A stretch of DNA of 49,269 nucleotides. It comes from a virus (lineage: Duplodnaviria > Heunggongvirae > Uroviricota > Caudoviricetes). Within the stretch, counting starts at the first letter, position 1. Each line of letters starts with the position of its first letter. The stretch is taken from IMG/VR virus record IMGVR_UViG_2778261422_000003; one strand, written 5' to 3'. The position numbers were made by a program, and so were the translations under genes. The notes under the pieces are model-generated. The model was not told the origin of the DNA, made no database searches, and worked only from the letters and a program-made list of their open reading frames with translations. Shown here in pieces: positions 1-49,269 of the stretch.

Positions 1-1284
1 TTACAGACTTCTGGAAGGTTGCGCAGCTCTTACAACACGCGGTTGATCTTCCGCAGCGTCTTCCAGCGCACTTAAATCACGGTCTTTCACCTCTGGCATT
101 TTCAGCGCAGAGATTAAACCAATTACTGAATATGCCATGATCATAATGGCGATCGGATACCAGGATTCCGTCATGGTGCAGAAAATACCCGCCAGGATAG
201 GACCAAAACCGGAAGCGATAAGACCACCAATTTCTTTAGAAATAGCCATCCGGGTAAAGCGGTTTTTACAGCCGAACATTTCTGCCATGGTAATGTTTTC
301 CAGAGCAAATAATCCCAGCACCGCACAGTTATGAATCACAATCAGTGCAACCATAATGGTGCTCGGGGCATAGCTTTTATCTACAATGATAGAAAGCATT
401 GGCCATGCCAGCACAATCGCGGAGGTATTCATAATAATATACGGGATCCGGCGACCAATTTTATCGGATAACCAACCAAGGAATGGAATGGTCATAAAGC
501 CGAGAATCGAACTAATCATCAATGCATCTGTTGGAATTGCTTTGTTAAACAATAACGTCTGCACTAAATAGCCTGCAAGGAAAGTCTGAATTAACCCGGA
601 GTTACCCGCCTGACCAAAACGCAGCCCTGTTGCCAGCCAGAAGGATTTGCTCTGGAACATGCTACCAGCAGGTGCAGGTTTTGCTGTGGGTTGGTTGCTG
701 TCATTAACCTTCTCAAAGACCGGGCTTTCTTTCAGATTCATACGTAACCAGATAGCAAAGACCATCACGACAACGCTCGCCAGGAACGGTATACGCCATC
801 CCCACGCCAGCAGTTCCTCTTTACTGAGAATGAAGAACATAAAGGCCCAGATTGCCGTTGCGCTCAAGGTTCCGCAGTTAGTTCCCATAGCTACAAATGA
901 GGAGATAATTCCGCGCTTACCTTTTGGTGCATATTCCGCCAGCATCGTACCGGCACCGGAAATTTCCGCACCTGCACCCAACCCCTGAATAATACGCAGC
1001 GTCACCAGCAAGATGGGGGCAAAAACACCAATCTGTGCATAGGTCGGTAACACACCAATTAAGGTGGTACAGATCCCCATCATGGTGATGGTAATAAAGA
1101 GCACTTTTTTACGCCCTATTCTGTCGCCCATTTTGCCGAAAATAAATGCTCCGACAATACGCGCCACATAACCTGCACCGTAGGTTCCCATTGCCAAAAT
1201 TAACGCCATTGCCGTTGATGATTCAGGAAAAAATATTTCATGAAACACCAACGCTGCGCCGAGCGAATATAACTGGAAATCCAT
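1..1284 (-). CDS. ydfJ: MFS-family metabolite:H+ symporter, host gene whose 5' end abuts the prophage junction
   Basis: 427-aa ORF, highly hydrophobic, with MFS loop motif GDRIGRKK; translation matches recalled E. coli YdfJ; ORF starts about 40 residues into a typical MHS transporter; phage-type sequence follows past 1284. Confidence 0.85.
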   Translation of the reverse strand: MDFQLYSLGAALVFHEIFFPESSTAMALILAMGTYGAGYVARIVGAFIFGKMGDRIGRKKVLFITITMMGICTTLIGVLPTYAQIGVFAPILLVTLRIIQGLGAGAEISGAGTMLAEYAPKGKRGIISSFVAMGTNCGTLSATAIWAFMFFILSKEELLAWGWRIPFLASVVVMVFAIWLRMNLKESPVFEKVNDSNQPTAKPAPAGSMFQSKSFWLATGLRFGQAGNSGLIQTFLAGYLVQTLLFNKAIPTDALMISSILGFMTIPFLGWLSDKIGRRIPYIIMNTSAIVLAWPMLSIIVDKSYAPSTIMVALIVIHNCAVLGLFALENITMAEMFGCKNRFTRMAISKEIGGLIASGFGPILAGIFCTMTESWYPIAIMIMAYSVIGLISALKMPEVKDRDLSALEDAAEDQPRVVRAAQPSRSL

Positions 1285-2070
1285 AATTCACAGGTGTTTT
1301 TTCCCATCCTGTGGTTTCCTTGGCGTTTTCTAGGTTTTTTCAGATAGTTGCATTTTTTTAAAAAGCATCCTAAGTTCGATCTCAGTGTCTATCTGGGGCC
1401 TATTTCTGTCCCATATATGCCCCAAAAAAACTCCCCAACAGATAAGTAGTTTTTTCATGGATTTATGCGTAAAATCAAGAACGGCTGGAAATCATTCAAT
1501 ACTCACACTATCGAAAAATTTACCAGCCAATCGCAGCACGTTCTTGCATAAGGCGTGTCTGCGGTTTTTCAACTATTCAGATACATCACTCCCATCACAT
1601 TCATTCCTCCGCATCAAAGGCATATAGGCTATATCACCTTGATATTTTTCTTTTTCAGATAAAAACTGTTATCTATGTATACTTTTAAACCCAATCCGTG
1701 TAGAGTCTCTACATAAGATAGTTTGCAGTTGCCGCTTCAGCTTGCGCCATAAACCGCCTGATTTTTGCTGCCACCTGTTAGCATTCCTGTATACCTGAAA
1801 CGACAATGTTTATCTACGAACTTTAAGAACACCCAAGATAAAAATTGTCAACTATATCATATATAACACATTACTAATTCGAGGCTATATGAACAGCATA
1901 CTGATAATCACATCTCTCCTTATCATATTCAGCATTTTTAGTCATGCCCTAATAAAATTAGGGATTGGCATATCCAATAACCCAGACAAAACCGATGTAT
2001 AAGTCAACATATCCTGAATCAGACATACAATATCGCAATGAAAATCAATAATATTTTAAGGAATATCTTC

Positions 2071-2304
2071 ATGAAATCAAAAGACACCCTAAAGTGGTTC
2101 CCTGCGCAGCTTCCTGAAGTAAGAATTATCCTAGGGGATGCTGTAGTGGAAGTAGCAAAACAGGGAAGACCTATCAATACCAGAACATTGCTTGATTACA
2201 TTGAAGGAAACATAAAGAAAAAATCATGGCTGGATAACAAAGAATTATTACAAACAGCGATATCAGTTCTTAAAGACAACCAAAATTTAAATGGTAAAAT
2301 GTAA
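2071..2304 (+). CDS. ydfK: small YdfK/YnaE-family prophage protein (cold-shock-induced family)
   Basis: ORF 2038..2304; internal ATG at 2071 preceded by aagga RBS gives a 77-aa product matching recalled YdfK (MKSKDTLKWFPAQLPEVRIILGD...). Confidence 0.7.
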   Translation: MKSKDTLKWFPAQLPEVRIILGDAVVEVAKQGRPINTRTLLDYIEGNIKKKSWLDNKELLQTAISVLKDNQNLNGKM

Positions 2305-2620
2305 TATAATAAACTTACTTTTTTATCATTTTTCCACTTTAACAACATTTTGCTCCACTTTTCCACGACCAAACAACTTGAAATCTGGTTAAAATAACAC
2401 GCAACACTATTCTTCTTCCTTGAGTCCGCCCGGAACTCGAAAAACAAACCGAGTTAAAGCCATTTTTCACAAAATCGATTTTGGGTCTCACCAAAATTAC
2501 GGGGTTGCATACGCATTCGTTTATTTTCGAACGTGTACATACAAATATGCACAAAAATAATCATAATTATTTTCTGAGATGCATTATGATATGAACACCA
2601 ATTTCGTATAGAGTCTCACT

Positions 2621-3211
2621 ATGTCTCAAATTTTTGCTTACTGTCGGATATCAACGCTGGATCAGACCACCGAAAATCAACGCCGGGAAATCGAAAGTGC
2701 AGGTTTTAAAATCAAACCTCAGCAAATAATCGAAGAACACATTAGCGGCTCAGCAGCAACCAGTGAGCGTCCTGGTTTTAACCGGTTGCTTGCTCGCCTG
2801 AAATGTGGTGATCAATTGATTGTGACAAAACTGGATCGCCTTGGTTGTAATGCAATGGATATCAGGAAAACAGTGGAACAACTGACCGAAACAGGTATCA
2901 GAGTGCATTGCTTAGCATTGGGGGGCATTGACCTGACCAGTCCAACAGGAAAAATGATGATGCAAGTAATTTCAGCAGTCGCTGAATTTGAACGAGACCT
3001 TTTACTTGAACGCACTCATTCCGGGATAGTAAGAGCCCGCGGCGCAGGGAAACGTTTTGGTCGACCACCTGTGTTAAATGAAGAACAGAAACAGGCGGTA
3101 TTCGAACGAATTAAGTCAGGTGTAAGTATAAGTGCCATTGCCCGGGAATTCAAAACCTCGCGGCAAACCATTTTAAGAGCCAAAGCAAAACTTCAGACAC
3201 CTGACATATAA
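2621..3211 (+). CDS. pin: serine-recombinase DNA invertase (Pin/Gin/Hin family)
   Basis: 196-aa ORF with resolvase-type N-terminus ([12 protein letters not shown], catalytic Ser) and C-terminal HTH; lies next to tail-fibre genes as in e14 and Qin. Confidence 0.9.
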
Positions 3212-3308
3212 AAAATAATCTCGGTGTGAGATGCTTTACGTCTTCCAAGCCCCCTTCCTTGCCGTAAATGGAAAGATACATCTAATTATAGAATTTATAT
3301 GTTTTACC

Positions 3309-3884
3309 CTACGGCAGTGCTGGCCATTCAATATCCTGTGCAGTTGACGTATCAACACGGTTCAGCAATACCCGATACTTTTTCCATGCTTCCAGCAACG
3401 AGATTTCTTCCTCCGTTGCAATTTCCAGATCTGCAGCATCCTGAAGCGGCGCAATATGCTCACTGGCTACCTGCATCAGGTTGTTTTTTGTTTCTTCCGC
3501 CTCCCGGATCCGGAACAGTTTTTCTGCTTCCGTATCCTTCACCCAGGCTGTGCCGTTCCACTTCTGAAACTCCCCTTCCGGCGATAACCAGGTAACATTT
3601 TCCGGTAACGGACCGAGTTCAGAAATAAATAACGCGTCGCCGGAAGCCACGTCATAAACCGTTTTACCCCGATGATCTTCAACGAGATGCCACGATGACT
3701 CATCACTGTTGAAAACAGCCACGAAGCCAGCCGGAATATCTGGCGGTGCAATATCGGTACTGTTTGCTGGCAGACCTGTATGAGGCGGAATATATGCATC
3801 ACCTTCACCAATAAATTCATTAGTTCCGGCCAGCAGATTATAAATTTTTATGGTCCGTGGTTGTTCACTCATTCTGAATGCCAT
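3309..3884 (-). CDS. tfa: tail fibre assembly protein Tfa
   Basis: 191-aa ORF; near-identical by recall to lambda Tfa ([39 protein letters not shown]...); start overlaps stf stop. Confidence 0.9.
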
Positions 3885-6800
3885 TATGCAAGCCTCACAA
3901 TATAGTTAAATGCGATGTTTTTGACGGTGTTTTCCGCGTTACCAGCAGCGTTAACGGTGATGGTGTGTCCATGTGAACCAATCGCAACGGAGTGCGTATG
4001 AGCACCAATACCGACAGTATGTGCATGTGCGCCTGCGCTTGCAGCAGTGCCGGACAGCGAGTGGGTATGAGCACCATCTGATGATGTCTTCCCTGCATTA
4101 CGAGTCTGGCCACTACCGCTTGTTGTGCTCATAATCCCCGCGCTTAGATTTGAAATCGCGGTATAACCATTAGGGAAAATGCTCGTGTTCGTGCCACCAA
4201 ATGCACCGGAACTCTTGTGTTGGTGCGCACCGGCACTATTTGCGGTCCCGCTAATACTATGGGTATGCGCCCCGGTGTTATTCGTGGATTTGGTTCCGTA
4301 ATCAAACGACGATGTGGTTTTCGTCCCCAAATCCGTACTGGATGCGCTGGCGCTGTGGGTGTGCGATTTAATGCCGTCCTGTTCCTGAGATAATACGGCC
4401 CGACCACTGGCGGGCTTGCCCTTAATCGTCCAGCCACGCATATCAGGGATCACGCCTGACGGATAAGCAACTGCAAGTTTCGGGTATGCAGATTTGTCAA
4501 AAGTCTGCCCCTGCATCAGGGCATAACCAGACGGAACGGTATCTGATGGCCACGGGATTGGTGCACCGACTGGATAAAACTCTGCAGGAGGATGAGCCGA
4601 GGTGTAAAGCTGCGCCCACGGCGACCAGTTTGCGTCGGTCGTATCCCGTCGTGAACGAATAAATGCCGGAGCATGAGCACCGCTTGTACCACTCCAGCCG
4701 ATGAGTAACTCACCTTCGCCAACGGCTGTCATCCCTTTCAGGTGAATGATATTTCCATACGCTGTTGGATATCCGTTGTTATACACCTCGTATAACTCAA
4801 GACCTGCTGCCCCCTGCGTATTGTCTGTCAGCGCGGTTACCCGACCTTTTGAAGCCAGATTAACTGATGATACTGCTGTTCCACCTGACGGTAACGCCCC
4901 GATCTCTGATGCCGTTGGCTTATTTCTGGAGTTATAGTCCCTTCGCCAGCCAGGTGAATAATCTGTTCCGTGATTAATATAGGTAAACTGGGCGTTAGTT
5001 GTTCCACCACCAGTGGAGGTGGTCGGTGTGGTAATGCGGATCGTCATCGCTGACTTTATCCCCATTACTTCAATGACAGCTCCGGCGAGATGAATATTAC
5101 CGCAGTCAGTATCAGTAATGATTTTATTATTGCCATAAGACCAGGAACCCTTGCACATCCAGTATGGATGGTTAAATGCTCCCTGAGAATCCAGCCACTC
5201 GATAAACTGTGCAGTCGTCCAGTTTCCTGTTGTTGTGCTTACTGACCCACCGAAGGCACGGCAGGCACCAATATTTTTCGTAAAGGTATCTTTGCCAGGG
5301 ATATCCGCACCGTTCTGATCTTTCTGCAGACGTTTCTCAGCATTGTCATTGGCTGCTTTTACTGCCTTTGGTGTCGCGGCAAGCGTTTCAGACGTGCTGT
5401 TGGTCGCGCTGCTTAGCTGGATTATCCCTTTCTGTGCTGTCGTTGCATCCTGTGCGGTGTATTTCCCGTTAGCCAGGTCATACGCGGCCTTAACGGCTTT
5501 TGGTGTTGCCGCCAGTGACTCGGAAGTGCTGTTAGTCGCACTACTGAGCTGTACTATCCCCTTTTTCGTCGTGCTCGCATCCTCAAGCGCCACGGCGGAT
5601 GCAATATCCTCTGCCCGTTTTGCTGCTGTCTCGGCGCGCGTTGCTGCGGATTCTGCCGTACTTTTGCTCTGTGCTGCCGTTGCCGCACTGCCAGCAGCCT
5701 CTGTCGCCTTCGTGGATGCCGTCGTGGCGCTGCCCCTCGCTGCTGACGCCTGTCTGGTCGCCTCATCTTTTGAAGCAGACGCCGATGATGCCGATGACGC
5801 CGCCGAACTGGCGGACGATGCGGCAGCCGTTTTTGAGGATTCTGCGCTGGTTTCCGACGCTTTCGCGTTCGTTTCGGATGTCTTCGCTGCGGAAGCAGAC
5901 CTCGCTGCTGCGCTGGCCTGTTCAGTGGCTTCGCCAGCCTTCGTTGTGGCTGTTGAAGCGGATGATGCGGCGCTTTCTGCCGATTTTCCGGCGGCGGTGG
6001 CACTGACTGCTGCCTCCTCTGCCTTAATGGACGCCTCACGGGCCGATGATGCAGCTGTTGTCTCAGAGTCTGCCGCAGCTGAGGCGCTCTGTTCCGCTGC
6101 CGTTTCAGAAGACCTGGCGTTCGTCTCGGACGTTTTTGCCGCCTTCGCAGAATTTGCTGCCGCCGTTGCCGAGGAAGCGGCACTACTGGCGCTTGATGAT
6201 GCGTTCGTTTCTGATGATTTCGCTGCCTCTTTTGAGGCCGCCGCATCCCGGGCTGAAGTGGCGGCTTCTGACGCTTTCGTCGTCGCAGTGGATGCAGAAG
6301 TGGCTGCTGATTTTTGTGACGCTGCAGCATTCGTTTCTGACGTTTTCGCGGCACCGGCACTGGTGGCCGCCGCGCTTTTTGAGGACTCTGCAGCGGCAGC
6401 ACTTTTTGATGCTTCAGTGGCCTTTGTTGATGCCGTTCCTGCGCTGGAAGACGCCTCCTGAGCCGACGTCGCGGCCTGTCCGGCTGACGTGCTGGCTGCA
6501 CGCGCTGAGCCTGCAGCATCAGTCGCATGGGTTGCCGCCTCACTGGCAGATGTGCCGGCATCACTGGCTGACTTCTTCGCGGCTGCCGTGTTCTGTGCCA
6601 CCGCGGACGCGTTACGCGCCACCTCTTCCACCATCAGTTCAAAACGGCGCAGAGCCTCCGGACGGGCATCATCCTCCGTCATGGCACCGAGAAAATCATT
6701 CAGCGTACCGGGTCGGGAATCTTCATACACGGTGATGGTCCCGGCATGTGACGGCGGGAATCCTTCCACCAACAGAATAACGCTGTACTGACCGTACTCA

Positions 6801-6964
6801 ACGTCCATGCTGTAACGCCCGGCTTCATCCGGATTTTCTGAGGCCAGCGTGTTCACCACCACCGTGGTGCTGTTACGTTTTGCTTTCAGCTGGATTGTGC
6901 AGTTCTGTACCGGTTTTCCTGTGCCGTCTTTCAGTACACCTGAAATCTTAACTGCCATATTCAC
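3884..6964 (-). CDS. stf: side tail fibre protein Stf with long Ala/Ser/Thr-rich repeat shaft and His-rich distal tip
   Basis: 1026-aa ORF; N-terminus resembles lambda Stf ([26 protein letters not shown]...); internal low-complexity repeats; C-terminal GAHTHS/GAHAH/GSHGH boxes. Confidence 0.85.
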
Positions 6965-6968
6965 CCCA

Positions 6969-6996
6969 CAAAAAAGCCCGCCTGAACCGGCGGGCT
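6969..6996 (-). terminator. intrinsic terminator downstream of lom
   Basis: GC hairpin agcccgcc/ggcgggct at 6975..6996; on the minus strand it is followed by a T run (ttttttgtgg). Confidence 0.6.
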
Positions 6997-7022
6997 GTCA
7001 TAACACTGTGTTACCTGGCTAA

Positions 7023-7622
7023 TCAGAACTTATAACCGACACCCACGATGAAACCGTCAGTGCGCCAGTCGCCACTGCCGGAGCCTTCATAAGCAATATC
7101 AATGGCCACGGATTCGGTCGGGTTAAACTGCACGCCAGCTCCCCACGCCAGAGACGTGTTGCTGTGGCGACCGTCATCACTTCCGGTCAGCACGTCGTGC
7201 GTTTTCCCCTTGTTGTCAGTTACGCGGAGATAATCCCCGGAGAAAGTCGACACACGGCTGTAAGCCACACCCGCCATCGCATACGCGCTGAACCATTCAT
7301 TCACGCGCACAGACGGCCCCGCCATTACGCTGAACCAGCGGTTACGAACGGAATCTTCATGCCAGCGGGTATCGCTGTAATGGGTCAGCTGGCGATTCTT
7401 GTCTCCTGCATAGCTGAATGACGTCACCAGCCCCAGCGTATCCGTAAACTCATAACGGTATTTCACGTTAATCCCGTTCAGATCATCACTGCCGGGAACG
7501 TTGGTCCGGGCATGAAGATACCCCGCGCTCAGCGTGGACTGATGTTCAGACGCCCATGCAGGCGCACCGGATACGGCCAGACAAATGGCTGCGGACAAAA
7601 TGGCTGCACAAACTTTACGCAT
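7023..7622 (-). CDS. lom: outer-membrane beta-barrel protein Lom (Ail/Lom family)
   Basis: 199-aa ORF with signal peptide (AICLAVSGAPAWA) and C-terminal GYKF; matches recalled lambda Lom; sits between J and stf. Confidence 0.85.
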   Translation of the reverse strand: MRKVCAAILSAAICLAVSGAPAWASEHQSTLSAGYLHARTNVPGSDDLNGINVKYRYEFTDTLGLVTSFSYAGDKNRQLTHYSDTRWHEDSVRNRWFSVMAGPSVRVNEWFSAYAMAGVAYSRVSTFSGDYLRVTDNKGKTHDVLTGSDDGRHSNTSLAWGAGVQFNPTESVAIDIAYEGSGSGDWRTDGFIVGVGYKF

Positions 7623-7644
7623 AATTACCTCTCGCTTTTCTGCA

Positions 7645-7670
7645 ATAAAAAAGGCGTCATTCCTGACGCC
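7645..7670 (-). terminator. intrinsic terminator downstream of J
   Basis: hairpin ggcgtca-ttcc-tgacgcc at 7653..7670 followed on the minus strand by ttttttattg. Confidence 0.55.
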
Positions 7671-7692
7671 ATTTATTGGGGTTATAAATATT

Positions 7693-10600
7693 TCAACGAA
7701 TACTGATGCCTGAAGCCGCTTTTTTGGTCACAATCACCGTACAGTCGGTGATATTACCTGCCCGCTGATTGCCTTTATGGAAAACCTTAAACTCCAGAGT
7801 GACGCTTCCCCTGCCACTCGGCATATCAATAACCGCACTGTAGCTACCGGGAATGGCCCCTTTAGTTTCTCTGGATGCGATTAATACACCGTTTTTGCGA
7901 ACTTCAAAACCATAACCCGTGTATCTTGTACCTCCCGGGTTATTACCACTTCCCGGATCGCTATACGCTATTCCGTTAAAGATAATGGGCGGAATAATGA
8001 TTTGACGGTCAAAGTTATGATCATCGCTGATGGTGACTGTAACCGTCCCGTTTGGTGTTTCCGTGTTACCCCACGTACCAGCCTGTTTCGGAAATGATTT
8101 GGATACAGCTTTAACGAAGTCACCTCTGACCTGAGTCGCCTCCAGCATGCCCTTAATCGTACAGTTCTGGTTAATCGTGACATTGTTGAGCGTTCCTGAG
8201 TTCGCATTCACACTACCACTGATATCCGCATTTTTAGCGGTCAGCTTTCCGTCTGATGTCAGGGAAAATACCGGAGGACTGCCACCGCTGGTAATGGTGG
8301 GGGCTGTCAGGCGCTTCAGGAACACGTCGTTCATGAATATCTGGTTGCCCTGCGCCACAAACATCGGCGTTTCATTCCCGTTTGCCGGGTCAATAAACGC
8401 GATACGGTTAGCGGCAACCAGAAACTGGCTCAGCTTGCCTTCCTCCGTGTCCTCCATGCTGAGGCCAATACCCGCGACATAATGTTTGCCGTCTTTGGTC
8501 TGCTCAATTTTGACGCCCCACATGGCATTCCATTTATCGTTAGCGTCCTTCCACTCTTTCGAAAACTCATCCAGTCTGCTGGCGTTATCCTCCGTCAGAT
8601 CAACTTTTTCCAGCAGCTCTTTACCGAGATGGGATTCGGTTATCTTGCCTTTGAAAAAATCCAGGTAACCTTCCGCATCATCGCTCGCCCGACCGACGGC
8701 CTCCACGAATGCCGATTTGCCAACGGTGTTCACACTGCGGATATAAAAGTAATAATCATGGCCCGGTTTGATATTGATACTGGCGGCTATCCAGTACAGC
8801 GCCGTACCAAGATAGCGGGCTGTGGTTTCAACCTGCCTGATATCGGTAATCCGCTTTTCCGAGAACCAGAACTCAAACTGTACCGTCGGGTCATAAACCG
8901 CAAGATGCGGCGTGGCGGTTATCTGAAAATAGCCCGGTGTCAGCTCAATCCGAGACGGCGCTGCCGGTGCGGCAATCCGGAACGATACCGATGCCGGATC
9001 GCCCTGCTGTCCCCACGCATTTACCGCCCGGACCGTCAGCGTGTAACGCCCCAGCGCCAGTTGCCTGAAGCGGTATGTGGTTTCCGTCGTCCGGGCCGTG
9101 CTGACCAGCCGCTCACTGCCGTCATCCGCTGTTACGGTCAGACGGAGCAGGAAGCTCACGCCCTTCACCACCTTCGGCGTGTCCCAGCGAGCCAGCACCT
9201 GATATTCCCCGCTGTCTGCGGTGACTTCGGCGGTCAGGTGCTGCACCGCTGGCGGCGTGACACCATTCACCGTGCCGCTCTGGTCGCCGTCAAAGTGCGC
9301 CCCGTTATCCACGATGGCCTCTTTTTCCGGTACATGCTGCACGGCGGTGATGGCATACGTGCCGTCGTCGTTCTCACGGATACTCACGCAGCGGAACAGG
9401 CGCTGGCGCAGCGTCGGCAGCTTCAGCCCCCACACGCTGTATTCTGCAACACCGTCAGGAACACGGCTCACTTTCACCTTCACGCCGTCGGTGACGGACT
9501 GAACCTCCACGCTGACCGGATTGCCACTTCCGTCAACCAGGCTTATCAGCGTGGTACCGGAGGATGGCAGAGTGATTTCACGGTCGAGCGTCAGCGTCCG
9601 GGTCTGGCTGTTCACCGCCAGCACGCGCCCGCCGATGCTGATACCGGCATAGTCATCATCGCAGATTTCAATGACATCGCCCGGTACATGGCGAAGCCCT
9701 TCAGCACCCACGCTGAAGTCCACGGTCTGCGTTTCCAGCAGTTCCGTTTTAATCAGCCACAGCCCGGCGCGGTGTGCCTGCCCCCGACTGGTACAACCAA
9801 AGGCATCCATCTTCGTGACATTACGACCGTAACGGGCAATGGCCTGCGTATCTTCAACAAGCTCTGTCGCCGTCTCCCAGCCGTTGTTCGGGTCAATCCA
9901 GTTCACCTCAACGGCATTATGGCGGTCCTTCAGGGCGCTGAAGCTGTAGCGGAACGGCGCGCCATCATCCGGCATCACCACATTACTGCGGTTATAGGTC
10001 CACACCTTATCTGATGGTCGGTCCTGCACGAACGTCAGCGTCTGCCCGTTCCATACCGGCATACAGCGCATCGCCGAGCAGAAATCACTGAGCACATCCC
10101 ACGCCTTACGTTGTGTGGTCAGGTAAGCGTTACAGGTGATGCGCGGCTCCGTACCGCCAAAGCCGTCCGGCACCGACTGGTCGCAATTCTGGCCGATGAC
10201 ATACAGCGCCCATTTATCCACATCTGCCGCACCAAGACGTTTCCCCATGCCGTAGCGCGGGTGGGTCAGCATATCCCACAGACACCAGGCCATGTTGTTG
10301 CTGTATGCCGGTTTTAACGTTCCGTCCCAGATACCGCTGTATTGCCGCGTCTGCGGGTTATAATTCGACGGCACCTGCAGAATGCGCCCGCGAAGATGAT
10401 AATTACGGCTCACCTGCTGGCTGCCGAACTGCTCCGAATCCACCTGCACGCCGACCAGTGCCGTGTTCGGGTAGCACTGTTTCACATCGATGATTTCGGT
10501 GTATGACGACCAGAGCGTTTTGTTCTGCAGCTGGTCTGTGGTGCTGTCCGGCGTCATTCTGCGCATCCGGATATTAAACGGGCGCGGCGGCAGGTTATCC

Positions 10601-11106
10601 ACCACCACCGAGGCCAGATACTGCGAGGTGGTTTTGCCCTTAATGGTGATATCTTTTTCCGTCACCCAGCCACCATTACGCTGTATCTGAACCAGCAGGC
10701 GAACTTCCGACGGATTCCGGTCCCCCTTTGAGGTGGTTTCCACCAGTGCCTGCACACCGAAGGTAAAGCGCAGTCGGTCGATGTTTGCCGACGTGATGGC
10801 GCGGGTGATCGGCGTGTCGTATTTCACTTCCGTACCCAACACCGTCTCGGAGCCGGAGGATTCAAACCCCTCCGGCGGTGTCTGCTCCTGCTCACCGGCA
10901 CGGAACACCACCGTGACACCGGAGATGTTGGTATTCCCCTCAGTGTCCAGCACCGGCGTACTGTTCAGCAGCACGCTTTTTAATCCATCCACCGGACCTT
11001 CAACCGGCCCTTCGCTGATGGCATCGATCACACTCAGCAACTGCGTGGACTTCAGGTTGTCCTTCGCTTCGCGCGGGGTATGCCCCTTACTGCTTCCTTT
11101 ACTCAT
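7693..11106 (-). CDS. J: tail tip / host-specificity protein J
   Basis: 1137-aa ORF; most of it matches recalled lambda J ([24 protein letters not shown]...); the C-terminal ~150 residues differ from lambda J. Confidence 0.9.
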
Positions 11107-11166
11107 TCCTCACGCTCCATAAATGACAAAACCGCCCGCAGGCGGTTTCACATAAAACATTTTGCA

Positions 11167-11838
11167 TCAGCGACCAATCACCACAACCTGACCACCGTCC
11201 CCTTCGTCTGCCGTGCTGATCTCCTGAGAAACCACGCGTGACCCCACGCGCATTTCCCCGTACAGAACAGGCAGAACATTGCCCTGGGCAACCATGTTAT
11301 CCAGTGAGGAGAAATAGGTGTTCTGCTTACCGTTATCCGTTGTCTGTGTACGGGGAGTTCTGGCTTTCGGTGCCAGCATCTGCGCCACACCACCGAGCAC
11401 CATACTGGCACCGAGAGAAAACAGGATGCCGGTCATACCACCGGCCCCAATGGCTGCCCCCCATGCTGCAAGGGTGGCTCCGGCGGTAAAGAATGATCCG
11501 GCAATGGCGGCAGCCCCCAGGACAATCTGGAATACGCCACCTGACTTGGCCCCGGCGACTCTGGGAACAATATGAATCACAGCGCCATCAGGCAGAGTCT
11601 CATGTAACTGCGCCGTTAACCCGGACGTGCTGACGTCCCGCCCGGCAATCCGTACCTGATACCAGCCGTCGCTCAGTTTCTGACGAAACGCCGGGAGCTG
11701 TGTGGCCAGTGCCCGGATGGCTTCAGCCCCCGTTTTCACACGAAGGTCGATGCGGCGACCAAATCGTTGTAAATCCCCGTAAAGGCAGATGCGCGCCATG
11801 CCCGGTGACGCCAGAGGGAGTGTGTGCGTCGCTGCCAT
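11167..11838 (-). CDS. I: tail assembly protein I
   Basis: 223-aa ORF matching recalled lambda I (MAATHTLPLASPGMARICLYGDLQRFGRR...). Confidence 0.9.
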   Translation of the reverse strand: MAATHTLPLASPGMARICLYGDLQRFGRRIDLRVKTGAEAIRALATQLPAFRQKLSDGWYQVRIAGRDVSTSGLTAQLHETLPDGAVIHIVPRVAGAKSGGVFQIVLGAAAIAGSFFTAGATLAAWGAAIGAGGMTGILFSLGASMVLGGVAQMLAPKARTPRTQTTDNGKQNTYFSSLDNMVAQGNVLPVLYGEMRVGSRVVSQEISTADEGDGGQVVVIGR

Positions 11839-12479
11839 TTGTCGGTGTACCTCTCTCGTTTGCTCAGTTGTTCAGGAATATGGTGCAGCAGCTCACCGTC
11901 ACCACAGTAAATGGCGGCATGATTCGGCACCGATGAACCAAAACAGCACAGCAGCACATCGCCCGGCTGCGCCGCTGACAACGGCACCTGATACAGCCCT
12001 GTGGCCTCCAGATTATCCAGATAGAGATTCTGACCGTGACGCCACCAGTCATCCCCGCGATGAAAATCCGGCATCTCAATCCCCGCCAGATGATAAGCAT
12101 CCCGGAACAGCGTGTAACAGTCCGTCACCCCGTGCTCAAAGCGCCGCCCGGTGAGATGCGGCACACAGCGGAACTTATGAATCGCCCCCCGGCAGACCAG
12201 CCACCACGGCAAATCACTCTGCACCTGCAGCCGCCGGTCAGCCTCACTCAGCCAGGGCAGACCACCGGGGTGGCTGTGGACCAGCGCCACAATCTCACCC
12301 TGCATTTCTGCCTGCAGCCAGTCCTCCGGAGCCATCCGGAAATAATCCTCCGGCTCACCGGAAATATTCACGCCGGGAAAATATCTTTCCCCCTCCGGCG
12401 TGCTTACCACGAAGCCGCACGACTCCGCTGGCGCACATCGCCGGGCGTGCGCCAGAATCGCTGATTCTGTCTGTGTCAT
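11736..12479 (-). CDS. K: tail assembly protein K (JAB/MPN plus NlpC/P60 domains)
   Basis: 247-aa ORF matching recalled lambda K (MTQTESAILAHARRCAPAESCGFVV...; HSHP motif); overlaps I as in lambda. Confidence 0.9.
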   Translation of the reverse strand: MTQTESAILAHARRCAPAESCGFVVSTPEGERYFPGVNISGEPEDYFRMAPEDWLQAEMQGEIVALVHSHPGGLPWLSEADRRLQVQSDLPWWLVCRGAIHKFRCVPHLTGRRFEHGVTDCYTLFRDAYHLAGIEMPDFHRGDDWWRHGQNLYLDNLEATGLYQVPLSAAQPGDVLLCCFGSSVPNHAAIYCGDGELLHHIPEQLSKRERYTDKWQRRTHSLWRHRAWRASAFTGIYNDLVAASTFV

Positions 12480-12484
12480 GGGAT

Positions 12485-13183
12485 TTACTGCGAAAGTTTG
12501 TTAATGGAAAGGAAGCCGCCAAAGTTGCCGACGTTATTGCGAAACTTACAGCCGCTCAGGCATTTGCTGCATTTATCCTTCGTGATATCGGACGTTGGCT
12601 GGTCATATTCATCCGCGACCGCCGGACCGTGATAACCGCACTCATCGCCGCGATAGGTCCAGGTGCAGGTGTTGGCCAGCATGATACGTCCCGGAAAAAC
12701 AGCGCCGTCCGTTTCCGTCGGCGTGGACAGTACAAAAGAGGCACTCACCGCGCTCAGTTCGCTGCACTGCTCAATGCGCCAGCGGCTGATCACCTCCTGC
12801 TCCGGATCGGCGTCACTGTTTCCGTTGACGAAGTTCACCGCATCCAGAAAACGGGCGTAAACCTTACGCCGGACCACCGTTCCGCCGACCAGACTCTGCA
12901 GATCTTCCGCCATCCCGGTGACCATACCGTACAGGTTAGAAACCGTCAGTGTGGGGCGCGTACTGGTGCCTTTGCCATTCAGTTCAAAACCACTCCCCTG
13001 AATGGGATACGGCTGATACTGTCGCCCCTGCCAGGTGACCGGCTCACCTTTTTCGTTCTGCTCATTACAGAAAAAATAACGTTCTCCACCGACCTCTGTC
13101 AGGTCGATTTCCCAGAGCACCACGCTGGCCGACTGCTCCGCACGGGTGCATTCATTCAGTGTTTCCTGCCGGATATCCTGCAT
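12485..13183 (-). CDS. L: minor tail protein L
   Basis: 232-aa ORF matching recalled lambda L, including the C-terminal Cys cluster. Confidence 0.9.
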   Translation of the reverse strand: MQDIRQETLNECTRAEQSASVVLWEIDLTEVGGERYFFCNEQNEKGEPVTWQGRQYQPYPIQGSGFELNGKGTSTRPTLTVSNLYGMVTGMAEDLQSLVGGTVVRRKVYARFLDAVNFVNGNSDADPEQEVISRWRIEQCSELSAVSASFVLSTPTETDGAVFPGRIMLANTCTWTYRGDECGYHGPAVADEYDQPTSDITKDKCSKCLSGCKFRNNVGNFGGFLSINKLSQ

Positions 13184-13512
13184 CAGTTCACCACCTGTTC
13201 AAACTCTGCGCTGAACTCAACACGCAGCATACTGACCCGCGACGACCATTTTGCGCAGGTCACCTTTATCTGCCGCCACTCATAAGGCGGCGTCCACAGA
13301 AAGGCTTTCCAGCCCCCGTGCTCAGCCAGAAACGACTCCAGCGCCGTGGCCTCCCAACGGGGAACAGAAAGCGTCACGCTGTACGTTTTCAGGTCGGCAT
13401 TCAGCCCGGCAGGCGCTCGCTGGGAATAGCCATCACCAAAGCGCACTTTCCTGACGGAAGGGGCCGAAGCCACATCCATACCGGGTTTCACTTTCCAGCG
13501 GAAGGTCTTCAT
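13183..13512 (-). CDS. M: minor tail protein M
   Basis: 109-aa ORF in lambda M position, start overlapping L stop; recalled similarity. Confidence 0.85.
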   Translation of the reverse strand: MKTFRWKVKPGMDVASAPSVRKVRFGDGYSQRAPAGLNADLKTYSVTLSVPRWEATALESFLAEHGGWKAFLWTPPYEWRQIKVTCAKWSSRVSMLRVEFSAEFEQVVN

Positions 13513-16070
13513 CGTCCACCTCCGGAGAACAGACCACCATCGCGCATCTGTGCCTGAATTTCATCACGGGCACCCTTGCGGGCCATGTCATACACAGCCT
13601 TCATCATCTGTGGACCTGGCAGACCATTCGTACCGTCGTTCTGAATCACCACGTGATTGTTCTGATTAAAATTAATGCCTTCAGCCCGCCGCATCTGCGC
13701 CGGACTTCCGGCACCGCCCACATAACCACCTTCCGCATAGCCCCGCATCAGGCGGTACAGGTTGCCGACACCAATCCGGCTGGTTGCCTCCTTCGTGAAG
13801 ACAAACTCACCACGATGAACAATCCCCGCTGGCTCATATTTGCCGCCGGTTCCCGTAAATCCTCCGGTCGCAAAATGGAATTTCGCCGCAGCGGCCTGAA
13901 TGGCTGTACCGCCTGACGCGGATGCTCCACCACCGGCAGCCCCGCCAATGGCGCTGCCAATACTCCCGACAATCCCCACCATTGCCTGCTTAAGCAGAAT
14001 TTCTGTCATCATGGACAGCACGGAGCGGGTGAAGCTGCGCCAGTTCTGTTCACTGCCGGTCAGCATCGCCGCCATATTCTGCGCAATACCATCAAAGGTC
14101 TGCGTGGCTGCACTTTTTACCTGCGACATACTGCCCGTGGCGCTCTCTTCCCACTCACTCCAGCCGGACTTGAGGCCTGCCATCCAGCTCCCGCGAAGCT
14201 GGTCTTCAGCCGCCCAGGTCTTTTTCTGCTCTGACATGACGTTATTCAGCGCCAGCGAATTATCGCCATACTGTTCCTTCAGGCGCTGTTCTGTGGCTTC
14301 CCGCGCTGCCTGCCGGTCAGTAAGCCCCCGGTTTTTCGCCTCAATGGCTGCCCGTTTTGCCCGTTGCTGCTGTGCGAATTTATCCGCCTGCTGCGCCAGC
14401 GCATTCAGGTGCTCCTGATACGTAACCTTGTCGCCCAGTGCAGCCAGCTGACGTTTGTACTCCAGCGTCTCGTCTTTATGCGCCAGCAGGGATTTCTCCT
14501 GTGCAGACAGCTGGCGACGTTGTGCCGCCGCCTCCAGTACCGCAAACTGACTTTCCGCCTTCCACAAATCCCGGCGCTGCTGGCTAATTTTCTCATTCGC
14601 TCCGGTATGCTTTTCCAGTGTCCGGAGTTCTGCCTGAAGCGCCAGCAGGACAGCATGAGCACCATCTTCCTGACGATCGCCCGCAGACACCTTCACGCCG
14701 GACTGTTTCGGCTTTTTCAGCGTCGCTTCATAATCCTTTTTCGCCGCCGCCATCAGCGTGTTGTAATCCGCCTGCAGGATTTTCCCGTCTTTCAGTGCCT
14801 TGTTCAGTTCTTCCTGACGGGCGGTATATTTCTCCAGCGGCGTCTGCAGCCGTTCGTAAGCCTTCTGCGCCTCTTCGGTATATTTCAGCCGTGACGCTTC
14901 GGTATCGCTCTGCTGCTGCGCATTTTTGTCCTGTTGAGTCTGCTGCTCAGCCTTCTTTCGGGCGGCTTCAAGCGCAAGACGGGCCTTTTCACGATCATCC
15001 CAGTAACGCGCCCGCGCTTCATCGTTAACAAAATAATCATCCTTGCGCAGATTCCAGATGTCGTCTGCTTTCTTAAACGCAGCCTCTGCCTTAATCAGCA
15101 TCTCCTGCGCGGTATCAGGACGACCAATATCCAGCACCGCATCCCACATTGATTTGAATGCCCGCGCTGTCCTGTCTGCCCAGGTCTCCAGCGTGCCCAT
15201 GTTCTCTTTCAGGCGGCGGGTCTGGTCATCAAACCCTTTCGTTGCGGCCTCGTTCGCCGCCTGCAATGCCCCGGCTTCATCGCCGGAACGCTGCAACTGA
15301 GCAACATACGCAATCTGCTCCGCCGTCACGTTATGGAACTGGCGTGCCATCGCCGTCAGCCCCGACGTCGGGTCAGTGGTCAGCTTCCCGAAGGCTTCAG
15401 CGACCTTGTCCACCTCCACGCCGGATGCAGAGGAGAAACGCGCCACACTCTGGCTGATGGACGCAATCTGAGCCTCACCGCTTACCCCCGCCTTAACCAG
15501 TGCGCTGAGTGACTCGCTGGTCTGGTTAAACGTCAGCCCTGCCGCCTGCCCGGCTCTGGACAGGACCAGCATACGATCTGCCGTCAGTCCCGCCTGATTA
15601 CCGGAAAGGACCAGCGTTTTGTTGAAATCGGACAGGGTTGAGTTGCCCTGATACCAGGCATACGCCAGCGCACCGGTCGCCACCGCCAGCGAGGTGGCCC
15701 CGACCATCGGCAGGGTGATCGCACCGGCAAGCCCCCTGAACATGGGGATCATCCCGCCGAAGGAGTCCTTAACCTGACCACCCTGTTGCAGCAGGATCAG
15801 CCACGGACTCTGCCCGCCTGCAAGCTGCGTGGCCACGTCGGTGAACTGTGCAGGGAGCATACGCATGGCGGCTTTATACTGTCCGACGGAAATCCCCGCT
15901 TTCTGTGCAGCCAGCGCCTGCCGGTTCATTGACTGTTCAACGACTGCCGCTGTTTTTTTCGCATCACTTTCCGTACCGGAAAAATGACGCCTGACTCTGG
16001 CCATCTGCTCGTCAAATCTGGCCGCATCCAGACTTAAATCAACGACCAGATCGCCTACCGGTTCAGCCAT
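13509..16070 (-). CDS. H: tail tape-measure protein H
   Basis: 853-aa ORF, coiled-coil and Gly-rich, in H position between G-T and M; recalled lambda H similarity. Confidence 0.9.
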   Translation of the reverse strand: MAEPVGDLVVDLSLDAARFDEQMARVRRHFSGTESDAKKTAAVVEQSMNRQALAAQKAGISVGQYKAAMRMLPAQFTDVATQLAGGQSPWLILLQQGGQVKDSFGGMIPMFRGLAGAITLPMVGATSLAVATGALAYAWYQGNSTLSDFNKTLVLSGNQAGLTADRMLVLSRAGQAAGLTFNQTSESLSALVKAGVSGEAQIASISQSVARFSSASGVEVDKVAEAFGKLTTDPTSGLTAMARQFHNVTAEQIAYVAQLQRSGDEAGALQAANEAATKGFDDQTRRLKENMGTLETWADRTARAFKSMWDAVLDIGRPDTAQEMLIKAEAAFKKADDIWNLRKDDYFVNDEARARYWDDREKARLALEAARKKAEQQTQQDKNAQQQSDTEASRLKYTEEAQKAYERLQTPLEKYTARQEELNKALKDGKILQADYNTLMAAAKKDYEATLKKPKQSGVKVSAGDRQEDGAHAVLLALQAELRTLEKHTGANEKISQQRRDLWKAESQFAVLEAAAQRRQLSAQEKSLLAHKDETLEYKRQLAALGDKVTYQEHLNALAQQADKFAQQQRAKRAAIEAKNRGLTDRQAAREATEQRLKEQYGDNSLALNNVMSEQKKTWAAEDQLRGSWMAGLKSGWSEWEESATGSMSQVKSAATQTFDGIAQNMAAMLTGSEQNWRSFTRSVLSMMTEILLKQAMVGIVGSIGSAIGGAAGGGASASGGTAIQAAAAKFHFATGGFTGTGGKYEPAGIVHRGEFVFTKEATSRIGVGNLYRLMRGYAEGGYVGGAGSPAQMRRAEGINFNQNNHVVIQNDGTNGLPGPQMMKAVYDMARKGARDEIQAQMRDGGLFSGGGR

Positions 16071-16901
16071 ACCGGACTCCTCCTGTGATCCCTTCTGAGA
16101 CTGTCATCAGCATTACGTCATCCTCCGTCATGTCCGCCACATCCGGGGAAGCGGGGATAACTTCATTCCCGTCCGGGCCAAAGCGGACGCCTCCGGCAAG
16201 CCCTGCCGCTTTCTGCATCAGCACATCATCTTCAGGCTCTTCGTCAGCCTCGCGCCGGTTCAGAAGACTGAAATCCAGCGGATGCATATCCGGATCGCTG
16301 AAAAACAGGCTGAGCACGGTATATGTCAGCCCGGAAAAGTGCATATCCAGCAGAACATCATGAAAATAATGGGTACTGTAAAAGCGGTGCCAGTCGGCAT
16401 ACTCCGTGGATGACATCCCGGCAAGCATGGCGCGCCAGTCGGGTCGCCCCATCTCACGCGCCAGTTTCAGGGCAAAACTCAGCTCACCGTCGAACACTTT
16501 CCCGCAGAAACAGGCTCTGCTGGCCCGGCGTCATCTGCCTGTTCAGGTGCATCATTCACAACAAACTCAGACATACCGGACAGACGCATTACCACATTTT
16601 CAGCCTGAGCAATTGCCTCTGTGGGCCAGGTGGTAAGCACTTCCTGCTCAATTTGTTTAACGGCTTCATTCATGGACGGCATCTTTGTCTTCTGCGGATG
16701 GCTATGCCACAGGGACATCGCCACCAGAAAAGCACCGGTTCTGACGAGATCTTCCACGCTCACCTGTCGATTGAGACTGGATCCCGCCTGTTCTGCCTGT
16801 CGTTTCAGCAGGGCGAGATGCTCAATTCGCTGCAGGGCTGACAGTTCAGAAAGCGTGACGCTCACACCGTTATATTCAAATGATTCGGTTTTCAGGAACA
16901 T
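16063..16901 (-). CDS. tail assembly chaperone G-T fusion made by programmed -1 ribosomal frameshift
   Basis: T-frame ORF 16063..16497 overlaps the 3' end of G in the -1 frame; the slippery heptamer GGGAAAG lies at about 16497..16503 on the coding strand, as in lambda. Confidence 0.8.
16479..16901 (-). CDS. G: tail assembly chaperone G
   Basis: 140-aa ORF matching recalled lambda G (MFLKTESFE.NGV.VTLSELSALQRIEHLAL...). Confidence 0.9.
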   Translation of the reverse strand: MFLKTESFEYNGVSVTLSELSALQRIEHLALLKRQAEQAGSSLNRQVSVEDLVRTGAFLVAMSLWHSHPQKTKMPSMNEAVKQIEQEVLTTWPTEAIAQAENVVMRLSGMSEFVVNDAPEQADDAGPAEPVSAGKCSTVS

Positions 16902-16916
16902 CGCTGACTCTCCGGA

Positions 16917-17657
16917 TTAACTGTCGGTGACGGTGATTTCTGCAACCACAGCAAGTTCACCATTACCGGATACAACCGGAATGTTGACCTTGCCTGCAGC
17001 AACACCTTTCACGGTGATGGTCATACCACTGACCGACACGGTGGCTTTTGTTTTATCCGCAGACACCGCACGGAAGCTCTTGTCGGTTGCGCCTTCCGGC
17101 TGGAATGCCACGGTCAGCGTGGTGCTCTGCCCTTTCACCACCGAAGTGCTGGCAGGCGTCACGGTCATGCCGGTTGCCGCTGTTACCGTGCTGCGATCTT
17201 CTGCCATCGACGGACGTCCCACGTTGGTGACTTTCACCGTGCGGGTGATCACTTCCTTCGCCGTCACCGCCTTACCGATACTGCTGACCCAGCCGCGGAA
17301 CACATCGACCGTGCCGTTCGGGAAGCGGATTTTATAGGCACGGGTATCCCCTTCATTAAACCACGCCAGCAGCGCCTGCTGCCCCTGCTCTCCGGGCATC
17401 CACGCCAGCGTGAAGCTGGTATCTCCGGCAGATTTCTGCCCCTGCCCGGTCGCAGTCCAGTCCGCATCTTCATCATCGAGATAGCTGTCGTCATAGGACT
17501 CAGCGGTCAGTTCGCCGGGCGTCAGGTCTTTAACTTTAGCCAGACGCGACCAGTCAACGTCTGAAAGCGGGTTCGCATAAGGGTCACCGTTCCCCTTATA
17601 AACCCACAGTGTGGTCCCGGCACCTTTCACCGGCATTGTTGGATTTGGTACAGGCAT
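16917..17657 (-). CDS. V: major tail tube protein V with C-terminal Ig-like domain
   Basis: ORF 16917..17687; internal start [22 protein letters not shown] matches recalled lambda V N-terminus, giving 246 aa. Confidence 0.9.
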
Positions 17658-17664
17658 AGCGTCC

Positions 17665-18060
17665 TCACATTTCATAGGTAATGACATAAGTCAGATCAGC
17701 TGAACTCCACAGGCCCGCATCATCATCGCGCCGGTAGTCATAACCGCTGGCCACCATACTGGTGATCAAATCTGACAGTGCCGGGATATCGCTCATCACC
17801 GGATAAATCCGGGACTCCATCCACGCATCCAGCTCTGAATCCTGCACCTGAGCAGGCAGGAAAACTTCAATATGCAGCTCTGCCTGCCAGGTATCGCTGT
17901 CCAGCTCTTCGCCCGTGTATTCAGCGCCGGTGAGATAAACGGCAACTGCCGGAAAATCCGCCTCATCAAAAACAGCGGGGCGACCATCAAAAAGCGTCGC
18001 CCCGGTGTCATGCTTCTCCAGTGCATCCAGTACGGCTGCACGGAGTTCAGTATGTTTCAT
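17665..18060 (-). CDS. U: tail terminator protein U
   Basis: 131-aa ORF matching recalled lambda U ([28 protein letters not shown]...). Confidence 0.9.
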
Positions 18061-18635
18061 CGCTTTATTACCATTCTCAGTTGATGCTGCAGCGCATAGC
18101 CCAGCTCTTTCGGAAGACGTTCACGCCGTATCCGCTCAATATTCTGTTTAAACGCCGTGGTCAGCGGCACCGCCATCGGGATTTTCACCACATCAATGGG
18201 GTAACGGTTTTTTCCGGCCACACGCTGCATAACATGCCACCGGCCATTTTTCAGTTGCTGAATAAACGCGCCGGGAATACGACGATTGCCCACCACAAGC
18301 ACGCTGCCGCCACCTTTCAGGGATGAACGCTGCCCCTTTTTGCGTCGCCTGCGTCGGGACAGGACAACCCGCGCATTACCCAGCTTGATTACGGGCAAAT
18401 CCCCCCGGTTAACTTTGATTCTGGCCTGCGGATTTTTGACCGTGGCCCTTTTCAGTCTGGCCCTTTCCTTTACCAGTTTCCGGCGTACCTTTGTCTCACG
18501 GGCAACCTGTGACGCCGACTGCGATATCGCGGATGAAGCAACGCGGTTAATGGCCATTGTGGTGGCACCGGGCACCGCCGTTTTGCTGATACGGCTGAGA
18601 TTTTCAACGGCCTGCTCAAGACCTTTTATGGACAT
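18057..18635 (-). CDS. Z: tail completion protein Z
   Basis: 192-aa ORF matching recalled lambda Z; overlaps U start. Confidence 0.9.
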   Translation of the reverse strand: MSIKGLEQAVENLSRISKTAVPGATTMAINRVASSAISQSASQVARETKVRRKLVKERARLKRATVKNPQARIKVNRGDLPVIKLGNARVVLSRRRRRKKGQRSSLKGGGSVLVVGNRRIPGAFIQQLKNGRWHVMQRVAGKNRYPIDVVKIPMAVPLTTAFKQNIERIRRERLPKELGYALQHQLRMVIKR

Positions 18636-18646
18636 ACATCCCCCTT

Positions 18647-19000
18647 TCAGCGGCGACGGTTAACGGCAGGGGGCACACCCCGCCCCAGCCAGAGATGACA
18701 GCTTCCGCCATCATCCGGTGAAACCCGGTCTACCCAGAAGTTTTCCTCACCGATGGTCAGCATGTCTCCGCGCCGCAGCTGCCGCACATCATCAGTCCGG
18801 ACAAACAGGGACGGGCTGGAGCCTTCAACACGCACGCCAGGTCCGGCATAGCTGATATTTTCAGGGTCATCAAAAACACCACGTATTACTGCGCCGGACT
18901 GTTCACCGGATGTAATGGTGGCTGACGTTCCCATGTACCCGCGTATCGTTTCATCGGCGCGGGCAATGGCAGCATCGAACAGGTTATCGAAATCAGCCAC
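18647..19000 (-). CDS. FII: head-tail joining protein FII
   Basis: 117-aa ORF matching recalled lambda FII (MADFDNLFDAAIARADETIRGYMG...). Confidence 0.9.
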   Translation of the reverse strand: MADFDNLFDAAIARADETIRGYMGTSATITSGEQSGAVIRGVFDDPENISYAGPGVRVEGSSPSLFVRTDDVRQLRRGDMLTIGEENFWVDRVSPDDGGSCHLWLGRGVPPAVNRRR

Positions 19001-19011
19001 AGTGCCTCCCG

Positions 19012-19410
19012 TTATTGCATTCTGGCCAGGCCGCGCTCTGTCATTTCAGCTGCCACACCGGCAGAGACACGGAACGCCGTTCCCGGCAGCACAAAATCCA
19101 CAGGCTCATCCCGTGTGGCGTGAAGTGCATCGGTATGCAGCGTCACCAGTGCCACGACCGTGACCAGATCAGCCGTATCCTGAATTACGGTATCCGGCGG
19201 CTCTGATACCACCTCATTTTCATGCCCGGTCAGCGCATTTTCCGGGCTGACAGGCGTGTCCTGGCCGGAAGTGTCATCCGAGTCATCAAGCTCCTCTTCC
19301 AGCTCTGCCACACGGAGCGCCAGTTCTTCCTTCGTCCCCGTCAGGCTGACATCACGGTTCAGTTGCTCACCCAGCACCTGAAGACGGGAAATCAGTTCAT
19401 CTTTCGTCAT
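19012..19410 (-). CDS. FI: DNA packaging / head maturation protein FI
   Basis: ORF 19012..19449; internal ATG at 19410 (MTKDELI..., preceded by ggaggag) matches recalled lambda FI. Confidence 0.85.
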   Translation of the reverse strand: MTKDELISRLQVLGEQLNRDVSLTGTKEELALRVAELEEELDDSDDTSGQDTPVSPENALTGHENEVVSEPPDTVIQDTADLVTVVALVTLHTDALHATRDEPVDFVLPGTAFRVSAGVAAEMTERGLARMQ

Positions 19411-19451
19411 GGACTCCTCCACAGAGAGAAAATGGCCCCGAAGGGCCATGA

Positions 19452-20477
19452 TTACGCCAGTTGTACGGACACGAACGCATCAGGGTCAGCCAGCAGCATC
19501 AGCGGTGCTGACTGAATCATGGTGAACTCACGCGCCGGATCGCCGGTGGTCACCCAGTTTTTCGGGTAGCGGGCAGAGGCGTTAATGCCTTCGCGCTGTG
19601 CGTCCGCATCCTGAATGCAGCCATAGGTGCGCAGACCGCGTGCCTGAGTGTTCCCCAGCACCATCGTGTTGTCCGGCAGGAAGTTCTTTTTGACGTCGTT
19701 TTCCACGTACTGTCCGGAATACACGACGATCGCCGTATCGCCATACATCCCCTTATAGGACACCGCTTCGCCCAGGTCTTTTACCGCTGTCTCCAGCTCG
19801 GAATTAGATCCGCGACGGGTATCCAGCTTCTCCCTGACGGCTTTGAAGGAACGGAACAGCGCCCAGCCTTTCGGATCAAACACGATGATATTCACCACAC
19901 CGCTGGCGTTCAGCGCATAGGCTTCGATATCGTCGGTCGGATCATACGTGGACTTGTCACGCTTGCTCCACTCCGTGCCGCCAGACTGCGTGATGTTATT
20001 CGCCGCACTGCGGCCCATATCCACCTCAACCGGATCGAAGGCTTCACCGGTCATGGTGTATTTGCCCTTAAGCACAGCAGAAACTGCCTGCATCTCTTCG
20101 ACCTGAGCAATGGCCAGCTCTTCGTCTCGCATGTTCTGCATGATGATGCGACGGCGGCGGTAAGCCGGGTCCGCCAGATTCTGCGGATCTTCATCCGGCA
20201 GGCGACGCAGGGTCATCTGCGGATTCACCTCATGCTTCGGCTTGACATATCCCGGTGTAAATTCAGAGGTGGAGCCGCCACGGGAGCGGATAACCTCACC
20301 GGAAACAATCGGCGAAACGTACAGCGCCATGTTTACCAGTCCAGGAATTTGTGAGAGATAGACTTTCTCCGTGGTGAAGGGATAGCTCTCACGGAAAAAG
20401 AGACGCAGAAACAGCGGATCAAACTTAAATTTCTTCTCATTTGCCGCCAGCAGCTGGGCGGTTGTGTACATCGACAT
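19452..20477 (-). CDS. E: major capsid protein E
   Basis: 341-aa ORF matching recalled lambda E (MSMYTTAQLLAANEKKFKFDPLFLRLFFRESYPF...). Confidence 0.95.
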   Translation of the reverse strand: MSMYTTAQLLAANEKKFKFDPLFLRLFFRESYPFTTEKVYLSQIPGLVNMALYVSPIVSGEVIRSRGGSTSEFTPGYVKPKHEVNPQMTLRRLPDEDPQNLADPAYRRRRIIMQNMRDEELAIAQVEEMQAVSAVLKGKYTMTGEAFDPVEVDMGRSAANNITQSGGTEWSKRDKSTYDPTDDIEAYALNASGVVNIIVFDPKGWALFRSFKAVREKLDTRRGSNSELETAVKDLGEAVSYKGMYGDTAIVVYSGQYVENDVKKNFLPDNTMVLGNTQARGLRTYGCIQDADAQREGINASARYPKNWVTTGDPAREFTMIQSAPLMLLADPDAFVSVQLA

Positions 20478-20531
20478 AAAAAAATCCCGTAAAAAAGCCG
20501 CACAGGCGGCCTTTAGTGATGAAGGGTAAGG

Positions 20532-20864
20532 TTAAACGATGCTGATTGCCGTTCCGGCAAACGCGGTCCGTTTTTTCGTCTCGTCGCTGGCAGCCTCCGG
20601 CCAGAGCACATCCTCATAACGGAACGTGCCGGACTTGTAGAACGTCAGCGTGGTGCTGGTCTGGTCAGCATCAACCGCCAGAATGCCAACGGCAGTACCG
20701 TCGGTGGTGCCATCCCACGCAACCAGCTTACGGGTGGAGGTGTCCAGCATCAGCGGGGTCATTGCAGGCGCTTTCGCACTCAATCCGCCGGGCGCGGTTG
20801 CCGTATGTGCCGGGTCACTGTTGCCCAGCGGCTGGTAATGGGTAAAGGTTTCTTTGCTCGTCAT
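20532..20864 (-). CDS. D: head decoration protein D
   Basis: ORF 20532..20870; start [12 protein letters not shown]... matches recalled lambda D (110 aa). Confidence 0.9.
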
Positions 20865-20873
20865 AAACATCCC

Positions 20874-22173
20874 TTACACTGGTGTGTTCAGCAAATCGTT
20901 AACGGCATCAGATGCCGGGTTACCTGCAGCCAGTGGTGCCGGTGCCCCCTGCATCAGACGATCCAGCGCAGTGTCACTGCGCGCCTGTGCACTCTGTGGT
21001 GCAGCTGCCAGAATGCGGCGGGCCGTTTCCACGGTCATACCGGGGGTTTCGGCCAGCACACGTGCCTGTTCTTCGCGTCCGTGAGCCTCCTCACAGTTGA
21101 GGATCCCCATAATGCGGCTGTTTTCTGCCGCAACCGCAGCGGTGATCTGCGCGTTCACGTCCGGCTGCGCCGCGCTGGCGTTTTCGCCCTCCGTCGCTGA
21201 CACCACATCAGTAACATCAGCCTGCGAAGCAGTGGCTGAAACAGTTGTTGATTGAGTCTCTTTGGTCATTCGCCCTCCTGAGAGTCGGGATTTACGTGCA
21301 TCCAGTGCCTCACGCATAACGGTGATCGCATCGGTGCTGTTAACAAGTTCATCAGCCAGTCCGGAATCAATGGCCTCCTGACCGCTGTACACTGCAGCCT
21401 CGGTATCCAGAACAGCCTGCACGGACAGGCCGGTATATGCCGATACCTTCTGCGCAAACATCTGGCGGGTTGCATCCATCCGGGATTGCAGTGTTTCCCG
21501 GACGTCATCCGGAAGATGGCTGTAGGGGTTGCCATCCACCTTATGGCTGCCGCTGTAAATCAGCGTGATTTCCACGCCCTGTTTCTCCAGCACAGCACCG
21601 TAATTACTGTGAGCCATCATGACGCCGATGGAGCCTGTCCGGGCGGTCTGTGTGACCAGACGCCGGGAGGCGGCACTGGCAAGCAGCTGACCTGCACTAC
21701 AGTTCATGTCGTTGGCCAGCGCCCATACCGGTTTTATGTCACGCACACGGGCGATGATGTCAGCGCAATCAAATGCCCCCGCCACCATCCCGCCTGGCGT
21801 GTCCATATCGAGCAGAATGCCGTCCACCATCGGATCGCTGGCAGCCTGTTGCAGACGGGCGATAATGCCGTTGTAACCGGTCATCCCCGAATACGGCTGC
21901 AGCGCCCGCGTCCGGCTGACCAGCGTGCCGGACACCGGCAGCACGGCGATGCCATTCATGACCTGATAACTGCGGGCCTGTCGTGGCCCGTCATCATCAC
22001 CGGATAACGCCAGCGTCGCGGGTGACTCTCCGGCAGTCAGGCTGTCACCTGACACCGCATCCGTCAGGCGGCTTATCCCAATCTGGCCTGCAAGCGCACA
22101 AAAGAAAACCCGCGCATAGGCGGGTTCAAGCATCAGCGGCTCATTAAAGGCCATGCTGGCAATATGCGGGAGA

Positions 22174-22193
<20 letters not shown>
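20874..22193 (-). CDS. C: prohead protease C (S49 family) with nested scaffold Nu3 frame
   Basis: ORF 20874..22328; region from VTAELRNLPHIASMAFNEP... matches recalled lambda C; the start codon is inferred to be the in-frame codon at 22193. Confidence 0.85.
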
Positions 22194-25874
<3,681 letters not shown>

Positions 25875-25900
<26 letters not shown>

Positions 25901-26420
25901 TCAGCAACCCCGGTATCAGTTCATCCAGCGCGGCTGCTTTGTTCATGGCTTTGATGATATCCCGTTTCAGGAAATCAACATGTCGGTTTTCCAGTTCCGG
26001 AAAACGCCGCTGCACCGACAGGGGGATCCCGTCGAGAATACTGGCAATTTCACCTGCGATCCGCGACAGCACGAAAGTACAGAATGCGGTTTCCACCACT
26101 TCAGCGGAGTCTCTGGCATTCTTCAGTTCCTGTGCGTCGGCCTGCGCACGCGTAAGTCGATGGCGTTCGTACTCAATAGTCCCTGGCTGGAGATCTGCCT
26201 CGCTGGCCTGCCGCAGTTCTTCAACCTCCCGGCGCAGCTTTTCGTTCTCAATTTCAGCATCCCTTTCGGCATACCATTTTATAACGGCGGCAGAGTCATA
26301 AAGCACCTCATTACCCTTGCCACCGCCTCGCAGAACGGGCATTCCCTGTTCCTGCCAGTTCTGAATGGTACGGATACTCGCACCGAAAATGTCAGCCAGC
26401 TGCTTTTTGTTGACTTCCAT
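25875..26420 (-). CDS. nu1: terminase small subunit Nu1
   Basis: 181-aa ORF matching recalled lambda Nu1 (MEVNKKQLADIFGASIRTIQNWQEQGMPVLRGGGKGNEVLYD...); corresponds to nohQ position in Qin. Confidence 0.95.
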
Positions 26421-26597
26421 TGTTCATTCCACGGACAAAAACAGAGAAAGGAAACGACAGAGGCCAAAAAGCTCGTTTTCAGCACCTGTCGTTTCCTTTC
26501 TTTTCAGGGGGTATTTTAAATAAAAACATTAAGTTACGACGAAGAAGAACGGAAATGCCTTAAACCGGAAAATTTTCATAAATAGCGAAAACCCGCG
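26421..26597. promoter_or_regulatory. cosB region with inverted Nu1-binding R-elements
   Basis: inverted copies of ggaaacgacag (about 26451..26461) and ctgtcgtttcc (about 26486..26496) between Nu1 start and cosN; context matches lambda cosB. Confidence 0.7.
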
Positions 26598-26609
26598 AGG
26601 TCGCCGCCC
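26598..26609. other. cosN cohesive-end 12-mer (reverse complement of GGGCGGCGACCT)
   Basis: plus strand reads AGGTCGCCGCCC, flanked by lambda-like left-end and right-end sequence. Confidence 0.9.
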
Positions 26610-26808
26610 CGTAACCTGTCGGATCACCGGAAAGGACCCGTAAAGTGATAATGATTATCATCTACATATCACAACGTGCGTGGAGGCCATCAAACCACGT
26701 CAAATAATCAATTATGACGCAGGTATCGTATTAATTGATCTGCATCAACTTAACGTAAAAACAACTTCAGACAATACAAATCAGCGACACTGAATACAGG
26801 GCAACCTC

Positions 26809-27003
26809 ATGTCAACTAAGAACAGAACCCGCAGAACAACAACCCGCAACATCCGCTTTCCTAACCAAATGATTGAACAAATTAACATCGCTCTTGATCA
26901 AAAAGGGTCCGGGAATTTCTCAGCCTGGGTCATTGAAGCCTGCCGCCGGAGACTAACGTCAGAAAAGAGAGCATATACATCAATCCAGAGTGATGATGGA
27001 TGA
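26809..27003 (+). CDS. small hypothetical protein, possible ribbon-helix-helix fold, conserved near cos in lambdoid phages
   Basis: 64-aa ORF with basic N-terminus and MIEQINIALDQKGSGNFSAWVIEACRRRL segment; function unknown. Confidence 0.5.
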   Translation: MSTKNRTRRTTTRNIRFPNQMIEQINIALDQKGSGNFSAWVIEACRRRLTSEKRAYTSIQSDDG

Positions 27004-27253
27004 ACATCCCGGTTTCTTTACCTTCCCTCCCTCCCCGCACAGAACTGGCGAGCGTGAGGGACCAATATGTGAGCCATAAATGCCTTATCTTCAGAAATGC
27101 AGTTGGTATCCGAACAGGACGATATTGTAAATTCACCTAAATACGAGGCATTGCTGTAGTTGAATTGCAGTACTGTATTAGCCTGACAGTGACAGAATAC
27201 GATATTGACTCTGTCACTTGTGAAATGGTCAGAATGGTTAGCAGTTATGGTGA

Positions 27254-27460
27254 TCAGTCAACCAACAGGGAATAATCCTTCGTATTCTTATCGTGCTTTA
27301 CTAACGCGGCCTCAATTGCCCTGAATGCTTCCAGAGATACTTGATGTTCTATACATGCAATTACAACATCCGGGTAACCCATCGAAATGGTGCTATTAAG
27401 CATAGTTTTTACACGAACCTGCTCCTGGGAGGGGGCATCAATGTATTGATCTTTATGCAT
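27254..27460 (-). CDS. hypothetical moron protein
   Basis: 68-aa ORF in AT-rich DNA between cos and the gns-like gene; no recognisable motif. Confidence 0.4.
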
Positions 27461-27755
27461 TTTGTCGCTCCATTCGTTTGCTCTTCACTTGCGGCTAAAA
27501 ATATAACGTCAAATCACTCAGCATGAAAGAGTGAAAGTTTCAGCGCGTTTCCCTTACATAATCTGTCGTTTGTATTCTCTTCAGGCATACCGGAAAGACT
27601 AGGTATTGTCACACAACCAATACCATCGACAATCGAGATTTATATCTATTCGGTAATGTTTAAATATAACAAAACCCCGTAAAAACGAGGTTTATGGGTA
27701 ATTTGTATTGTTGAATAGCATCTGATGAGAAATTGATGCTAATACTATAAACATG

Positions 27756-27929
27756 CTAGATTAAATCAATCTTGATATCATAGCTTTCAAGACCAGTCAT
27801 TTTTTCCCGTGCAGTAAACTGGATACTGGTAACTTCTTTCCCGGTCTTTTTCTTAAGCTCAATGATTTTTTTTGTTATATATTCAGAAATATCTGCTTCT
27901 GTTTTTGTTTTTAACTCTTCAATGTTCAT
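27756..27929 (-). CDS. gnsB: Gns-family protein (GnsA/GnsB-like)
   Basis: ORF 27756..28022; internal start MNIEELKTKTEADISEYITKKIIELKKKTGKEV...REKMTGLESYDIKI matches recalled GnsA/GnsB (about 57 aa). Confidence 0.75.
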   Translation of the reverse strand: MNIEELKTKTEADISEYITKKIIELKKKTGKEVTSIQFTAREKMTGLESYDIKIDLI

Positions 27930-28101
27930 CATTTCCTCTTTTAGTCTGTTATGACTGTCCTGGTACACAGTAGTGTCAATTATATGGAGCAAACGTATAA
28001 AAGATAAGATGAAACATCGCAATAATCAACATACGACGGTCTAAATTTCACACAAACAGATAAAAATGATTATCATTTATTATCAATGCATTAGAATCAA
28101 A

Positions 28102-28257
28102 TCAATTCAAGAGTCTCATTGCTGCTTCCAGAATTTCTTCTGAAGTTACATGTCGATCCGCTGCTACATAAATGACTTTATGATCTCCGGTCAGAGATGG
28201 AAACCCTGCAGCCATTACAGTGAGGTGTGTTGTTTCGCCATTTGGATATTCACGCAT
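28102..28257 (-). CDS. ynfN: small YnfN-like prophage protein
   Basis: ORF 28102..28293; internal start MREYPNG... gives 51 aa, the recalled length and position of Qin ynfN between gnsB and cspI. Confidence 0.45.
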   Translation of the reverse strand: MREYPNGETTHLTVMAAGFPSLTGDHKVIYVAADRHVTSEEILEAAMRLLN

Positions 28258-28602
28258 GATGGTGTTAACTCCGGTCATCACTGGCACTACCATTGCTGGT
28301 TCAGAGTTAAAAAAACTATTATTTTTTTCATAATGTTACCGTAATATGTGAGTATCCATCGACTAGACACTAAGCAAAAAAGCTCCCGAAGGAGCCTTCA
28401 TTTTCACTTTCTTAAATCTAACGACAGATGGCTAACATTTAAGTATTGTGAAATATTATCAAATGTAATCATCATTGATTTACAAAAGATACATTTTGCC
28501 CCGAAAGGATTTCTGTCAGAAACATCAAAAGATGATGTTCTATACTGAGAACCATGGCAACACGGGCATCTAAAGTGAATATGGTTTGTAATATTTTCTA
28601 CC

Positions 28603-28815
28603 TCAAAGTGCCACTACATGAACAGCTGCAGGGCCTTTAGGTCCGTTCTCAATACCAAATTCGACTTCCTGATTCTCAGTTAACGTTTTGAAATCGTTGC
28701 TCTGAATAGCTGAGAAATGCACAAACACATCTTTGCTACCATCTTTCGGCGTGATGAAACCAAAACCTTTTTCAGGGTTAAACCATTTCACTAAACCAGT
28801 CATTTTGTTAGACAT
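28603..28815 (-). CDS. cspI: cold-shock protein (CspA family)
   Basis: 70-aa product [38 protein letters not shown]... with RNP1/RNP2 motifs; matches recalled CspI. Confidence 0.85.
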
Positions 28816-29151
28816 CATTATTACCTTTTGAAGAAGTTAGCCCTTGGGCAGAATGGTCCGAAAAAAAATATCAGAGAGAAAAACCAACAAGGAAATCTCA
28901 AGAGGTACAAAGAATAAAATTATAACAATGACTGCTTCAGATAATTTTGTAACAAACCAGAACACCATTAACGCATGATTAACCAACCATAGCAAGGATT
29001 ACTTTTGTAAAGAAAAACACACGAATGAAACAATAGCTTTATTTATTAATAAAACGTGTCATTCTGTCTAATGACCTTTTATCTTACCCTTAAGATTTCA
29101 AGGATTTTGACTCATGGAAGAGTCCTTTTTATTTAAATTTCACATTCAGCG

Positions 29152-30206
<1,055 letters not shown>

Positions 30207-30313
30207 GGATATTTATCAGGATTTATCGGCTTCAAATCCCCGGATATGTTAAATCTTACCTCACCAGTGATGGGCACTGGCGGGAGGAGGATGTCAATCT
30301 GATAAACACAGAG

Positions 30314-30580
30314 GTGACTATGGATTACACAAATCTACCAAAACAAACTTTTGCTGATTTAATCGCACTCAGGCAAGCAGTCGTAGCTCTAATCAACTTG
30401 TTGCCGGAGAAGGAAAAGGAATTAGTTAAAGCGCTTCTTAACAGAACTGCCGCCGATTTTTCATCATATCCACTGACAGATGACCTTGCGGACCTTCCTG
30501 AATTAATTGCAGCGTCCGCCATTAAGCTTACTGAAGAGATTTACCCTCCTCAAAAATCTTCACAAAATTCCTGCGAGTAA
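30314..30580 (+). CDS. hypothetical ORF on the opposite strand within the lysis cassette
   Basis: 88-aa ORF, convergent with and overlapping the 3' end of the 183-aa gene by 53 nt; no motif; coding status uncertain. Confidence 0.25.
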   Translation: MTMDYTNLPKQTFADLIALRQAVVALINLLPEKEKELVKALLNRTAADFSSYPLTDDLADLPELIAASAIKLTEEIYPPQKSSQNSCE

Positions 30581-31079
30581 CTTCAATGCAATAATCGTAA
30601 AACGCCGCAAACTGCTCATCGCGGCGTTTTTTTTCATCTTCAGAAGGAATCAGCACCGACAATTTTTTATTCAGATCAGCGACGCTGCCCTCCAGTTTTT
30701 CAATGGGCGATTCAATATCATCTTTTTCTGACCGCAATGCCGTCGGTGGCGTCTTCAGAGAACCAGTAATTCTTCCCGGTAGCTTTCCTTTGTAGGTTAT
30801 CCACACATTCTGCGCCTCTAAAATTATGGGGCGCTTTTCCGGCGACTGCTCATCCCCTTCACATAACCCGGCAGCAACATCCAGGAAGACCTGTCTGATG
30901 CTCATTCTGGCTGCTGCCTCATAAAACTCCAGCGCGGCACCTTCAACACGGTCCATGGCGACATCCAGGTCAAAAATTTCACCGTCAAAGCGTTCTTTGT
31001 CCTGTAAGGCTACAGTTACCGTAACTTTATTCTCAAAATTACGGACTCCTTTCACAACCAGTTCATAGTCTTGAGTCAT
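30528..31079 (-). CDS. hypothetical protein inserted between holin and endolysin (YdfR-position gene)
   Basis: 183-aa ORF starting 5 nt downstream of the holin stop; K-12 Qin has ydfR at this position by recall; family assignment not verified. Confidence 0.6.
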   Translation of the reverse strand: MTQDYELVVKGVRNFENKVTVTVALQDKERFDGEIFDLDVAMDRVEGAALEFYEAAARMSIRQVFLDVAAGLCEGDEQSPEKRPIILEAQNVWITYKGKLPGRITGSLKTPPTALRSEKDDIESPIEKLEGSVADLNKKLSVLIPSEDEKKRRDEQFAAFYDYCIEVTRRNFVKIFEEGKSLQ

Positions 31080-31083
31080 TGGA

Positions 31084-31299
31084 TTACTCTCCTCTCGCAG
31101 CCTTACGCCTGTCTTCTTTAATCTTGAAATAAAGATTTGTCAGATACGTCAGCAGGCCAAAAACCAGGCTACCCAGCACACCGATTGCAGCCCACTGTGA
31201 CGGAGTTACTTTATCGAGTAACTGCAATGCCCAGAAACCAGCATTACCCGCCGATGTGCCATAGGCAACACCTGTTGTTAACTTATCCATTGATTTCAT
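31084..31299 (-). CDS. essQ: pinholin (S21-type class II holin) with dual-start motif
   Basis: ORF 31084..31374; 71-aa product [71 protein letters not shown] with two TM helices and Met1/Met4 dual start; recalled match to S21/EssQ. Confidence 0.85.
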
Positions 31300-31518
31300 A
31301 TCCTCACCCCGATGTACACGGATGGTGCAATATGTTTGAAAAGATCGGAGTCTACGGGGTAGTTTTGACAGCACACGCTGTTCTCAACGGCGCTAAAGAA
31401 ACATACACATTAAAAATGTGAGTAATTATTTTGAAAGAAAGTCATATATAAAATAATAATACGAGAAATGTTTTCATATTTAGTGTACTGTATACGGCCA
31501 TTTATACAGGAAAAGCCT

Positions 31519-31689
31519 ATGTCAGAACGTAAAGACTCAAAATCACGCCGTAATTATCTCGTTAAATGTTCCTGCCCAAACTGCACCCAAGAGTCAGAAC
31601 ACAGTTTTTCAAGAGTACAAAAAGGTGCCCTTTTGATCTGCCCTCATTGCAACAAAGTATTCCAGACAAATCTTAAAGCTGTAGCCTGA
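31519..31689 (+). CDS. small zinc-ribbon protein, hypothetical
   Basis: ORF 31468..31689; ATG at 31519 after a cagga RBS; paired CxxC motifs (CSCPNC ... CPHC). Confidence 0.45.
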   Translation: MSERKDSKSRRNYLVKCSCPNCTQESEHSFSRVQKGALLICPHCNKVFQTNLKAVA

Positions 31690-31744
31690 TTGATTTTATT
31701 AGTAACAAGTATTTTTTATATTTTAATAATATATTTAAAGCAGA

Positions 31745-31770
31745 TAATAAAAAACCCGCCTGAGCGGGTT
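31745..31770 (-). terminator. intrinsic terminator (possibly bidirectional)
   Basis: perfect hairpin aacccgc-ctga-gcgggtt at 31753..31770; T run follows on the minus strand, A run precedes on the plus strand. Confidence 0.6.
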
Positions 31771-32052
31771 TGAGATTGTGGTGCTTTTTGTGGGAGTCAT
31801 CCACTTACGCACTTTGTTTTGCCATGCCAGCAGTTAGCTTCTGCTGTAAAACTATTCATGCAGCAAACCTGCACTTCACCACAATGGTTAGCATACTTTT
31901 CCTGATTAAGATTTTGCCAAATATGCTGGCCATTGTTTCATGTATTGGACCTCCTTAATTTTTATTAAAGAAATCCAATATTCACTACTCTGTCCGTATC
32001 TCTACTCAGGCATCAGCCTTCTTCGTTATCGTATACAGACGAGCGATGAATT

Positions 32053-32268
32053 TTAATCAGTAATGATGACATTTGCTGCTGCAGGACCTTTAGCACCACT
32101 CTCTATAGAGAAGGTAACCTTTTGACCTTCAAATAAGGTTCGATAATTATCATTCTGAATCGCAGAAAAATGCACAAACACATCTTTACTACCATCAACA
32201 GGAGAAATAAAGCCGAAACCTTTATCAGCGTTAAACCATTTTACTAAACCAGTCATTTTATTTGACAT
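32053..32268 (-). CDS. cspB: cold-shock protein (CspA family)
   Basis: 71-aa [54 protein letters not shown]...; recalled match to CspB. Confidence 0.85.
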
Positions 32269-32568
32269 TCTACATTCCTTAACTTGAGCCTTTCGGCATA
32301 AATGGTTTGCATAACAGAAACGACTTCGTACTTAATTGGAGAGACTCAAAGAAGGAATAAGTGAATAACACCTGAAATGAGAACTGCTTTAGTAAACTAC
32401 TTCGTATATCGTCTGTTCTTCAAACCGACGCAATCATTAACGCATAGTTGAACATATGAAGCAATGTTTATTTTAGACATCCAGCCATCTTCAACCCCAT
32501 CAAAAAACTATAGCTTTCTTCAGGAACGTGTGTATAGTGCGCCAAGTTATCAGTATTAAGGAATTTTT

Positions 32569-32781
32569 TTGTCCCGTAAAATGACAGGAATTGTCAAAAC
32601 CTTTGACGGCAAAAGCGGCAAGGGTCTTATCACCCCATCCGATGGTCGTATCGATGTCCAGCTTCATGTTTCAGCGCTCAATCTCCGCGATGCAGAAGAA
32701 ATTACCACCGGATTACGCGTGGAATTTTGCCGGATAAATGGTCTGCGTGGCCCTTCAGCTGCCAATGTTTACCTTTCATGA
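32569..32781 (+). CDS. cspF: cold-shock-domain protein (CspF/CspH-like)
   Basis: 70-aa [34 protein letters not shown]...[15 protein letters not shown]; recalled match to CspF. Confidence 0.8.
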
Positions 32782-33074
32782 GCTATATTAAAGCTTTAAT
32801 TTCAGGCCCCATCGGATCACACATGGAGAGTTTTTATGAATAACCCCGTCTGTCTTGATGACTGGTTGATTGGCTTTAAAAGCTTATGCTGTACTTTGGC
32901 CGTAATAGCTCTGCTAATAATATAATAAGCAGACTCATTGTGTTTAGGGACATTGTACTGGAAGAAAACATTTTAAACATCAGGCAAATAACCAAGTCAC
33001 CAGCTAAATAATAAGTTAACAGACATGAGTCCCGGGATGAGATTCAACATTACCATTGCCCCATTTAAAGCACA

Positions 33075-33096
33075 AAACCCGCTCATCAGCGGGTTT
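33075..33096. terminator. bidirectional intrinsic terminator between cspF and Q
   Basis: hairpin aaacccgc-tcatca-gcgggttt with T-rich flanks on both strands. Confidence 0.6.
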
Positions 33097-33202
33097 TCTA
33101 CTTTTTCTTAACGTCGGGTATACAAAGCCCATCGTTGAAAAAATTTTATCCATATTTTTTGAAAAATGCAAACATCATGTCGCCATCTTCAGCAAAAATC
33201 AT

Positions 33203-33955
33203 TTATCTCGTCACCTTCCTCAATTGCGCTTCCGCGTATGCTTCTTCCTGCCAGCACTTTGTTACCAGTTTACCAATGACGTCCGCATACCCCTTATACC
33301 ACTGATAATCGGTCAGGTCTGGTACCAGCTTCTGGACATGACGTCGTGCCAGCGTGGTCGGTAAACGACTAAACCGGTTTCCATTACAACGCCCACAAAT
33401 CTTATATACCGGTACGCCATGAAACCGGGTTCTTTTTTCATCCAGAACAATCCCTTTACCCTTACACCCTCTGCACGCTGTGCTGGCTTCGCCCTTACCA
33501 TGGCAATGCTGACATAGTTCCTTCACCCATTCTTCCTTGATTACAGATTCCCCGCGTCTGTAGTGTTTCACCACTTCGCGCAATACATTATAAAATCCCG
33601 TACCTGAACAATGCTCACAGCGAGCCTTACTTGCCGCAGACCTGGAGTAATCAGCAAAGGCAAAACTCACGAGGTAAGGAATAATCTGTAACCGGATTTC
33701 TTCACTCAATTTGTTCAATGTCGGGTTATCCAGTGCCATCGCGTAATTTAGCAGGCCTTCAATCGCAAACTGAGGGTCCTGAACACCAACTTTTGCCAGA
33801 AATAAGGCCAACCCAAGTGGTGCTTTCGACTGCACCATCCCCTGCGCTGCCATTACATCCGTAATTGTTAAACAACCGGTGCCTGTCGCTGGAGCGTCAT
33901 CGCTCAATTTTGGAGATTTTGGGGAGTAATATTTTGGTAAGGCTTCAAGGTTCAT
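33203..33955 (-). CDS. quuQ: late-gene antiterminator Q (phage-21/82 type)
   Basis: ORF 33203..33985; start MNLEALPKYYSPKSPKL...; Cys-rich zinc-binding region (CEHCSGTG, CQHCHGKG, CRGCKGKG); located upstream of the lysis genes. Confidence 0.85.
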   Translation of the reverse strand: MNLEALPKYYSPKSPKLSDDAPATGTGCLTITDVMAAQGMVQSKAPLGLALFLAKVGVQDPQFAIEGLLNYAMALDNPTLNKLSEEIRLQIIPYLVSFAFADYSRSAASKARCEHCSGTGFYNVLREVVKHYRRGESVIKEEWVKELCQHCHGKGEASTACRGCKGKGIVLDEKRTRFHGVPVYKICGRCNGNRFSRLPTTLARRHVQKLVPDLTDYQWYKGYADVIGKLVTKCWQEEAYAEAQLRKVTR

Positions 33956-33968
33956 GCTCGTTCTCCAC

Positions 33969-34895
33969 TTACGCCAGTACGCCAATTGCCAGCGCGCGAT
34001 CGATAAAACGAAATATCAGCTCCAGTTGGGAGCCATACTTCTCTTCAAATGCCACTGTATCCGTATGCAGCTCGTTGTGATGCTTTCTGCACAAAGGCAA
34101 CACAAAGAGATCATGTGCTTTTGTTCCCATTCCGCCCTGCCCGTGACCAATCAGATGATGCGGATCGTCGGCTGGCATACCGCAGCAAGCACACGGCTGT
34201 GTCTTAACCCAATGTGTGTATTTCTCCTTAACCCAGCGGCGACGTTTAGGCAGCTTCATGAAAGATTCCGGAGACTCTGGATCAACGGTGATGCTTACCA
34301 CCGTCTTTTCCTGTGGTGATTTTTGTTGCTGGTGGGCGTAAGGCAACGGTGCAAGATTTTTTGTGCGTTGTTTCAATATGCTGGTGGCGGTCTGCTCTCC
34401 CGGTACGATGTCGCTTTCGCGGTACACCGAGCAGATTTTTTCCGCTGGTAATCCCAGCGAACGACGCGATACAGCCTCAGGTAGTGCATCCACCACCTGA
34501 TTGCAGACCGCCCACCAGGATAATTCAGCCAAAGATAATTCCCGCTCCTGCGTACCGCTTATTGCGTGACGGATGACGTCAATCACCCATGCTGTCAGAT
34601 TTTGTTGAGCAAGCAGCTCCAGTGATTCCGATGTCTGGTCACGCAGTTGGTTGTCGCAGTGCCAGCACAACACCATTGCGCCGGTACCATAACGGTGAAT
34701 GACTGTTTCAGTGTGATGGTAATCGCCATTAGGCCACTGGCAGGATGTAACATGACGTAATAGCCAGTCGGACAATGCGCCAACGCCGCCAGCAGCACGA
34801 ATCACCCGTTCGTTACTAAAAAACGGCAGCAATGTTTTGTCTTCCGCCAGCGGCTGGCGAACGGCAGGAACGACTCCGGATGGCAGATTACGCAT
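33969..34895 (-). CDS. ydfU: DUF968-family prophage protein (YdfU-like)
   Basis: ORF 33969..35057; Cys/His-rich C-terminus (CACCGMPADDPHHLIGHGQGGMGTKAHD...CRKHHNELH); Qin ydfU position; true start uncertain, internal Met at 34895 proposed. Confidence 0.65.
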   Translation of the reverse strand: MRNLPSGVVPAVRQPLAEDKTLLPFFSNERVIRAAGGVGALSDWLLRHVTSCQWPNGDYHHTETVIHRYGTGAMVLCWHCDNQLRDQTSESLELLAQQNLTAWVIDVIRHAISGTQERELSLAELSWWAVCNQVVDALPEAVSRRSLGLPAEKICSVYRESDIVPGEQTATSILKQRTKNLAPLPYAHQQQKSPQEKTVVSITVDPESPESFMKLPKRRRWVKEKYTHWVKTQPCACCGMPADDPHHLIGHGQGGMGTKAHDLFVLPLCRKHHNELHTDTVAFEEKYGSQLELIFRFIDRALAIGVLA

Positions 34896-35019
34896 GCTTT
34901 TTGGTTCCGGTTCCACCAGCACTCGAGGATTATGAAATATCTGTATGGATTCACGGCCCGGCTTAAGGACCACCAGCCCAAGCTCAGGCACCAGAACAGG
35001 TCTAAGTAATACCCGCACG

Positions 35020-35298
35020 TTACCTCCAGATCCGTTGCTGGAAAGTGCGGGACGCACGTGGTGGGCGTTCGGAATAAGGCAGCCTGACAGAGATTATCCA
35101 GTGCCGATAGTCGAGACTGAGAGCTTTCTTAACCTCGAACCCGCGCCTGCGGTAAGAATGAATCAGCCATTCGGCCTGTTCTGCAGTGCATGGAGGGTGC
35201 TGGAACCATTCAGACTTGAATGCGTGAGAATACCGCCCGTGCGTGCAGGCAAGAACGGGCGAATTATCAGAATTGTAATATTTTGCGTTGCGTGCCAT
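35020..35298 (-). CDS. hypothetical protein
   Basis: 92-aa ORF between rem and the DUF968 gene; no recognised motif. Confidence 0.35.
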   Translation of the reverse strand: MARNAKYYNSDNSPVLACTHGRYSHAFKSEWFQHPPCTAEQAEWLIHSYRRRGFEVKKALSLDYRHWIISVRLPYSERPPRASRTFQQRIWR

Positions 35299-35364
35299 CG
35301 GTTTTCTCCGGTGGCACGGTGTTACTCAGCGGGAGTTCAGCCCCGCGCAAGATTGTAGATGAGT

Positions 35365-35616
35365 TTATTCTCCTGAAAAAGCAGAAAAGCCAGCTTTTAT
35401 TCCGATCTCTTTCAATGCCTGTAATGAAGTGACAAACTCACCTTCGCGCAAGATAAATCCGTCCGTGACCCGAGCATCCACAAAATTAATTAACGCAGCC
35501 CCATTCTTTCGCAAACACATAATGCGGTAATGACTAACAAGATTTCCATTTTCAACGCACACAGCATAGAGGCCATCTTCACAAAAAATTTTACGCAGTT
35601 CTTCGATGTTCATCAT
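35365..35616 (-). CDS. rem: Rem-like small prophage protein
   Basis: 83-aa ORF MMNIEELRKIFCEDGLYAVCVENGNLVSHYRIMCLRKNGAALINF...; recalled match to Qin Rem. Confidence 0.7.
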   Translation of the reverse strand: MMNIEELRKIFCEDGLYAVCVENGNLVSHYRIMCLRKNGAALINFVDARVTDGFILREGEFVTSLQALKEIGIKAGFSAFSGE

Positions 35617-35746
35617 CAGAATCCTTCCGGATAATTAGCTCTCCCCTTTAAGGGACCATCCCTCTTATCCCTGCGCGCTACTTAAGTATTTTTGATTCTA
35701 TTCCGGCACCGTCCAGAACTTCAAACGCGTTGAAAATAAAAACAAA

Positions 35747-35764
35747 AACCCGCCGAAGCGGGTT
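35747..35764 (-). terminator. intrinsic terminator downstream of hok
   Basis: hairpin aacccgc-cgaa-gcgggtt; on the minus strand followed by a T-rich run (ttttgtttttatttt). Confidence 0.65.
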
Positions 35765-35832
35765 AAGTGCGGGTGCGTTGAGGATGCCTGCCACATCAGA
35801 GGTGGCGAGGGATTTCTCCCTCGCCGGGTCTC

Positions 35833-35988
35833 TTACTCCTCAGGTTCGTAAGCTGTGAAGACAGCGACCTCCGTCTGGCCGGTTCGGATTCGTACCTCGC
35901 AGAGGTCTTGCCTCGTTACCAGTGCCGTCACTATGACGGTTAAACAGATGACGATCAGGGCGATTAACATCGCCTTTTGCTGCTTCAT
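35833..35988 (-). CDS. hokD: Hok-family type I toxin
   Basis: ORF 35833..36045; internal start MKQQKAMLIALIVICLTVIVTALVTRQDLCEVRIRTGQTEVAVFTAYEPEE (51 aa) matches the Hok/RelF family; structured leader with 9-bp inverted repeat about 36105..36145. Confidence 0.85.
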   Translation of the reverse strand: MKQQKAMLIALIVICLTVIVTALVTRQDLCEVRIRTGQTEVAVFTAYEPEE

Positions 35989-37177
35989 AGCCTGCTTCTC
36001 CTTGCCTTCCGGCACGTAAGAGGCTAACCTACATGTGTCTAGCATGAAATTGGCCTCAGATTAATGTTAAGCGTCTTGCAGGACGCGTAATGTTAACTGG
36101 GGCTTTTCTCTATCTGCCTTTGGTGTTCACGCCCGAGGCAGATAGCCTCAAGCACCCGCAGGCATTCTACTTAACTCCCGTTACCTCGCCAATATGCAAT
36201 CAGTCAGAAAGGCGATCCATAAGAACAATGGCAAGAAAATAAATCGCCATTACAGCCGCAATAGCCAACGCACATTTGAGAACCAGCACCACAACCTCCT
36301 GTATTGGACGTACACCAGTCCTGATAAATATGAGGCTGTCTCGTCAGTGATTCAATGCAACTATTAGATATAGTTTCTCTGTTTTTTCTATGGAAATGGG
36401 ACACAACAACCTGTCGCAACCAACGCTTCTTTAAACAGACTAAATCAGGCGCAAGTCAACATTTTGTACAAGCAGAACGTAACCTGTTCTAACAGAACTC
36501 TTTGAATGAACAGCAATGATTACGCTCACAACGACTGATTGTTATTTGATATAATCCCCTGTACTCCTACGGCTATGCACGTTCAACTCCAGCGTTACAT
36601 TCGGTACCGGATAGTAATTCCATTCTCGGACATGGTATGAACGTAACCGGGTTGCCTCGACGTCCGAACGATTGCCTTAGTACGATGTGTTTTATATTTT
36701 TGCCTAACATCTGCTGGAAAGTTTCACCAATCACCATTTTATCCCAGCTTTCAAAGGATTTCTGGAACCAGAATAATTTTCTGGCGCAGGAATCTTCTTC
36801 ATTTATTACATCCTCCACCAGTAAAGTTATCAATGATTCAACTTAACATACGGTAATGATATCCACTTTAGTTCTACACACTTTAGAGATTTTCATTTTT
36901 TCTATCATCAGTCAGTACTCTTCTGAGTGACCGGCTATTCAGGTATTCATAAAGTCGCTCGCTGTTGTATTGGCAACTTCTGGATCTGGGACTAAGCAAA
37001 CCACTAAGTTGGAAAATGTCCGCTGTGAGCGAGCAGTGGTCATTGCTTACAGCATTCTATGTGAATTAACAGTGGACTAGGCACAATGAACACCTGAGGG
37101 ATCACATTTCATAGGTGACAGTTAAACGCGCTATAAGCAGTCCTTAACAAGAAGGACTGTTATCTGAACTGCCTTGA

Positions 37178-38134
37178 CTAGTCTAGTCTCTGTGGAAAGA
37201 GCGCAAGATGCAGATCACCATACTTATCAGGATTTGAATTTATATGCATCAGCAAAACATCCAACTGATTTGTTAAATATTTATTCCTTTCTTTTTTCTC
37301 TTTATCTTCAATATCCTTGAGATTTTTCTTTTCTTCTTTTTCAATGGCTTTCCTTTCCTTTTCAGCTTTTTCCCTAATGTTTACATCTGCCAGTTTTTTA
37401 GCTTTATCCGCTCTAAACTTAATTAAATTATCAACAATACTCTTAACATATTGTTTACCAGATAGTATTTTTCTCGCCTCTTCGATAATAGTAATACTGT
37501 AATCAACACACTCATTACCATATTTAAAAGCATACTCAGGGGATAATTCTTTTATAGCTGAGGAACTAGAATTATCAGACAAATATGGTTCACTTAAATG
37601 AGCGAAAGATCCCCTATACGAGGAGAAATTTTCCCATGACGAAAAGTTTTCATCTTCCACATCACAATGAATACCTACAGATTGAAGAACAGAATTTAAA
37701 TGCTTTGTTTTTATTCCGTGATTGGAAGTGATGACACTCTTCCATTTCATGATAGTCCTCATTTCACAATCAACAATAAACTCAACAACATGTTGTTTTA
37801 TATAAGAACTATCATCATCCCTATCATCAGCATCCTCGTTAGTAACAAATCTGTCATCATAACTTTTCGTCCCATTTAATAAAAACATCAATGGTATAGT
37901 AACCTCCCCACATTCTTTGAACAGGAAAAACGAATATTTAGCGACAAAAAGGCTGACATCCTCAACAAAATTTTCAAGAGCTGCATGTAATAGAACACAA
38001 TAACTTCTTGTATCTAATTTAAATTCCTCAACACTACCAGTACCGTTCATGTGTTTTTTAAGAAAGCGATTATACAAGGCATCATTTGCGTCATACAGAG
38101 TGTAATACATATCATCTAATAAGGTAATCTCCAT
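37178..38134 (-). CDS. uncharacterised protein, distal gene of the AT-rich cargo operon; candidate effector partner of the DUF262 protein
   Basis: 318-aa ORF starting 5 nt after the upstream gene's stop (operon-like); very AT-rich codon usage; R-x4-H motif (YRGSFAH); acidic patch (EDADDRDDD); Lys/Glu-rich coiled-coil C-terminus. Confidence 0.75.
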   Translation of the reverse strand: MEITLLDDMYYTLYDANDALYNRFLKKHMNGTGSVEEFKLDTRSYCVLLHAALENFVEDVSLFVAKYSFFLFKECGEVTIPLMFLLNGTKSYDDRFVTNEDADDRDDDSSYIKQHVVEFIVDCEMRTIMKWKSVITSNHGIKTKHLNSVLQSVGIHCDVEDENFSSWENFSSYRGSFAHLSEPYLSDNSSSSAIKELSPEYAFKYGNECVDYSITIIEEARKILSGKQYVKSIVDNLIKFRADKAKKLADVNIREKAEKERKAIEKEEKKNLKDIEDKEKKERNKYLTNQLDVLLMHINSNPDKYGDLHLALFPQRLD

Positions 38135-38138
38135 TTTT

Positions 38139-39326
38139 TTACCTTAAGGTTGATGGGATCTCATTGCTTAATCCCATTGAAGAATTTAATCTTTCATATG
38201 CCAGTCTAAACCTTCTTACATGTTGTTCTTTACCTGTCGTAGTTGACTCAATTGCTACAACAAACTCAGCATTATCAAAAAGAGATTTTATAGAGTTAAT
38301 AAATTCATTTTTTTTCTCTATTAAATCATCTACCTTGTTATTCTGTATTGTACTAGCAATATAGTTAACTAAAACCTCAAAAAATGTACGATTAAATCTT
38401 GATTCCCATCGTTCCTCTATTGGAAGCCATTTTCTACCTACTTTTGTTTCTTCACCATCAAAAAGGTTGACAAGCACCTCACATGATTCATTAAAAAGGT
38501 TGAGATAGTTACATACACCAGCTTCTTTAGATGCGAAATTATCATTCATCAATTTAGTGAAGTTATCTAAATAGACCCTAAGAGAACCATTGTATTTTTC
38601 TGGGTTAAGGTTTAATGCTAGAAACTTCAATAAAATCTCAACATCCCGATATCTTTTATCTGATGACTTAAGTTTCATTATTTTATGCAGATGCAAATCG
38701 TTATCTGTATGCCTTGTAATGAAATTACTAAAATCCCCTTTGTAAATCGAGTTCCTCAACTCCTGCATAGACAATGGTGAAGATCCAGTATTTAGTCTGT
38801 AAAATATATCATATAGGACGCTATAATCCTTAAAACCTGAAAGTATTGTGCAGCGTAGATCAGCATTGAGTAAGAATCTAGCATCGTCTTTAGAAAACTC
38901 TGAGAATTTCAACCCTTCAATCGATTTTTTAATTGTTAGATTTCTTAACTTAGCATTACCATCCCATGTATTAAAACTAGGATCGATGAAACCATTTATA
39001 GCTAATAGTCTCTGTTTTCCATCGATGACCATGTATTTTTTCTTTTCGCCTATAACTTCAGCTAATACTACTTCGGGTACAGGGTACCCCACAAGTAATG
39101 ACTCTATAAGCTTTGATCTTTTATCGTTGTCCCATACATTTCTTCTTTGAAAGTCAGGATTCAAATCAATGTTTCCTTCCTCAATTTGATGAAGAATCGT
39201 CTGAACCGTCCAGTCTCTGGAATAAACAACAAGCTCTCCGACGTCTATATCGTTACCAGCGCTTTCAACTTGTTCTTTATTACTTTCAATAATCAAATCA
39301 TCTAATTCATCAATCATTGTATTCAC
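38139..39326 (-). CDS. DUF262 (ParB/Srx-fold, GmrS-like) domain protein, proximal gene of the AT-rich cargo operon
   Basis: 395-aa ORF; N-terminal region carries the DUF262 signature (PDFQRRNVWDNDKRSKLIESLLVGYPVP ... MVIDGKQRLLAINGF); no DUF1524/HNH-like motif seen in the C-terminal 250 residues. Confidence 0.8.
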   Translation of the reverse strand: MNTMIDELDDLIIESNKEQVESAGNDIDVGELVVYSRDWTVQTILHQIEEGNIDLNPDFQRRNVWDNDKRSKLIESLLVGYPVPEVVLAEVIGEKKKYMVIDGKQRLLAINGFIDPSFNTWDGNAKLRNLTIKKSIEGLKFSEFSKDDARFLLNADLRCTILSGFKDYSVLYDIFYRLNTGSSPLSMQELRNSIYKGDFSNFITRHTDNDLHLHKIMKLKSSDKRYRDVEILLKFLALNLNPEKYNGSLRVYLDNFTKLMNDNFASKEAGVCNYLNLFNESCEVLVNLFDGEETKVGRKWLPIEERWESRFNRTFFEVLVNYIASTIQNNKVDDLIEKKNEFINSIKSLFDNAEFVVAIESTTTGKEQHVRRFRLAYERLNSSMGLSNEIPSTLR

Positions 39327-39715
39327 CTTATTTACTATGTTAAGTAGTAAGAGTCAAGTTGACTCATCTTAAAATCTACCTTCCCTTCCTTGTCTAGCAC
39401 CGGAAGACAAACGTCCCACAGTGTTTTTTTACTGCACTCTCATCTCGAAAGCTATAAGTAGTTCTCTGTGCCATTCTACTGCTGGTTTCAAGGAATATTA
39501 TCTGGTTTCCAATTTTACAATATCTACTCTATTTTTGTATCGACTAATGCTATAAGCAATATAACTGAAGCACACTTTATTATGCTACCCTCCATTTTCG
39601 GCTATGATTCAAACCTACAAACATTGAATTTACTGTTATAAGGAGATTTTTACCACGTCCGCTTCTGGCATAAAGTTGACATACGGATACGAACGAAATA
39701 AGTGCTCTAGAATTC

Positions 39716-40432
39716 TTATTGTTTATATTGGGCAAGATTTTTAATAATACTTTCCCTCTCATTAAGGAGACTTATATACATTGATTCATCGAGTGTATTC
39801 TTGAGCTTGAAACGGGATTTATGTATTGATAATTTAGATACACCATCACTTAATGCTGAAGCAACTAATTTTGTATCTTCTATGTTTTTTAGGTTCGATA
39901 GTAGCGTTAGGATCATATCATTTAGATCAAGTAACTCGCTATTTATGCGCATAGGTGAGAGGTCTTTACTATCTAGTTGAGAGTTAATGGAATCAATCTT
40001 ATTATTAATTCTCTCTATAGACCCAACGATTCCTTTTCTAGCTTCAATACGAAGGATTTCACTCTTGTTTCTAGAGTTTGTCTGGAAAAGCATTTCTGAA
40101 GATAACATTGATGACGCACGATACATATCAGAGGCTAACTGCTTAACACTTTCTCTAAAGCTTGAATAATTTAATATTGCTGAACCAAACAATAAAATAA
40201 TTGGGCCATAAGCAGTTACCTTTGCTTTAATTGAACCTTCAGTAAATTTAATTTCAATTAAAACATCATCAGATAAAAAGAATTTTATTCTTTTATCAGC
40301 AAAATCCTCTATTTCGTTTCTAATTCGCGATAACTTTTCTTTACGAATTACAGCACTTACCTGTTTCAACCATCTCGGCTCAACATGAACATATGACTCA
40401 CATAATATGTTGCTGTTTATATAATCGGCCAC
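39716..40432 (-). CDS. uncharacterised protein in the AT-rich cargo island, separate transcription unit upstream of the DUF262 operon
   Basis: 238-aa ORF, AT-rich, Ser/Leu/Ile/Asn-rich; about 390 bp intergenic gap to the downstream DUF262 gene; no recognisable motif. Confidence 0.6.
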   Translation of the reverse strand: MADYINSNILCESYVHVEPRWLKQVSAVIRKEKLSRIRNEIEDFADKRIKFFLSDDVLIEIKFTEGSIKAKVTAYGPIILLFGSAILNYSSFRESVKQLASDMYRASSMLSSEMLFQTNSRNKSEILRIEARKGIVGSIERINNKIDSINSQLDSKDLSPMRINSELLDLNDMILTLLSNLKNIEDTKLVASALSDGVSKLSIHKSRFKLKNTLDESMYISLLNERESIIKNLAQYKQ

Positions 40433-40682
40433 AATTACATCCTTGATATATTATCTTATCATTAGATTATTACCGAGAGTTTACAAAAAATCAACAAATT
40501 TCAAGATTCCTTTTCCCGATGTCAGTGTAAGCGCTCCCTATTAACATAAAAATGATCTCGAATATGTGATGGAGTATGGATAAATGCTTTCCATTCCTAT
40601 CACAAAGCTGACAACCAGACTAGTTCTGGTCTTGTGCAACAGTACTGTCCATCAATCTCTGAACTAATGCTCTTTAATCTCG

Positions 40683-41108
40683 TCACTTCATTAAATACCT
40701 AACATCTCCCTGATAAAATGACAATATGCGCTGCATAACTTCGCTCTTCCGGCACTCGTGACAGATTATGTTCAGACGCCTGTCATAGCGGCGTATTTCT
40801 CCGTCTGGTAACGACCAGATAAGGTCCGGATCAACCACAGATGTTTTTTTCTTCAGCTTTGCCCTTGAGAGTTTTTTGCGGGCATTTTGCCAGTCCTTAC
40901 GAGCCTGTTCAGACGGGAATAACCCGTAACCAGAGTTGTATACATCGCCACTGGCAACCAGCTCTCTGGCAAGAACGCTCATCAGATATCTTGTCGCACC
41001 TGTCTTGGCTTCCAGTTGCCGTAACGTCTCACGACCGCTCTGGCGCACGAGTTCCACCACCTGCCCTTTAATTTTTTCCCGCTCTTCTTGTGTAAAAACT
41101 TTTGCCAC
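40683..41108 (-). CDS. hypothetical protein downstream of the replication initiator
   Basis: 141-aa basic ORF with normal GC content; occupies the position where lambda carries P, but is too small for a helicase loader or helicase. Confidence 0.5.
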   Translation of the reverse strand: MAKVFTQEEREKIKGQVVELVRQSGRETLRQLEAKTGATRYLMSVLARELVASGDVYNSGYGLFPSEQARKDWQNARKKLSRAKLKKKTSVVDPDLIWSLPDGEIRRYDRRLNIICHECRKSEVMQRILSFYQGDVRYLMK

Positions 41109-41148
41109 AAGTCCCCCTTAAAATTACCTCATGACCTGAAATCAACAC

Positions 41149-42168
41149 TTATCCCCTGAAACCAGGCGGAATTTCGGTATCCGGTTCAGAAATATGATTC
41201 ACACAACGCTTTATTGGCGAACGCCCCAGGCGAATAACCAGCTCATCCCATTTTTCGCGAAGCTTTGACGGACTCATGATGTTTTTGACCCAGAATGGAT
41301 CTCGCTGTACCCGACCAAACATTTCGCAAATTTGTCTGTGGCTTCTGCCATCCAGCATCCGCATTGTGCGCACGTCATTGGCCCAGGCAGTCCAGTTAGG
41401 CTCTTTTGGTCGCATGATCTCGCCATCATCACTGGCGGCCTGTTCGTAGAGACCCACGATCCGCCCCCAGATCCACTGCGCACACGCCAAATCCTCCTGG
41501 CTACCCCACTGCCGTTTTTTCGCACTAAACACAACTGCGTCAGGGTGCCGGATTAAAAAATCCTGTTCAGCCGTCTGCTGGTCCGGTTGCAAAGCTTCCG
41601 GACGAAAAGTGTTTTTATTCTCTGTAGTAATCTCTGTTGTATTCTCTGTAGGATCATCGGGCCATTTTGACCCGATGACATTGGGTCGTTTTGAACCAAT
41701 GGAGCGTTTCATTTTGACCTCTTCCATCATGTCATTTTGACCTGATGGAGCGACGCATTTTGAACTGATGGATTCGCTCAATTTGCCACCATCTAAAAGA
41801 TCGCTCCCGTAGTTGATCGTGTAGAAATTGGTCATGTCGCGCTTTGATTTATTGAGCTTTTCGCAACGCAAAAGCCCCAGCGTTTTCAGACTTGCAAACG
41901 CGCGCTTTAACGTTGACTCTGACCAGAATGGGAACTGCGCCAGCCATTGTTCCGTTGTGTTGTAAATCCAGCGAACACCATCGCATTCCATGCCGGAATT
42001 GGTATCTCTCAACCAGTAATGCAGTTGCTGCAACACAATGGCTTCGTTTAAGCCAATCTTCATCGCAAGCTGTGTGTTTATAACCAGTGGGCGTTCAGCA
42101 AAAAGAAGGCTCATAATTCCATCCAGCTTTTTGTTGGTATTGCTGTCGATACGCAAGCTTGAAAGCAA
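41149..42168 (-). CDS. replication initiator protein (lambda O-like replisome organiser) containing ori iterons
   Basis: 339-aa ORF downstream of the cro/cII-like genes; an iteron array lies inside the coding sequence as in lambda O; true start may be an internal Met (MSLLFAERP...). Confidence 0.7.
   Translation of the reverse strand: MLSSLRIDSNTNKKLDGIMSLLFAERPLVINTQLAMKIGLNEAIVLQQLHYWLRDTNSGMECDGVRWIYNTTEQWLAQFPFWSESTLKRAFASLKTLGLLRCEKLNKSKRDMTNFYTINYGSDLLDGGKLSESISSKCVAPSGQNDMMEEVKMKRSIGSKRPNVIGSKWPDDPTENTTEITTENKNTFRPEALQPDQQTAEQDFLIRHPDAVVFSAKKRQWGSQEDLACAQWIWGRIVGLYEQAASDDGEIMRPKEPNWTAWANDVRTMRMLDGRSHRQICEMFGRVQRDPFWVKNIMSPSKLREKWDELVIRLGRSPIKRCVNHISEPDTEIPPGFRG
41660..41775. repeat. 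origin iterons: about five direct repeats of the cattttgaccYgatgga motif
   Basis: ccattttgacccgatgac, cgttttgaaccaatggag, tcattttgacctcttcca, tcattttgacctgatggag, gcattttgaactgatggat spaced about 23 bp apart inside the initiator gene. Confidence 0.75.
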
Positions 42169-42616
42169 TTGCTTTTTCTATAAGTTCGTCAGTTTCACGA
42201 TCTACAACGGCAGGATCTGCAAAAAGCAGTCCGGACTCCACCACATCGCCATATTCTTTATTTAACCCAGCGATCATGTACGTAATACTCTTTCCGTCAC
42301 TAATTTCACGATACAACCTGAAATCACTAATCCGGATAGCCTCCATAATTGCAGGCACTAGCGCTGTGAACTTTTCACGCTTATCCCTGGTGTCGATAGC
42401 CTTCCAGCGTTCGAATATCTTCACTCGATTAACGCTAAGCGCTCGCTGATCAACCGCGCCACCTTCATATGTGACACGCTGAACATCGATGTTCGGGCGC
42501 TCTTTCAAAGCCCAGAATGCTTCAGTGATTAATATCGTCGCCTGCTCCTGTGTCATTCCTGGTCGACATATCCAGGCATCCAGAGCCTCACGAGCCTGTT
42601 CAGGAGTGATTTTCAT
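42095..42616 (-). CDS. hypothetical regulatory protein in the cII / YdaT position
   Basis: 173-aa ORF immediately downstream of the cro-like dicC and upstream of the replication initiator; function inferred from position only. Confidence 0.45.
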   Translation of the reverse strand: MKITPEQAREALDAWICRPGMTQEQATILITEAFWALKERPNIDVQRVTYEGGAVDQRALSVNRVKIFERWKAIDTRDKREKFTALVPAIMEAIRISDFRLYREISDGKSITYMIAGLNKEYGDVVESGLLFADPAVVDRETDELIEKAIAFKLAYRQQYQQKAGWNYEPSFC

Positions 42617-42830
42617 TGTTCAACCGCCCCGCCCGCTTCGTCTTACGATATTCGTCATAAACTTTGGGATCATACTGAAGCTCCCCGCCAGATGCCTCCT
42701 GTAGACGCATCGCGCGACCTTCGGGAACTAAATCCCCTTTCCAGCTATAAAGCGAAGCCAAACGAATACCTGCTGCTTGTGCAAGTTTTGTTTTTGAACC
42801 GAAATACAAAAGAGCGTCAGTTTTAAGCAT
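42600..42830 (-). CDS. dicC: Cro-like HTH regulator DicC
   Basis: 76-aa ORF MLKTDALLYFGSKTKLAQAAGIRLASLYSWKGDLVPEG... matching recalled DicC; divergent from dicA. Confidence 0.85.
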   Translation of the reverse strand: MLKTDALLYFGSKTKLAQAAGIRLASLYSWKGDLVPEGRAMRLQEASGGELQYDPKVYDEYRKTKRAGRLNNENHS

Positions 42831-42844
42831 TTAAAACACCTTGG

Positions 42845-42864
42845 TTGTTAGTCATGACTAACAA
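42845..42864. promoter_or_regulatory. operator: perfect 20-bp palindrome TTGTTAGTCATGACTAACAA in the dicA-dicC divergent promoter region
   Basis: perfect dyad symmetry read directly from the sequence, centred in the 83-bp gap between the divergent repressor genes. Confidence 0.8.
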
Positions 42865-42913
42865 AATAGATGTTAACAAAAACATAGTCAATACGATTTA
42901 GCATTAGCTAACT

Positions 42914-43321
42914 ATGGATACAAAAAATTTAACCATCGGCGAACGCATTAGGTATCGTCGGAAAAACCTCAAACACACCCAAAGGTCTCTTGCTAAAGCC
43001 CTGAAAATCTCCCATGTGTCTGTATCACAATGGGAACGGGATGATAGTGAACCTACAGGGAAGAACCTTTTTGCCCTCAGCAAAGTATTGCAATGCTCAC
43101 CAACATGGATTCTATTTGGCGATGAAGACAAGCAACCAACACCACCTGTTGAGAAGCCGGTTGCCTTAGCCCCCAAAGAACTAGAGCTCCTTGAGCTGTT
43201 TAATGCACTGCCAGAATCAGAACAGGATACCCAGCTCGCCGAAATGCGAGCTCGAGTAAAAAATTTCAATAAACTCTTTGAAGAATTACTAAAAGCCCGT
43301 CAGCGGACAAATAAAAGATAA
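42914..43321 (+). CDS. dicA: CI-like HTH repressor DicA
   Basis: 135-aa ORF with HTH_XRE motif (RIRYRRKNLKHTQRSLAKALKISHVSVSQWER); matches recalled DicA. Confidence 0.9.
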   Translation: MDTKNLTIGERIRYRRKNLKHTQRSLAKALKISHVSVSQWERDDSEPTGKNLFALSKVLQCSPTWILFGDEDKQPTPPVEKPVALAPKELELLELFNALPESEQDTQLAEMRARVKNFNKLFEELLKARQRTNKR

Positions 43322-43346
43322 CATCATCAATGAGTTATCTTTTATT

Positions 43347-43407
43347 ATATCAATTATGTTAGTCATAACATACAAAATCACTTGACCAATATGTTAGTCA
43401 TGGCTAA
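43347..43407. promoter_or_regulatory. two further operator-like half-palindromes (atgttagtcataacat; atgttagtcatggctaa) upstream of ydfA, probable DicA-controlled promoter of the ydfA-dicF-dicB operon
   Basis: repeats of the TGTTAGTCAT half-site seen in the dicA-dicC operator. Confidence 0.65.
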
Positions 43408-43487
43408 TCTTGTTTACATCAACACACCGCACGGTGTTCTCAGCAAACAGTTCCGCCACCCCGGCGTTAAGGGGAAATGAGGTCAGC

Positions 43488-43640
43488 ATGGATACTATCG
43501 ATCTTGGCAACAGCGAATCTCTGGTATGTGGCGTGTTCCCCAACCAGGACGGTACGTTCACCGCGATGACATATACCAAAAGCAAAACGTTTAAAACCGA
43601 ATCTGGCGCGCGTTGCTGGTTAGCCAGAAACACTGACTGA
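43488..43640 (+). CDS. ydfA: small prophage protein YdfA
   Basis: ORF 43410..43640; ATG at 43488 after a gggg-aaatgagg RBS; product MDTIDLGNSESLVCGVFPNQDGTFTAMTYTKSKTFKTE... (about 50 aa) matches recalled YdfA. Confidence 0.7.
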   Translation: MDTIDLGNSESLVCGVFPNQDGTFTAMTYTKSKTFKTESGARCWLARNTD

Positions 43641-43651
43641 TGAGGCTGACG

Positions 43652-44017
43652 ATGGAATTTAAAGATTTACCGTCTGATGTACAGAAAACAGCAGCTCATA
43701 CATTGCATTCTGTGCTGCGAGAAATCGGGAAAGATATTGCAAGCGAGCCAGCAAAAGATCTGGCCCGGAAAATCAAGACCGCTTTCGTTGAGCTTTATAA
43801 TGTTGGCACTGACTCTGAAACTGTCGAGACCAAGACCGTAAGTTCACCAATATTCTCACTTGAGCCAGGCGTATTATCAGGTGAAATATGCACCGAGATT
43901 TCCAGCGAACTGCTTCCGGTAATACGAGAAGCAATTTGCCGTCGCGGTTTGGATGGAAGTTACGATCATGACGTCCTGCAAGTTCTCAGGACAATGGTGA
44001 CTTCACTGGGGGTTTGA
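43652..44017 (+). CDS. hypothetical protein (ydfB/ydfC region)
   Basis: ORF 43640..44017 (125 aa) following ydfA on the same strand; correspondence to ydfB/ydfC not verified. Confidence 0.5.
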   Translation: MEFKDLPSDVQKTAAHTLHSVLREIGKDIASEPAKDLARKIKTAFVELYNVGTDSETVETKTVSSPIFSLEPGVLSGEICTEISSELLPVIREAICRRGLDGSYDHDVLQVLRTMVTSLGV

Positions 44018-44186
44018 TCCCTGCGTCCTCTAACCTTTTGATATAGCGGTCCTCCAAGAAGCGGTAAATTTTGTCGAAATCATCTTTCCCCTCTGGTTTA
44101 TTCAGAGGATTACAGGACCCGTAAGTAGCGGCATACATTTCAACCGTTTTATCAAAAATATAAGAGACAAATTCTTCTTTAGTCAT
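43986..44186 (-). CDS. hypothetical small protein on the opposite strand
   Basis: ORF 43986..44273; internal start MTKEEFVSYIFDKTVEMYAATYG...; lower GC than flanks; coding status uncertain. Confidence 0.3.
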   Translation of the reverse strand: MTKEEFVSYIFDKTVEMYAATYGSCNPLNKPEGKDDFDKIYRFLEDRYIKRLEDAGIKPPVKSPLS

Positions 44187-44461
44187 ATAGATTTCCTTCT
44201 TGGTTATTCGGAATAAGAAGGATACCACCTCGCCTGACGTGGTTAAAAGCAGGCACACAACACGAAAGCGCACGGCGAAGTTCGTCTCACTGTACGGTGT
44301 CGTTAAATTTAATTCGACCGTGCGCTTCCGGTTGTGGCAACCCGCGAAATGGCGCGGCGGTAAGTATGGCGGGGTTATTCCTTCCCCGTTGAGGACACCG
44401 AGTTGTCAGGTTGACCATACGCTTAAGTGACAACCCCGCTGCAACGCCCTCTGTTATCAAT

Positions 44462-44518
44462 TTTCTGGTGACGTTTGGCGGTATCAGTTTTACTCCGTGA
44501 CTGCTCTGCCGCCGTTTT
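44462..44518 (+). ncRNA. dicF: DicF small regulatory RNA (ftsZ-targeting sRNA) with intrinsic terminator
   Basis: sequence tttctggtgacgtttggcggtatcagttttactccgtgactgctctgccgcc followed by a T run matches recalled DicF; GGCGG...CCGCC stem. Confidence 0.8.
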
Positions 44519-44688
44519 TAAAGTGAATTTTGTGATGCGGTGAATGCGGCTAAGCGCACGCGGAACAGTTAAAACCAAAAACAGTGTTATGGGTGGATTC
44601 TCTGTATCCGGTGTTAATTGTTAACTGGTTAACGTCACCTGGAGGCACCAGGCACTGCATCACAAAATTCATTGTTGAGGACGCGATA

Positions 44689-44877
44689 ATGAAAACGTTA
44701 TTACCAAACGTTAATACGTCTGAAGGTTGTTTTGAAATTGGTGTCACTATCAGTAACCCTGTATTTACTGAAGATGCCATTAACAAGAGAAAACAAGAAC
44801 GGGAGCTATTAAATAAAATATGCATTGTTTCAATGCTGGCTCGTTTACGTCTGATGCCAAAAGGATGTGCACAATGA
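44689..44877 (+). CDS. dicB: cell-division inhibitor DicB
   Basis: ORF 44584..44877; ATG at 44689 gives 62 aa MKTLLPNVNTSEGCFEIGVTISNPVFTEDAINKRKQERELLNKICIVSMLARLRLMPKGCAQ matching recalled DicB. Confidence 0.85.
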   Translation: MKTLLPNVNTSEGCFEIGVTISNPVFTEDAINKRKQERELLNKICIVSMLARLRLMPKGCAQ

Positions 44878-45065
44878 ATTCAGCATTTGCGCTTGTTCTG
44901 ACAGTTTTTCTTGTTTCCGGAGAGCCAGTTGATATTGCAGTCAGTGTTCACAGGACAATGCAGGAGTGTATGACTGCAGCAACCGAACAGAAAATTCCCG
45001 GTAACTGTTACCCGGTCGATAAAGTTATTCACCAGGATAATATCGAAATCCCGGCAGGTCTTTAA
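44874..45065 (+). CDS. ydfD: small membrane protein YdfD (lysis-associated)
   Basis: ORF 44820..45065; ATG at 44874 overlapping dicB stop (ATGA); 63 aa MNSAFALVLTVFLVSGEPVDIAVSVHRTMQEC... with one TM helix. Confidence 0.75.
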   Translation: MNSAFALVLTVFLVSGEPVDIAVSVHRTMQECMTAATEQKIPGNCYPVDKVIHQDNIEIPAGL

Positions 45066-45158
45066 AACAGTTCCGTAATAAATATCCGGTTTCATTCTTA
45101 TATGCCAGCAATGGCAGGGATTTGTTCATCCTTAAATCTGTCATGAGGTTAAAACAAA

Positions 45159-47630
45159 ATGAGTAAAGTCTTTATTTGCGCCGCTATTCCTGACGAACTG
45201 GCAACAAGGGAAGAAGGCGCTGTGGCTGTAGCCACAGCCATTGAAGCTGGCGACGAACGCCGTGCTCGAGCAAAATTTCACTGGCAGTTCCTGGAACATT
45301 ATCCGGCTGCTCAGGACTGCGCTTATAAATTTATTGTCTGCGAGGATAAACCTGGCATACCCCGCCCTGCCCTCGATTCATGGGATGCTGAATATATGCA
45401 GGAAAACCGCTGGGATGAGGAGTCTGCTTCTTTTGTCCCGGTTGAGACTGAATCCGATCCGATGAACGTCACTTTTGACAAGCTGGCCCCTGAAGTACAG
45501 AACGCTGTCATGGTTAAGTTCGACACATGTGAAAACATCACCGTTGATATGGTTATTAGCGCACAGGAATTGTTGCAGGAAGACATGGCAACATTCGACG
45601 GCCATATCGTTGAAGCGTTGATGAAAATGCCAGAAGTTAACGCTATGTATCCGGAGCTTAAGCTGCATGCCATCGGGTGGGTTAAGCATAAATGTAAGCC
45701 TGGTGCCAAATGGCCCGAAATTCAGGCAGAGATGCGCATCTGGAAAAAACGTCGCGAAGGTGAACGCAAGGAAGCCGGAAAATACACGTCTGTTGTTGAT
45801 CTCGCCCGCGCCAGAGCCAATCAACAGCACACTGAAAATTCAACAGGAAAAATCAACCCGGTCATTGCTGCCATTCATCGCGAATACAAGCAGACATGGA
45901 AAACACTGGATGACGAACTGGCCTACGCTCTCTGGCCTGGTGATGTAGATGCCGGAAACATTGACGGCAGCATCCATCGCTGGGCAAAAAATGAAGTTAT
46001 CGACAACGACCGCGAAGACTGGAAGCGTATCTCGGCATCAATGCGCAAACAGCCTGATGCCCTTCGCTACGACCGCCAGACTATTTTTGGCCTTGTCCGT
46101 GAACGTCCGATCGACATTCACAAAGACCCTGTGGCACTGAACAAATACATTACTGAATACCTGACTACAAAGGGCGTGTTTGAAGATGAAGGAACAAATC
46201 AGAGCGCAACTGATACTCTCTCGTCGCCAGTACCAGAAACTGATGCAGTGGAAACGGCAATTCCAGACAACGAAAAAACCGAATGCAAAGTGGAAGTCGA
46301 ACCATCTGTAGAACGTGAGGGGCCGTTCTACTTCCTCTTCACCGACAAGGATGGCGAAAAATACGGTCGCGCAAACAAACTTTCTGGTCTGGATAAGGCG
46401 CTGTCTGCTGGGGCTACTGAAATCACGAAAGAAGAATATTTCGCCCGCAAAAACGGTACATACTCAGGTTCACAACAAAATACTGGTGCATCTGACACGA
46501 CCGCACAACCAGGGTCAGTAAAAGTTACCGCTGACGAAGTAAACAAAATTATGCAGGCAGCCAATATCAGCCAGCCTGACGCCGATGAACTGCTTGCAGT
46601 ATCACGTGGTGAATTTGTTGAAGGGATTAGCGACCCGAATGATCCGAAATGGGTTAAGGGGATCCAGACCCGCGATTCTGTGAACCAGAACCAGCAAGAA
46701 ACGGAACAGAACGACCAGAAAGCGGAACAAAACAGCCCAAATACGCAACAAAACGAGCCAGAAACGAAACAACCTGAACCAGTAGTGCAACAGGAACCGG
46801 AAAAGATCTGCACCGCCTGCGGTCATAGCGGTGGCGGCAACTGCCCTGATTGTGGTGCGGTGATGGGTGACGCAACATACCAGGAAATATTCGATGGAGA
46901 GAATCAGCCTGAAGTTCAGGAAAATGATCCGGAGGAAATGGAAGGCACTGCGCATCAGCACAAGGAGAACACTGGCGGCAATCAGCATCATGCCAGCGAT
47001 AGTGAAACTGGCGAGGCGTCAGATCCCTTAATTAAGGCGAACGGTCATCATAATCTCACATCCACCAGCAGAGCGGGGATTCATCTGATGATCGACCTTG
47101 AAACCATGGGAAAAAATCCCGATGCCCCGATTATCTCAATAGGTGCAATATTTTTCGATCCGCAAACCGGAGATATGGGACCGGAATTTAGTAAGACTAT
47201 CGATCTGGAAACTGCTGGCGGAGTCATTGATCGGGACACCATTAAATGGTGGCTTAAACAATCACGCGAAGCGCAATCTGCCATTATGACCGATGAAATC
47301 CCGTTAGATGATGCACTGTTACAATTGCGGGAATTTATCGACGAAAACTCCGGTGAATTTTTTGTTCATGTCTGGGGAAATGGAGCCAACTTCGACAACA
47401 CGATTTTGCGCCGTTCATACGAACGGCAGGGGATCCCCTGCCCGTGGCGTTACTACAACGATCGCGATGTACGCACAATCGTTGAGCTGGGGAAAGCCAT
47501 AGACTTCGATGCCAGAACGGCTATTCCATTCGAAGGTGAGCGCCATAATGCACTTGATGACGCCCGTTACCAGGCAAAATACGTTTCAGCTATCTGGCAA
47601 AAACTGATCCCGAGTCAGGCTGATTCTTAA
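45159..47630 (+). CDS. ydfE: large multidomain protein (YdfE-like N-terminus) with C-terminal DnaQ-like DEDDh 3'-5' exonuclease domain
   Basis: 823-aa ORF; acidic/Gln-rich low-complexity linker; Cys4 zinc-ribbon (CTACGHSGGGNCPDCG); C-terminal motifs MIDLETMG, HVWGNGANFD, HNALDDARYQA typical of the DnaQ exonuclease fold. Confidence 0.75.
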   Translation: MSKVFICAAIPDELATREEGAVAVATAIEAGDERRARAKFHWQFLEHYPAAQDCAYKFIVCEDKPGIPRPALDSWDAEYMQENRWDEESASFVPVETESDPMNVTFDKLAPEVQNAVMVKFDTCENITVDMVISAQELLQEDMATFDGHIVEALMKMPEVNAMYPELKLHAIGWVKHKCKPGAKWPEIQAEMRIWKKRREGERKEAGKYTSVVDLARARANQQHTENSTGKINPVIAAIHREYKQTWKTLDDELAYALWPGDVDAGNIDGSIHRWAKNEVIDNDREDWKRISASMRKQPDALRYDRQTIFGLVRERPIDIHKDPVALNKYITEYLTTKGVFEDEGTNQSATDTLSSPVPETDAVETAIPDNEKTECKVEVEPSVEREGPFYFLFTDKDGEKYGRANKLSGLDKALSAGATEITKEEYFARKNGTYSGSQQNTGASDTTAQPGSVKVTADEVNKIMQAANISQPDADELLAVSRGEFVEGISDPNDPKWVKGIQTRDSVNQNQQETEQNDQKAEQNSPNTQQNEPETKQPEPVVQQEPEKICTACGHSGGGNCPDCGAVMGDATYQEIFDGENQPEVQENDPEEMEGTAHQHKENTGGNQHHASDSETGEASDPLIKANGHHNLTSTSRAGIHLMIDLETMGKNPDAPIISIGAIFFDPQTGDMGPEFSKTIDLETAGGVIDRDTIKWWLKQSREAQSAIMTDEIPLDDALLQLREFIDENSGEFFVHVWGNGANFDNTILRRSYERQGIPCPWRYYNDRDVRTIVELGKAIDFDARTAIPFEGERHNALDDARYQAKYVSAIWQKLIPSQADS

Positions 47631-47702
47631 TGTTCAACTGTCGCCGGTTGTGACTGGTATTCTGCAACCGGCGCTCGTCTGATGTAAGAGATAAAGAAAT
47701 CG

Positions 47703-47954
47703 ATGAGCGAAGTAATCATGATTGTCTCTCCCGGCAAATGGGTATCCGAAGAGCAGTTAATTGCGCTGAAAGGAATAAAAAAAGGTACGTTAAAAAAGGC
47801 CCGGGAAAAATCGTTTATGGAAGGAAGGGAATATAAGCATGTCGCTCATGACGGTATGCCATGGGATAACAGTCCATGCTTTTACAACCTGGAAGAAATT
47901 GATCGCTGGATTGAGCGCCAGGCATCAGCAAGACCAAGACGTCATCTTACTTGA
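47703..47954 (+). CDS. putative excisionase / recombination directionality factor
   Basis: 83-aa ORF immediately upstream of the integrase on the same strand; assignment by position and size only. Confidence 0.5.
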   Translation: MSEVIMIVSPGKWVSEEQLIALKGIKKGTLKKAREKSFMEGREYKHVAHDGMPWDNSPCFYNLEEIDRWIERQASARPRRHLT

Positions 47955-47988
47955 CTAAAAGCCACACTAACTAATGAGAGAAGTTGAA

Positions 47989-49269
47989 ATGAAATATCCG
48001 ACAGGCGTGGAAAACCATGGAGGGAAATTACGTATCTGGTTTGTTTATAAAGGCGTAAGAGTCAGGGAAAACCTGGGGGTTCCTGACACAGCAAAAAACA
48101 GGCGCGTTGCAGGTGAGCTACGCGCCTCTGTTTGTTACGCAATAAAAACTGGTGTTTTCGACTATGCAAAACAGTTTCCCTCCTCACGCAATCTGGAAAA
48201 ATTTGGTGAGGCCCGACAAGATTTAACCATAAAAGAACTGGCTGAAAAATTTCTGGCACTGAAAGAAACTGAAGTCGCAAAAACATCACTCAACACATAC
48301 CGTGCCGTCATCAAAAATATCCTGAGCATAATCGGTGAAAAAAATCTTGCCTCATCGATTAATAAAGAAAAATTACTGGAGGTTCGTAAAGAGCTACTGA
48401 CTGGATACCAGATCCCCAAAAGTAACTATATTGTTACACAACCAGGGAGATCGGCTGTAACTGTAAATAATTACATGACAAATCTTAACGCCGTGTTCCA
48501 GTTTGGTGTTGATAACGGTTACCTGGCAGATAACCCGTTTAAGGGGATCTCGCCATTAAAGGAATCAAGAACCATTCCGGATCCTCTTTCGCGGGAGGAA
48601 TTCATCCGTCTTATCGATGCGTGCAGAAATCAGCAAGCCAAAAATTTATGGTGTGTTTCTGTTTATACTGGCGTTCGCCCTGGTGAGCTGTGTGCACTTG
48701 GATGGGAGGACATAGATCTGAAAAATGGAACAATGATGATCAGGAGAAATTTAGCAAAAGACCGTTTCACGGTACCAAAAACACAGGCGGGAACCAATCG
48801 GGTCATTCATCTTATTAAGCCAGCAATCGACGCTCTCCGGAGTCAGATGACATTAACGAGACTGAGCAAAGAGCATATCATTGATGTTCACCTCAGAGAG
48901 TATGGCAGAACAGAAAAACATAAATGCACCTTTGTTTTTCAACCTGAAGTGTCAGCGAGAGTAAAAAATTATGGTGACCATTTTACCGTTGACTCAATAA
49001 GGCAGATGTGGGACGCAGCGATAAAACGTGCCGGACTCCGCCATCGAAAATCATATCAGTCGAGACATACTTATGCCTGCTGGTCGCTGACAGCTGGTGC
49101 TAACCCAGCATTTATAGCAAACCAGATGGGCCATGCAGATGCGCAAATGGTATTTCAGGTATACGGAAAATGGATGTCTGAAAACAATAATGCACAGGTA
49201 GCTTTGTTAAATACACAGTTAAGCGAGTTTGCCCCAACCATGCCCCATAACGAAGCAATGAAAAATTAA
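47989..49269 (+). CDS. int: tyrosine site-specific integrase
   Basis: ORF 47974..49269; C-terminal catalytic region with R...HxxR...Y signature (SRHTYACWSLTAGANP ... MGHADAQMVFQVYGKW); stop codon is the last triplet of the window. Confidence 0.9.
   Translation: MKYPTGVENHGGKLRIWFVYKGVRVRENLGVPDTAKNRRVAGELRASVCYAIKTGVFDYAKQFPSSRNLEKFGEARQDLTIKELAEKFLALKETEVAKTSLNTYRAVIKNILSIIGEKNLASSINKEKLLEVRKELLTGYQIPKSNYIVTQPGRSAVTVNNYMTNLNAVFQFGVDNGYLADNPFKGISPLKESRTIPDPLSREEFIRLIDACRNQQAKNLWCVSVYTGVRPGELCALGWEDIDLKNGTMMIRRNLAKDRFTVPKTQAGTNRVIHLIKPAIDALRSQMTLTRLSKEHIIDVHLREYGRTEKHKCTFVFQPEVSARVKNYGDHFTVDSIRQMWDAAIKRAGLRHRKSYQSRHTYACWSLTAGANPAFIANQMGHADAQMVFQVYGKWMSENNNAQVALLNTQLSEFAPTMPHNEAMKN

Follow-up and report, generated by a model that had tools for sequence, protein, structure and literature searches.

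The window, that is, the whole stretch of 49,269 nucleotides that was analysed, is occupied by a lambdoid prophage of full length that is integrated at ydfJ (the Qin site), with a truncated ydfJ at positions 1-1284 and the end of the integrase gene at 49269. The minus-strand gene at 7693..11106 encodes J, the tip attachment protein or central tail fibre, as a single intact open reading frame of 1137 aa plus the stop codon; both the ORF list and the translation indicate a full-length reading frame that is interrupted by neither a frameshift nor a stop. The assignment of this gene to J in the first-pass annotation is upheld by the match of the protein to PHROG 31 ("central tail fiber J") and by the Pfam domains that it contains, in the order FNIII-A_GpJ, Phage-tail_3, Ig_J, Ig_J_second, Phage_Tail_Tip and Ig_GpJ_C, all with scores above the curated cutoffs. 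According to Pfam, this is the complete lambda-type domain set, comprising the N-terminal hub, the FNIII/Ig domains, the tail-tip fibre and the C-terminal receptor-binding domain (RBD). The upstream neighbours are the same as in lambda (I, K, L, M and H, with matching ORF sizes), and lom, the side tail fibre gene stf (1026 aa; 3884-6964) and tfa (3309-3884) are located downstream. The gene order H-M-L-K-I-J-lom-stf-tfa is thus conserved, and the same order is annotated in the prophage of E. coli W, to which positions 1-17200 of the window are 98.4% identical. A search for an invertible tail-fibre segment beside the pin invertase yielded no convincing inverted repeats.

Over its entire length, J shows 89% amino acid identity to lambda J, and this similarity is unevenly distributed along the protein. 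The lambda-like body, aa 1-973 (8188..11106, minus strand), includes the hub domains, two FNIII/Ig domains, the helical shaft and the beta-prism fibre, as these regions are named in the lambda cryo-EM paper (PMC11101478), and is 97.3% identical to lambda J (NC_001416), in agreement with the earlier claim that most of the protein closely matches its lambda counterpart. At the DNA level, identity to lambda is 96% over nt 1-2820 of J, 89.5% over nt 2821-2925 and 49.5% over nt 2926-3411. When measured in 60-nt windows, the drop is a sharp break, from at least 0.90 to 0.38-0.65, and the divergence from lambda at this break is far beyond chance. Scattered non-lambda differences appear from aa ~941 (window ~8286) whereas the strong divergence is confined to aa 974 (window 8187) and beyond. 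The transition zone in between, aa 941-973 (8188..8286, minus strand), contains the first 434-type and non-lambda substitutions; with 89.5% identity to lambda and 99% identity to phage 434 over nt 2821-2925 of J, it is a probable recombination joint. The junction is common to many natural J variants, and the best explanation is an old, widely shared recombination joint at aa ~941-974 that connects the tip to a near-lambda J body. A natural joint near aa 964 has already been used in the engineering of gpJ chimeras, as described in PMC11338833. The mosaic joint that the first-pass annotation postulated in J is therefore real, with the breakpoint now placed by alignment to lambda J and other J variants, and the limits of 7693-8200 proposed for the non-lambda stretch are accurate because strong divergence begins at window position 8187, the divergent stretch itself being 164 aa long. 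The GC content is 0.45-0.50 over 7400-8400, compared with 0.57-0.64 for the portion of J upstream of ~8800.

The divergent, 434-type receptor-binding module, aa 974-1137 (7696..8187, minus strand), is ~38% identical to lambda when gaps are counted and ~96% identical to 434 without gaps. Most of this module is the Ig-like RBD proper, aa 1001-1136 (7699..8106, minus strand), which is detected by the Pfam family PF12421 (Ig_GpJ_C) with an E-value of 1.3e-25 and a score of 90.5 bits against a cutoff of 26.2. The earlier statement that the C-terminus of J diverges completely from that of lambda is too strong: identity falls to 38-44%, but the two sequences align from end to end, with 65 of the 170 columns identical (42-44% over ungapped columns) and three indels. 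The tip also matches the solved lambda J chains in sequence comparison, with an E-value of ~3e-28. An AlphaFold2 model of the RBD (a monomer, based on a 23-sequence alignment, with a mean pLDDT of 82) retrieved, as the best four Foldseek matches, 9wcb and 9wca (A8 gpJ with and without OmpC) and 8xcj and 8xck (lambda J with and without LamB), with TM scores of 0.71-0.73 and E-values of ~2e-14; the next match, with an E-value of 2e-4, is ten orders of magnitude weaker. Given the end-to-end alignment, the Ig_GpJ_C match and the same predicted fold, the J tip is a different allele of the lambda RBD domain rather than an unrelated sequence. It is clearly distinct from the lambda-type, LamB-binding allele, as the first-pass annotation had maintained, because it shows neither near-identity to lambda J aa ~970-1132 nor the loop lengths of lambda.

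The alignment of homologous tips reveals a conserved framework that consists of C982, the DDHxFDRQ motif, NG, DMPxGxG and KK..GISI. This framework is broken by four hypervariable, indel-rich loops, and the database homologues fall into at least six discrete classes. In the model of the RBD, the strands alternate in such a way that the invariant loops are located at one end of the domain and the hypervariable loops at the other. From this topology and strand alternation, together with conservation, and not from coordinates, we infer that the hypervariable loops at aa 1004-1015, 1046-1063, 1081-1086 and 1112-1116 are the receptor-facing loops L1-L4. The putative L1 (8062..8097, minus strand), which comes after the first model strand, is 5 residues longer than in lambda and hypervariable between classes. 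The putative L2, a loop or hairpin (7918..7971, minus strand), contains a long insertion specific for the 434 class, of six residues compared with lambda, and is both hypervariable between classes and polymorphic within the 434 class. The putative L3 (7849..7866, minus strand) lies between model strands 105-111 and 118-126 and is variable between classes, and the putative L4 (7759..7773, minus strand), between model strands 132-142 and 148-150, is hypervariable and gapped between classes. Polymorphism within the 434 class clusters in L1, L2 and the stretch running into L4 (aa 1107-1115). An extra, longer loop of 434 J compared with phi330 J, predicted to touch OmpC, is described in PMC12502783 and likely corresponds to L2.

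The similarity to phage 434 covers the whole of J. The protein from the window is 98% identical to 434 J (UMO75286.1, OL657226) over 1137 aa without gaps, and the genes are 96.3% identical over their full length. The last 168 aa are 96.4% identical, with six substitutions (S1004A, Q1008K, A1009V, N1019D, S1049D and R1099G, in addition to 13 elsewhere in J) and with all loop lengths kept. Five of these six are located in or adjoin the inferred loops L1 and L2: half of the total (the first three) are within L1, and S1049D is in L2. The module accordingly has the features by which a 434-type allele was recognised, namely at least 90% identity to 434 J aa 970-1137, no indels and the loop insertions of the class. 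The codon differences between the two genes amount to 25 synonymous and 6 non-synonymous changes in the RBD module, and 74 and 13, respectively, in the body; the ratio in the former indicates purifying selection on what is presumably a working domain.

The genes next to the tip tell the same story. Between J and lom, a consensus scan identified a terminator-like hairpin followed by a T-run (7653..7670, minus strand; GGCGTCAGGAATGACGCC then TTTTTTATTG), and a terminator is annotated at the same J-lom site in the phage 434 record. The lom gene (7023..7622, minus strand), which encodes an Ail/Lom outer-membrane protein (Pfam Ail_Lom, E-value 2e-123), is a 434-type allele linked to the tip: the protein is 96% identical to that of 434 and 45% identical to lambda Lom. 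DNA homology to lambda ends at window position 8137 and, except for 59 nt at 7425-7483, is regained only at ~7150, within the 3' end of lom; with 434, in contrast, the homology continues without interruption from 8400 to 6537. These comparisons show that a module of ~1 kb (window ~7150-8187), including the tip, the terminator and lom, is 434-like, with lom apparently co-inherited with the J tip. Beyond ~6537, the side tail fibre differs from that of 434, and the element in the window is a ydfJ prophage, not 434 itself. Geneticists have known the h434 host-range allele of J as a textbook marker since the 1960s-70s. In the hybrid phage lambda h434 imm21 (OM418627), the J gene of which shows 95.9% DNA identity to that in the window, the segment derived from 434 runs from J codon ~705-711 through the tip, lom and stf. 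Because this hybrid also carries the lom, stf and tfa of 434, its sequence alone cannot attribute the host range to the RBD; the hybrid agrees with a location of the marker in this domain but does not discriminate. By sequence criteria, the tip of J in the window is the phage 434 (h434) allele of the C-terminal RBD.

The C-terminal part of J, for the last 160 residues of which the first-pass annotation had recommended a database search, turned out to belong to a discrete class. In a tblastn comparison of the 168-aa tip with 50,697 phage records, the distribution of identities was bimodal, with 74 records at 90% or more, 169 below 60% and none in between; the lambda-type tips in this collection are 39.9% identical to the one in the window. 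The class at 90% or more includes 434, 434B, mEp460, cdtI, Ayreon, many Stx1a, Stx2c and Stx2a phages, and the PhiR phages, and the exact tip from the window represents a cluster of 263 members (P0001). The literature search found no receptor data for IdasGreatGrand, HannyBb, PhiR26/49, ev099 or mEp460, and a 2026 receptor-prediction preprint deals with the GpJ of Drexlerviridae and does not cover this allele.

Sequence divergence alone does not exclude LamB as the receptor, because phage 21 binds LamB with an RBD that is only 51% identical to that of lambda (PMC11336670). Nevertheless, a different outer-membrane receptor, as implied in the first-pass annotation, is to be expected given that the tip is not the LamB-binding allele of lambda. 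The same annotation regarded the receptor specificity as unknown, which no longer holds: for phage 434, and for lambda with the J of 434, use of OmpC is reported in PMC3509688, PMC11101478 and PMC12502783, which cite Hantke 1978 and Fuerst & Bingham 1978, and PMC12502783 describes the central fibre of 434 as "targeting OmpC" and presents an AlphaFold3 prediction in which the 434 J trimer sits on the OmpC trimer and contacts it through three loops. By homology to 434 J, the 96% identical tip in the window is therefore predicted to use OmpC, and it is likely, with good confidence, that OmpC rather than LamB is its receptor.

Several other J tips provide points of comparison. Phage 434 J shares with the window J the RBD loop insertions, the J-lom terminator and the 434-type lom. 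Lambda J (P03749; PDB 8iyk, 8xcj and 8xck), which binds LamB, shares the body, the domain order, the Pfam RBD family, the predicted fold (TM ~0.72) and, presumably, the triggering mechanism, but in the RBD of the window the L1 and L2 loops are longer than those of lambda, and the stretch that precedes the last strand is shorter. The A8 gpJ chimera and phi330 J (9wca, 9wcb) have the same fold and represent the best sequence match (E-value 1.6e-36) as well as the best structural match among the solved structures. The A8/phi330 tip binds OmpC experimentally, as a trimer on the porin trimer (PMC11338833, PMC12502783), but belongs to a separate allele class that is 49-50% identical to the tip in the window and differs from it in loop sequences and lengths; the OmpC-contacting loops of 434 and phi330 are described as not conserved in PMC12502783. 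The RBD of phage 21 J (OL657228) is a member of the same domain family with the same mosaic joint to a lambda-like body and is 48% identical to the RBD in the window; its native receptor is LamB (PMC11336670), yet it shares 82% of its residues with the A8 class. Receptor use in the J RBD family is thus labile, as illustrated by this level of identity between a natively LamB-binding RBD and the OmpC-binding RBDs of A8 and phi330. The possibility that the tip in the window is one of the engineered OmpC-binding tips, A8 or 1A2 (Brödel et al.), was considered and rejected: both belong to other allele classes because they diverge from the window sequence right after the shared ...AATGCGGATATCAGTGG, and the A8 tip is 50% identical to that in the window.

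The lability of receptor use is relevant to the possibility that the tip, although a member of the 434 class, has shifted its specificity to another porin (OmpF, LamB or PhoE) or to particular OmpC variants, such that the OmpC of K-12 is not the receptor. The concentration of the differences from 434 in or next to the inferred L1 and L2, and that of the within-class polymorphism in these loops and at aa 1107-1115, speak for such a shift, and so do two findings on related tips, namely that the gpJ chimera 1A2 binds the OmpC of EDL933 but not that of MG1655 (PMC11338833) and that a single mutation in J gives phage 21 the use of OmpC (PMC11336670), in addition to the similarity between the phage 21 and A8 domains noted above. 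Nevertheless, with 96.4% identity to 434 and every loop length kept, with substitutions that are mostly conservative or represent polymorphisms common to many members of the class, and with no member of the 434 class reported to use another receptor, a shift of this kind appears unlikely. It seems similarly doubtful that the six substitutions tune the allele to particular OmpC polymorphs or permit the use of a second porin. Should this be the case, the loop polymorphism within the class would record an arms race with the variation of the OmpC surface loops, and the prophage would direct both its central fibre and the tip of its side fibre, which resembles that of lambda (70% identity to lambda Stf), at one polymorphic porin.

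Retention of LamB binding in spite of the divergence is the least probable of the alternatives. The tip belongs to the same domain family and has the same fold as the RBD of lambda, and the case of phage 21 demonstrates how distant a LamB-binding RBD can be, but the loops in the window differ from those of lambda in both length and sequence, and 434, which among the characterised relatives is the closest (96% identity), is reported to use OmpC and not LamB. It is also very improbable, albeit slightly less so, that J is an inert relic within a defective prophage, in which case the receptor specificity would have no present function. This possibility is brought up by the integration site, ydfJ (Qin), which in K-12 holds a decayed remnant (PMC3032704). 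However, J is full length, without a frameshift or stop; synonymous changes relative to 434 greatly outnumber non-synonymous ones in both the body and the RBD; the lambdoid genome in the window is full length, with the integrase at one end, ydfJ' at the other and the head and tail genes in between; and near-identical J genes are present in free phages, for example IdasGreatGrand (97.7%) and PhiR26_1 (96.9%).

The predicted use of OmpC by a functional 434-type tip would fit the mode of action known from lambda. In the cryo-EM analysis of lambda (PMC11101478), the J trimer ends in the Ig-like RBD, the four bottom loops of which, L1-L4, enter the extracellular lumen of the LamB trimer; upon binding, the tip spreads, the beta-prism tightens and twists, the helical shaft flips and the tube opens. 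By analogy, the three J chains encoded in the window would form a central tail fibre, with the C-terminal Ig-like domains forming a trimeric tip in which the four variable loops of each subunit would enter the extracellular mouth of a trimeric porin. Because the loops are those of the 434 set, the porin engaged would most likely be OmpC rather than LamB. Binding of the porin would spread the tip, and the resulting twist would travel up the beta-prism and the helical shaft and open the tail tube. Thus, the tip can be predicted to dock on OmpC and to trigger ejection as in lambda, based on homology to the solved lambda J-LamB and A8 gpJ-OmpC complexes; the trimeric docking in this scheme follows the lambda J-LamB structure (PMC11101478) and the title of PDB 9wcb.

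A 434-type tip on J is already known, and its presence in this prophage is ordinary and represents no novelty. The sequence of the h434 allele and its mosaic relationship to lambda have been published (Feiss et al. 2022, PMC9119081) and public since at least 2022, and solved structures exist for related OmpC-binding tips. The value of the present assignment lies in annotation: the Qin-site prophage, in this window as well as in E. coli W and over 2000 other sequenced strains, is predicted to make OmpC-targeting particles, which is relevant for host-range prediction, for superinfection and for the choice of natural gpJ tips for lambda-based delivery vectors. Among the complete E. coli genomes, 2091 of 5426 (~39%) contain a copy of the tip, with at least 80% of the 508 bases covered at 80% or higher identity, and nearly all of these copies are more than 90% identical. 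In a collection with one genome per species, there are, because of this composition, only three tip loci, in E. coli, in Escherichia sp. and on a 1350-bp contig in a 'Collinsella' MAG. E. coli W and its derivatives have the tip at 100% identity, and RefSeq already annotates these copies as gpJ, under the name "gpJ: phage attachment tail tip protein J".

The window (1-49269) coincides exactly with a single, full-length lambdoid prophage located at ydfJ (the Qin site), with a truncated ydfJ at one end (1-1284) and the end of the integrase gene at the other (49269). The 'Qin' prophage of E. coli W aligns with it piecewise at 92-99.6% identity; the counterpart of window ~36000-40700 is absent from E. 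coli W, where its place is taken by an ISNCY transposase fragment and pseudogenes. In K-12, unlike in the window and E. coli W, the Qin site is reduced to a decayed remnant (PMC3032704).

The lom gene (7023-7622, minus strand) is a 434-type allele, the protein being 96% identical to that of phage 434 and 45% identical to lambda Lom. It is part of the non-lambda module that also includes the tip of the tail-tip protein J, and homology to lambda picks up again only at ~7150. Similarity between classes of J tips cannot tell the identity of the receptor because the J receptor-binding domain of phage 21, for which LamB is the reported native receptor (PMC11336670), is 82% identical to the tips of the gpJ chimera A8 (PDB 9wca) and phage phi330, which are 99% identical to each other and bind OmpC (PMC11338833, PMC12502783).

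The side tail fibre gene stf (3884-6964, minus strand) encodes a protein of 1026 aa and is adjoined by tfa (3309-3884, minus strand). The C-terminal ~230 aa of this protein show 70% identity with the C-terminus of lambda Stf (orf-314), the OmpC-binding tip in Ur-lambda, and at the DNA level, window 3319-4021, which spans tfa and the last ~46 stf codons, is 94% identical to lambda. OmpC may therefore be the target of both the central and the side fibres of the prophage. The middle part of stf (~5400-6800) is GC-rich (0.59-0.62), with a strongly negative AT skew (down to -0.49), and contains long mechanical ORFs on either strand, e.g., 5343-6461 (plus) and 5554-6564 (minus); these features are consistent with tail-fibre repeats rich in Ala, Ser, Thr and Gly rather than with additional genes.

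Next to stf and tfa, there is a Pin-type serine invertase (2621-3211, plus strand) containing Resolvase and HTH_7 domains. Neither a second, inverted fibre-tip cassette beside this gene nor convincing inverted crossover sites near it were found, and it therefore looks like an orphan invertase, similarly to pinQ of K-12.

The record NZ_CP026085.1 ('Escherichia coli strain DH5alpha', 4,833,062 bp) encodes a J tip that matches the one in E. coli W at 100% identity; as this genome is larger than that of K-12, its DH5alpha label seems doubtful. Finally, JAGZNZ010000056.1, a 1350 bp contig in a 'Collinsella sp.' MAG that encodes an E. coli J tip of the window type (96% identity), is probably a binning contaminant.

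Follow-up and report, generated by a model that had tools for sequence, protein, structure and literature searches.

The question raised by this locus is whether two tightly linked genes in an AT-rich segment of a lambdoid prophage form an anti-phage module, and how such a module relates to the systems already described. Both ORFs given in the preliminary description are present in the window (the whole 49,269-nt stretch of DNA that was analysed), on the minus strand at 38139..39326 (395 aa from a GTG) and 37178..38134 (318 aa). The first gene (A) encodes a DUF262 (ParB/Srx-fold NTPase) protein with a C-terminal helical NsnA-like region, and is directly followed, in the same orientation, by a gene (B) for a RiboL-PSP-type HEPN protein with a C-terminal extension. 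The start of A is probably ATG 39317 rather than GTG 39326, giving a gene of 38139..39317 and a protein of 392 aa, because an AAGGTG Shine-Dalgarno sequence lies 6 nt upstream of this ATG, the PGAP call is 392 aa, and the close homologues are all 392-393 aa long. The gap between the genes, earlier given as 5 nt, is 4 nt (TAA-aaaa-ATG), and the RBS of B sits inside the 3' end of A.

The pair lies in an AT-rich island extending from about 37000 to about 40650, with a GC content of 0.30-0.37 compared with 0.45-0.55 in the flanks. The base composition described earlier was thus borne out, although an island of this extent also holds a third, unrelated minus-strand gene (39716..40432, 238 aa) that had not been mentioned. 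A three-gene system including this gene was considered and rejected: none of the nine independent contexts in which the pair occurs contains the 238-aa gene, cassette homology stops at 39682, just short of it, and its own family, phrog_31894, is distributed independently of the pair. Judged by these sequence comparisons, it is unrelated cargo. The slot occupied by the pair is bounded by hok/sok (Rfam RF01794, 115 bits, 35983-36157) on one side and by Ren-like/DUF977 and O-like replication genes on the other, as had been proposed. In other E. coli the same slot holds an AIPR abortive-infection protein, an AAA ATPase, DUF4209 or DUF7380, supporting its earlier description as a variable cargo hotspot and documenting the hokD/Ren-like junction of Qin-like prophages as such.

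The extent of the mobile two-gene cassette (37011..39682, unstranded) was defined by blastn homology to independent insertions (L010, L011, L012, L003 and L004). Homology to L011/L012 spans this interval at 90%, and homology to L010 ends at 39333. The upstream leader (39318..39682, minus strand), presumed to be the promoter region, accompanies the two genes only in the closest relatives. The leader gave no Rfam match and contains no repeat array, so no RNA antitoxin was found there. A promoter scan of the leader returned only weak sigma-70-like matches, with fewer promoter-like sites than in shuffles, and a terminator scan found none.

Analysis of A against Pfam gave a match to PF03235 (DUF262 / GmrSD_N) of 3.7e-24 and 86.4 bits, far above the cut-off of 33.2, confirming the domain assignment made earlier; none of the three island proteins had a Pfam match to DUF1524, in agreement with the reported lack of this domain in A. 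Among PADLOC models, A matched NsnA at 2.8e-65 (219 bits, model positions 37-381 of 385), PD-T4-2_A (PDLC04027) at 1.8e-40 (137 bits, model positions 9-285 of 363 only) and, weakly, 'REase_II' at 3.5e-10. It also matched phrog_2598 at 5.6e-69, and a PDB sequence search with A returned nothing. About 68 columns of A are invariant among 36 relatives. These include, across several phyla, D99-G100-K101-Q102-R103 (DGKQR, 39009..39023, minus strand), a variant of the DGQQR motif to which NTP binding or hydrolysis is assigned in the DUF262 proteins GmrS, SspE and BrxU (PMC10952713).

B, for which no family had been recognised, matches PF18735 (RiboL-PSP-HEPN) at 33.9 bits with a cut-off of 28.4, so that the profile-HMM search places both proteins in Pfam families above cut-off. 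Neither B nor five of its relatives had a PADLOC match at E<=1 (PADLOC-DB v2, presumed to contain the PD-T4-2_B model). The HEPN domain (residues about 1-226; 37457..38134, minus strand) is common to roughly 460 family representatives, and a deep profile search with B matched profile positions about 5-224 in nearly all 200-230-aa matches. Within it lies the putative catalytic R-x4-H motif, R174-GSFA-H179 (RGSFAH, 37598..37615, minus strand), identified by translation and conservation; this motif and the DGKQR of A were both found at the locus as quoted earlier. R174 and H179 are invariant across 132 sequences, as are E54 and E58, while G175 and A178 are at least 90% conserved and H50, N138 and G140 are near-invariant. 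An AF2 model of B built from these 132 sequences, replacing a 7-sequence model with a pLDDT of 57.5, predicts a helical bundle for the HEPN region, with the four helices of the HEPN fold. The closest structural neighbours of the model are HepT-type toxin-antitoxin (TA) toxins, at sequence identities of only 8-13%, and a PDB sequence search with B gave a chance match only. The acidic patch earlier listed as a feature of B corresponds to a low-confidence loop that is not conserved.

Beyond the HEPN domain, the model contains a long single helix (residues 227-300; 37235..37456, minus strand; pLDDT 93-98) with an ER/K-rich core at 240-290. With 61% charged residues, 16 i/i+4 opposite-charge pairs and no heptad register, this stretch, rich in Lys and Glu, resembles a single alpha-helix of the ER/K type and not the coiled coil reported earlier. 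It is followed by a conserved C-terminal tail beginning NPDKYGDLHLALF (37181..37234, minus strand), with a predicted short helix at 306-312; the tail residues L291, D292, Y305 and F313 are invariant among seven long-form B proteins. Typical B partners are 200-240 aa in length and end after the HEPN domain, compared with which the long form carries an extra ER/K helix of ~90 residues and the C-terminal motif. Among 466 representatives, the long helix was found only in P0001-P0007 and P0128, and possibly P0196; helix and C-terminal motif together are carried by only about 4 of the 466 cluster representatives.

Loci of relatives were collected using the DUF262 (A) alignment as query. B lies directly downstream of A in 21 of the 22 species-representative genomes that could be assessed, spanning Proteobacteria, Bacteroidota, Poribacteria, Chloroflexi and Clostridia, and in 16/16 earlier loci as well. 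Essentially all genomes with this A subfamily have the two genes side by side, in one orientation and with little space between them, and their pairing is essentially obligate, in line with the neighbourhood conservation that had been suggested as a check. The window proteins are full-length members of a widespread subfamily of such pairs, consisting of ~390 aa (A) and ~210 aa (B), and are 40-56% (A) and 23-36% (B) identical to members in Klebsiella, Stenotrophomonas, Agrobacterium, Bacteroides, Hymenobacter and others. B diverges faster than A in every comparison, with A/B identities of 98/89, 78/49, 53/32 and about 43/25%. Faster evolution of this kind is the usual pattern when a protein of a conflict system serves as effector or interface.

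Carriers of the cassette include lambdoid prophages (the window and L011/L012), a P4-like satellite (L010) and a P2-like prophage (L005), where the genes for the tail fibre and gpU lie on either side of it; small plasmid-like contigs with Rep/Mob genes (L003 and L004) have the pair as their principal or sole cargo. Flanking sequence is different at each locus, supporting a horizontally moving cassette and, with it, the horizontal acquisition proposed earlier. Searches with B by tblastn gave no match among PLSDB plasmids and a single match, in a Klebsiella phage, among phages.

An anti-phage role is the best reading of the pair. We estimate a probability of roughly 70% that it is a two-gene DUF262 and RiboL-PSP-HEPN cassette of the PD-T4-2 architecture, sitting as prophage cargo at a defence hotspot. 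This reading draws on the domain identities, the constraint on A, the obligate pairing, the mobility into known defence hotspots together with AIPR and other cargo in the same slot, the faster evolution of B, and the precedent of PD-T4-2. That system, from E. coli ECOR65 and labelled 'DUF262, HEPN', protects against T4, as found both by cloning and by native deletion (Vassallo et al. 2022, PMC9519451).

In the mechanism that we propose, A and B would be co-produced by coupled translation through the 4-nt gap and the RBS inside the end of A, forming a complex in which B is kept inactive. A would act as the sensor and bind DNA, as DUF262 does in GmrSD, SspE and BrxU (reviewed in PMC10952713 and PMC12065111), with NTP binding or hydrolysis serving as the switch on meeting phage DNA. 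Since PD-T4-2 defends against T4, the trigger may be modified phage DNA. The switch in A would free or re-orient B, followed by dimerisation of B through its HEPN domains to form a composite RNase site. Cleavage of RNA (tRNA, mRNA or rRNA) would then stop translation and phage production, probably at a cost to the infected cell. In the long form of B, the roughly 74-residue ER/K helix would keep the HEPN domain and the C-terminal motif a constant distance apart; as a spacer or tether, it would dock either on A or on another copy of B. We infer that B is an RNase, what it cuts, what triggers it and what the ER/K tail does, and the sensor-to-RNase logic is an analogy with PD-T4-2 and other DUF262 systems.

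A more specific extension, to which we give a low probability, is that long-form B is a mechanistically distinct subtype in which an ER/K helix of conserved length is a rigid spacer, separating the C-terminal motif by about 10 nm from the active site of the HEPN domain and tethering the RNase to the DNA-bound DUF262 sensor or another target. More broadly, the whole ~390 + ~210 aa family would be an analogue of type IV restriction that cuts RNA, coupling DUF262 DNA sensing to a trans-acting HEPN RNase.

A toxin-antitoxin (addiction) module, with B as a HEPN RNase toxin and A as its protein antitoxin, would stabilise the carrier element and give defence only as a by-product. The B model has HepT-type TA toxins as its closest structural neighbours, the tight coupling and the gene order are reminiscent of TA operons, B is fragmented in three loci (L018, L022 and L031) as expected of a toxic gene, and carriage on the small plasmid-like contigs is equally compatible with addiction. 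We nevertheless consider this explanation unlikely. A is an enzyme-like protein whose length and invariant positions, including the NTPase motif, are in excess of what a simple antitoxin needs, and the MNT nucleotidyltransferase that is the cognate antitoxin of HepT toxins is absent. Moreover, PD-T4-2 came from a selection for phage defence, and its deletion from the native host sensitised that host to T4. TA and abortive-infection roles are in any case not mutually exclusive.

Still less probable is DNA targeting in the manner of type IV restriction, in which A would itself be a nuclease or nickase acting on phage DNA, an activity known from some proteins of the ParB fold, and the HEPN protein a non-catalytic adaptor or regulator. 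The relationship of A to the GmrS part of GmrSD, to SspE and to BrxU, its weak 'REase_II' match, the account by Anantharaman et al. (2013, PMC3710099) of ParB domains acting as DNases in association with R-M, and the direct (non-Abi) immunity given by 7 of 11 putative DNase systems (Vassallo et al., PMC9519451) are consistent with it. However, the invariance of the R-x4-H dyad and both glutamates of B across 132 divergent sequences argues for a catalytic HEPN protein, and the cutting domain of characterised DUF262 systems, DUF1524, is absent. A truncated or degenerate Menshen system (NsnABC) that no longer has its NsnB ATPase or NsnC effector, with an unrelated HEPN gene as neighbour, fits NsnA as the best PADLOC match of A but is highly improbable, given that the island has no ABC-ATPase/DUF3696 or inPIN effector gene, that NsnB/NsnC were not found to follow A in most A-subfamily members (22 assessable genomes), and that conservation of the HEPN partner in 21/22 genomes across phyla makes the pair the ancestral unit of the A subfamily rather than a remnant.

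On the anti-phage reading, pairs of DUF262 and HEPN proteins would be a widespread class of defence module spanning several phyla. The effector of the ~390 + ~210 aa subfamily is missed by current PADLOC models, so defence censuses probably count too few members of this subfamily. In E. coli there is a rare natural variant of it, with an ER/K helix and tail added to the effector, which may be a convenient handle on how a DUF262 sensor controls an RNase. None of this overturns current ideas.

Comparison with known systems places the pair as follows. In GmrSD, BrxU and SspE, DUF262 senses (modified) DNA and controls an effector, and cutting is carried out by a separate DUF1524 domain (PMC10952713). 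The window pair shares the DUF262 domain with its DGxQR NTPase motif but lacks the DUF1524 His-Me nuclease, its putative effector being an RNase-type HEPN protein encoded by a separate gene. In Menshen (Millman 2022), NsnA is proposed to sense DNA and to pass the signal on to an RNase effector (Gao et al. NAR 2025, PMC12065111). A aligns over the full NsnA model, covering ParB-DUF262 and the downstream helical ParBDB-type region, whereas the NsnB ABC-ATPase/DUF3696 transducer and the NsnC inPIN effector are missing from the island and the HEPN gene directly downstream takes the effector position. Compared with HepT/MntA, additional helices and the ER/K tail set B apart, as does its low sequence identity, and its partner is a DUF262 protein instead of an MNT nucleotidyltransferase, no NTP_transf match being found in the neighbours. 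DARNA (PD-T7-3) was rejected as a relative, being a different, single-protein HEPN system.

The closest precedent shows that the module, earlier called undescribed and its effector non-canonical, has an architecture already on record. 'Ribo L-PSP-HEPN ... operon with ParB' was listed by Anantharaman et al. in 2013 (PMC3710099), and PD-T4-2, validated in 2022, has the same two-gene order of DUF262 protein then HEPN protein, is likewise carried by E. coli, and has PF18735 as the best family of its B subunit by the authors' HHpred (PMC9519451). Two E. coli phage candidates for PD-T4-2, P24B2 and vB_EcoM-689R6, proved to be other DUF262 pairs. Although A matches the PD-T4-2_A profile, it scores higher on NsnA (219 against 137 bits) and aligns to only about the first three quarters of the PD-T4-2_A model, and B has no PADLOC match; PD-T4-2, compared through profiles and its published description, may for these reasons be only a cousin. 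Its two ORFs, at 338334-339873 of ECOR65 record QOYX01000002 with A as RCO39066.1 and B unannotated, together span only 1,540 bp, so that its B is about 165 aa compared with 318 aa here. By sequence, the window pair is a divergent relative of the known DUF262-HEPN architecture represented by PD-T4-2, notable mainly for the rare long charged helix on its HEPN protein.

The two minus-strand ORFs reported in the preliminary description were both recovered, as the upstream gene A (38139..39326, 395 aa from a GTG start) and the downstream gene B (37178..38134, 318 aa). An AAGGTG Shine-Dalgarno sequence lies 6 nt 5' of an ATG at 39317, gene A is annotated by PGAP as 392 aa in the single other E. coli genome carrying it, and its close homologues are 392–393 aa long, so that translation most likely starts at ATG 39317 rather than GTG 39326. 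The junction with gene B reads TAA-aaaa-ATG, giving a gap of 4 nt instead of the 5 nt proposed earlier, and an AAGG within the 3' end of gene A precedes the gene B start. The AT-richness noted by eye was borne out, with a GC content of 0.30–0.37 at ~37000-40650 versus 0.45–0.55 on either side. Since low GC extends this far, the island takes in a third gene as well, on the minus strand (39716..40432, 238 aa), which the preliminary description omitted.

DNA homology delimits a mobile cassette, corresponding to window 37011-39682 against L011/L012 (lambdoid prophage, 90%) and 37139-39333 against L010 (P4-like satellite, 86%), and the 238-aa gene therefore falls outside it. This gene is a full-length member of phrog_31894, a family without assigned function, and matched nothing in Pfam, PADLOC or NCBIfam. 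The family comprises 58 clusters, distributed over Enterobacterales, Aeromonas and Vibrionaceae; a Serratia homologue lies in an integrase islet alongside unknown genes of 108 and 216 aa, without DUF262 or HEPN, and nowhere besides this island is the gene linked to the DUF262-HEPN pair.

The island is flanked on the left by ydfU-like, rem-like and hok/sok genes, and on the right by a DUF977/Ren-like gene, an O-like replication gene and a YdaT-like gene. The left landmarks of the slot are a hok-type toxin ORF (35833-36045, minus strand) and the sok antitoxin RNA (35983-36157, minus strand; Rfam RF01794, 115 bits), with a weak isrK-like Hfq-binding sRNA match just 3' of hok (35743-35824, minus strand; E 0.015, with 25.7 bits falling short of the gathering score of 50). 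Only 1 of 5,426 complete E. coli genomes contains the island, at 99.9% identity (2018-05-5CC, NZ_AP027886.1, L001 4808-5970); there, an IS3 element lies directly 3' of the HEPN gene and homology stops at window 37167, indicating that the hok side was replaced. Genomes matching both island flanks at ~97% carry alternative cargo in the equivalent slot (window ~36600-40680): an AIPR family (abortive infection) protein in E24377A (L044), a 798-aa AAA ATPase in T309.Ta3 (L045), and a DUF4209 protein in CFSAN061770 (L046) and many others, with DUF7380 also seen. These cargoes, mostly uncharacterised single large genes, support the suggested variable hotspot, located at the hokD–DUF977 junction of Qin-like prophages.

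The assignment of A to DUF262 was confirmed by a Pfam GmrSD_N/DUF262 match (3.7e-24, 86 bits), and no DUF1524 was detected in A by the same search, as anticipated. A also matches phrog_2598, and an alignment with 36 relatives from several phyla contains ~68 invariant columns, DGKQR among them. B had been assigned to no family, but matches PF18735 HEPN_RiboL-PSP with 33.9 bits (gathering threshold 28.4), and PGAP names it 'HEPN domain-containing protein'. Searching 1.84 billion representatives with a profile retrieved 466 relatives, nearly all of 200–230 aa and aligning solely to profile positions ~5-224. In an alignment of 132 of these, four residues do not vary (E54, E58, R174, H179) and six more reach at least 90% conservation (H50, N138, G140, G175, A178, P199); the R-x4-H motif recognised previously (RGSFAH, 37598-37615) thus contains two of the invariant residues. 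A is a constrained ParB/DUF262 NTPase-type protein and B a HEPN protein with a predicted intact catalytic site.

An AlphaFold2 model of B (pLDDT 92.9, pTM 0.81) was generated from the 132-sequence alignment for P0001, a B-family protein differing from the window protein by one residue. Past the HEPN domain, it shows a single unbroken helix at 227-300, followed by a short terminal helix. Charged residues make up 61% of the stretch 240-290 and hydrophobic ones 18%; 16 opposite-charge pairs are spaced i/i+4 and a heptad register is absent, a pattern that seems to fit an ER/K single alpha-helix better than the coiled coil proposed earlier. This tail is rare, occurring in only ~4 of the 466 representatives. 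The acidic patch is present, but in a variable loop of lower model confidence.

A and B form one unit. B was paired with A in 16/16 earlier loci, using HMMs built from our alignments, and a single scan of species-representative genomes returned 25 loci spanning Delta-, Alpha- and Gammaproteobacteria, Bacteroidota, Poribacteria, Chloroflexi and Clostridia. Three were cut by contig ends, and B lies directly 3' of A in 21 of the 22 assessable loci. The exception, in a Clostridia MAG (L043, 1924-3581), has the most distant A (30% identity), followed after 11 nt by a 180-aa gene with no HEPN signal and only a sub-threshold tRNA-ligase-kinase match, which may be an effector replacement. Gene order and tight spacing are kept in L002, an unknown contig, and in L003 and L004, both small and Rep/Mob plasmid-like, where B is 32–49% identical and every flanking gene differs; one of the latter two also carries a RelE/HTH pair. 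In Klebsiella, Stenotrophomonas and Agrobacterium, A homologues of 40–56% identity each precede a gene for a PF18735 protein of 211–272 aa, the Klebsiella pair being flanked by the tail fibre and gpU genes in a P2-like prophage. Closer relatives occur beside primase and Ogr/Delta genes in L010, and beside a lambda-P-like gene, in opposite orientation, in L011/L012. Next to the 89%-identical cassette, L011 9540-11564 encodes a 674-aa protein weakly matching HNH_2, possibly a further defence gene in that slot. In every comparison A is better conserved than B (98/89, 92/82, 78/49, 74/46, 54/36, 53/32 and ~43/25% identity), and the spacing is mostly -32 to +17 nt. The pair is a real, well-defined two-gene cassette, of obligate adjacency and mobile into defence hotspots. 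The HEPN gene looks split or truncated in three loci (L018 788-1491, L022 1686-2003, L031 1255-1844), as does the DUF262 gene in L031. Frameshifts, pseudogenes or assembly errors could account for this, or a toxic effector might have been inactivated.

The pair is very probably an anti-phage system. By analogy with the GmrSD, SspE and BrxU literature, the Menshen sensor/effector model and general HEPN biology, A would sense phage DNA through an NTP-dependent switch, which would license a B dimer to cut RNA and block phage production. The ER/K helix and conserved tail might tether B to A or set a distance. Neither an RNA antitoxin nor a repeat array is present. The pair could instead constitute a toxin–antitoxin or addiction module, but this is unlikely. 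Less probable still is a DNase activity of A with B as adaptor. A degenerate Menshen (NsnABC) origin is hardly credible: A covers the full PADLOC NsnA model (2.8e-65), but NsnB and NsnC are absent, which excludes membership of that system. The cassette is of interest for its rare ER/K-tailed effector and for belonging to a widespread subfamily whose effector current PADLOC models miss (none matched B or five B relatives).

Among other known systems, GmrSD is excluded by the absence of DUF1524, and HepT/MntA by that of MNT. The cassette had been put forward as undescribed, which is untenable since its architecture is already known and validated: a 'Ribo L-PSP-HEPN ... operon with ParB' is on record (Anantharaman et al. 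2013, PMC3710099), and PD-T4-2 from ECOR65 is labelled 'DUF262, HEPN' (Vassallo et al. 2022, PMC9519451). HHpred analysis by the latter authors assigned its A to PF03235 (99.7%) and its B to PF18735 (97.8%, residues 23-162); the cloned system protects against T4, and deletion sensitises the native strain (PMC9519451). PD-T4-2 has been grouped with DUF262 systems lacking DUF1524 and called uncharacterised (review PMC10952713; 2025 Menshen paper PMC12065111). Two coliphages considered as PD-T4-2 sources were rejected, both carrying other DUF262 pairs. Peduovirus P24B2 (NC_049387.1, L013 140-2015) encodes a 381-aa DUF262 protein and a 239-aa HEPN protein in the P2 old/tin hotspot, with the replication nickase alongside; the HEPN protein is best matched by the MAE_28990-type (65.9 bits, versus 29.6 bits for RiboL-PSP) and by no PADLOC model. 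In vB_EcoM-689R6 (ON470584.1, L014 2477-4188), directly after the integrase and adjoining icd, a 350-aa DUF262 protein is followed after 8 nt by a 216-aa protein without Pfam or PADLOC match, which may represent a different effector. Compared through profiles and its published description, PD-T4-2 shares with our pair a DUF262 gene and a PF18735 HEPN gene. However, its two ORFs span only 1,540 bp, leaving ~165 aa for its B against 318 aa here; B here has no PADLOC match; and A here is matched better by NsnA than by PD-T4-2_A, whose match (1.8e-40) covers model positions 9-285 of 363 only. The pair is related to, though divergent from, an architecture already known and validated, and is not a new kind of system.

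Follow-up and report, generated by a model that had tools for sequence, protein, structure and literature searches.

The replication locus and its initiator

The window, by which we mean the whole 49,269-nt stretch of viral DNA that was analyzed, carries an early-right operon in which a Cro/DicC-like gene and a CII/YdaT-like gene are followed by a replication initiator, a gene for a 141-aa protein and an AT-rich cargo region (Table 1). The order of the first three genes is shared with the phages HannyBb, mEp460_ev081 and PhiR42_1, and lambda O likewise comes after cro-cII in its early-right operon. The original prediction had read this locus as a lambda-O-like initiator of 339 codons with about five iterons and the origin inside its own gene, followed by the 141-aa protein and then the cargo, and in these respects it was borne out by the ORF list and GC profile, by the PHROG 391 match and lambda O alignment, and by a repeat search with a pattern scan. 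The 339 codons belong to the mechanically called ORF (41149..42168, minus strand), which begins at an upstream TTG at 42168; in homologues and phage annotations, the start codon is instead the ATG at 42114, and the protein has 321 aa.

Table 1. Features of the replication region by window position, with the evidence used for each (strand "." for unstranded features).
Feature	Position	Strand	Evidence or remark
AT-rich cargo, three ORFs	37178..40432	-	Variable slot downstream of Ren-like gene
DUF977/LygF protein, 141 aa	40683..41108	-	PF06163, PHROG 142, lambda Ren BLASTP, AlphaFold2/Foldseek
Junction, initiator stop to DUF977 start, 40 nt	41109..41148	.	blastn against L043 and L028
Replication initiator, lambda-O-like, 321 aa	41149..42114	-	PHROG 391, lambda O BLASTP, AlphaFold2
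Disordered C-terminal tail, residues 300-321, ending KRCVNHISEPDTEIPPGFRG-COOH	41152..41217	-	PRK02854 profile, DnaT chains, tail/loader partition
O-type helical C-terminal domain, residues 178-299	41218..41583	-	AlphaFold2, lambda O BLASTP, tblastn
A-rich, strand-biased repeat, 3 x 12 bp	41616..41651	.	Repeat search, GC profile
Origin iterons, five copies, 23/24-bp spacing	41655..41785	.	Repeat search and pattern scan
N-terminal winged-helix domain, residues 6-115	41770..42099	-	Differs from lambda O N-domain
CII/YdaT-like protein, overlapping the initiator start	42095-42616	-	Pfam YdaT_toxin, PHROG 163 CII-like
Cro/DicC-like protein	42600-42830	-	Early-right operon, upstream of initiator

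In the AlphaFold2 model, the initiator consists of a winged-helix N-domain, a disordered linker encoded by the origin, an O-type helical C-domain (pLDDT 84–97) and a DnaT-like tail. The protein matched PHROG 391 ("replication initiation O-like") at 1e-91 and no family in NCBIfam or, at E ≤ 0.1, in Pfam, and it was placed only by PHROGs and by pairwise comparison with lambda O. The Phage_rep_O match (PF04492) that the original prediction had proposed to look for was among those missing, while lambda O itself scored 5.7e-36 against this family in the same kind of scan, so that the N-domains of the two proteins differ in type. Residues 147–294, in contrast, aligned with lambda O residues 135–270 over about 150 residues (34% identity, E 7e-28, BLASTP), which gives the C-domain homology to the P-interacting half, one of the features by which the lambda O family is functionally defined; the C-terminal half of lambda O has been described as P-binding (PMC6022878). 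A tblastn search placed this C-domain in 372 phage records, those of lambda, phage 21, phi80 and Stx phages among them. No sequence similarity to the initiator was detectable in RepA_N plasmid initiators or DnaD-like primosome proteins, whose C-terminal domain and hosts also differ. Homologues of 321 aa that are 96% identical to the initiator represent hundreds to thousands of sequences, and RefSeq names the protein "hypothetical protein" in 5 of the 6 full-junction records among those listed.

An origin within the initiator gene

Repeat families with 23/24-bp spacing fill 41655–41785, and every copy has internal dyad symmetry, forming a partial palindrome with TCAAAA(T/C)G at its core (as in TCCATCAGGTCAAAATGACATGATGGA, gene orientation). 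Allowing up to 3 mismatches, the pattern CATTTTGAMCYGATGGA matched at 41663, 41687, 41733 and 41756, with a weaker, fifth copy in the same 23-bp phase at 41710. The pattern matched only once elsewhere in the 49 kb, with 0.51 matches expected for the whole window; this iteron-like sequence (6630–6646) is isolated and consistent with chance, and we rejected it as a true iteron. Directly downstream of the iterons in the direction of the gene is the A-rich repeat, whose units are TACAGAGAATAC, AACAGAGATTAC and TACAGAGAATAA (gene orientation). GC content drops to a local minimum of 0.35 here; the repeat encodes TENTTEITTENK as part of the disordered linker and is placed like the AT-rich region in lambda, which makes it a candidate DNA-unwinding element.

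Iterons and A-rich stretch thus both fall within the coding sequence of the initiator, in the part for a disordered linker that has a well-folded domain on either side in the model, as in lambda, where dyad iterons with a TCAAAA core (ATCCCTCAAAACGAGGGA) and an A-rich stretch are likewise found in the flexible linker of the initiator. Across relatives, the iterons were kept where homologues shared the N-domain and altered where it had diverged or was of a different kind, so that iteron type co-varies with N-domain type, while the A-rich stretch was conserved even among relatives whose iterons differ. The N-domain is presumed to be the part that binds the iterons. The window has 4 matches to the DnaA box where 4.7 would be expected, and the origin has none, so that a DnaA-dependent origin is not indicated.

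The initiator's C-terminal tail and the type of loader

Lambda O ends in a Trp-rich tail (...NTDWIYGVDL) and is followed by a P gene, whereas the initiator in the window ends in a DnaT-type tail and is followed by DUF977. Aligned with the C-terminal tail of E. coli DnaT, the last ~20 residues of the initiator (KRCVNHISEPDTEIPPGFRG) agree at 16 of 20 positions, and the DnaT chains in PDB entries 2ru8 and 9zbt match the tail at 17 of 21 aligned residues. The NCBIfam DnaT profile PRK02854 was matched at profile positions 159–179 only (16.9 bits against a cut-off of 201). Accordingly, the initiator is not a full-length DnaT as defined by this equivalog: it lacks the DnaT N-terminal domain, the acidic linker and the three-helix ssDNA-binding bundle, and would be a sequence-specific origin binder, whereas DnaT is a restart factor. 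What the two proteins share is the motif VNxxSxPDxxIPPGFRG-COOH at the extreme C-terminus, which in the initiator model is disordered (pLDDT 44–66). Over the last 22 codons, the initiator and dnaT are identical at 17 of 22 residues in protein but at only 43 of 69 positions in DNA, which indicates that the peptide itself has been conserved, and which led us to reject recent capture of the tail from host dnaT by recombination.

DnaT-type tails were also present on unrelated scaffolds, namely Rac YdaU (DUF1376), "primosomal protein I" of the Stx phage POCJ13 and the SfIV protein (HTH_36), and were detected by tblastn with the tail in Tritos, Gifsy-1, Gifsy-2 and SPN1S. In the literature searched, we found no description of this motif in phages. 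The Rac ydaU-ydaV-ydaW and POCJ13 modules resemble the window in initiator tail (as read from sequence) and operon context, as does the Gifsy-2 "primosomal protein I / O homologue + DnaC-like" module, its tail being assigned by the tblastn match; POCJ13 also has DUF977 downstream. All three have a gene for a DnaC paralogue (IstB-like AAA+), in most cases accompanied by a DUF1627/YdaW-like gene; the window lacks both, and the N- and C-terminal domains of YdaU and POCJ13 PrimI are unlike those of the window initiator. The order of a tail-bearing gene followed by a dnaC-type gene, found in the E. coli dnaT-dnaC operon, recurs in phages.

We compared the tail with the next gene at 257 IMG/VR loci, which are phylogenetically clumped into 17 clusters at 70% identity. 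DnaT-type tails were followed by a DnaC-like gene at 21 loci, by no loader at 132 and by lambda P at 0, while Trp-rich, lambda-type tails were followed by lambda P at 99 loci, by no loader at 1 and by DnaC at 0; "no loader" here means no reference-loader match, with Pfam checks on the commonest unknown neighbors, so that a novel loader could be present among the rarer ones. Counted by cluster, P was present in 0 of 8 DnaT-type and 7 of 8 lambda-type clusters (Fisher p = 0.0014). The same division appeared on a single SfIV-type backbone (75% identical over residues 1–304), which occurs with a lambda-type tail and a PF06992 P gene, and with a DnaT-type tail and no loader. A scan of species-representative genomes with a degenerate DNA pattern for the strict ending PDxxIPPGFRG-stop returned at least 120 loci, all in enterobacterial sequence among the matches listed. 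These included dnaT genes, most with dnaC next, and at least ~30 other ORFs; a few of these were pieces of dnaT with a wrong gene call, and the remainder were initiators of prophages. Among the matches listed, the gene next to these other ORFs was mostly DnaC-like, in some cases no loader and in none P.

From these observations, we propose a fairly likely explanation of the locus as a whole: its replication module is complete, common and loader-less rather than broken, and the tail takes the place of lambda O's handover to phage P. The winged-helix N-domain would bind the five iterons within the initiator's own coding sequence, the initiator would oligomerize, as lambda O does, and the adjacent A-rich stretch would be strained open. 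The DnaT-type tail (...VNxxSEPDxxIPPGFRG) would then dock a loader of DnaC type, which would be the phage's own DnaC paralogue where one lies next to the initiator and, in a prophage without one, would come directly from the host DnaB-DnaC complex. DUF977, the Ren homologue that closes such modules, would be dispensable for helicase loading. Judging by the gene-neighborhood statistics, the tail is probably a docking peptide for a DnaC-type loader, in this case host DnaB-DnaC. Lambda O shows that the C-terminal tail of an O-type protein can be critical for function, its final five residues being essential by genetic evidence (PMC6022878).

That tail and loader types separate so cleanly suggests that the helicase-loading route of a phage origin is set by a short, portable peptide. 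More tentatively, and with somewhat more doubt than belief, we suggest that the last ~20 residues of O-type initiators form an exchangeable "loader address", Trp-rich for lambda-P-type and IPPGFRG for DnaC-type loaders. Since DnaT has the same IPPGFRG tail and shares an operon with dnaC, its tail would be the element by which PriA-PriB-DnaT recruits DnaB-DnaC, and dnaT-dnaC would resemble a domesticated phage module of initiator tail and DnaC. How DnaT recruits DnaB-DnaC was still called unknown in 2026, when the authors favored the DnaT N-terminal domain as a possible recruiter and their preprimosome structures came without discussion of the extreme tail (PMC13377028); the tail, as the ending common to phage initiators and host DnaT, is a concrete candidate for this role. 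A related parallel, of O-P, DopC-DopE and DnaT-DnaC, has been drawn for DopC and DopE, domesticated lambda O/P-like proteins of Cellvibrionales and Oceanospirillales (PMC5509034). DopC is O-like with a C-terminus reported to be DnaT-like (by HHpred to 2ru8); it differs from the window initiator in being chromosomal, in lacking iterons and in having a partner, DopE, that is P-like rather than DnaC-like (PMC5509034; Brezellec et al., 2017). If DopC bears this very tail, the exclusive link between tail and DnaC is weakened.

Other possible partners of the tail are PriA, PriB, SSB and DNA. One form of this idea, which we regard as unlikely, is that the tail mimics DnaT toward the restart primosome, recruiting PriA/PriB or replacing DnaT, so that the PriA pathway loads DnaB at the melted origin. 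DnaT, which owns the same tail, does have PriA (through its C-terminal domain) and PriB (through its linker) as known partners, and some prophage initiators are DnaT-like well beyond the tail, as in a 274-aa protein that is 64% identical to DnaT over 94 residues. The tail motif was also enterobacterial only among the matches listed, and PriB, PriC and DnaT are likewise little conserved outside Gammaproteobacteria. In the structures, however, PriA touches the folded C-terminal domain of DnaT and PriB its acidic linker, the extreme tail being undescribed as a contact, and the window initiator has the tail only, without the three-helix bundle or the linker. The recurrent neighbor of tail-bearing genes, in phages as in the dnaT-dnaC operon, is moreover DnaC-like.

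The initiator-DUF977 junction

The original prediction had noted that a phage-encoded loader was missing, and our scans agreed: no ORF of the early-right operon, the cargo, the nin/Q/lysis region or the early-left region matched a helicase or helicase loader, and lambda P (PF06992) had no match in the window. As far as the scanned ORFs go, the locus belongs to the "initiator-solo" replication modules, in which the origin is internal to the initiator gene and the phage genome encodes neither helicase nor loader, a class name that reportedly comes from Weigel and Seitz in 2006. In HannyBb, mEp460_ev081 and PhiR42_1, helicase and loader genes were likewise missing from the early region.

Comparison with related prophages, as the original prediction had proposed, revealed two arrangements, in which the initiator is followed by DUF977 directly or a DnaC-like + DUF1627/YdaW-like cassette lies between them. 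The second is the long form known from Rac and POCJ13. In sister phages, a cassette of 1.55 kb sits exactly at the junction: blastn against L043 and L028 showed similarity up to the initiator stop, a break at 41112–41148 and resumption at the DUF977 start. The initiators of these cassette-bearing close relatives are 91–93% identical in DNA to that of the window, and among close initiator relatives, 25 loci were solo and 6 carried the cassette. The empty junction is itself a conserved 40-nt spacer, present without interruption in 1,913 of the 5,426 complete E. coli genomes (35%) and in the deposited genomes of HannyBb (source "bird poop"), mEp460_ev081 and PhiR42_1; SfIV, SPN1S and Tritos are phage genome records with other solo tail-bearing initiators. 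Strain 2018-05-5CC (NZ_AP027886.1) was identical to the junction query throughout.

These findings bear on the earlier suggestion that the loader gene had been displaced by the cargo, leaving the prophage replication-defective. Its core, a lost loader, keeps some support, in that close relatives own a DnaC-like cassette that is absent here and fills the exact junction that is empty in the window (6 of 31). Displacement by the cargo does not hold, because the sister-phage loader sits between initiator and DUF977 rather than at the cargo site, and the loader is therefore better seen as optional. A replication defect through loss of the cassette is very unlikely, given that the empty junction is so widely conserved, that the deposited phages bearing it carry different cargo, and that the prophage's initiator ORF is intact and under conservation. 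Because a loader-less junction occurs in about one third of complete E. coli genomes, a missing loader beside a lambda-O-like initiator should not be annotated as a defect. The coming and going of the DnaC-like cassette between near-identical phages instead suggests a trade-off between using their own loader and the host's.

The 141-aa protein matched Pfam PF06163 (DUF977) at 6e-29 (101 bits against a cut-off of 22.1) and PHROG 142 ("Ren-like") at 1e-45, and it aligned with the shorter lambda Ren at a BLASTP E of 8e-6, with E118, C119, R120, S122, M125, R127 and L129 invariant. Its conserved C-terminal motif, ECRxSxxMxRxL, is that of the DUF977/PHROG 142 family. The AlphaFold2 model, built on a shallow alignment of homologues at least 89% identical among the matches listed, comprises a winged helix and a small C-terminal element with no ATPase, and Foldseek returned generic wHTH regulators only. 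None of the DnaC/IstB (PF01695), lambda P (PF06992) or DnaD-like families that the original prediction had proposed as checks was matched in Pfam, PHROGs or NCBIfam. By homology and predicted fold, the protein is a winged-helix relative of lambda Ren and not a helicase loader. Although it always ends the replication genes, is basic and has a fold of DNA-binding type, the earlier idea that it is a novel helicase-recruiting partner in place of P or DnaC is scarcely credible, since its homologue Ren comes after P in lambda, since DUF977 also follows modules that already hold a DnaC-like loader, and since other solo modules have PerC-like or DUF1064 genes in its place.

Downstream of this Ren-like gene, the cargo lies outside the replication module. 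Its ORFs encode an unknown 238-aa protein, a GmrSD_N/NsnA-like protein of 395 aa and a HEPN (RiboL-PSP) protein of 318 aa, and GC content is 0.32–0.38 at 37–41 kb compared with 0.45–0.6 elsewhere; related phages carry other genes in this slot.

The initiator and its origin

The replication module lies in the early-right operon of the lambdoid prophage, on the minus strand (see the table below). As originally predicted, it encodes a lambda-O-like initiator with iterons inside its own gene and has no recognisable loader partner: no helicase or helicase loader was matched among the window ORFs scanned, which were those of the operon and cargo, of the hok/rem/HNH/Q/lysis region and of the early-left side with its RecE-like exonuclease, as well as the small terminase subunit.

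Features of the replication module and neighbouring genes
Feature	Position	Strand	Remarks
Cro/DicC-like gene	42600-42830	-	
CII/YdaT-like gene	42095-42616	-	
Initiator gene	41149-42114	-	321 aa if started at the ATG, as in homologues and phage annotations; 339 codons if started at a TTG further upstream
Iterons	41655-41785		five repeats, 23/24-bp spacing, inside the initiator gene
A-rich strand-biased repeat	41616-41651		3 x 12 bp, directly downstream of the iterons in gene direction
Spacer			40 nt, between initiator and 141-aa gene
141-aa gene	40683-41108	-	
AT-rich cargo	37178-40432	-	3.3 kb; GC 0.32-0.38
hok/mok-like small toxin ORF	35833-36045	-	
rem-like ORF	35365-35616	-	
HNH endonuclease and Q-like antiterminator genes	33203-35057	-	362-aa HNH protein (PHROG 96)

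Pfam and NCBIfam searches recognised no family in the initiator, and among the six listed RefSeq genome records containing the whole junction, five name it 'hypothetical protein'; PHROGs classed it as 'replication initiation O-like' (1e-91). In its AlphaFold2 model, two confidently predicted domains, a winged-helix N-domain (residues 6-115) and a helical C-domain (178-299), are separated by a disordered linker (116-177), and residues 300-321 form a disordered tail. The iterons and A-rich stretch encode precisely this linker, the same arrangement as in lambda. Residues 147-294 align with lambda O 135-270 at 34% identity (E 7e-28), which makes the C-domain a true homologue of lambda O, in the half reported to bind P (PMC6022878). 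The initiator falls outside the Pfam lambda O family by its N-domain and outside the DnaT family, which it matches in the tail alone, and the module stands outside the O-P partnership. Some assemblies annotate a single 448-aa fusion of the CII/YdaT-like protein and the initiator (P0001, P0003 and P0004; Pfam YdaT_toxin plus initiator), perhaps through a frameshift or as an annotation artefact where the two genes overlap by 20 nt.

In a repeat search the iterons proved partially palindromic, each built around TCAAAA(T/C)G. With at most 3 mismatches, the consensus matched four of the five copies, the fifth being weaker with its phase unchanged, and gave one further match in the 49 kb against 0.5 expected for the whole window. 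The A-rich repeat lies at the local GC minimum. Across relatives, iterons co-varied with N-domain type (CATCAGGTCAAAATG in the window, CATTGGGTCAAATTG in a relative that has diverged but has a similar N-terminus, CCGTCAAAATCTGAC in SfIV and TCCCTCAAAACGAGGGA in lambda), and the A-rich stretch (protein TE(N/T)TTEITTE) was kept in all five window-type relatives examined. This is the pattern expected from specific iteron recognition and a sequence-independent unwinding element; both functions are inferred. The A-rich ACAGAGA-type repeat (protein TENTTEITTENK) was also found at loci L043, L047, L060, L067, L174 and L178; because it is conserved among initiators that differ in iterons and N-domains, a DNA-level constraint, as for an unwinding element, is suggested rather than a protein-level one.

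Tail type and loader type

The initiator's last 20 residues, KRCVNHISEPDTEIPPGFRG, are identical to the C-terminus of E. coli DnaT at 16 of 20 positions. Because protein identity over the last 22 codons is 17/22 but DNA identity over the same 69 nt only 43/69, the tail peptide is, by this comparison, under selection and not recently copied. We collected 333 IMG/VR loci with O-type C-domains and classified tails and next genes, 257 loci having at least 1.2 kb downstream. Among these 257, DnaT-type tails (IPPGFRG) were followed by a DnaC-like gene at 21 loci, by no recognisable loader at 132 and by lambda P at none, whereas Trp-rich lambda-type tails (NTDWIYG, HWNTAEAWENTL) were followed by lambda P at 99, by no loader at one and by DnaC at none. 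At the level of 70%-identity clusters, P accompanied 0/8 DnaT-type versus 7/8 lambda-type clusters (Fisher p = 0.0014). The commonest unidentified neighbours were PerC-like, LexA-like, Dam, MT-A70-like and RusA-like genes, which are not loaders. Even on one SfIV-type backbone, where residues 1-304 are 75% identical, a PF06992 P gene accompanied the lambda-type tail (P0135; likewise P0252) and none accompanied the DnaT-type tail. Because C-terminal tail type partitions with loader type in this way, the sequence pattern implies a function for the DnaT tail; a literature search found no description of such a strict partition. The last five residues of lambda O are essential, as seen with Oam29 (PMC6022878). 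On one IMG/VR contig (L291), a lambda-type O of the same length as lambda O and with a near-identical tail is not followed by P, and may be a deletion variant or misassembly.

A scan of species-representative genomes for PDxxIPPGFRG-stop gave at least 120 loci, and the matches listed were all enterobacterial sequence. Among the matches listed were dnaT genes, most followed by dnaC, and about 30 other ORFs, comprising a few mis-called dnaT fragments and otherwise prophage initiators; among these listed ORFs the next gene was mostly DnaC-like, with some having no loader and none having P. Three contigs labelled Proteobacteria MAG, Bacillota MAG and Chryseobacterium (L364, L398 and L407) proved to carry either enterobacterial dnaT-dnaC, with a DnaC sharing 91-93% identity with that of E. 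coli, or a segment of an E. coli phage, the labels probably reflecting contamination or mis-binning in public records.

The DnaT-type tail also occurs on unrelated initiator scaffolds, including Rac YdaU (DUF1376), POCJ13 'primosomal protein I' (a name annotation pipelines already give such proteins) and the SfIV replication protein (HTH_36), and by tail tblastn match in Tritos, Gifsy-1, Gifsy-2, SPN1S and Klebsiella phages. It likewise ends a 274-aa prophage protein (L457 804-1085) that is 64% identical to DnaT over 94 residues and whose gene is followed by DUF1064, with no DnaC. The SPN1S initiator (L010 1748-2563, 271 aa), for which the match to DnaT was confirmed for the tail only, has the same DUF1064 neighbour. 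Together with the reported phage origin of dnaC (PMC5509034), the L457 protein and the SPN1S neighbour hint that dnaT-dnaC may have descended from a phage initiator-loader pair.

We propose that the module would work in the same way as lambda O/ori: the initiator would form an O-some-like complex on the iterons and open the A-rich stretch, and the tail would then dock a DnaC-type loader carrying DnaB, which would be the phage's own DnaC paralogue if it encodes one and otherwise, as in the window, the host DnaB-DnaC complex. The putative tail-DnaC contact is inferred from gene neighbourhood and the lambda analogy. In the main rival explanation the tail engages PriA or PriB instead. No role is assigned to the extreme DnaT tail in the 2026 preprimosome structures, whose authors consider that the DnaT N-domain may recruit DnaB-DnaC, calling the mechanism still unknown (PMC13377028). 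Regarding docking on DnaC, Brezellec et al. (2017) reported a C-terminal motif of DnaT in DopC, a domesticated O-like protein, and set O-P, DopC-DopE and DnaT-DnaC in parallel; DopC, however, is paired with a P-like protein, a possible counter-example to the tail/loader link (PMC5509034). The variant exposed here is moderately interesting, as it turns the open DnaT question into a simple experiment.

The loader cassette and the neighbouring genes

Loader-less lambdoid modules are already a known class, and the label 'initiator-solo' reportedly comes from Weigel and Seitz in 2006. Comparison with related phages, as the original prediction had proposed, showed the same cro - cII - initiator - DUF977 order without a loader in HannyBb (listed source 'bird poop'), mEp460_ev081 and PhiR42_1 (listed host ECOR13), all 95% identical to the window in this region. 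Of 5,426 complete E. coli genomes, 1,913 contain an uninterrupted match to a 601-bp query spanning the initiator/DUF977 junction, and the match in strain 2018-05-5CC is 100% identical. In sister phages with 91-93% identical initiator DNA, a 1.55-kb cassette fits exactly between the stop of the initiator gene and the start of DUF977 and encodes a DnaC/YdaV-like AAA+ protein and a DUF1627/YdaW-like protein, the sole difference from the window being at the spacer (41112-41148). Because 25 close relatives in IMG/VR lack the cassette and 6 carry it, the loader is an optional cassette with its site upstream of DUF977. The window module is not broken; it is a common, intact arrangement and ordinary as a finding. 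In the cassette, the DnaC-like gene was always paired with the DUF1627/YdaW-like double-HTH protein (L043 6973-8512, L028 6973-8512 and L004 3567-5103); P0127-type loci (L340) have a DUF1627-like gene without DnaC.

The 141-aa protein had been suggested as an unusual replication partner. HMM searches instead assigned it to DUF977, with 101 bits where the cut-off is 22, and to PHROG 142, 'Ren-like exclusion protein', and its winged-helix segment and conserved C-terminal motif align with lambda Ren (NIICHECRKSEVMQRILSFY versus NLVFKECRQSAAMKRVLAVY). In its model a long basic helix and a small C-terminal element accompany a winged helix, and a structure search with it returned generic regulators only. 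A loader role is disfavoured because DUF977 also lies 3' of modules equipped with a DnaC-like loader of their own (in POCJ13 and the cassette-bearing relatives), the lambda Ren gene likewise follows P, and a PerC-like or DUF1064 gene takes the place of DUF977 in other modules without a loader. We therefore rejected it as a replacement loader; by sequence and position it is a homologue of ren.

The further suggestion that cargo had displaced the loader and left the prophage replication-defective is unsupported, since the loader site lies upstream of DUF977, the AT-rich cargo occupies a separate, variable slot downstream that holds other genes in related phages, and the loader-less order occurs in phage genomes. 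Those other genes include methyltransferases, IS elements and toxin-antitoxin genes. The window's cargo encodes a 395-aa GmrSD_N/DUF262 protein matching PADLOC NsnA (2.8e-65) and PD-T4-2_A, a 318-aa HEPN (RiboL-PSP) protein and a 238-aa protein without assigned function (PHROG 31894), and looks like a defence island. The hok/mok-like and rem-like ORFs lie upstream of the HNH endonuclease and Q-like antiterminator genes, a layout identical in HannyBb.

Follow-up and report, generated by a model that had tools for sequence, protein, structure and literature searches.

Between the divergent dicC and dicA genes of the prophage analyzed here lies a perfect palindrome, parts of which recur upstream of ydfA, and this raises the question of whether the locus is an operating immunity switch and, if it is, which protein would act at which of these sites. 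The whole stretch of DNA that we analyzed, 49,269 bp in length, is referred to below as the window. We hold it to be very probable that the feature serves a lambdoid prophage of the Qin family as its immunity (lysis-lysogeny) switch, laid out on the plan of P22 immC. Descriptions of the locus, of its operators and of its logic reportedly go back to Bejar et al. in 1986 and 1988 and, judged by alignment, the copy in the window is one allele of this already known Qin immunity switch.

The gene identities that an earlier, sequence-only reading had given to dicA, dicC, ydfA, DicF and dicB agree with Pfam, with Rfam and with identity to K-12. The genes of the switch and of the flanking operons are the following:

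42600-42830, minus strand: dicC, Cro-like second repressor of 76 aa (Pfam P22_Cro, 44.1 bits, cut-off 30.2)
42914-43321, plus strand: dicA, CI/C2-like repressor of 135 aa (Pfam HTH_3, 1.1e-15; Phage_CI_repr, 7e-6)
43310-43346, plus strand: AT-rich hairpin at the dicA stop codon, with 13-nt arms that are 100% complementary
43488-43640, plus strand: ydfA, first gene of the repressed operon (Pfam DUF1391, 94 bits)
44463-44514, plus strand: DicF small RNA (Rfam RF00039, 72.5 bits, gathering score 48)
44689-44877, plus strand: dicB, cell-division inhibitor (Pfam DicB, 136.8 bits; 100% identical to the reference)
35365-35616, minus strand: rem, DicA antirepressor (83/83 identical to Rem of strain 1297KP)

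DicC is identical to its K-12 counterpart at 76/76 residues and DicA at 132/135, with 3 residues differing. DicA is composed of a helix-turn-helix (HTH) domain followed by a short C-terminal domain; its residues 7-71 match the N-terminal DNA-binding structures of P22 C2 (1adr and 2r1j, E = 8e-20), and a Pfam search revealed no Peptidase_S24 or self-cleavage domain in the protein. The accession of Rem from strain 1297KP, WP_000980994.1, is also the RefSeq accession of the K-12 rem product. On the plus strand, dicB is followed by ydfD, the gene of an 823-aa exonuclease, xis and int, and leftward of dicC lie a YdaT-family gene, an O-like gene of 321-339 aa and a DUF977 gene. The hairpin that overlaps the end of dicA is likely its terminator, as predicted from the base pairing; a different hairpin, also read from the sequence, is found at the same dicA-stop position in the heteroimmune relatives considered below.

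The perfect 20-bp palindrome had been placed at 42845-42864, and both its sequence and its coordinates proved exact: TTGTTAGTCATGACTAACAA, read directly from the sequence, is its own reverse complement and is the single perfect 20-bp palindrome in the whole 49,269-bp window, as compared with a mean of 0.03 after block shuffling. The exact 10-mer TGTTAGTCAT is present in 5 copies, at 42846(+), 42854(-), 43357(+), 43392(+) and 35530(-), and when at most one mismatch was allowed 9 matches were obtained versus 2.49 ± 1.42 expected, a number reached in 0/100 shuffles. A repeat search joined the copies at 42846, 43357 and 43392 into a single family of 22-nt repeats, the members of which are 511 and 35 nt apart. 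The two copies upstream of ydfA, which had been taken for repeated half-sites, are indeed found at 43356-43371, which reads ATGTTAGTCATAACAT, and at 43391-43407, which reads ATGTTAGTCATGGCTAA, but each extends into a full 20-bp operator, the right half of which is degenerate. In a scan of 20-mers for palindrome-like sites agreeing at 10 or more of the 12 outer positions, solely 42845, 43356 and 43391 were recovered, with identities of 20/20, 16/20 and 15/20, respectively. The 12-outer-position score alone does not discriminate, as shuffled sequences give similar counts at 9 or 10/12, and the operator calls therefore rest on full identity, on clustering around dicA and on conservation.

The fifth exact copy of the 10-mer (35530, minus strand) falls within the rem coding sequence and is conserved in 15 loci. 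Being coding and having no symmetric partner (13/20), it may be either functional or a chance match.

The sites and the promoter found in the dicC-dicA spacer are as follows:

42845-42864, no strand: Oc, main DicA operator, the perfect 20-bp palindrome described above (K-12 homologue TTGTTAGTCATAACTAACAA)
42863-42891, minus strand: dicC promoter (PR analogue), with -35 TTGACT at 42891-42886, a 17-nt spacer and -10 TATTTT at 42868-42863
42870-42889, no strand: Om position, middle site, weak, with just the TGTTA left half
42895-42914, no strand: Oa, OR3-like site, core TTTAG-N6-CTAAC with 9/12 outer positions, abutting the dicA ATG

The sequence reported for K-12 Oc by Yun et al. (2012), who termed it a 20-nt inverted repeat (PMC3441716), aligns with the palindrome in the window at 19/20 positions and at the homologous place. 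The difference is at position 12, which is A in K-12, where Oc is an imperfect palindrome, and G in the window, where it is perfect. On this alignment, the palindrome is one allele of the published DicA operator Oc. Yun et al. further demonstrated in vivo binding of DicA to Oc, which was lost when one A was replaced by C, and an overlap of Oc with the -10 of the dicC promoter, the start of which they mapped by 5'RACE. From Oc, DicA was shown to repress dicC and to activate dicA, whereas neither of the sequence-predicted sites Om and Oa was bound in vivo by DicA on its own (PMC3441716). In K-12, dicC goes up 700-fold upon a decrease in DicA (PMC3441716).

In the window, Oc overlaps the -10 TATTTT of the dicC promoter by 2 bp and, by homology with the K-12 5'RACE start, spans approximately -8 to +12 of this promoter, which scores 9/12 consensus matches in the promoter scan and has its hexamers at positions equal to those annotated for P22 PR. 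The centre of Om is located 25 bp from that of Oc; in Qin this site is below the 8/12 threshold of the operator scan, and the equivalent place in PPompW scores 9/12. Oa, at a centre-to-centre distance of 50 bp from Oc, covers a -10-like TAGCAT (42899-42904) and has counterparts in mEp460 and PPompW, and the annotated OR3 of P22 holds the same position. No dicA promoter was picked up by the consensus promoter scan; by analogy with P22 PRM, we infer that TAGCAT is a putative dicA -10 and that the dicA transcript would be nearly leaderless. The roles that we propose for Om and Oa are likewise drawn by analogy.

On the other side of dicA, a promoter and two operators precede ydfA:

43382-43410, plus strand: dicBp (PL analogue), with -35 TTGACC at 43382-43387, a 17-nt spacer and -10 TAATCT at 43405-43410
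43356-43375, no strand: distal dicBp operator (OL2-like), ATGTTAGTCATAACATACAA, 16/20 identical to Oc
43391-43410, no strand: proximal dicBp operator (OL1-like), ATGTTAGTCATGGCTAATCT, 15/20 identical to Oc

The hexamers of dicBp were read by eye from the sequence and not from the scan, which missed this promoter because its -10 matches the consensus at just 3/6 positions. The distal operator stops 7 bp before the -35 hexamer and is kept in diverged loci with differing flanks, and the proximal operator occupies the promoter spacer and the -10 and is conserved across the compared loci. Together they bracket TTGACC at a distance of 35 bp, in the manner of OL2 and OL1 in P22. This arrangement of the copies around the -35 lends weight to the earlier proposal that DicA represses the promoter of the ydfA-dicF-dicB operon, and DicA repression is known in K-12, where dicBp, the counterpart of PL, is under the control of this repressor (Ragunathan and Vanderpool 2023; PMC10448788) and where operators are present in both the dicA-dicC and the dicA-dicBp spacers (PMC10448788, citing Bejar et al. 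1988). Transcription from dicBp would, by analogy with P22, start near 43417-43418. A nut-/put-like structured RNA in the conserved dicBp leader (43416-43495) was considered and dropped, as the fold is unexceptional (z = 0.49, with 139/200 shuffles folding equally well) and has no Rfam match.

At the nucleotide level, the switch region is ~96% identical to the dicC-dicA-ydfA locus of K-12 Qin, in which the same genes occur in the same order with the same operator positions, and DicF, dicB, ydfD and rem are common to both prophages. In place of ydfB and ydfC of K-12 Qin, the window carries a 121-aa ORF and a convergent 66-aa ORF. When the window was aligned with K-12 and O166:H15 (701 nt, 99% identity per column), the few differences were found to cluster in or beside the operators, as can be seen from the two sites below:

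Oc: GTCATGAC in the window, GTCATAAC in K-12, GTTATGAC in O166:H15
Distal dicBp site: TGTTAGTCATAAC in the window, TGTTAGCTATAGC in K-12, TGTTAGCCATAAC in O166:H15

Megablast with 42550-44900 found parts of this interval in 4,756 of 5,426 complete E. coli genomes, the best matches being annotated by RefSeq as dicC, dicA, DUF1391 and dicB, and 845 of 5,426 E. coli genomes carry the dicC-dicA spacer of the Qin immunity type. Scanning IMG/VR with TTGTTAGTYATRACTAACAA yielded 58 loci. A set of 59 loci, made up of the IMG/VR loci with the dicA-start anchor, the window and fetched E. coli and phage loci, contains the following Oc alleles:

C9/A12, K-12 type: 36 of 59 loci
C9/G12, perfect palindrome, the type of this window: 16 of 59 loci
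T9/G12: 6 of 59 loci
T9/A12, likewise a perfect palindrome: 1 of 59 loci

Hardly any variation is seen in TGTTAG, CTAA and the -35 TTGACC, either among the 59 loci or in three additional, more divergent ones; one locus has TGTTAA at the distal dicBp site. What varies are operator positions 8, 9, 12 and 13, with which the protein presumably makes no contact, and the flanks. The operators of P22 and 434 are tuned by their central bases. It is conceivable, though in our view doubtful, that the central-base variation seen here is an adaptive tuning of the affinity for DicA and DicC, in which the symmetric allele would be the tighter, phage-competent form and the K-12 allele a relaxed, domesticated one.

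The switch was further compared with those of three heteroimmune relatives (mEp460_ev081, HannyBb and PPompW) and of phage P22. In the heteroimmune relatives the C-terminal halves of DicA and DicC have been retained, as has the transcribed leader that follows dicBp, whereas other N-terminal HTH regions and other operators stand in place of those of the Qin type. The strongest palindrome and the recognition-helix region of the repressor in each immunity type are:

Qin type: palindrome TTGTTAGTCATGACTAACAA, recognition-helix region SHVSVSQWER
mEp460/HannyBb: palindrome ATTGAGTTTTCTCAAT, recognition-helix region SGSSISLWES
PPompW: palindrome CTTAGATTTTCCTAAG, recognition-helix region AHVTISQWER

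The half-sites, TTGAG in mEp460/HannyBb and CTTAG in PPompW, change together with the recognition-helix region of the repressor. The geometry is constant, with a strong dyad beside the cro-like gene, a second site 49-51 bp off at the repressor ATG and two sites 35-36 bp apart around the -35 of the rightward promoter, and each relative has a dicBp equivalent with the same -35 hexamer and spacing. Such covariation of half-site and HTH at fixed positions provides independent support for the predicted repressor operators, including those at dicBp.

In P22 immC, the centres of OR1, OR2 and OR3 are 23 and 25 bp apart, as compared with 25 and 25 bp here. The P22 PR -35, TTGACT, is situated between OR2 and OR3, and the identical hexamer takes the corresponding place in the window; OR3 ends at the c2 ATG in the way that Oa abuts the dicA ATG, and P22 PRM has a -10 TAAGAT and a transcript start 4 nt before the ATG. 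P22 PL has a -35 TTGACC, identical to that of dicBp, with OL1 in the spacer/-10 region and OL2 35 bp upstream. The half-sites of P22 and of the Qin type have a common register, with TT at -7 and -6 from the dyad, but the operators themselves differ, being 18 bp and of the ATTTAAG type in P22 and 20 bp with the half-site TGTTAG in the Qin type. No homologue of the N-like gene 24 of P22 is evident downstream of dicBp. The repressors also differ, in that C2 is a protein of 216 aa with a C-terminal self-cleaving domain and DicA is a protein of 135 aa without one. Cumulatively, the locus presents the features of a lambdoid immunity region, namely a C2-type HTH repressor, a divergent Cro-family partner and repeated dyads over PR- and PL-like promoters. 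From these features, it is a switch that should work like P22 immC but that, because DicA has no autocleavage domain, falls into the non-cleavable, antirepressor-controlled class.

The sequence-only reading had also set an apparently complete prophage here against the cryptic Qin of K-12. Consistent with this, 46/46 reference lambdoid proteins align in the window without stop codons, 44 of them at full length; the set spans, among others, integrase, excisionase, exonuclease, the O-like protein, Q, holin, lysozyme and Rz, as well as both terminase subunits, portal, protease, capsid, tail, J and tail fibre. The two exceptions are the tail fibre, which has a different C-terminus and is matched over residues 1-538 of 986, and ydfA, which is matched over 49/51 residues. 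The window opens within the host gene ydfJ, which is truncated, and extends to the stop codon of the integrase gene. K-12 Qin, in contrast, carries the pseudogenes ydfX, exo (exonuclease) and int (integrase) together with IS2. The prophage in the window is thus apparently complete at the level of its sequence, but it is not a novelty. The deposited phage genome PhiR42_1 (host ECOR13) shares the immunity type, with 96.3% identity, and its matches, at ~96.5-96.8% identity, extend over 97% of one half of the window and 73% of the other, and the functional phage mEp460_ev081 has a similar module (PMC10448788). The mEp460_ev081, HannyBb and PPompW prophages have the same module order and operator geometry, but they are heteroimmune.

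The sites upstream of ydfA might instead serve DicC or a host factor such as YjdC, with DicA repressing dicBp indirectly, for example by excluding DicC. The Reg-Seq paper, which recovered the DicA site at dicC, classed the DicA site at dicB as low-evidence and of unknown location, and ChIP-seq occupancy on the ydfA side of dicA is documented for DicC and not for DicA: in a 2024 preprint, DicC peaks flank dicA on both sides and the DicC motif is palindromic, TT(A/C/T)G...C(G/A/T)AA (PMC11430063). Moreover, the host TetR-family protein YjdC has been reported to bind the dicC operator region. Nevertheless, the sequences of these sites are 15-16/20 identical to the genetically validated Oc, their positions are those of annotated P22 OL1 and OL2, which are bound by C2, and from one heteroimmune relative to another they vary in parallel with the HTH of the repressor. 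We regard an exclusive use of the sites by DicC or YjdC as unlikely and favor direct binding by DicA; the comparative evidence pins where DicA should bind at dicBp, which is a small addition to the literature.

Less credible still, and in our estimation very improbable, is the idea that this copy of the switch is dead and that its repeats are relics in decay or coincidental matches. K-12 Qin is cryptic and shuffled sequence equals the outer-position score, but a relic would hardly be expected to hold the sole perfect 20-bp palindrome in 49 kb, with the best three matches clustered around dicA and with cores nearly invariant in 59 loci despite variable flanks. Further, this copy has intact dicA, dicC and rem genes, a working switch is found even in the cryptic K-12 Qin, and the reference prophage proteins match uninterrupted, as given above. 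The perfect 10+10 inverted repeat could also, if wholly transcribed, fold into an RNA hairpin and act in the transcript as an attenuator or processing site instead of binding a protein. By K-12 homology, however, dicC transcription starts inside the palindrome, so that one arm is transcribed leftward, there is no dicA promoter upstream of the palindrome, and single-base Oc mutants act as DicA-titration/binding mutants; we give this explanation almost no credence. An immunity switch with repressor operators on both sides of dicA is the reading that we retain.

In this switch, DicA dimers would, during lysogeny, occupy Oc by means of their P22 C2-like N-terminal helix-turn-helix; this operator lies across the edge of the -10 and the start site of the leftward dicC promoter, and its occupation would silence dicC along with the YdaT-like, O-like and DUF977 genes. 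DicA on the two dicBp operators would in turn keep ydfA, DicF, dicB, ydfD, exo, xis and int off, and at Oc it would also activate its own weak promoter, as shown for K-12. In the lytic state, DicC would read the same TTAG-N6-CTAA cores and shut dicA off, most plausibly, to judge from OR3, through Oa beside the dicA ATG; ChIP and expression data for K-12 speak for such binding and repression by DicC. Induction would then come from Rem, the antirepressor encoded by the same prophage, which would flip the switch. For the K-12 allele, binding of DicA to Oc, repression of dicC, autoactivation of dicA, repression of dicBp, derepression by Rem and occupancy by DicC flanking dicA have been shown; we infer the same behavior for the allele in the window, together with the protein that occupies each individual site. 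An extra Oa site, sites shared with DicC and induction through Rem would refine the earlier reading.

Rem is the most likely induction route since DicA has no RecA-cleavable domain. In agreement with this, DicA has been described as being without the RecA cleavage site (Ala-Gly), and Rem as a DicA antirepressor that derepresses dicBp 165-fold in K-12 and whose inducing signal is unknown (PMC10448788). No LexA box, CTGT-N8-ACAG, was found near rem or the switch, and the 2 matches in the window (14003 and 27955) are at chance level. The lack of a nearby box argues against SOS control of rem, which we dropped, and fits the published statement on the inducing signal. Prophages of the Gifsy/Fels type (GfoR/GfoA) resemble Qin in having a short repressor without a RecA cleavage site and a small antirepressor encoded by the same prophage; the Gifsy antirepressors are, however, controlled by LexA, whereas rem here has no LexA box nearby.

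As this locus has been on record, operators and logic included, since 1986-1988, with extensions in 2012, 2023 and 2024, the present copy has little discovery value. Its small contribution to the literature lies in the comparison of three immunity types that have one geometry, with half-sites covarying with the repressor and a layout homologous to the annotated P22 PL. For annotation, the window may confidently be given the name of an intact-looking Qin-family prophage, the lysogeny of which is predicted to depend on DicA, and loss of DicA would free the division inhibitors DicF and DicB, the lysis protein YdfD and the phage early genes.

Over Oc, the main DicA operator (42845-42864), and the operators of dicBp, the rightward promoter of the ydfA-DicF-dicB operon, natural variation among Qin-type switches (58 IMG/VR loci, L009-L066, and the window) clusters in the centre of the operator, at positions 8, 9, 12 and 13. 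Oc itself occurs as four alleles, two of them differing perfect palindromes, C9/G12 and T9/A12. Besides Oc, the window holds only one perfect palindrome of at least 16 bp, the 18-bp GGCAGGGGATCCCCTGCC at 47425-47442, which falls within the exonuclease gene, in its 3' part.

An exact Oc left half, TTGTTAGTCAT, is also found on the minus strand at 35529-35539, within the coding sequence (35365-35616) of rem, the gene for the antirepressor of DicA. Beyond the Oc and dicBp sites, this is the sole further exact copy of the repeated 10-mer half-site in 49 kb, and no variation of the Oc-like stretch was observed among the 15 loci for which a matching rem stretch was found. Because its right half is asymmetric, with 13/20 positions matching Oc, this half-site could reflect chance or coding constraint.

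Across the dicA stop codon lies an AT-rich hairpin (43310-43346) with perfectly complementary 13-nt arms, which looks like a dicA terminator; the heteroimmune relatives carry another hairpin at the equivalent position. Its descending arm (GTTATC...), 25 bp from the distal dicBp site, may serve as a weak third dicBp operator as well.

The features located elsewhere in the window were as follows:

3343-3541, IS009 sRNA (Rfam)
28557-28962 and 32037-32429, two cspA-type thermoregulator leaders, ahead of cspI- and cspB-like genes (Rfam)
35983-36157, sok antisense RNA of hokD (Rfam)
37178-40432, minus strand, slot between hokD/sok and the replication module: HEPN-domain gene (318 aa), DUF262 gene (392-395 aa) and ORF of 238 aa
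43652-44017, plus strand, 121-aa ORF
43986-44186, minus strand, 66-aa ORF, convergent with and overlapping the 121-aa ORF

The IS009 sRNA, the cspA-type leaders and sok are usual Qin cargo. The slot at 37178-40432 is occupied by an FRG-domain gene in O166:H15 and by relBE/ydfV/flxA in K-12, and resembles a hotspot for cargo or defence. Whereas K-12 has ydfB and ydfC, the window (43652-44186) carries the 121-aa and 66-aa ORFs, neither of which matched Pfam; phage mEp460_ev081 carries this pair too.

The transcribed leader following dicBp (43416-43487; CATCAA.ACACCGCACGGTGTTCTCAGCAAACAGTTCCGC...GGCGTTAAGGGG) has an unexceptional predicted fold (z = 0.49) and is conserved in three immunity types, as compared with mEp460_ev081, HannyBb and PPompW. 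Its conservation sets in at approximately the predicted dicBp start site, marking the mosaic boundary of the immunity module.

Follow-up and report, generated by a model that had tools for sequence, protein, structure and literature searches.

RecE, the exodeoxyribonuclease VIII of the Rac prophage, acts together with its partner RecT, and the pair is a workhorse of recombineering. The protein has 866 aa and ends in a 5'-3' nuclease of the PD-(D/E)XK type (PF12684, aa 615-850), while its first ~560 residues boost linear-linear recombination and their function is enigmatic. Nucleases of the DEDDh type have been described in quite different settings: T4 DexA and its E. coli homologue EcD act in the scavenging of host DNA, in intron homing and in defence against phages. 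EcD degrades 5hmC T4 DNA while leaving unmodified dsDNA intact, and gives cells protection against T4; among the positions used to define the defence type are that of a tetramer-forming Asp, D90 in DexA and lost in EcD (Ala), and that of W152, which with D169 belongs to the 5hmC-recognition residues of DexA (PMC12153337).

The gene analysed here lies in a tailed-virus record (IMGVR_UViG_2778261422_000003, Caudoviricetes), whose whole stretch of 49,269 nucleotides we call the window. It occupies the same early-left operon slot near xis/int as recE, and its product of 823 aa is similar to RecE in overall length and has a zinc ribbon and an acidic linker that nearly match those of RecE. The two differ at the C-terminus, where the window protein has a DEDDh domain with a predicted 3'-5' direction, and in their surroundings, since RecE pairs with RecT whereas neither recT nor any other annealase gene adjoins the window gene.

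Comparison with RecE

An alignment with Rac RecE, which the preliminary description had proposed as a check, pairs aa 262-625 of the window protein with aa 278-591 of RecE by BLASTP. Within it, aa 470-625 are near-identical to RecE 450-591, and the zinc ribbon of the window protein, CTACGHSGGGNCPDC, corresponds to CNACGQTGGDNCPDC in RecE (C517..C531); this ribbon is kept in only a subset of relatives. At the DNA level, only nt 1425-1874 of the gene resemble recE, with 76% identity. The NCBIfam equivalog model for RecE (NF007259) matches aa 245-626 over model positions 270-603 of 877, with 273 bits against an equivalog cutoff of 1269, so that the window protein falls short of the cutoff, and the Pfam scan found no PF12684 domain in it. 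By BLAST for aa 262-625, and by profile-profile comparison for the N-terminus, aa 1-625 share homology with the non-catalytic region of Rac RecE, a kinship newly recognised here; together with the zinc ribbon, it makes the protein a paralogue of RecE whose nuclease has been exchanged, and not an unrelated fusion.

The N-terminal part of this region, aa 1-256, is made up of an alpha/beta sub-domain (~aa 1-100) and a helical sub-domain (~aa 105-226), and its AF2 model has a mean pLDDT of 88.9. A Pfam scan of the window protein for Exonuc_VIII (PF06630) gave no match, but profile-profile comparison by hhalign against a set of RecE N-termini gave a probability of 98% (E 2.3e-13), and of 94.6% and 93.2% after trimming, which points to a remote homologue of the RecE N-terminus rather than to a member of the family as defined. 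A further helical sub-domain, at aa 245-340, is common to both proteins and is modelled with pLDDT >90, while the conserved segment at aa 376-445 is found in YdfE-type relatives and is absent from Rac RecE, where the alignment has a gap.

The C-terminal domain matches PF16473 (Rv2179c-like 3'-5' exonuclease) with E 9.9e-67 and 224.5 bits, over profile positions 2-177 of 177 and with a gathering cutoff of 27 bits; as a sequence match, this is far beyond chance. The Exo I, II and III motifs are complete, with their D, E, D and H-x4-D, and the catalytic residues D646, E648, D746, H796 and D801 are invariant in 10/10 fused or stand-alone versions, the first three lining up with D7, E9 and D119 of DexA. 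The architecture put forward in the preliminary description, in which a YdfE-like N-terminus is fused to a zinc ribbon and to a DEDDh exonuclease of the DnaQ-like kind, is borne out by Pfam, BLAST and the sequence itself. The domain scan that it had named as a check finds the exonuclease domain, and the three motifs lie where it had placed them (MIDLETMG at aa 644-651, HVWGNGANFD at aa 737-746, HNALDDARYQA at aa 796-806). The four-cysteine ribbon ahead of the nuclease and the low-complexity DNA encoding the Gln/Asn/Glu-rich linker (47% A, 4% T, low sequence entropy) also agree with it. PHROG 2082 covers residues 1-822 of 823, a match to the full length of the product. The coordinates of all features are collected in Table 1.

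Table 1. Features of the gene and its operon, with positions in the window
Feature	Position	Strand	Basis
DicF sRNA, in the operon upstream of the gene	44463..44514	+	Rfam RF00039, 72.5 bits
dicB	44689..44877	+	ORF; coordinates from PGAP annotation of related locus
ydfD	44874..45065	+	ORF; coordinates from PGAP annotation of related locus
Shine-Dalgarno GAGGT, 9 nt before ATG	45145..45149	+	read from sequence
CDS, 823 aa + stop	45159..47630	+	ORF list; ATG start
RecE-like non-catalytic region, then DEDDh exonuclease (whole 823-aa CDS)	45159..47630	+	ORF list, PHROG 2082
YdfE-equivalent N-terminal region, aa 1-256	45159..45926	+	98% identity to K-12 ydfE fragment
Helical sub-domain common to RecE (RecE aa ~278-350), aa 245-340	45891..46178	+	BLASTP to Rac RecE
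Conserved segment GPFYFLF..GRANKL.., aa 376-445	46284..46493	+	module BLAST table
Conserved segment LLAxSRGEFVxGISDPNDPKWVKGIQTRD, common to RecE, aa 451-505	46509..46673	+	BLAST
A-rich low-complexity DNA encoding Gln/Asn/Glu-rich linker, aa ~508-548	46680..46800	+	composition, entropy
Zinc ribbon CxxC-x7-CxxC (C551, C554, C562, C565)	46809..46853	+	sequence, RecE alignment
Acidic linker, probably disordered, aa 566-640	46854..47078	+	common to RecE up to ~aa 625
DEDDh 3'-5' exonuclease domain (direction predicted), aa 642-813	47082..47597	+	Pfam PF16473
Excisionase	47703..47954	+	directly downstream of 45159..47630
Tyrosine integrase	47974..49269 (to window end)	+	downstream of excisionase

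Operon context, relatives and distribution

The gene order, dicB, ydfD, the 823-codon gene, xis and int, is that of a Qin-type lambdoid prophage, and the early-left slot that had been claimed for the gene proves right, as it lies just before xis/int. The coordinates of dicB and ydfD were transferred from a PGAP-annotated locus that is 99.4% identical over that stretch. We found no promoter-like site belonging to the gene itself. The earlier reading had also seen no annealase partner between dicB and int, and this holds after Pfam, PHROG and PGAP scans. None is encoded between the gene and excisionase/integrase; scanned against Pfam and PHROG, the non-structural ORFs of the window returned no annealase of the RecT/Redbeta/Bet, Erf, Rad52/Sak or Sak4 types; ten ORFs of the 33-44 kb stretch yielded none in these scans, nor did the PGAP annotation of collinear prophages. 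Nor was one found inside the ORF, a possibility that the preliminary description had considered; the structure model of aa 1-345 matched no annealase fold. The locus thus departs from the SynExo pairs (Exo/Bet, RecE/RecT) both in having no adjoining annealase gene and in having a DEDDh nuclease instead of a 5'-3' PD-(D/E)XK one.

Among 48 long relatives that carry the N-region, the C-terminus is DEDDh in 7, PD-(D/E)XK in 13 and Rad52/Mgm101-like in 16; in the last class the predicted fold of the C-terminal domain matches Rad52/Mgm101 annealases. Phage ZF40 gp07 and its relatives (phrog_2489) are an example, with an N-region homologous to that of the window protein and the same slot before xis/int, but ending in the predicted annealase where the window protein ends in a nuclease. 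A Rad52-like profile built from such relatives matched no DEDDh-type representative, including one 94-95% identical to the window protein (P0004). The family is highly mosaic: one member (P0128) is a chimera, and truncated or IS-interrupted copies occur, among them K-12 ydfE and H4. In the databases gp07 is labelled 'exonuclease', apparently by transfer, and PF27430 and PF27432 appear as precomputed Pfam matches on homologues.

The nuclease also occurs alone. Stand-alone DEDDh exonucleases of ~190 aa in LLS (gp34), 1720a-02 and PhiR46_1, which are lambdoid or CPS-53-like phages, share 54-61% identity with the window domain and keep all of its catalytic residues, yet have neither the RecE-like N-region nor the zinc ribbon. 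In LLS and 1720a-02 the gene comes last in the left operon, before xis/int, with no annealase annotated nearby. Such placement of the domain without the RecE-like region suggests that the nuclease may act independently of the N-region.

The gene is ordinary in occurrence and annotated already, and what is new is the RecE-like non-catalytic homology. We find copies of it in 3,534 of 5,426 complete E. coli genomes, the full-length matches listed being 89.6-99.3% identical, and also in phage mEp460. Database entries call it 'exonuclease' and in many cases '3'-5' exoribonuclease'; our literature search found no experimental study of the 823-aa protein. In K-12, ydfE corresponds to aa 1-256 at 98% identity and is directly followed by an IS2 remnant. 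The statement in the preliminary description that ydfE is a short fragment was correct, and the comparison identifies ydfE, called a pseudogene in a published paper, as a broken, IS2-truncated remnant of the 823-aa gene. The RecE-like nature of the zinc ribbon and of aa 1-625, as well as the commonness and wide annotation of the gene, had escaped that description.

Possible roles of the protein

We infer that this RecE-family protein of a Qin-type prophage serves DNA-end processing or recombination from the early operon without an annealase of its own, a reading that we believe and doubt in about equal measure. The gene would be transcribed together with dicB, and only once DicA repression is lifted. 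The N-region, with its three folded sub-domains, conserved linker motifs and zinc ribbon, might then serve as a platform and deliver the nuclease to the ends of DNA, where the DEDDh domain would resect or trim the 3' ends of phage or linear DNA. The processed ends could enter recombination or end-joining without a dedicated annealase, either because the exposed 5' tails anneal spontaneously or because the host assists. Because our search found no characterised structural relative of the predicted fold of the N-region, the platform is purely what we infer.

In the host, a 3'-5' exonuclease that makes cohesive ends without a dedicated annealase is ExoIII/XthA, an AP-endonuclease family enzyme with a fold unrelated to that of the window protein. 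As a precedent, the XthA reaction of E. coli joins linear DNA independently of both RecA and RecET (PMC6379578). It is a host housekeeping enzyme whereas the window protein is prophage-encoded, and the likeness is one of functional analogy alone. Several points weigh against a recombination role, namely that a 3'-5' exonuclease leaves 5' tails, which are unsuited to RecA loading or to a classical SynExo, that the annealase partner is absent, that the stand-alone nucleases of LLS and 1720a-02 occupy the place before xis/int with no RecE-like region, and that the nuclease domain has its closest characterised relatives in T4 DexA and E. coli EcD, which do not act in general recombination. If the reading is right, most E. 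coli genomes may encode an annealase-free recombination activity. The swapped catalytic ends, moreover, give a natural comparative handle on the N-region of RecE. K-12, in which the gene is broken, would be a poor model under the recombination and the defence reading alike.

A bolder form of the recombination reading, which we put forward tentatively and hold to be rather doubtful, is that the RecE/YdfE-like region of ~450-620 aa is a modular recombination platform, onto which a PD-(D/E)XK nuclease, a DEDDh nuclease or a Rad52-fold annealase may be mounted as effector. The DEDDh version would then drive an undescribed, annealase-free phage route of 3'-5' resection, for recombination or end-joining, that most E. 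coli strains carry. It would also explain the purpose of the enigmatic N-terminal two-thirds of RecE.

The main rival to end processing is a defence or superinfection-exclusion role of the DexA/EcD ('HREX') type, in which the nuclease would degrade phage DNA with modified cytosines (5hmC) and protect the lysogen. T4 DexA (8kel) is indeed the only solved structure matched by sequence search (E 2.4e-7 with the domain alone, 5.6e-6 with the whole protein), and it belongs, like EcD, to the same Pfam family with the same DEDDh catalytic residues. The resemblance to DexA is about 30% identity over the aligned region, the window domain being fused to a 640-aa RecE-like part. Furthermore, Table S3 of PMC12153337 (2025) lists among bacterial DexA homologues WP_243052601.1, an 823-aa protein whose gene shares 99.3% DNA identity with that of the window, and a HEPN and GmrSD-like defence island is also present in the window. 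However, since the early operon is repressed by DicA and the gene shows no separate promoter-like site, it should be silent in the lysogen. At the positions that mark the defence type, Asp718, invariant in 10/10 homologues, stands at the DexA D90 position where EcD has Ala, although this pairing comes from a ~30%-identity alignment and could be off by one residue, and Tyr766 replaces Trp at the W152 position, which is occupied elsewhere by Trp (LLS and 1720a-02), Phe (PhiR46_1) or Cys (two others). The D169 position falls outside the alignable region of the window protein. The EcD that was tested (HAK9828821.1) stands alone as a domain, starts with MIDTET and belongs to a different branch. The 17-mer of its forward primer was absent from the loci examined, and the 20-mer of its reverse primer matched once by chance in viral_contigs and once in genome_contigs, both times outside any DEDDh gene. 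PADLOC returned only a weak, generic DEDDh match (E 1.4e-5), which places the protein outside the catalogued defence systems, and defence leaves unexplained both the 640-aa RecE-like region and the annealase and PD-(D/E)XK fusions in relatives. We therefore regard a defence role as unlikely; were it true, few prophage-borne defences in E. coli would be as widespread.

Nucleic-acid turnover in the lytic cycle, either by scavenging of host DNA and oligonucleotides as in T4 DexA or by a 3'-5' exoribonuclease acting, for example, on the operon transcripts, would suit the role of DexA in host-DNA scavenging, the naming of the Pfam family after the Rv2179c exoribonuclease, the many '3'-5' exoribonuclease' entries and the presumed expression with the host-shutoff genes dicB, dicF and ydfD. 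In LLS, too, a putative 5'-deoxynucleotidase (yfdR type) is encoded three genes ahead of the stand-alone nuclease, and a gene noted 'yfdR' shares the operon of the stand-alone nuclease in 1720a-02. Nevertheless, no temperate lambdoid phage is known to degrade the host chromosome wholesale, and turnover explains neither why the RecE-like region is conserved nor why this nuclease trades places on one scaffold with that of RecE and with an annealase, so that we find it distinctly improbable. Least of all do we believe in a decaying or functionless mosaic, born of illegitimate prophage recombination and kept only by hitch-hiking. The mosaic make-up of the family, with its chimera, its truncated and IS-interrupted copies and the narrow limits of the recE identity, would agree with such an origin, but the full-length ORF is intact in the 3,534 genomes and in plaque-forming phages, the catalytic residues are invariant across homologues down to 54% identity, and relatives at only about 25% identity still show a conserved N-region, whose fold is predicted with confidence.

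The exonuclease domain and the RecE-like region

The preliminary description had proposed a reading frame joining a YdfE-like N-terminus, a zinc ribbon and a DnaQ-like exonuclease, and both the observation and its interpretation were supported. The frame is real and lies exactly where it had been located, with a GAGGT Shine-Dalgarno sequence read 9 nt before its ATG, and its motifs, zinc ribbon and low-complexity linker were all found in place, the Gln/Asn/Glu-rich linker being encoded by DNA with 47% A and 4% T. The Pfam search bore out the exonuclease domain: PF16473 (Rv2179c-like 3'-5' exonuclease) covers aa 642-813 over its entire profile (E 9.9e-67), and the DEDDh residues (D646, E648, D746, H796 and D801) are intact and unchanged in 10 of 10 homologues, fused or stand-alone, down to 54% identity. 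The sole PDB sequence match was T4 DexA (8kel), with E 5.6e-6 when the whole protein served as query and 2.4e-7 when the domain was searched by itself.

Coordinates of the gene, its protein features and neighbouring elements in the window
Feature	Position	Strand	Source or product
Window gene CDS	45159..47630	+	ORF list; 823 aa
Exonuclease motifs	aa 644-651, 737-746, 796-806		
Zinc ribbon	C551-x2-C554-x7-C562-x2-C565		
A-rich linker DNA	46680-46800		
Stretch similar to recE DNA	46583..47032		nt 1425-1874 of gene
DicF RNA	44463-44514		Rfam, 72.5 bits
phrog_33007 ORF	43640..44017	+	125 aa
phrog_34441 ORF	43986..44273	-	95 aa
Three-gene insert	37178..40432	-	

When the protein was compared directly with Rac RecE (866 aa, from NEB10-beta) by BLASTP, aa 262-625 aligned to RecE 278-591 (E 2e-60), with near-complete identity over aa ~470-625, zinc ribbon included. 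The NCBIfam RecE equivalog NF007259 matched aa 245-626 at model positions 270-603, scoring 273 bits where its cutoff is 1269. By Pfam, in contrast, the ends of RecE are unlike those of the window protein, with PF06630 at RecE aa 2-178 and the PD-(D/E)XK domain PF12684 at aa 615-850. When a profile of 16 YdfE-type N-termini was aligned with one of 13 RecE-type N-termini, the probability came to 98% (E 2.3e-13, 226 columns), and the match persisted with the last 35 or 60 residues trimmed (94.6% and 93.2%), against 0.1% and 1.4% for two unrelated control profiles. Because of the NF007259 and BLASTP matches and this N-terminal homology, the entire aa 1-625 is a diverged copy of the RecE non-catalytic region, and the catalytic domain is the only part differing in kind from RecE.

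A common N-region with different C-termini

The gene is far from rare. Of 5,426 complete E. coli genomes, 3,534 carry a copy covering at least 80% of it, and genomes with any match have a median of two matching places (partial copies counted); it is also found in phages, among them mEp460, Tritos and the PPompW group. Existing labels read 'exonuclease' or '3'-5' exoribonuclease', the gene forms PHROG 2082, and PF27430 and PF27432, present in the precomputed Pfam annotation of homologues P0001-P0120, are apparently curator-defined domain families within the non-catalytic region. The literature yielded no experimental work on the protein. The gene was already annotated; new here are its kinship as a RecE paralogue with a swapped nuclease, and an N-region common to several effectors, namely those of the window protein, PD-(D/E)XK fusions and Rad52-like fusions.

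Only 248 relatives of aa 1-640, many of them fragments, were recovered from 1.84 billion 50%-identity representatives. Of these, 48 reach 450 aa or more; their C-termini were DEDDh (7), PD-(D/E)XK (13), a third conserved domain of ~260 aa (16) or unrecognised (12), and each effector was found with both the YdfE-type and the RecE-type N-terminus. The homologue P0128 is a chimera of RecE residues 1-280 (99-100% identity) and the window-type DEDDh domain (99%); in another E. coli strain, a matching 813-aa gene lies after dicB-ydfD and before the integrase, with no annealase there.

At the DNA level, similarity to recE (locus L006) is limited to the central linker and zinc-ribbon stretch (76%). 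Natural chimeras such as P0128 change from the RecE-type to the YdfE/DEDDh-type half around it, and it appears to be a recombination joint for domain shuffling. Gp07 of Pectobacterium phage ZF40 (L013 4950..7115), P0139, P0167, P0183, P0237 and others are labelled 'exonuclease' (phrog_2489, phrog_7838), yet a nuclease domain is not recognisable in them. For the last ~260 aa at their C-terminus, the predicted fold is that of a Rad52/Mgm101-like annealase, undetected by Pfam and by PDB sequence searches. Going by the predicted fold, the label is probably a mis-annotation and the C-terminus an unrecognised annealase family. In P0125 (702 aa) and some other YdfE-type relatives the C-terminus is phrog_26058, conserved, of unassigned function and neither nuclease nor Rad52-like; the shared scaffold may thus carry a fourth class of effector.

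The dicB operon and K-12 ydfE

The window corresponds to an entire lambdoid prophage of the Qin type, with ydfJ on one side and rspB on the other, collinear with a prophage of E. coli MY203L1. The locus reads dicC, dicA, small ORFs, DicF RNA, dicB, ydfD, the window gene, excisionase and integrase. Neither a plus-strand promoter-like site nor a convincing terminator was found flanking the gene; most simply, it would be transcribed together with dicB and ydfD. The suggestion that this is the intact form of ydfE proved right, since K-12-derived NEB10-beta keeps only bases 1-767 (98% identical to aa 1-256) directly followed by an IS2 remnant, and ydfE is described in a recent preprint as a pseudogene whose transcription is driven by the DicA-repressed dicB promoter.

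The two ORFs of phrog_33007 and phrog_34441 lie after the ydfA-like gene and before DicF, where K-12 has ydfB and ydfC, both phrogs without assigned function. The low-GC (~30%) insert, missing from the collinear prophage, encodes three products (318-aa HEPN_RiboL-PSP, 395-aa GmrSD_N/DUF262 and 238-aa phrog_31894 of unassigned function). It looks like a defence island, flanked by the hokD/rem region and a Ren-like DUF977 gene.

Possible functions

From the observed architecture and context we infer, as the most likely reading and with about as much belief as doubt, annealase-free processing of DNA ends for joining. Once the dicB operon is derepressed, the protein would be made along with DicB, DicF and YdfD; its RecE-like region would tether or localise it at DNA ends, 3' ends would lose nucleotides to the DEDDh domain, and the exposed 5' tails would anneal spontaneously or with host help, giving joining with no annealase present. 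Joining of linear DNA in E. coli in vivo, which needs the 3'-5' exonuclease XthA and neither recA nor recET (PMC6379578), offers a precedent.

The main rival, defence of the DexA/EcD type, seems rather unlikely. EcD, an E. coli DexA homologue, selectively degrades 5hmC-containing T4 DNA and protects cells (PMC12153337, 2025), and the bacterial DexA homologues of that study include WP_243052601.1 (823 aa), whose coding DNA is 99.3% identical to the window gene. A defence hypothesis bearing on this family is already in print. However, the operon is repressed in lysogens, EcD as tested is a stand-alone protein of a different branch, defence gives no account of the conserved RecE-like region, and the window protein keeps Asp at the DexA D90 position and has Tyr, not Trp, at that of W152. 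A turnover or RNase role is a little less likely, and a functionless mosaic very improbable. In phages LLS and 1720a-02, stand-alone DEDDh versions of ~190 aa directly precede xis/int, with no annotated annealases, so the nuclease may have an independent function.
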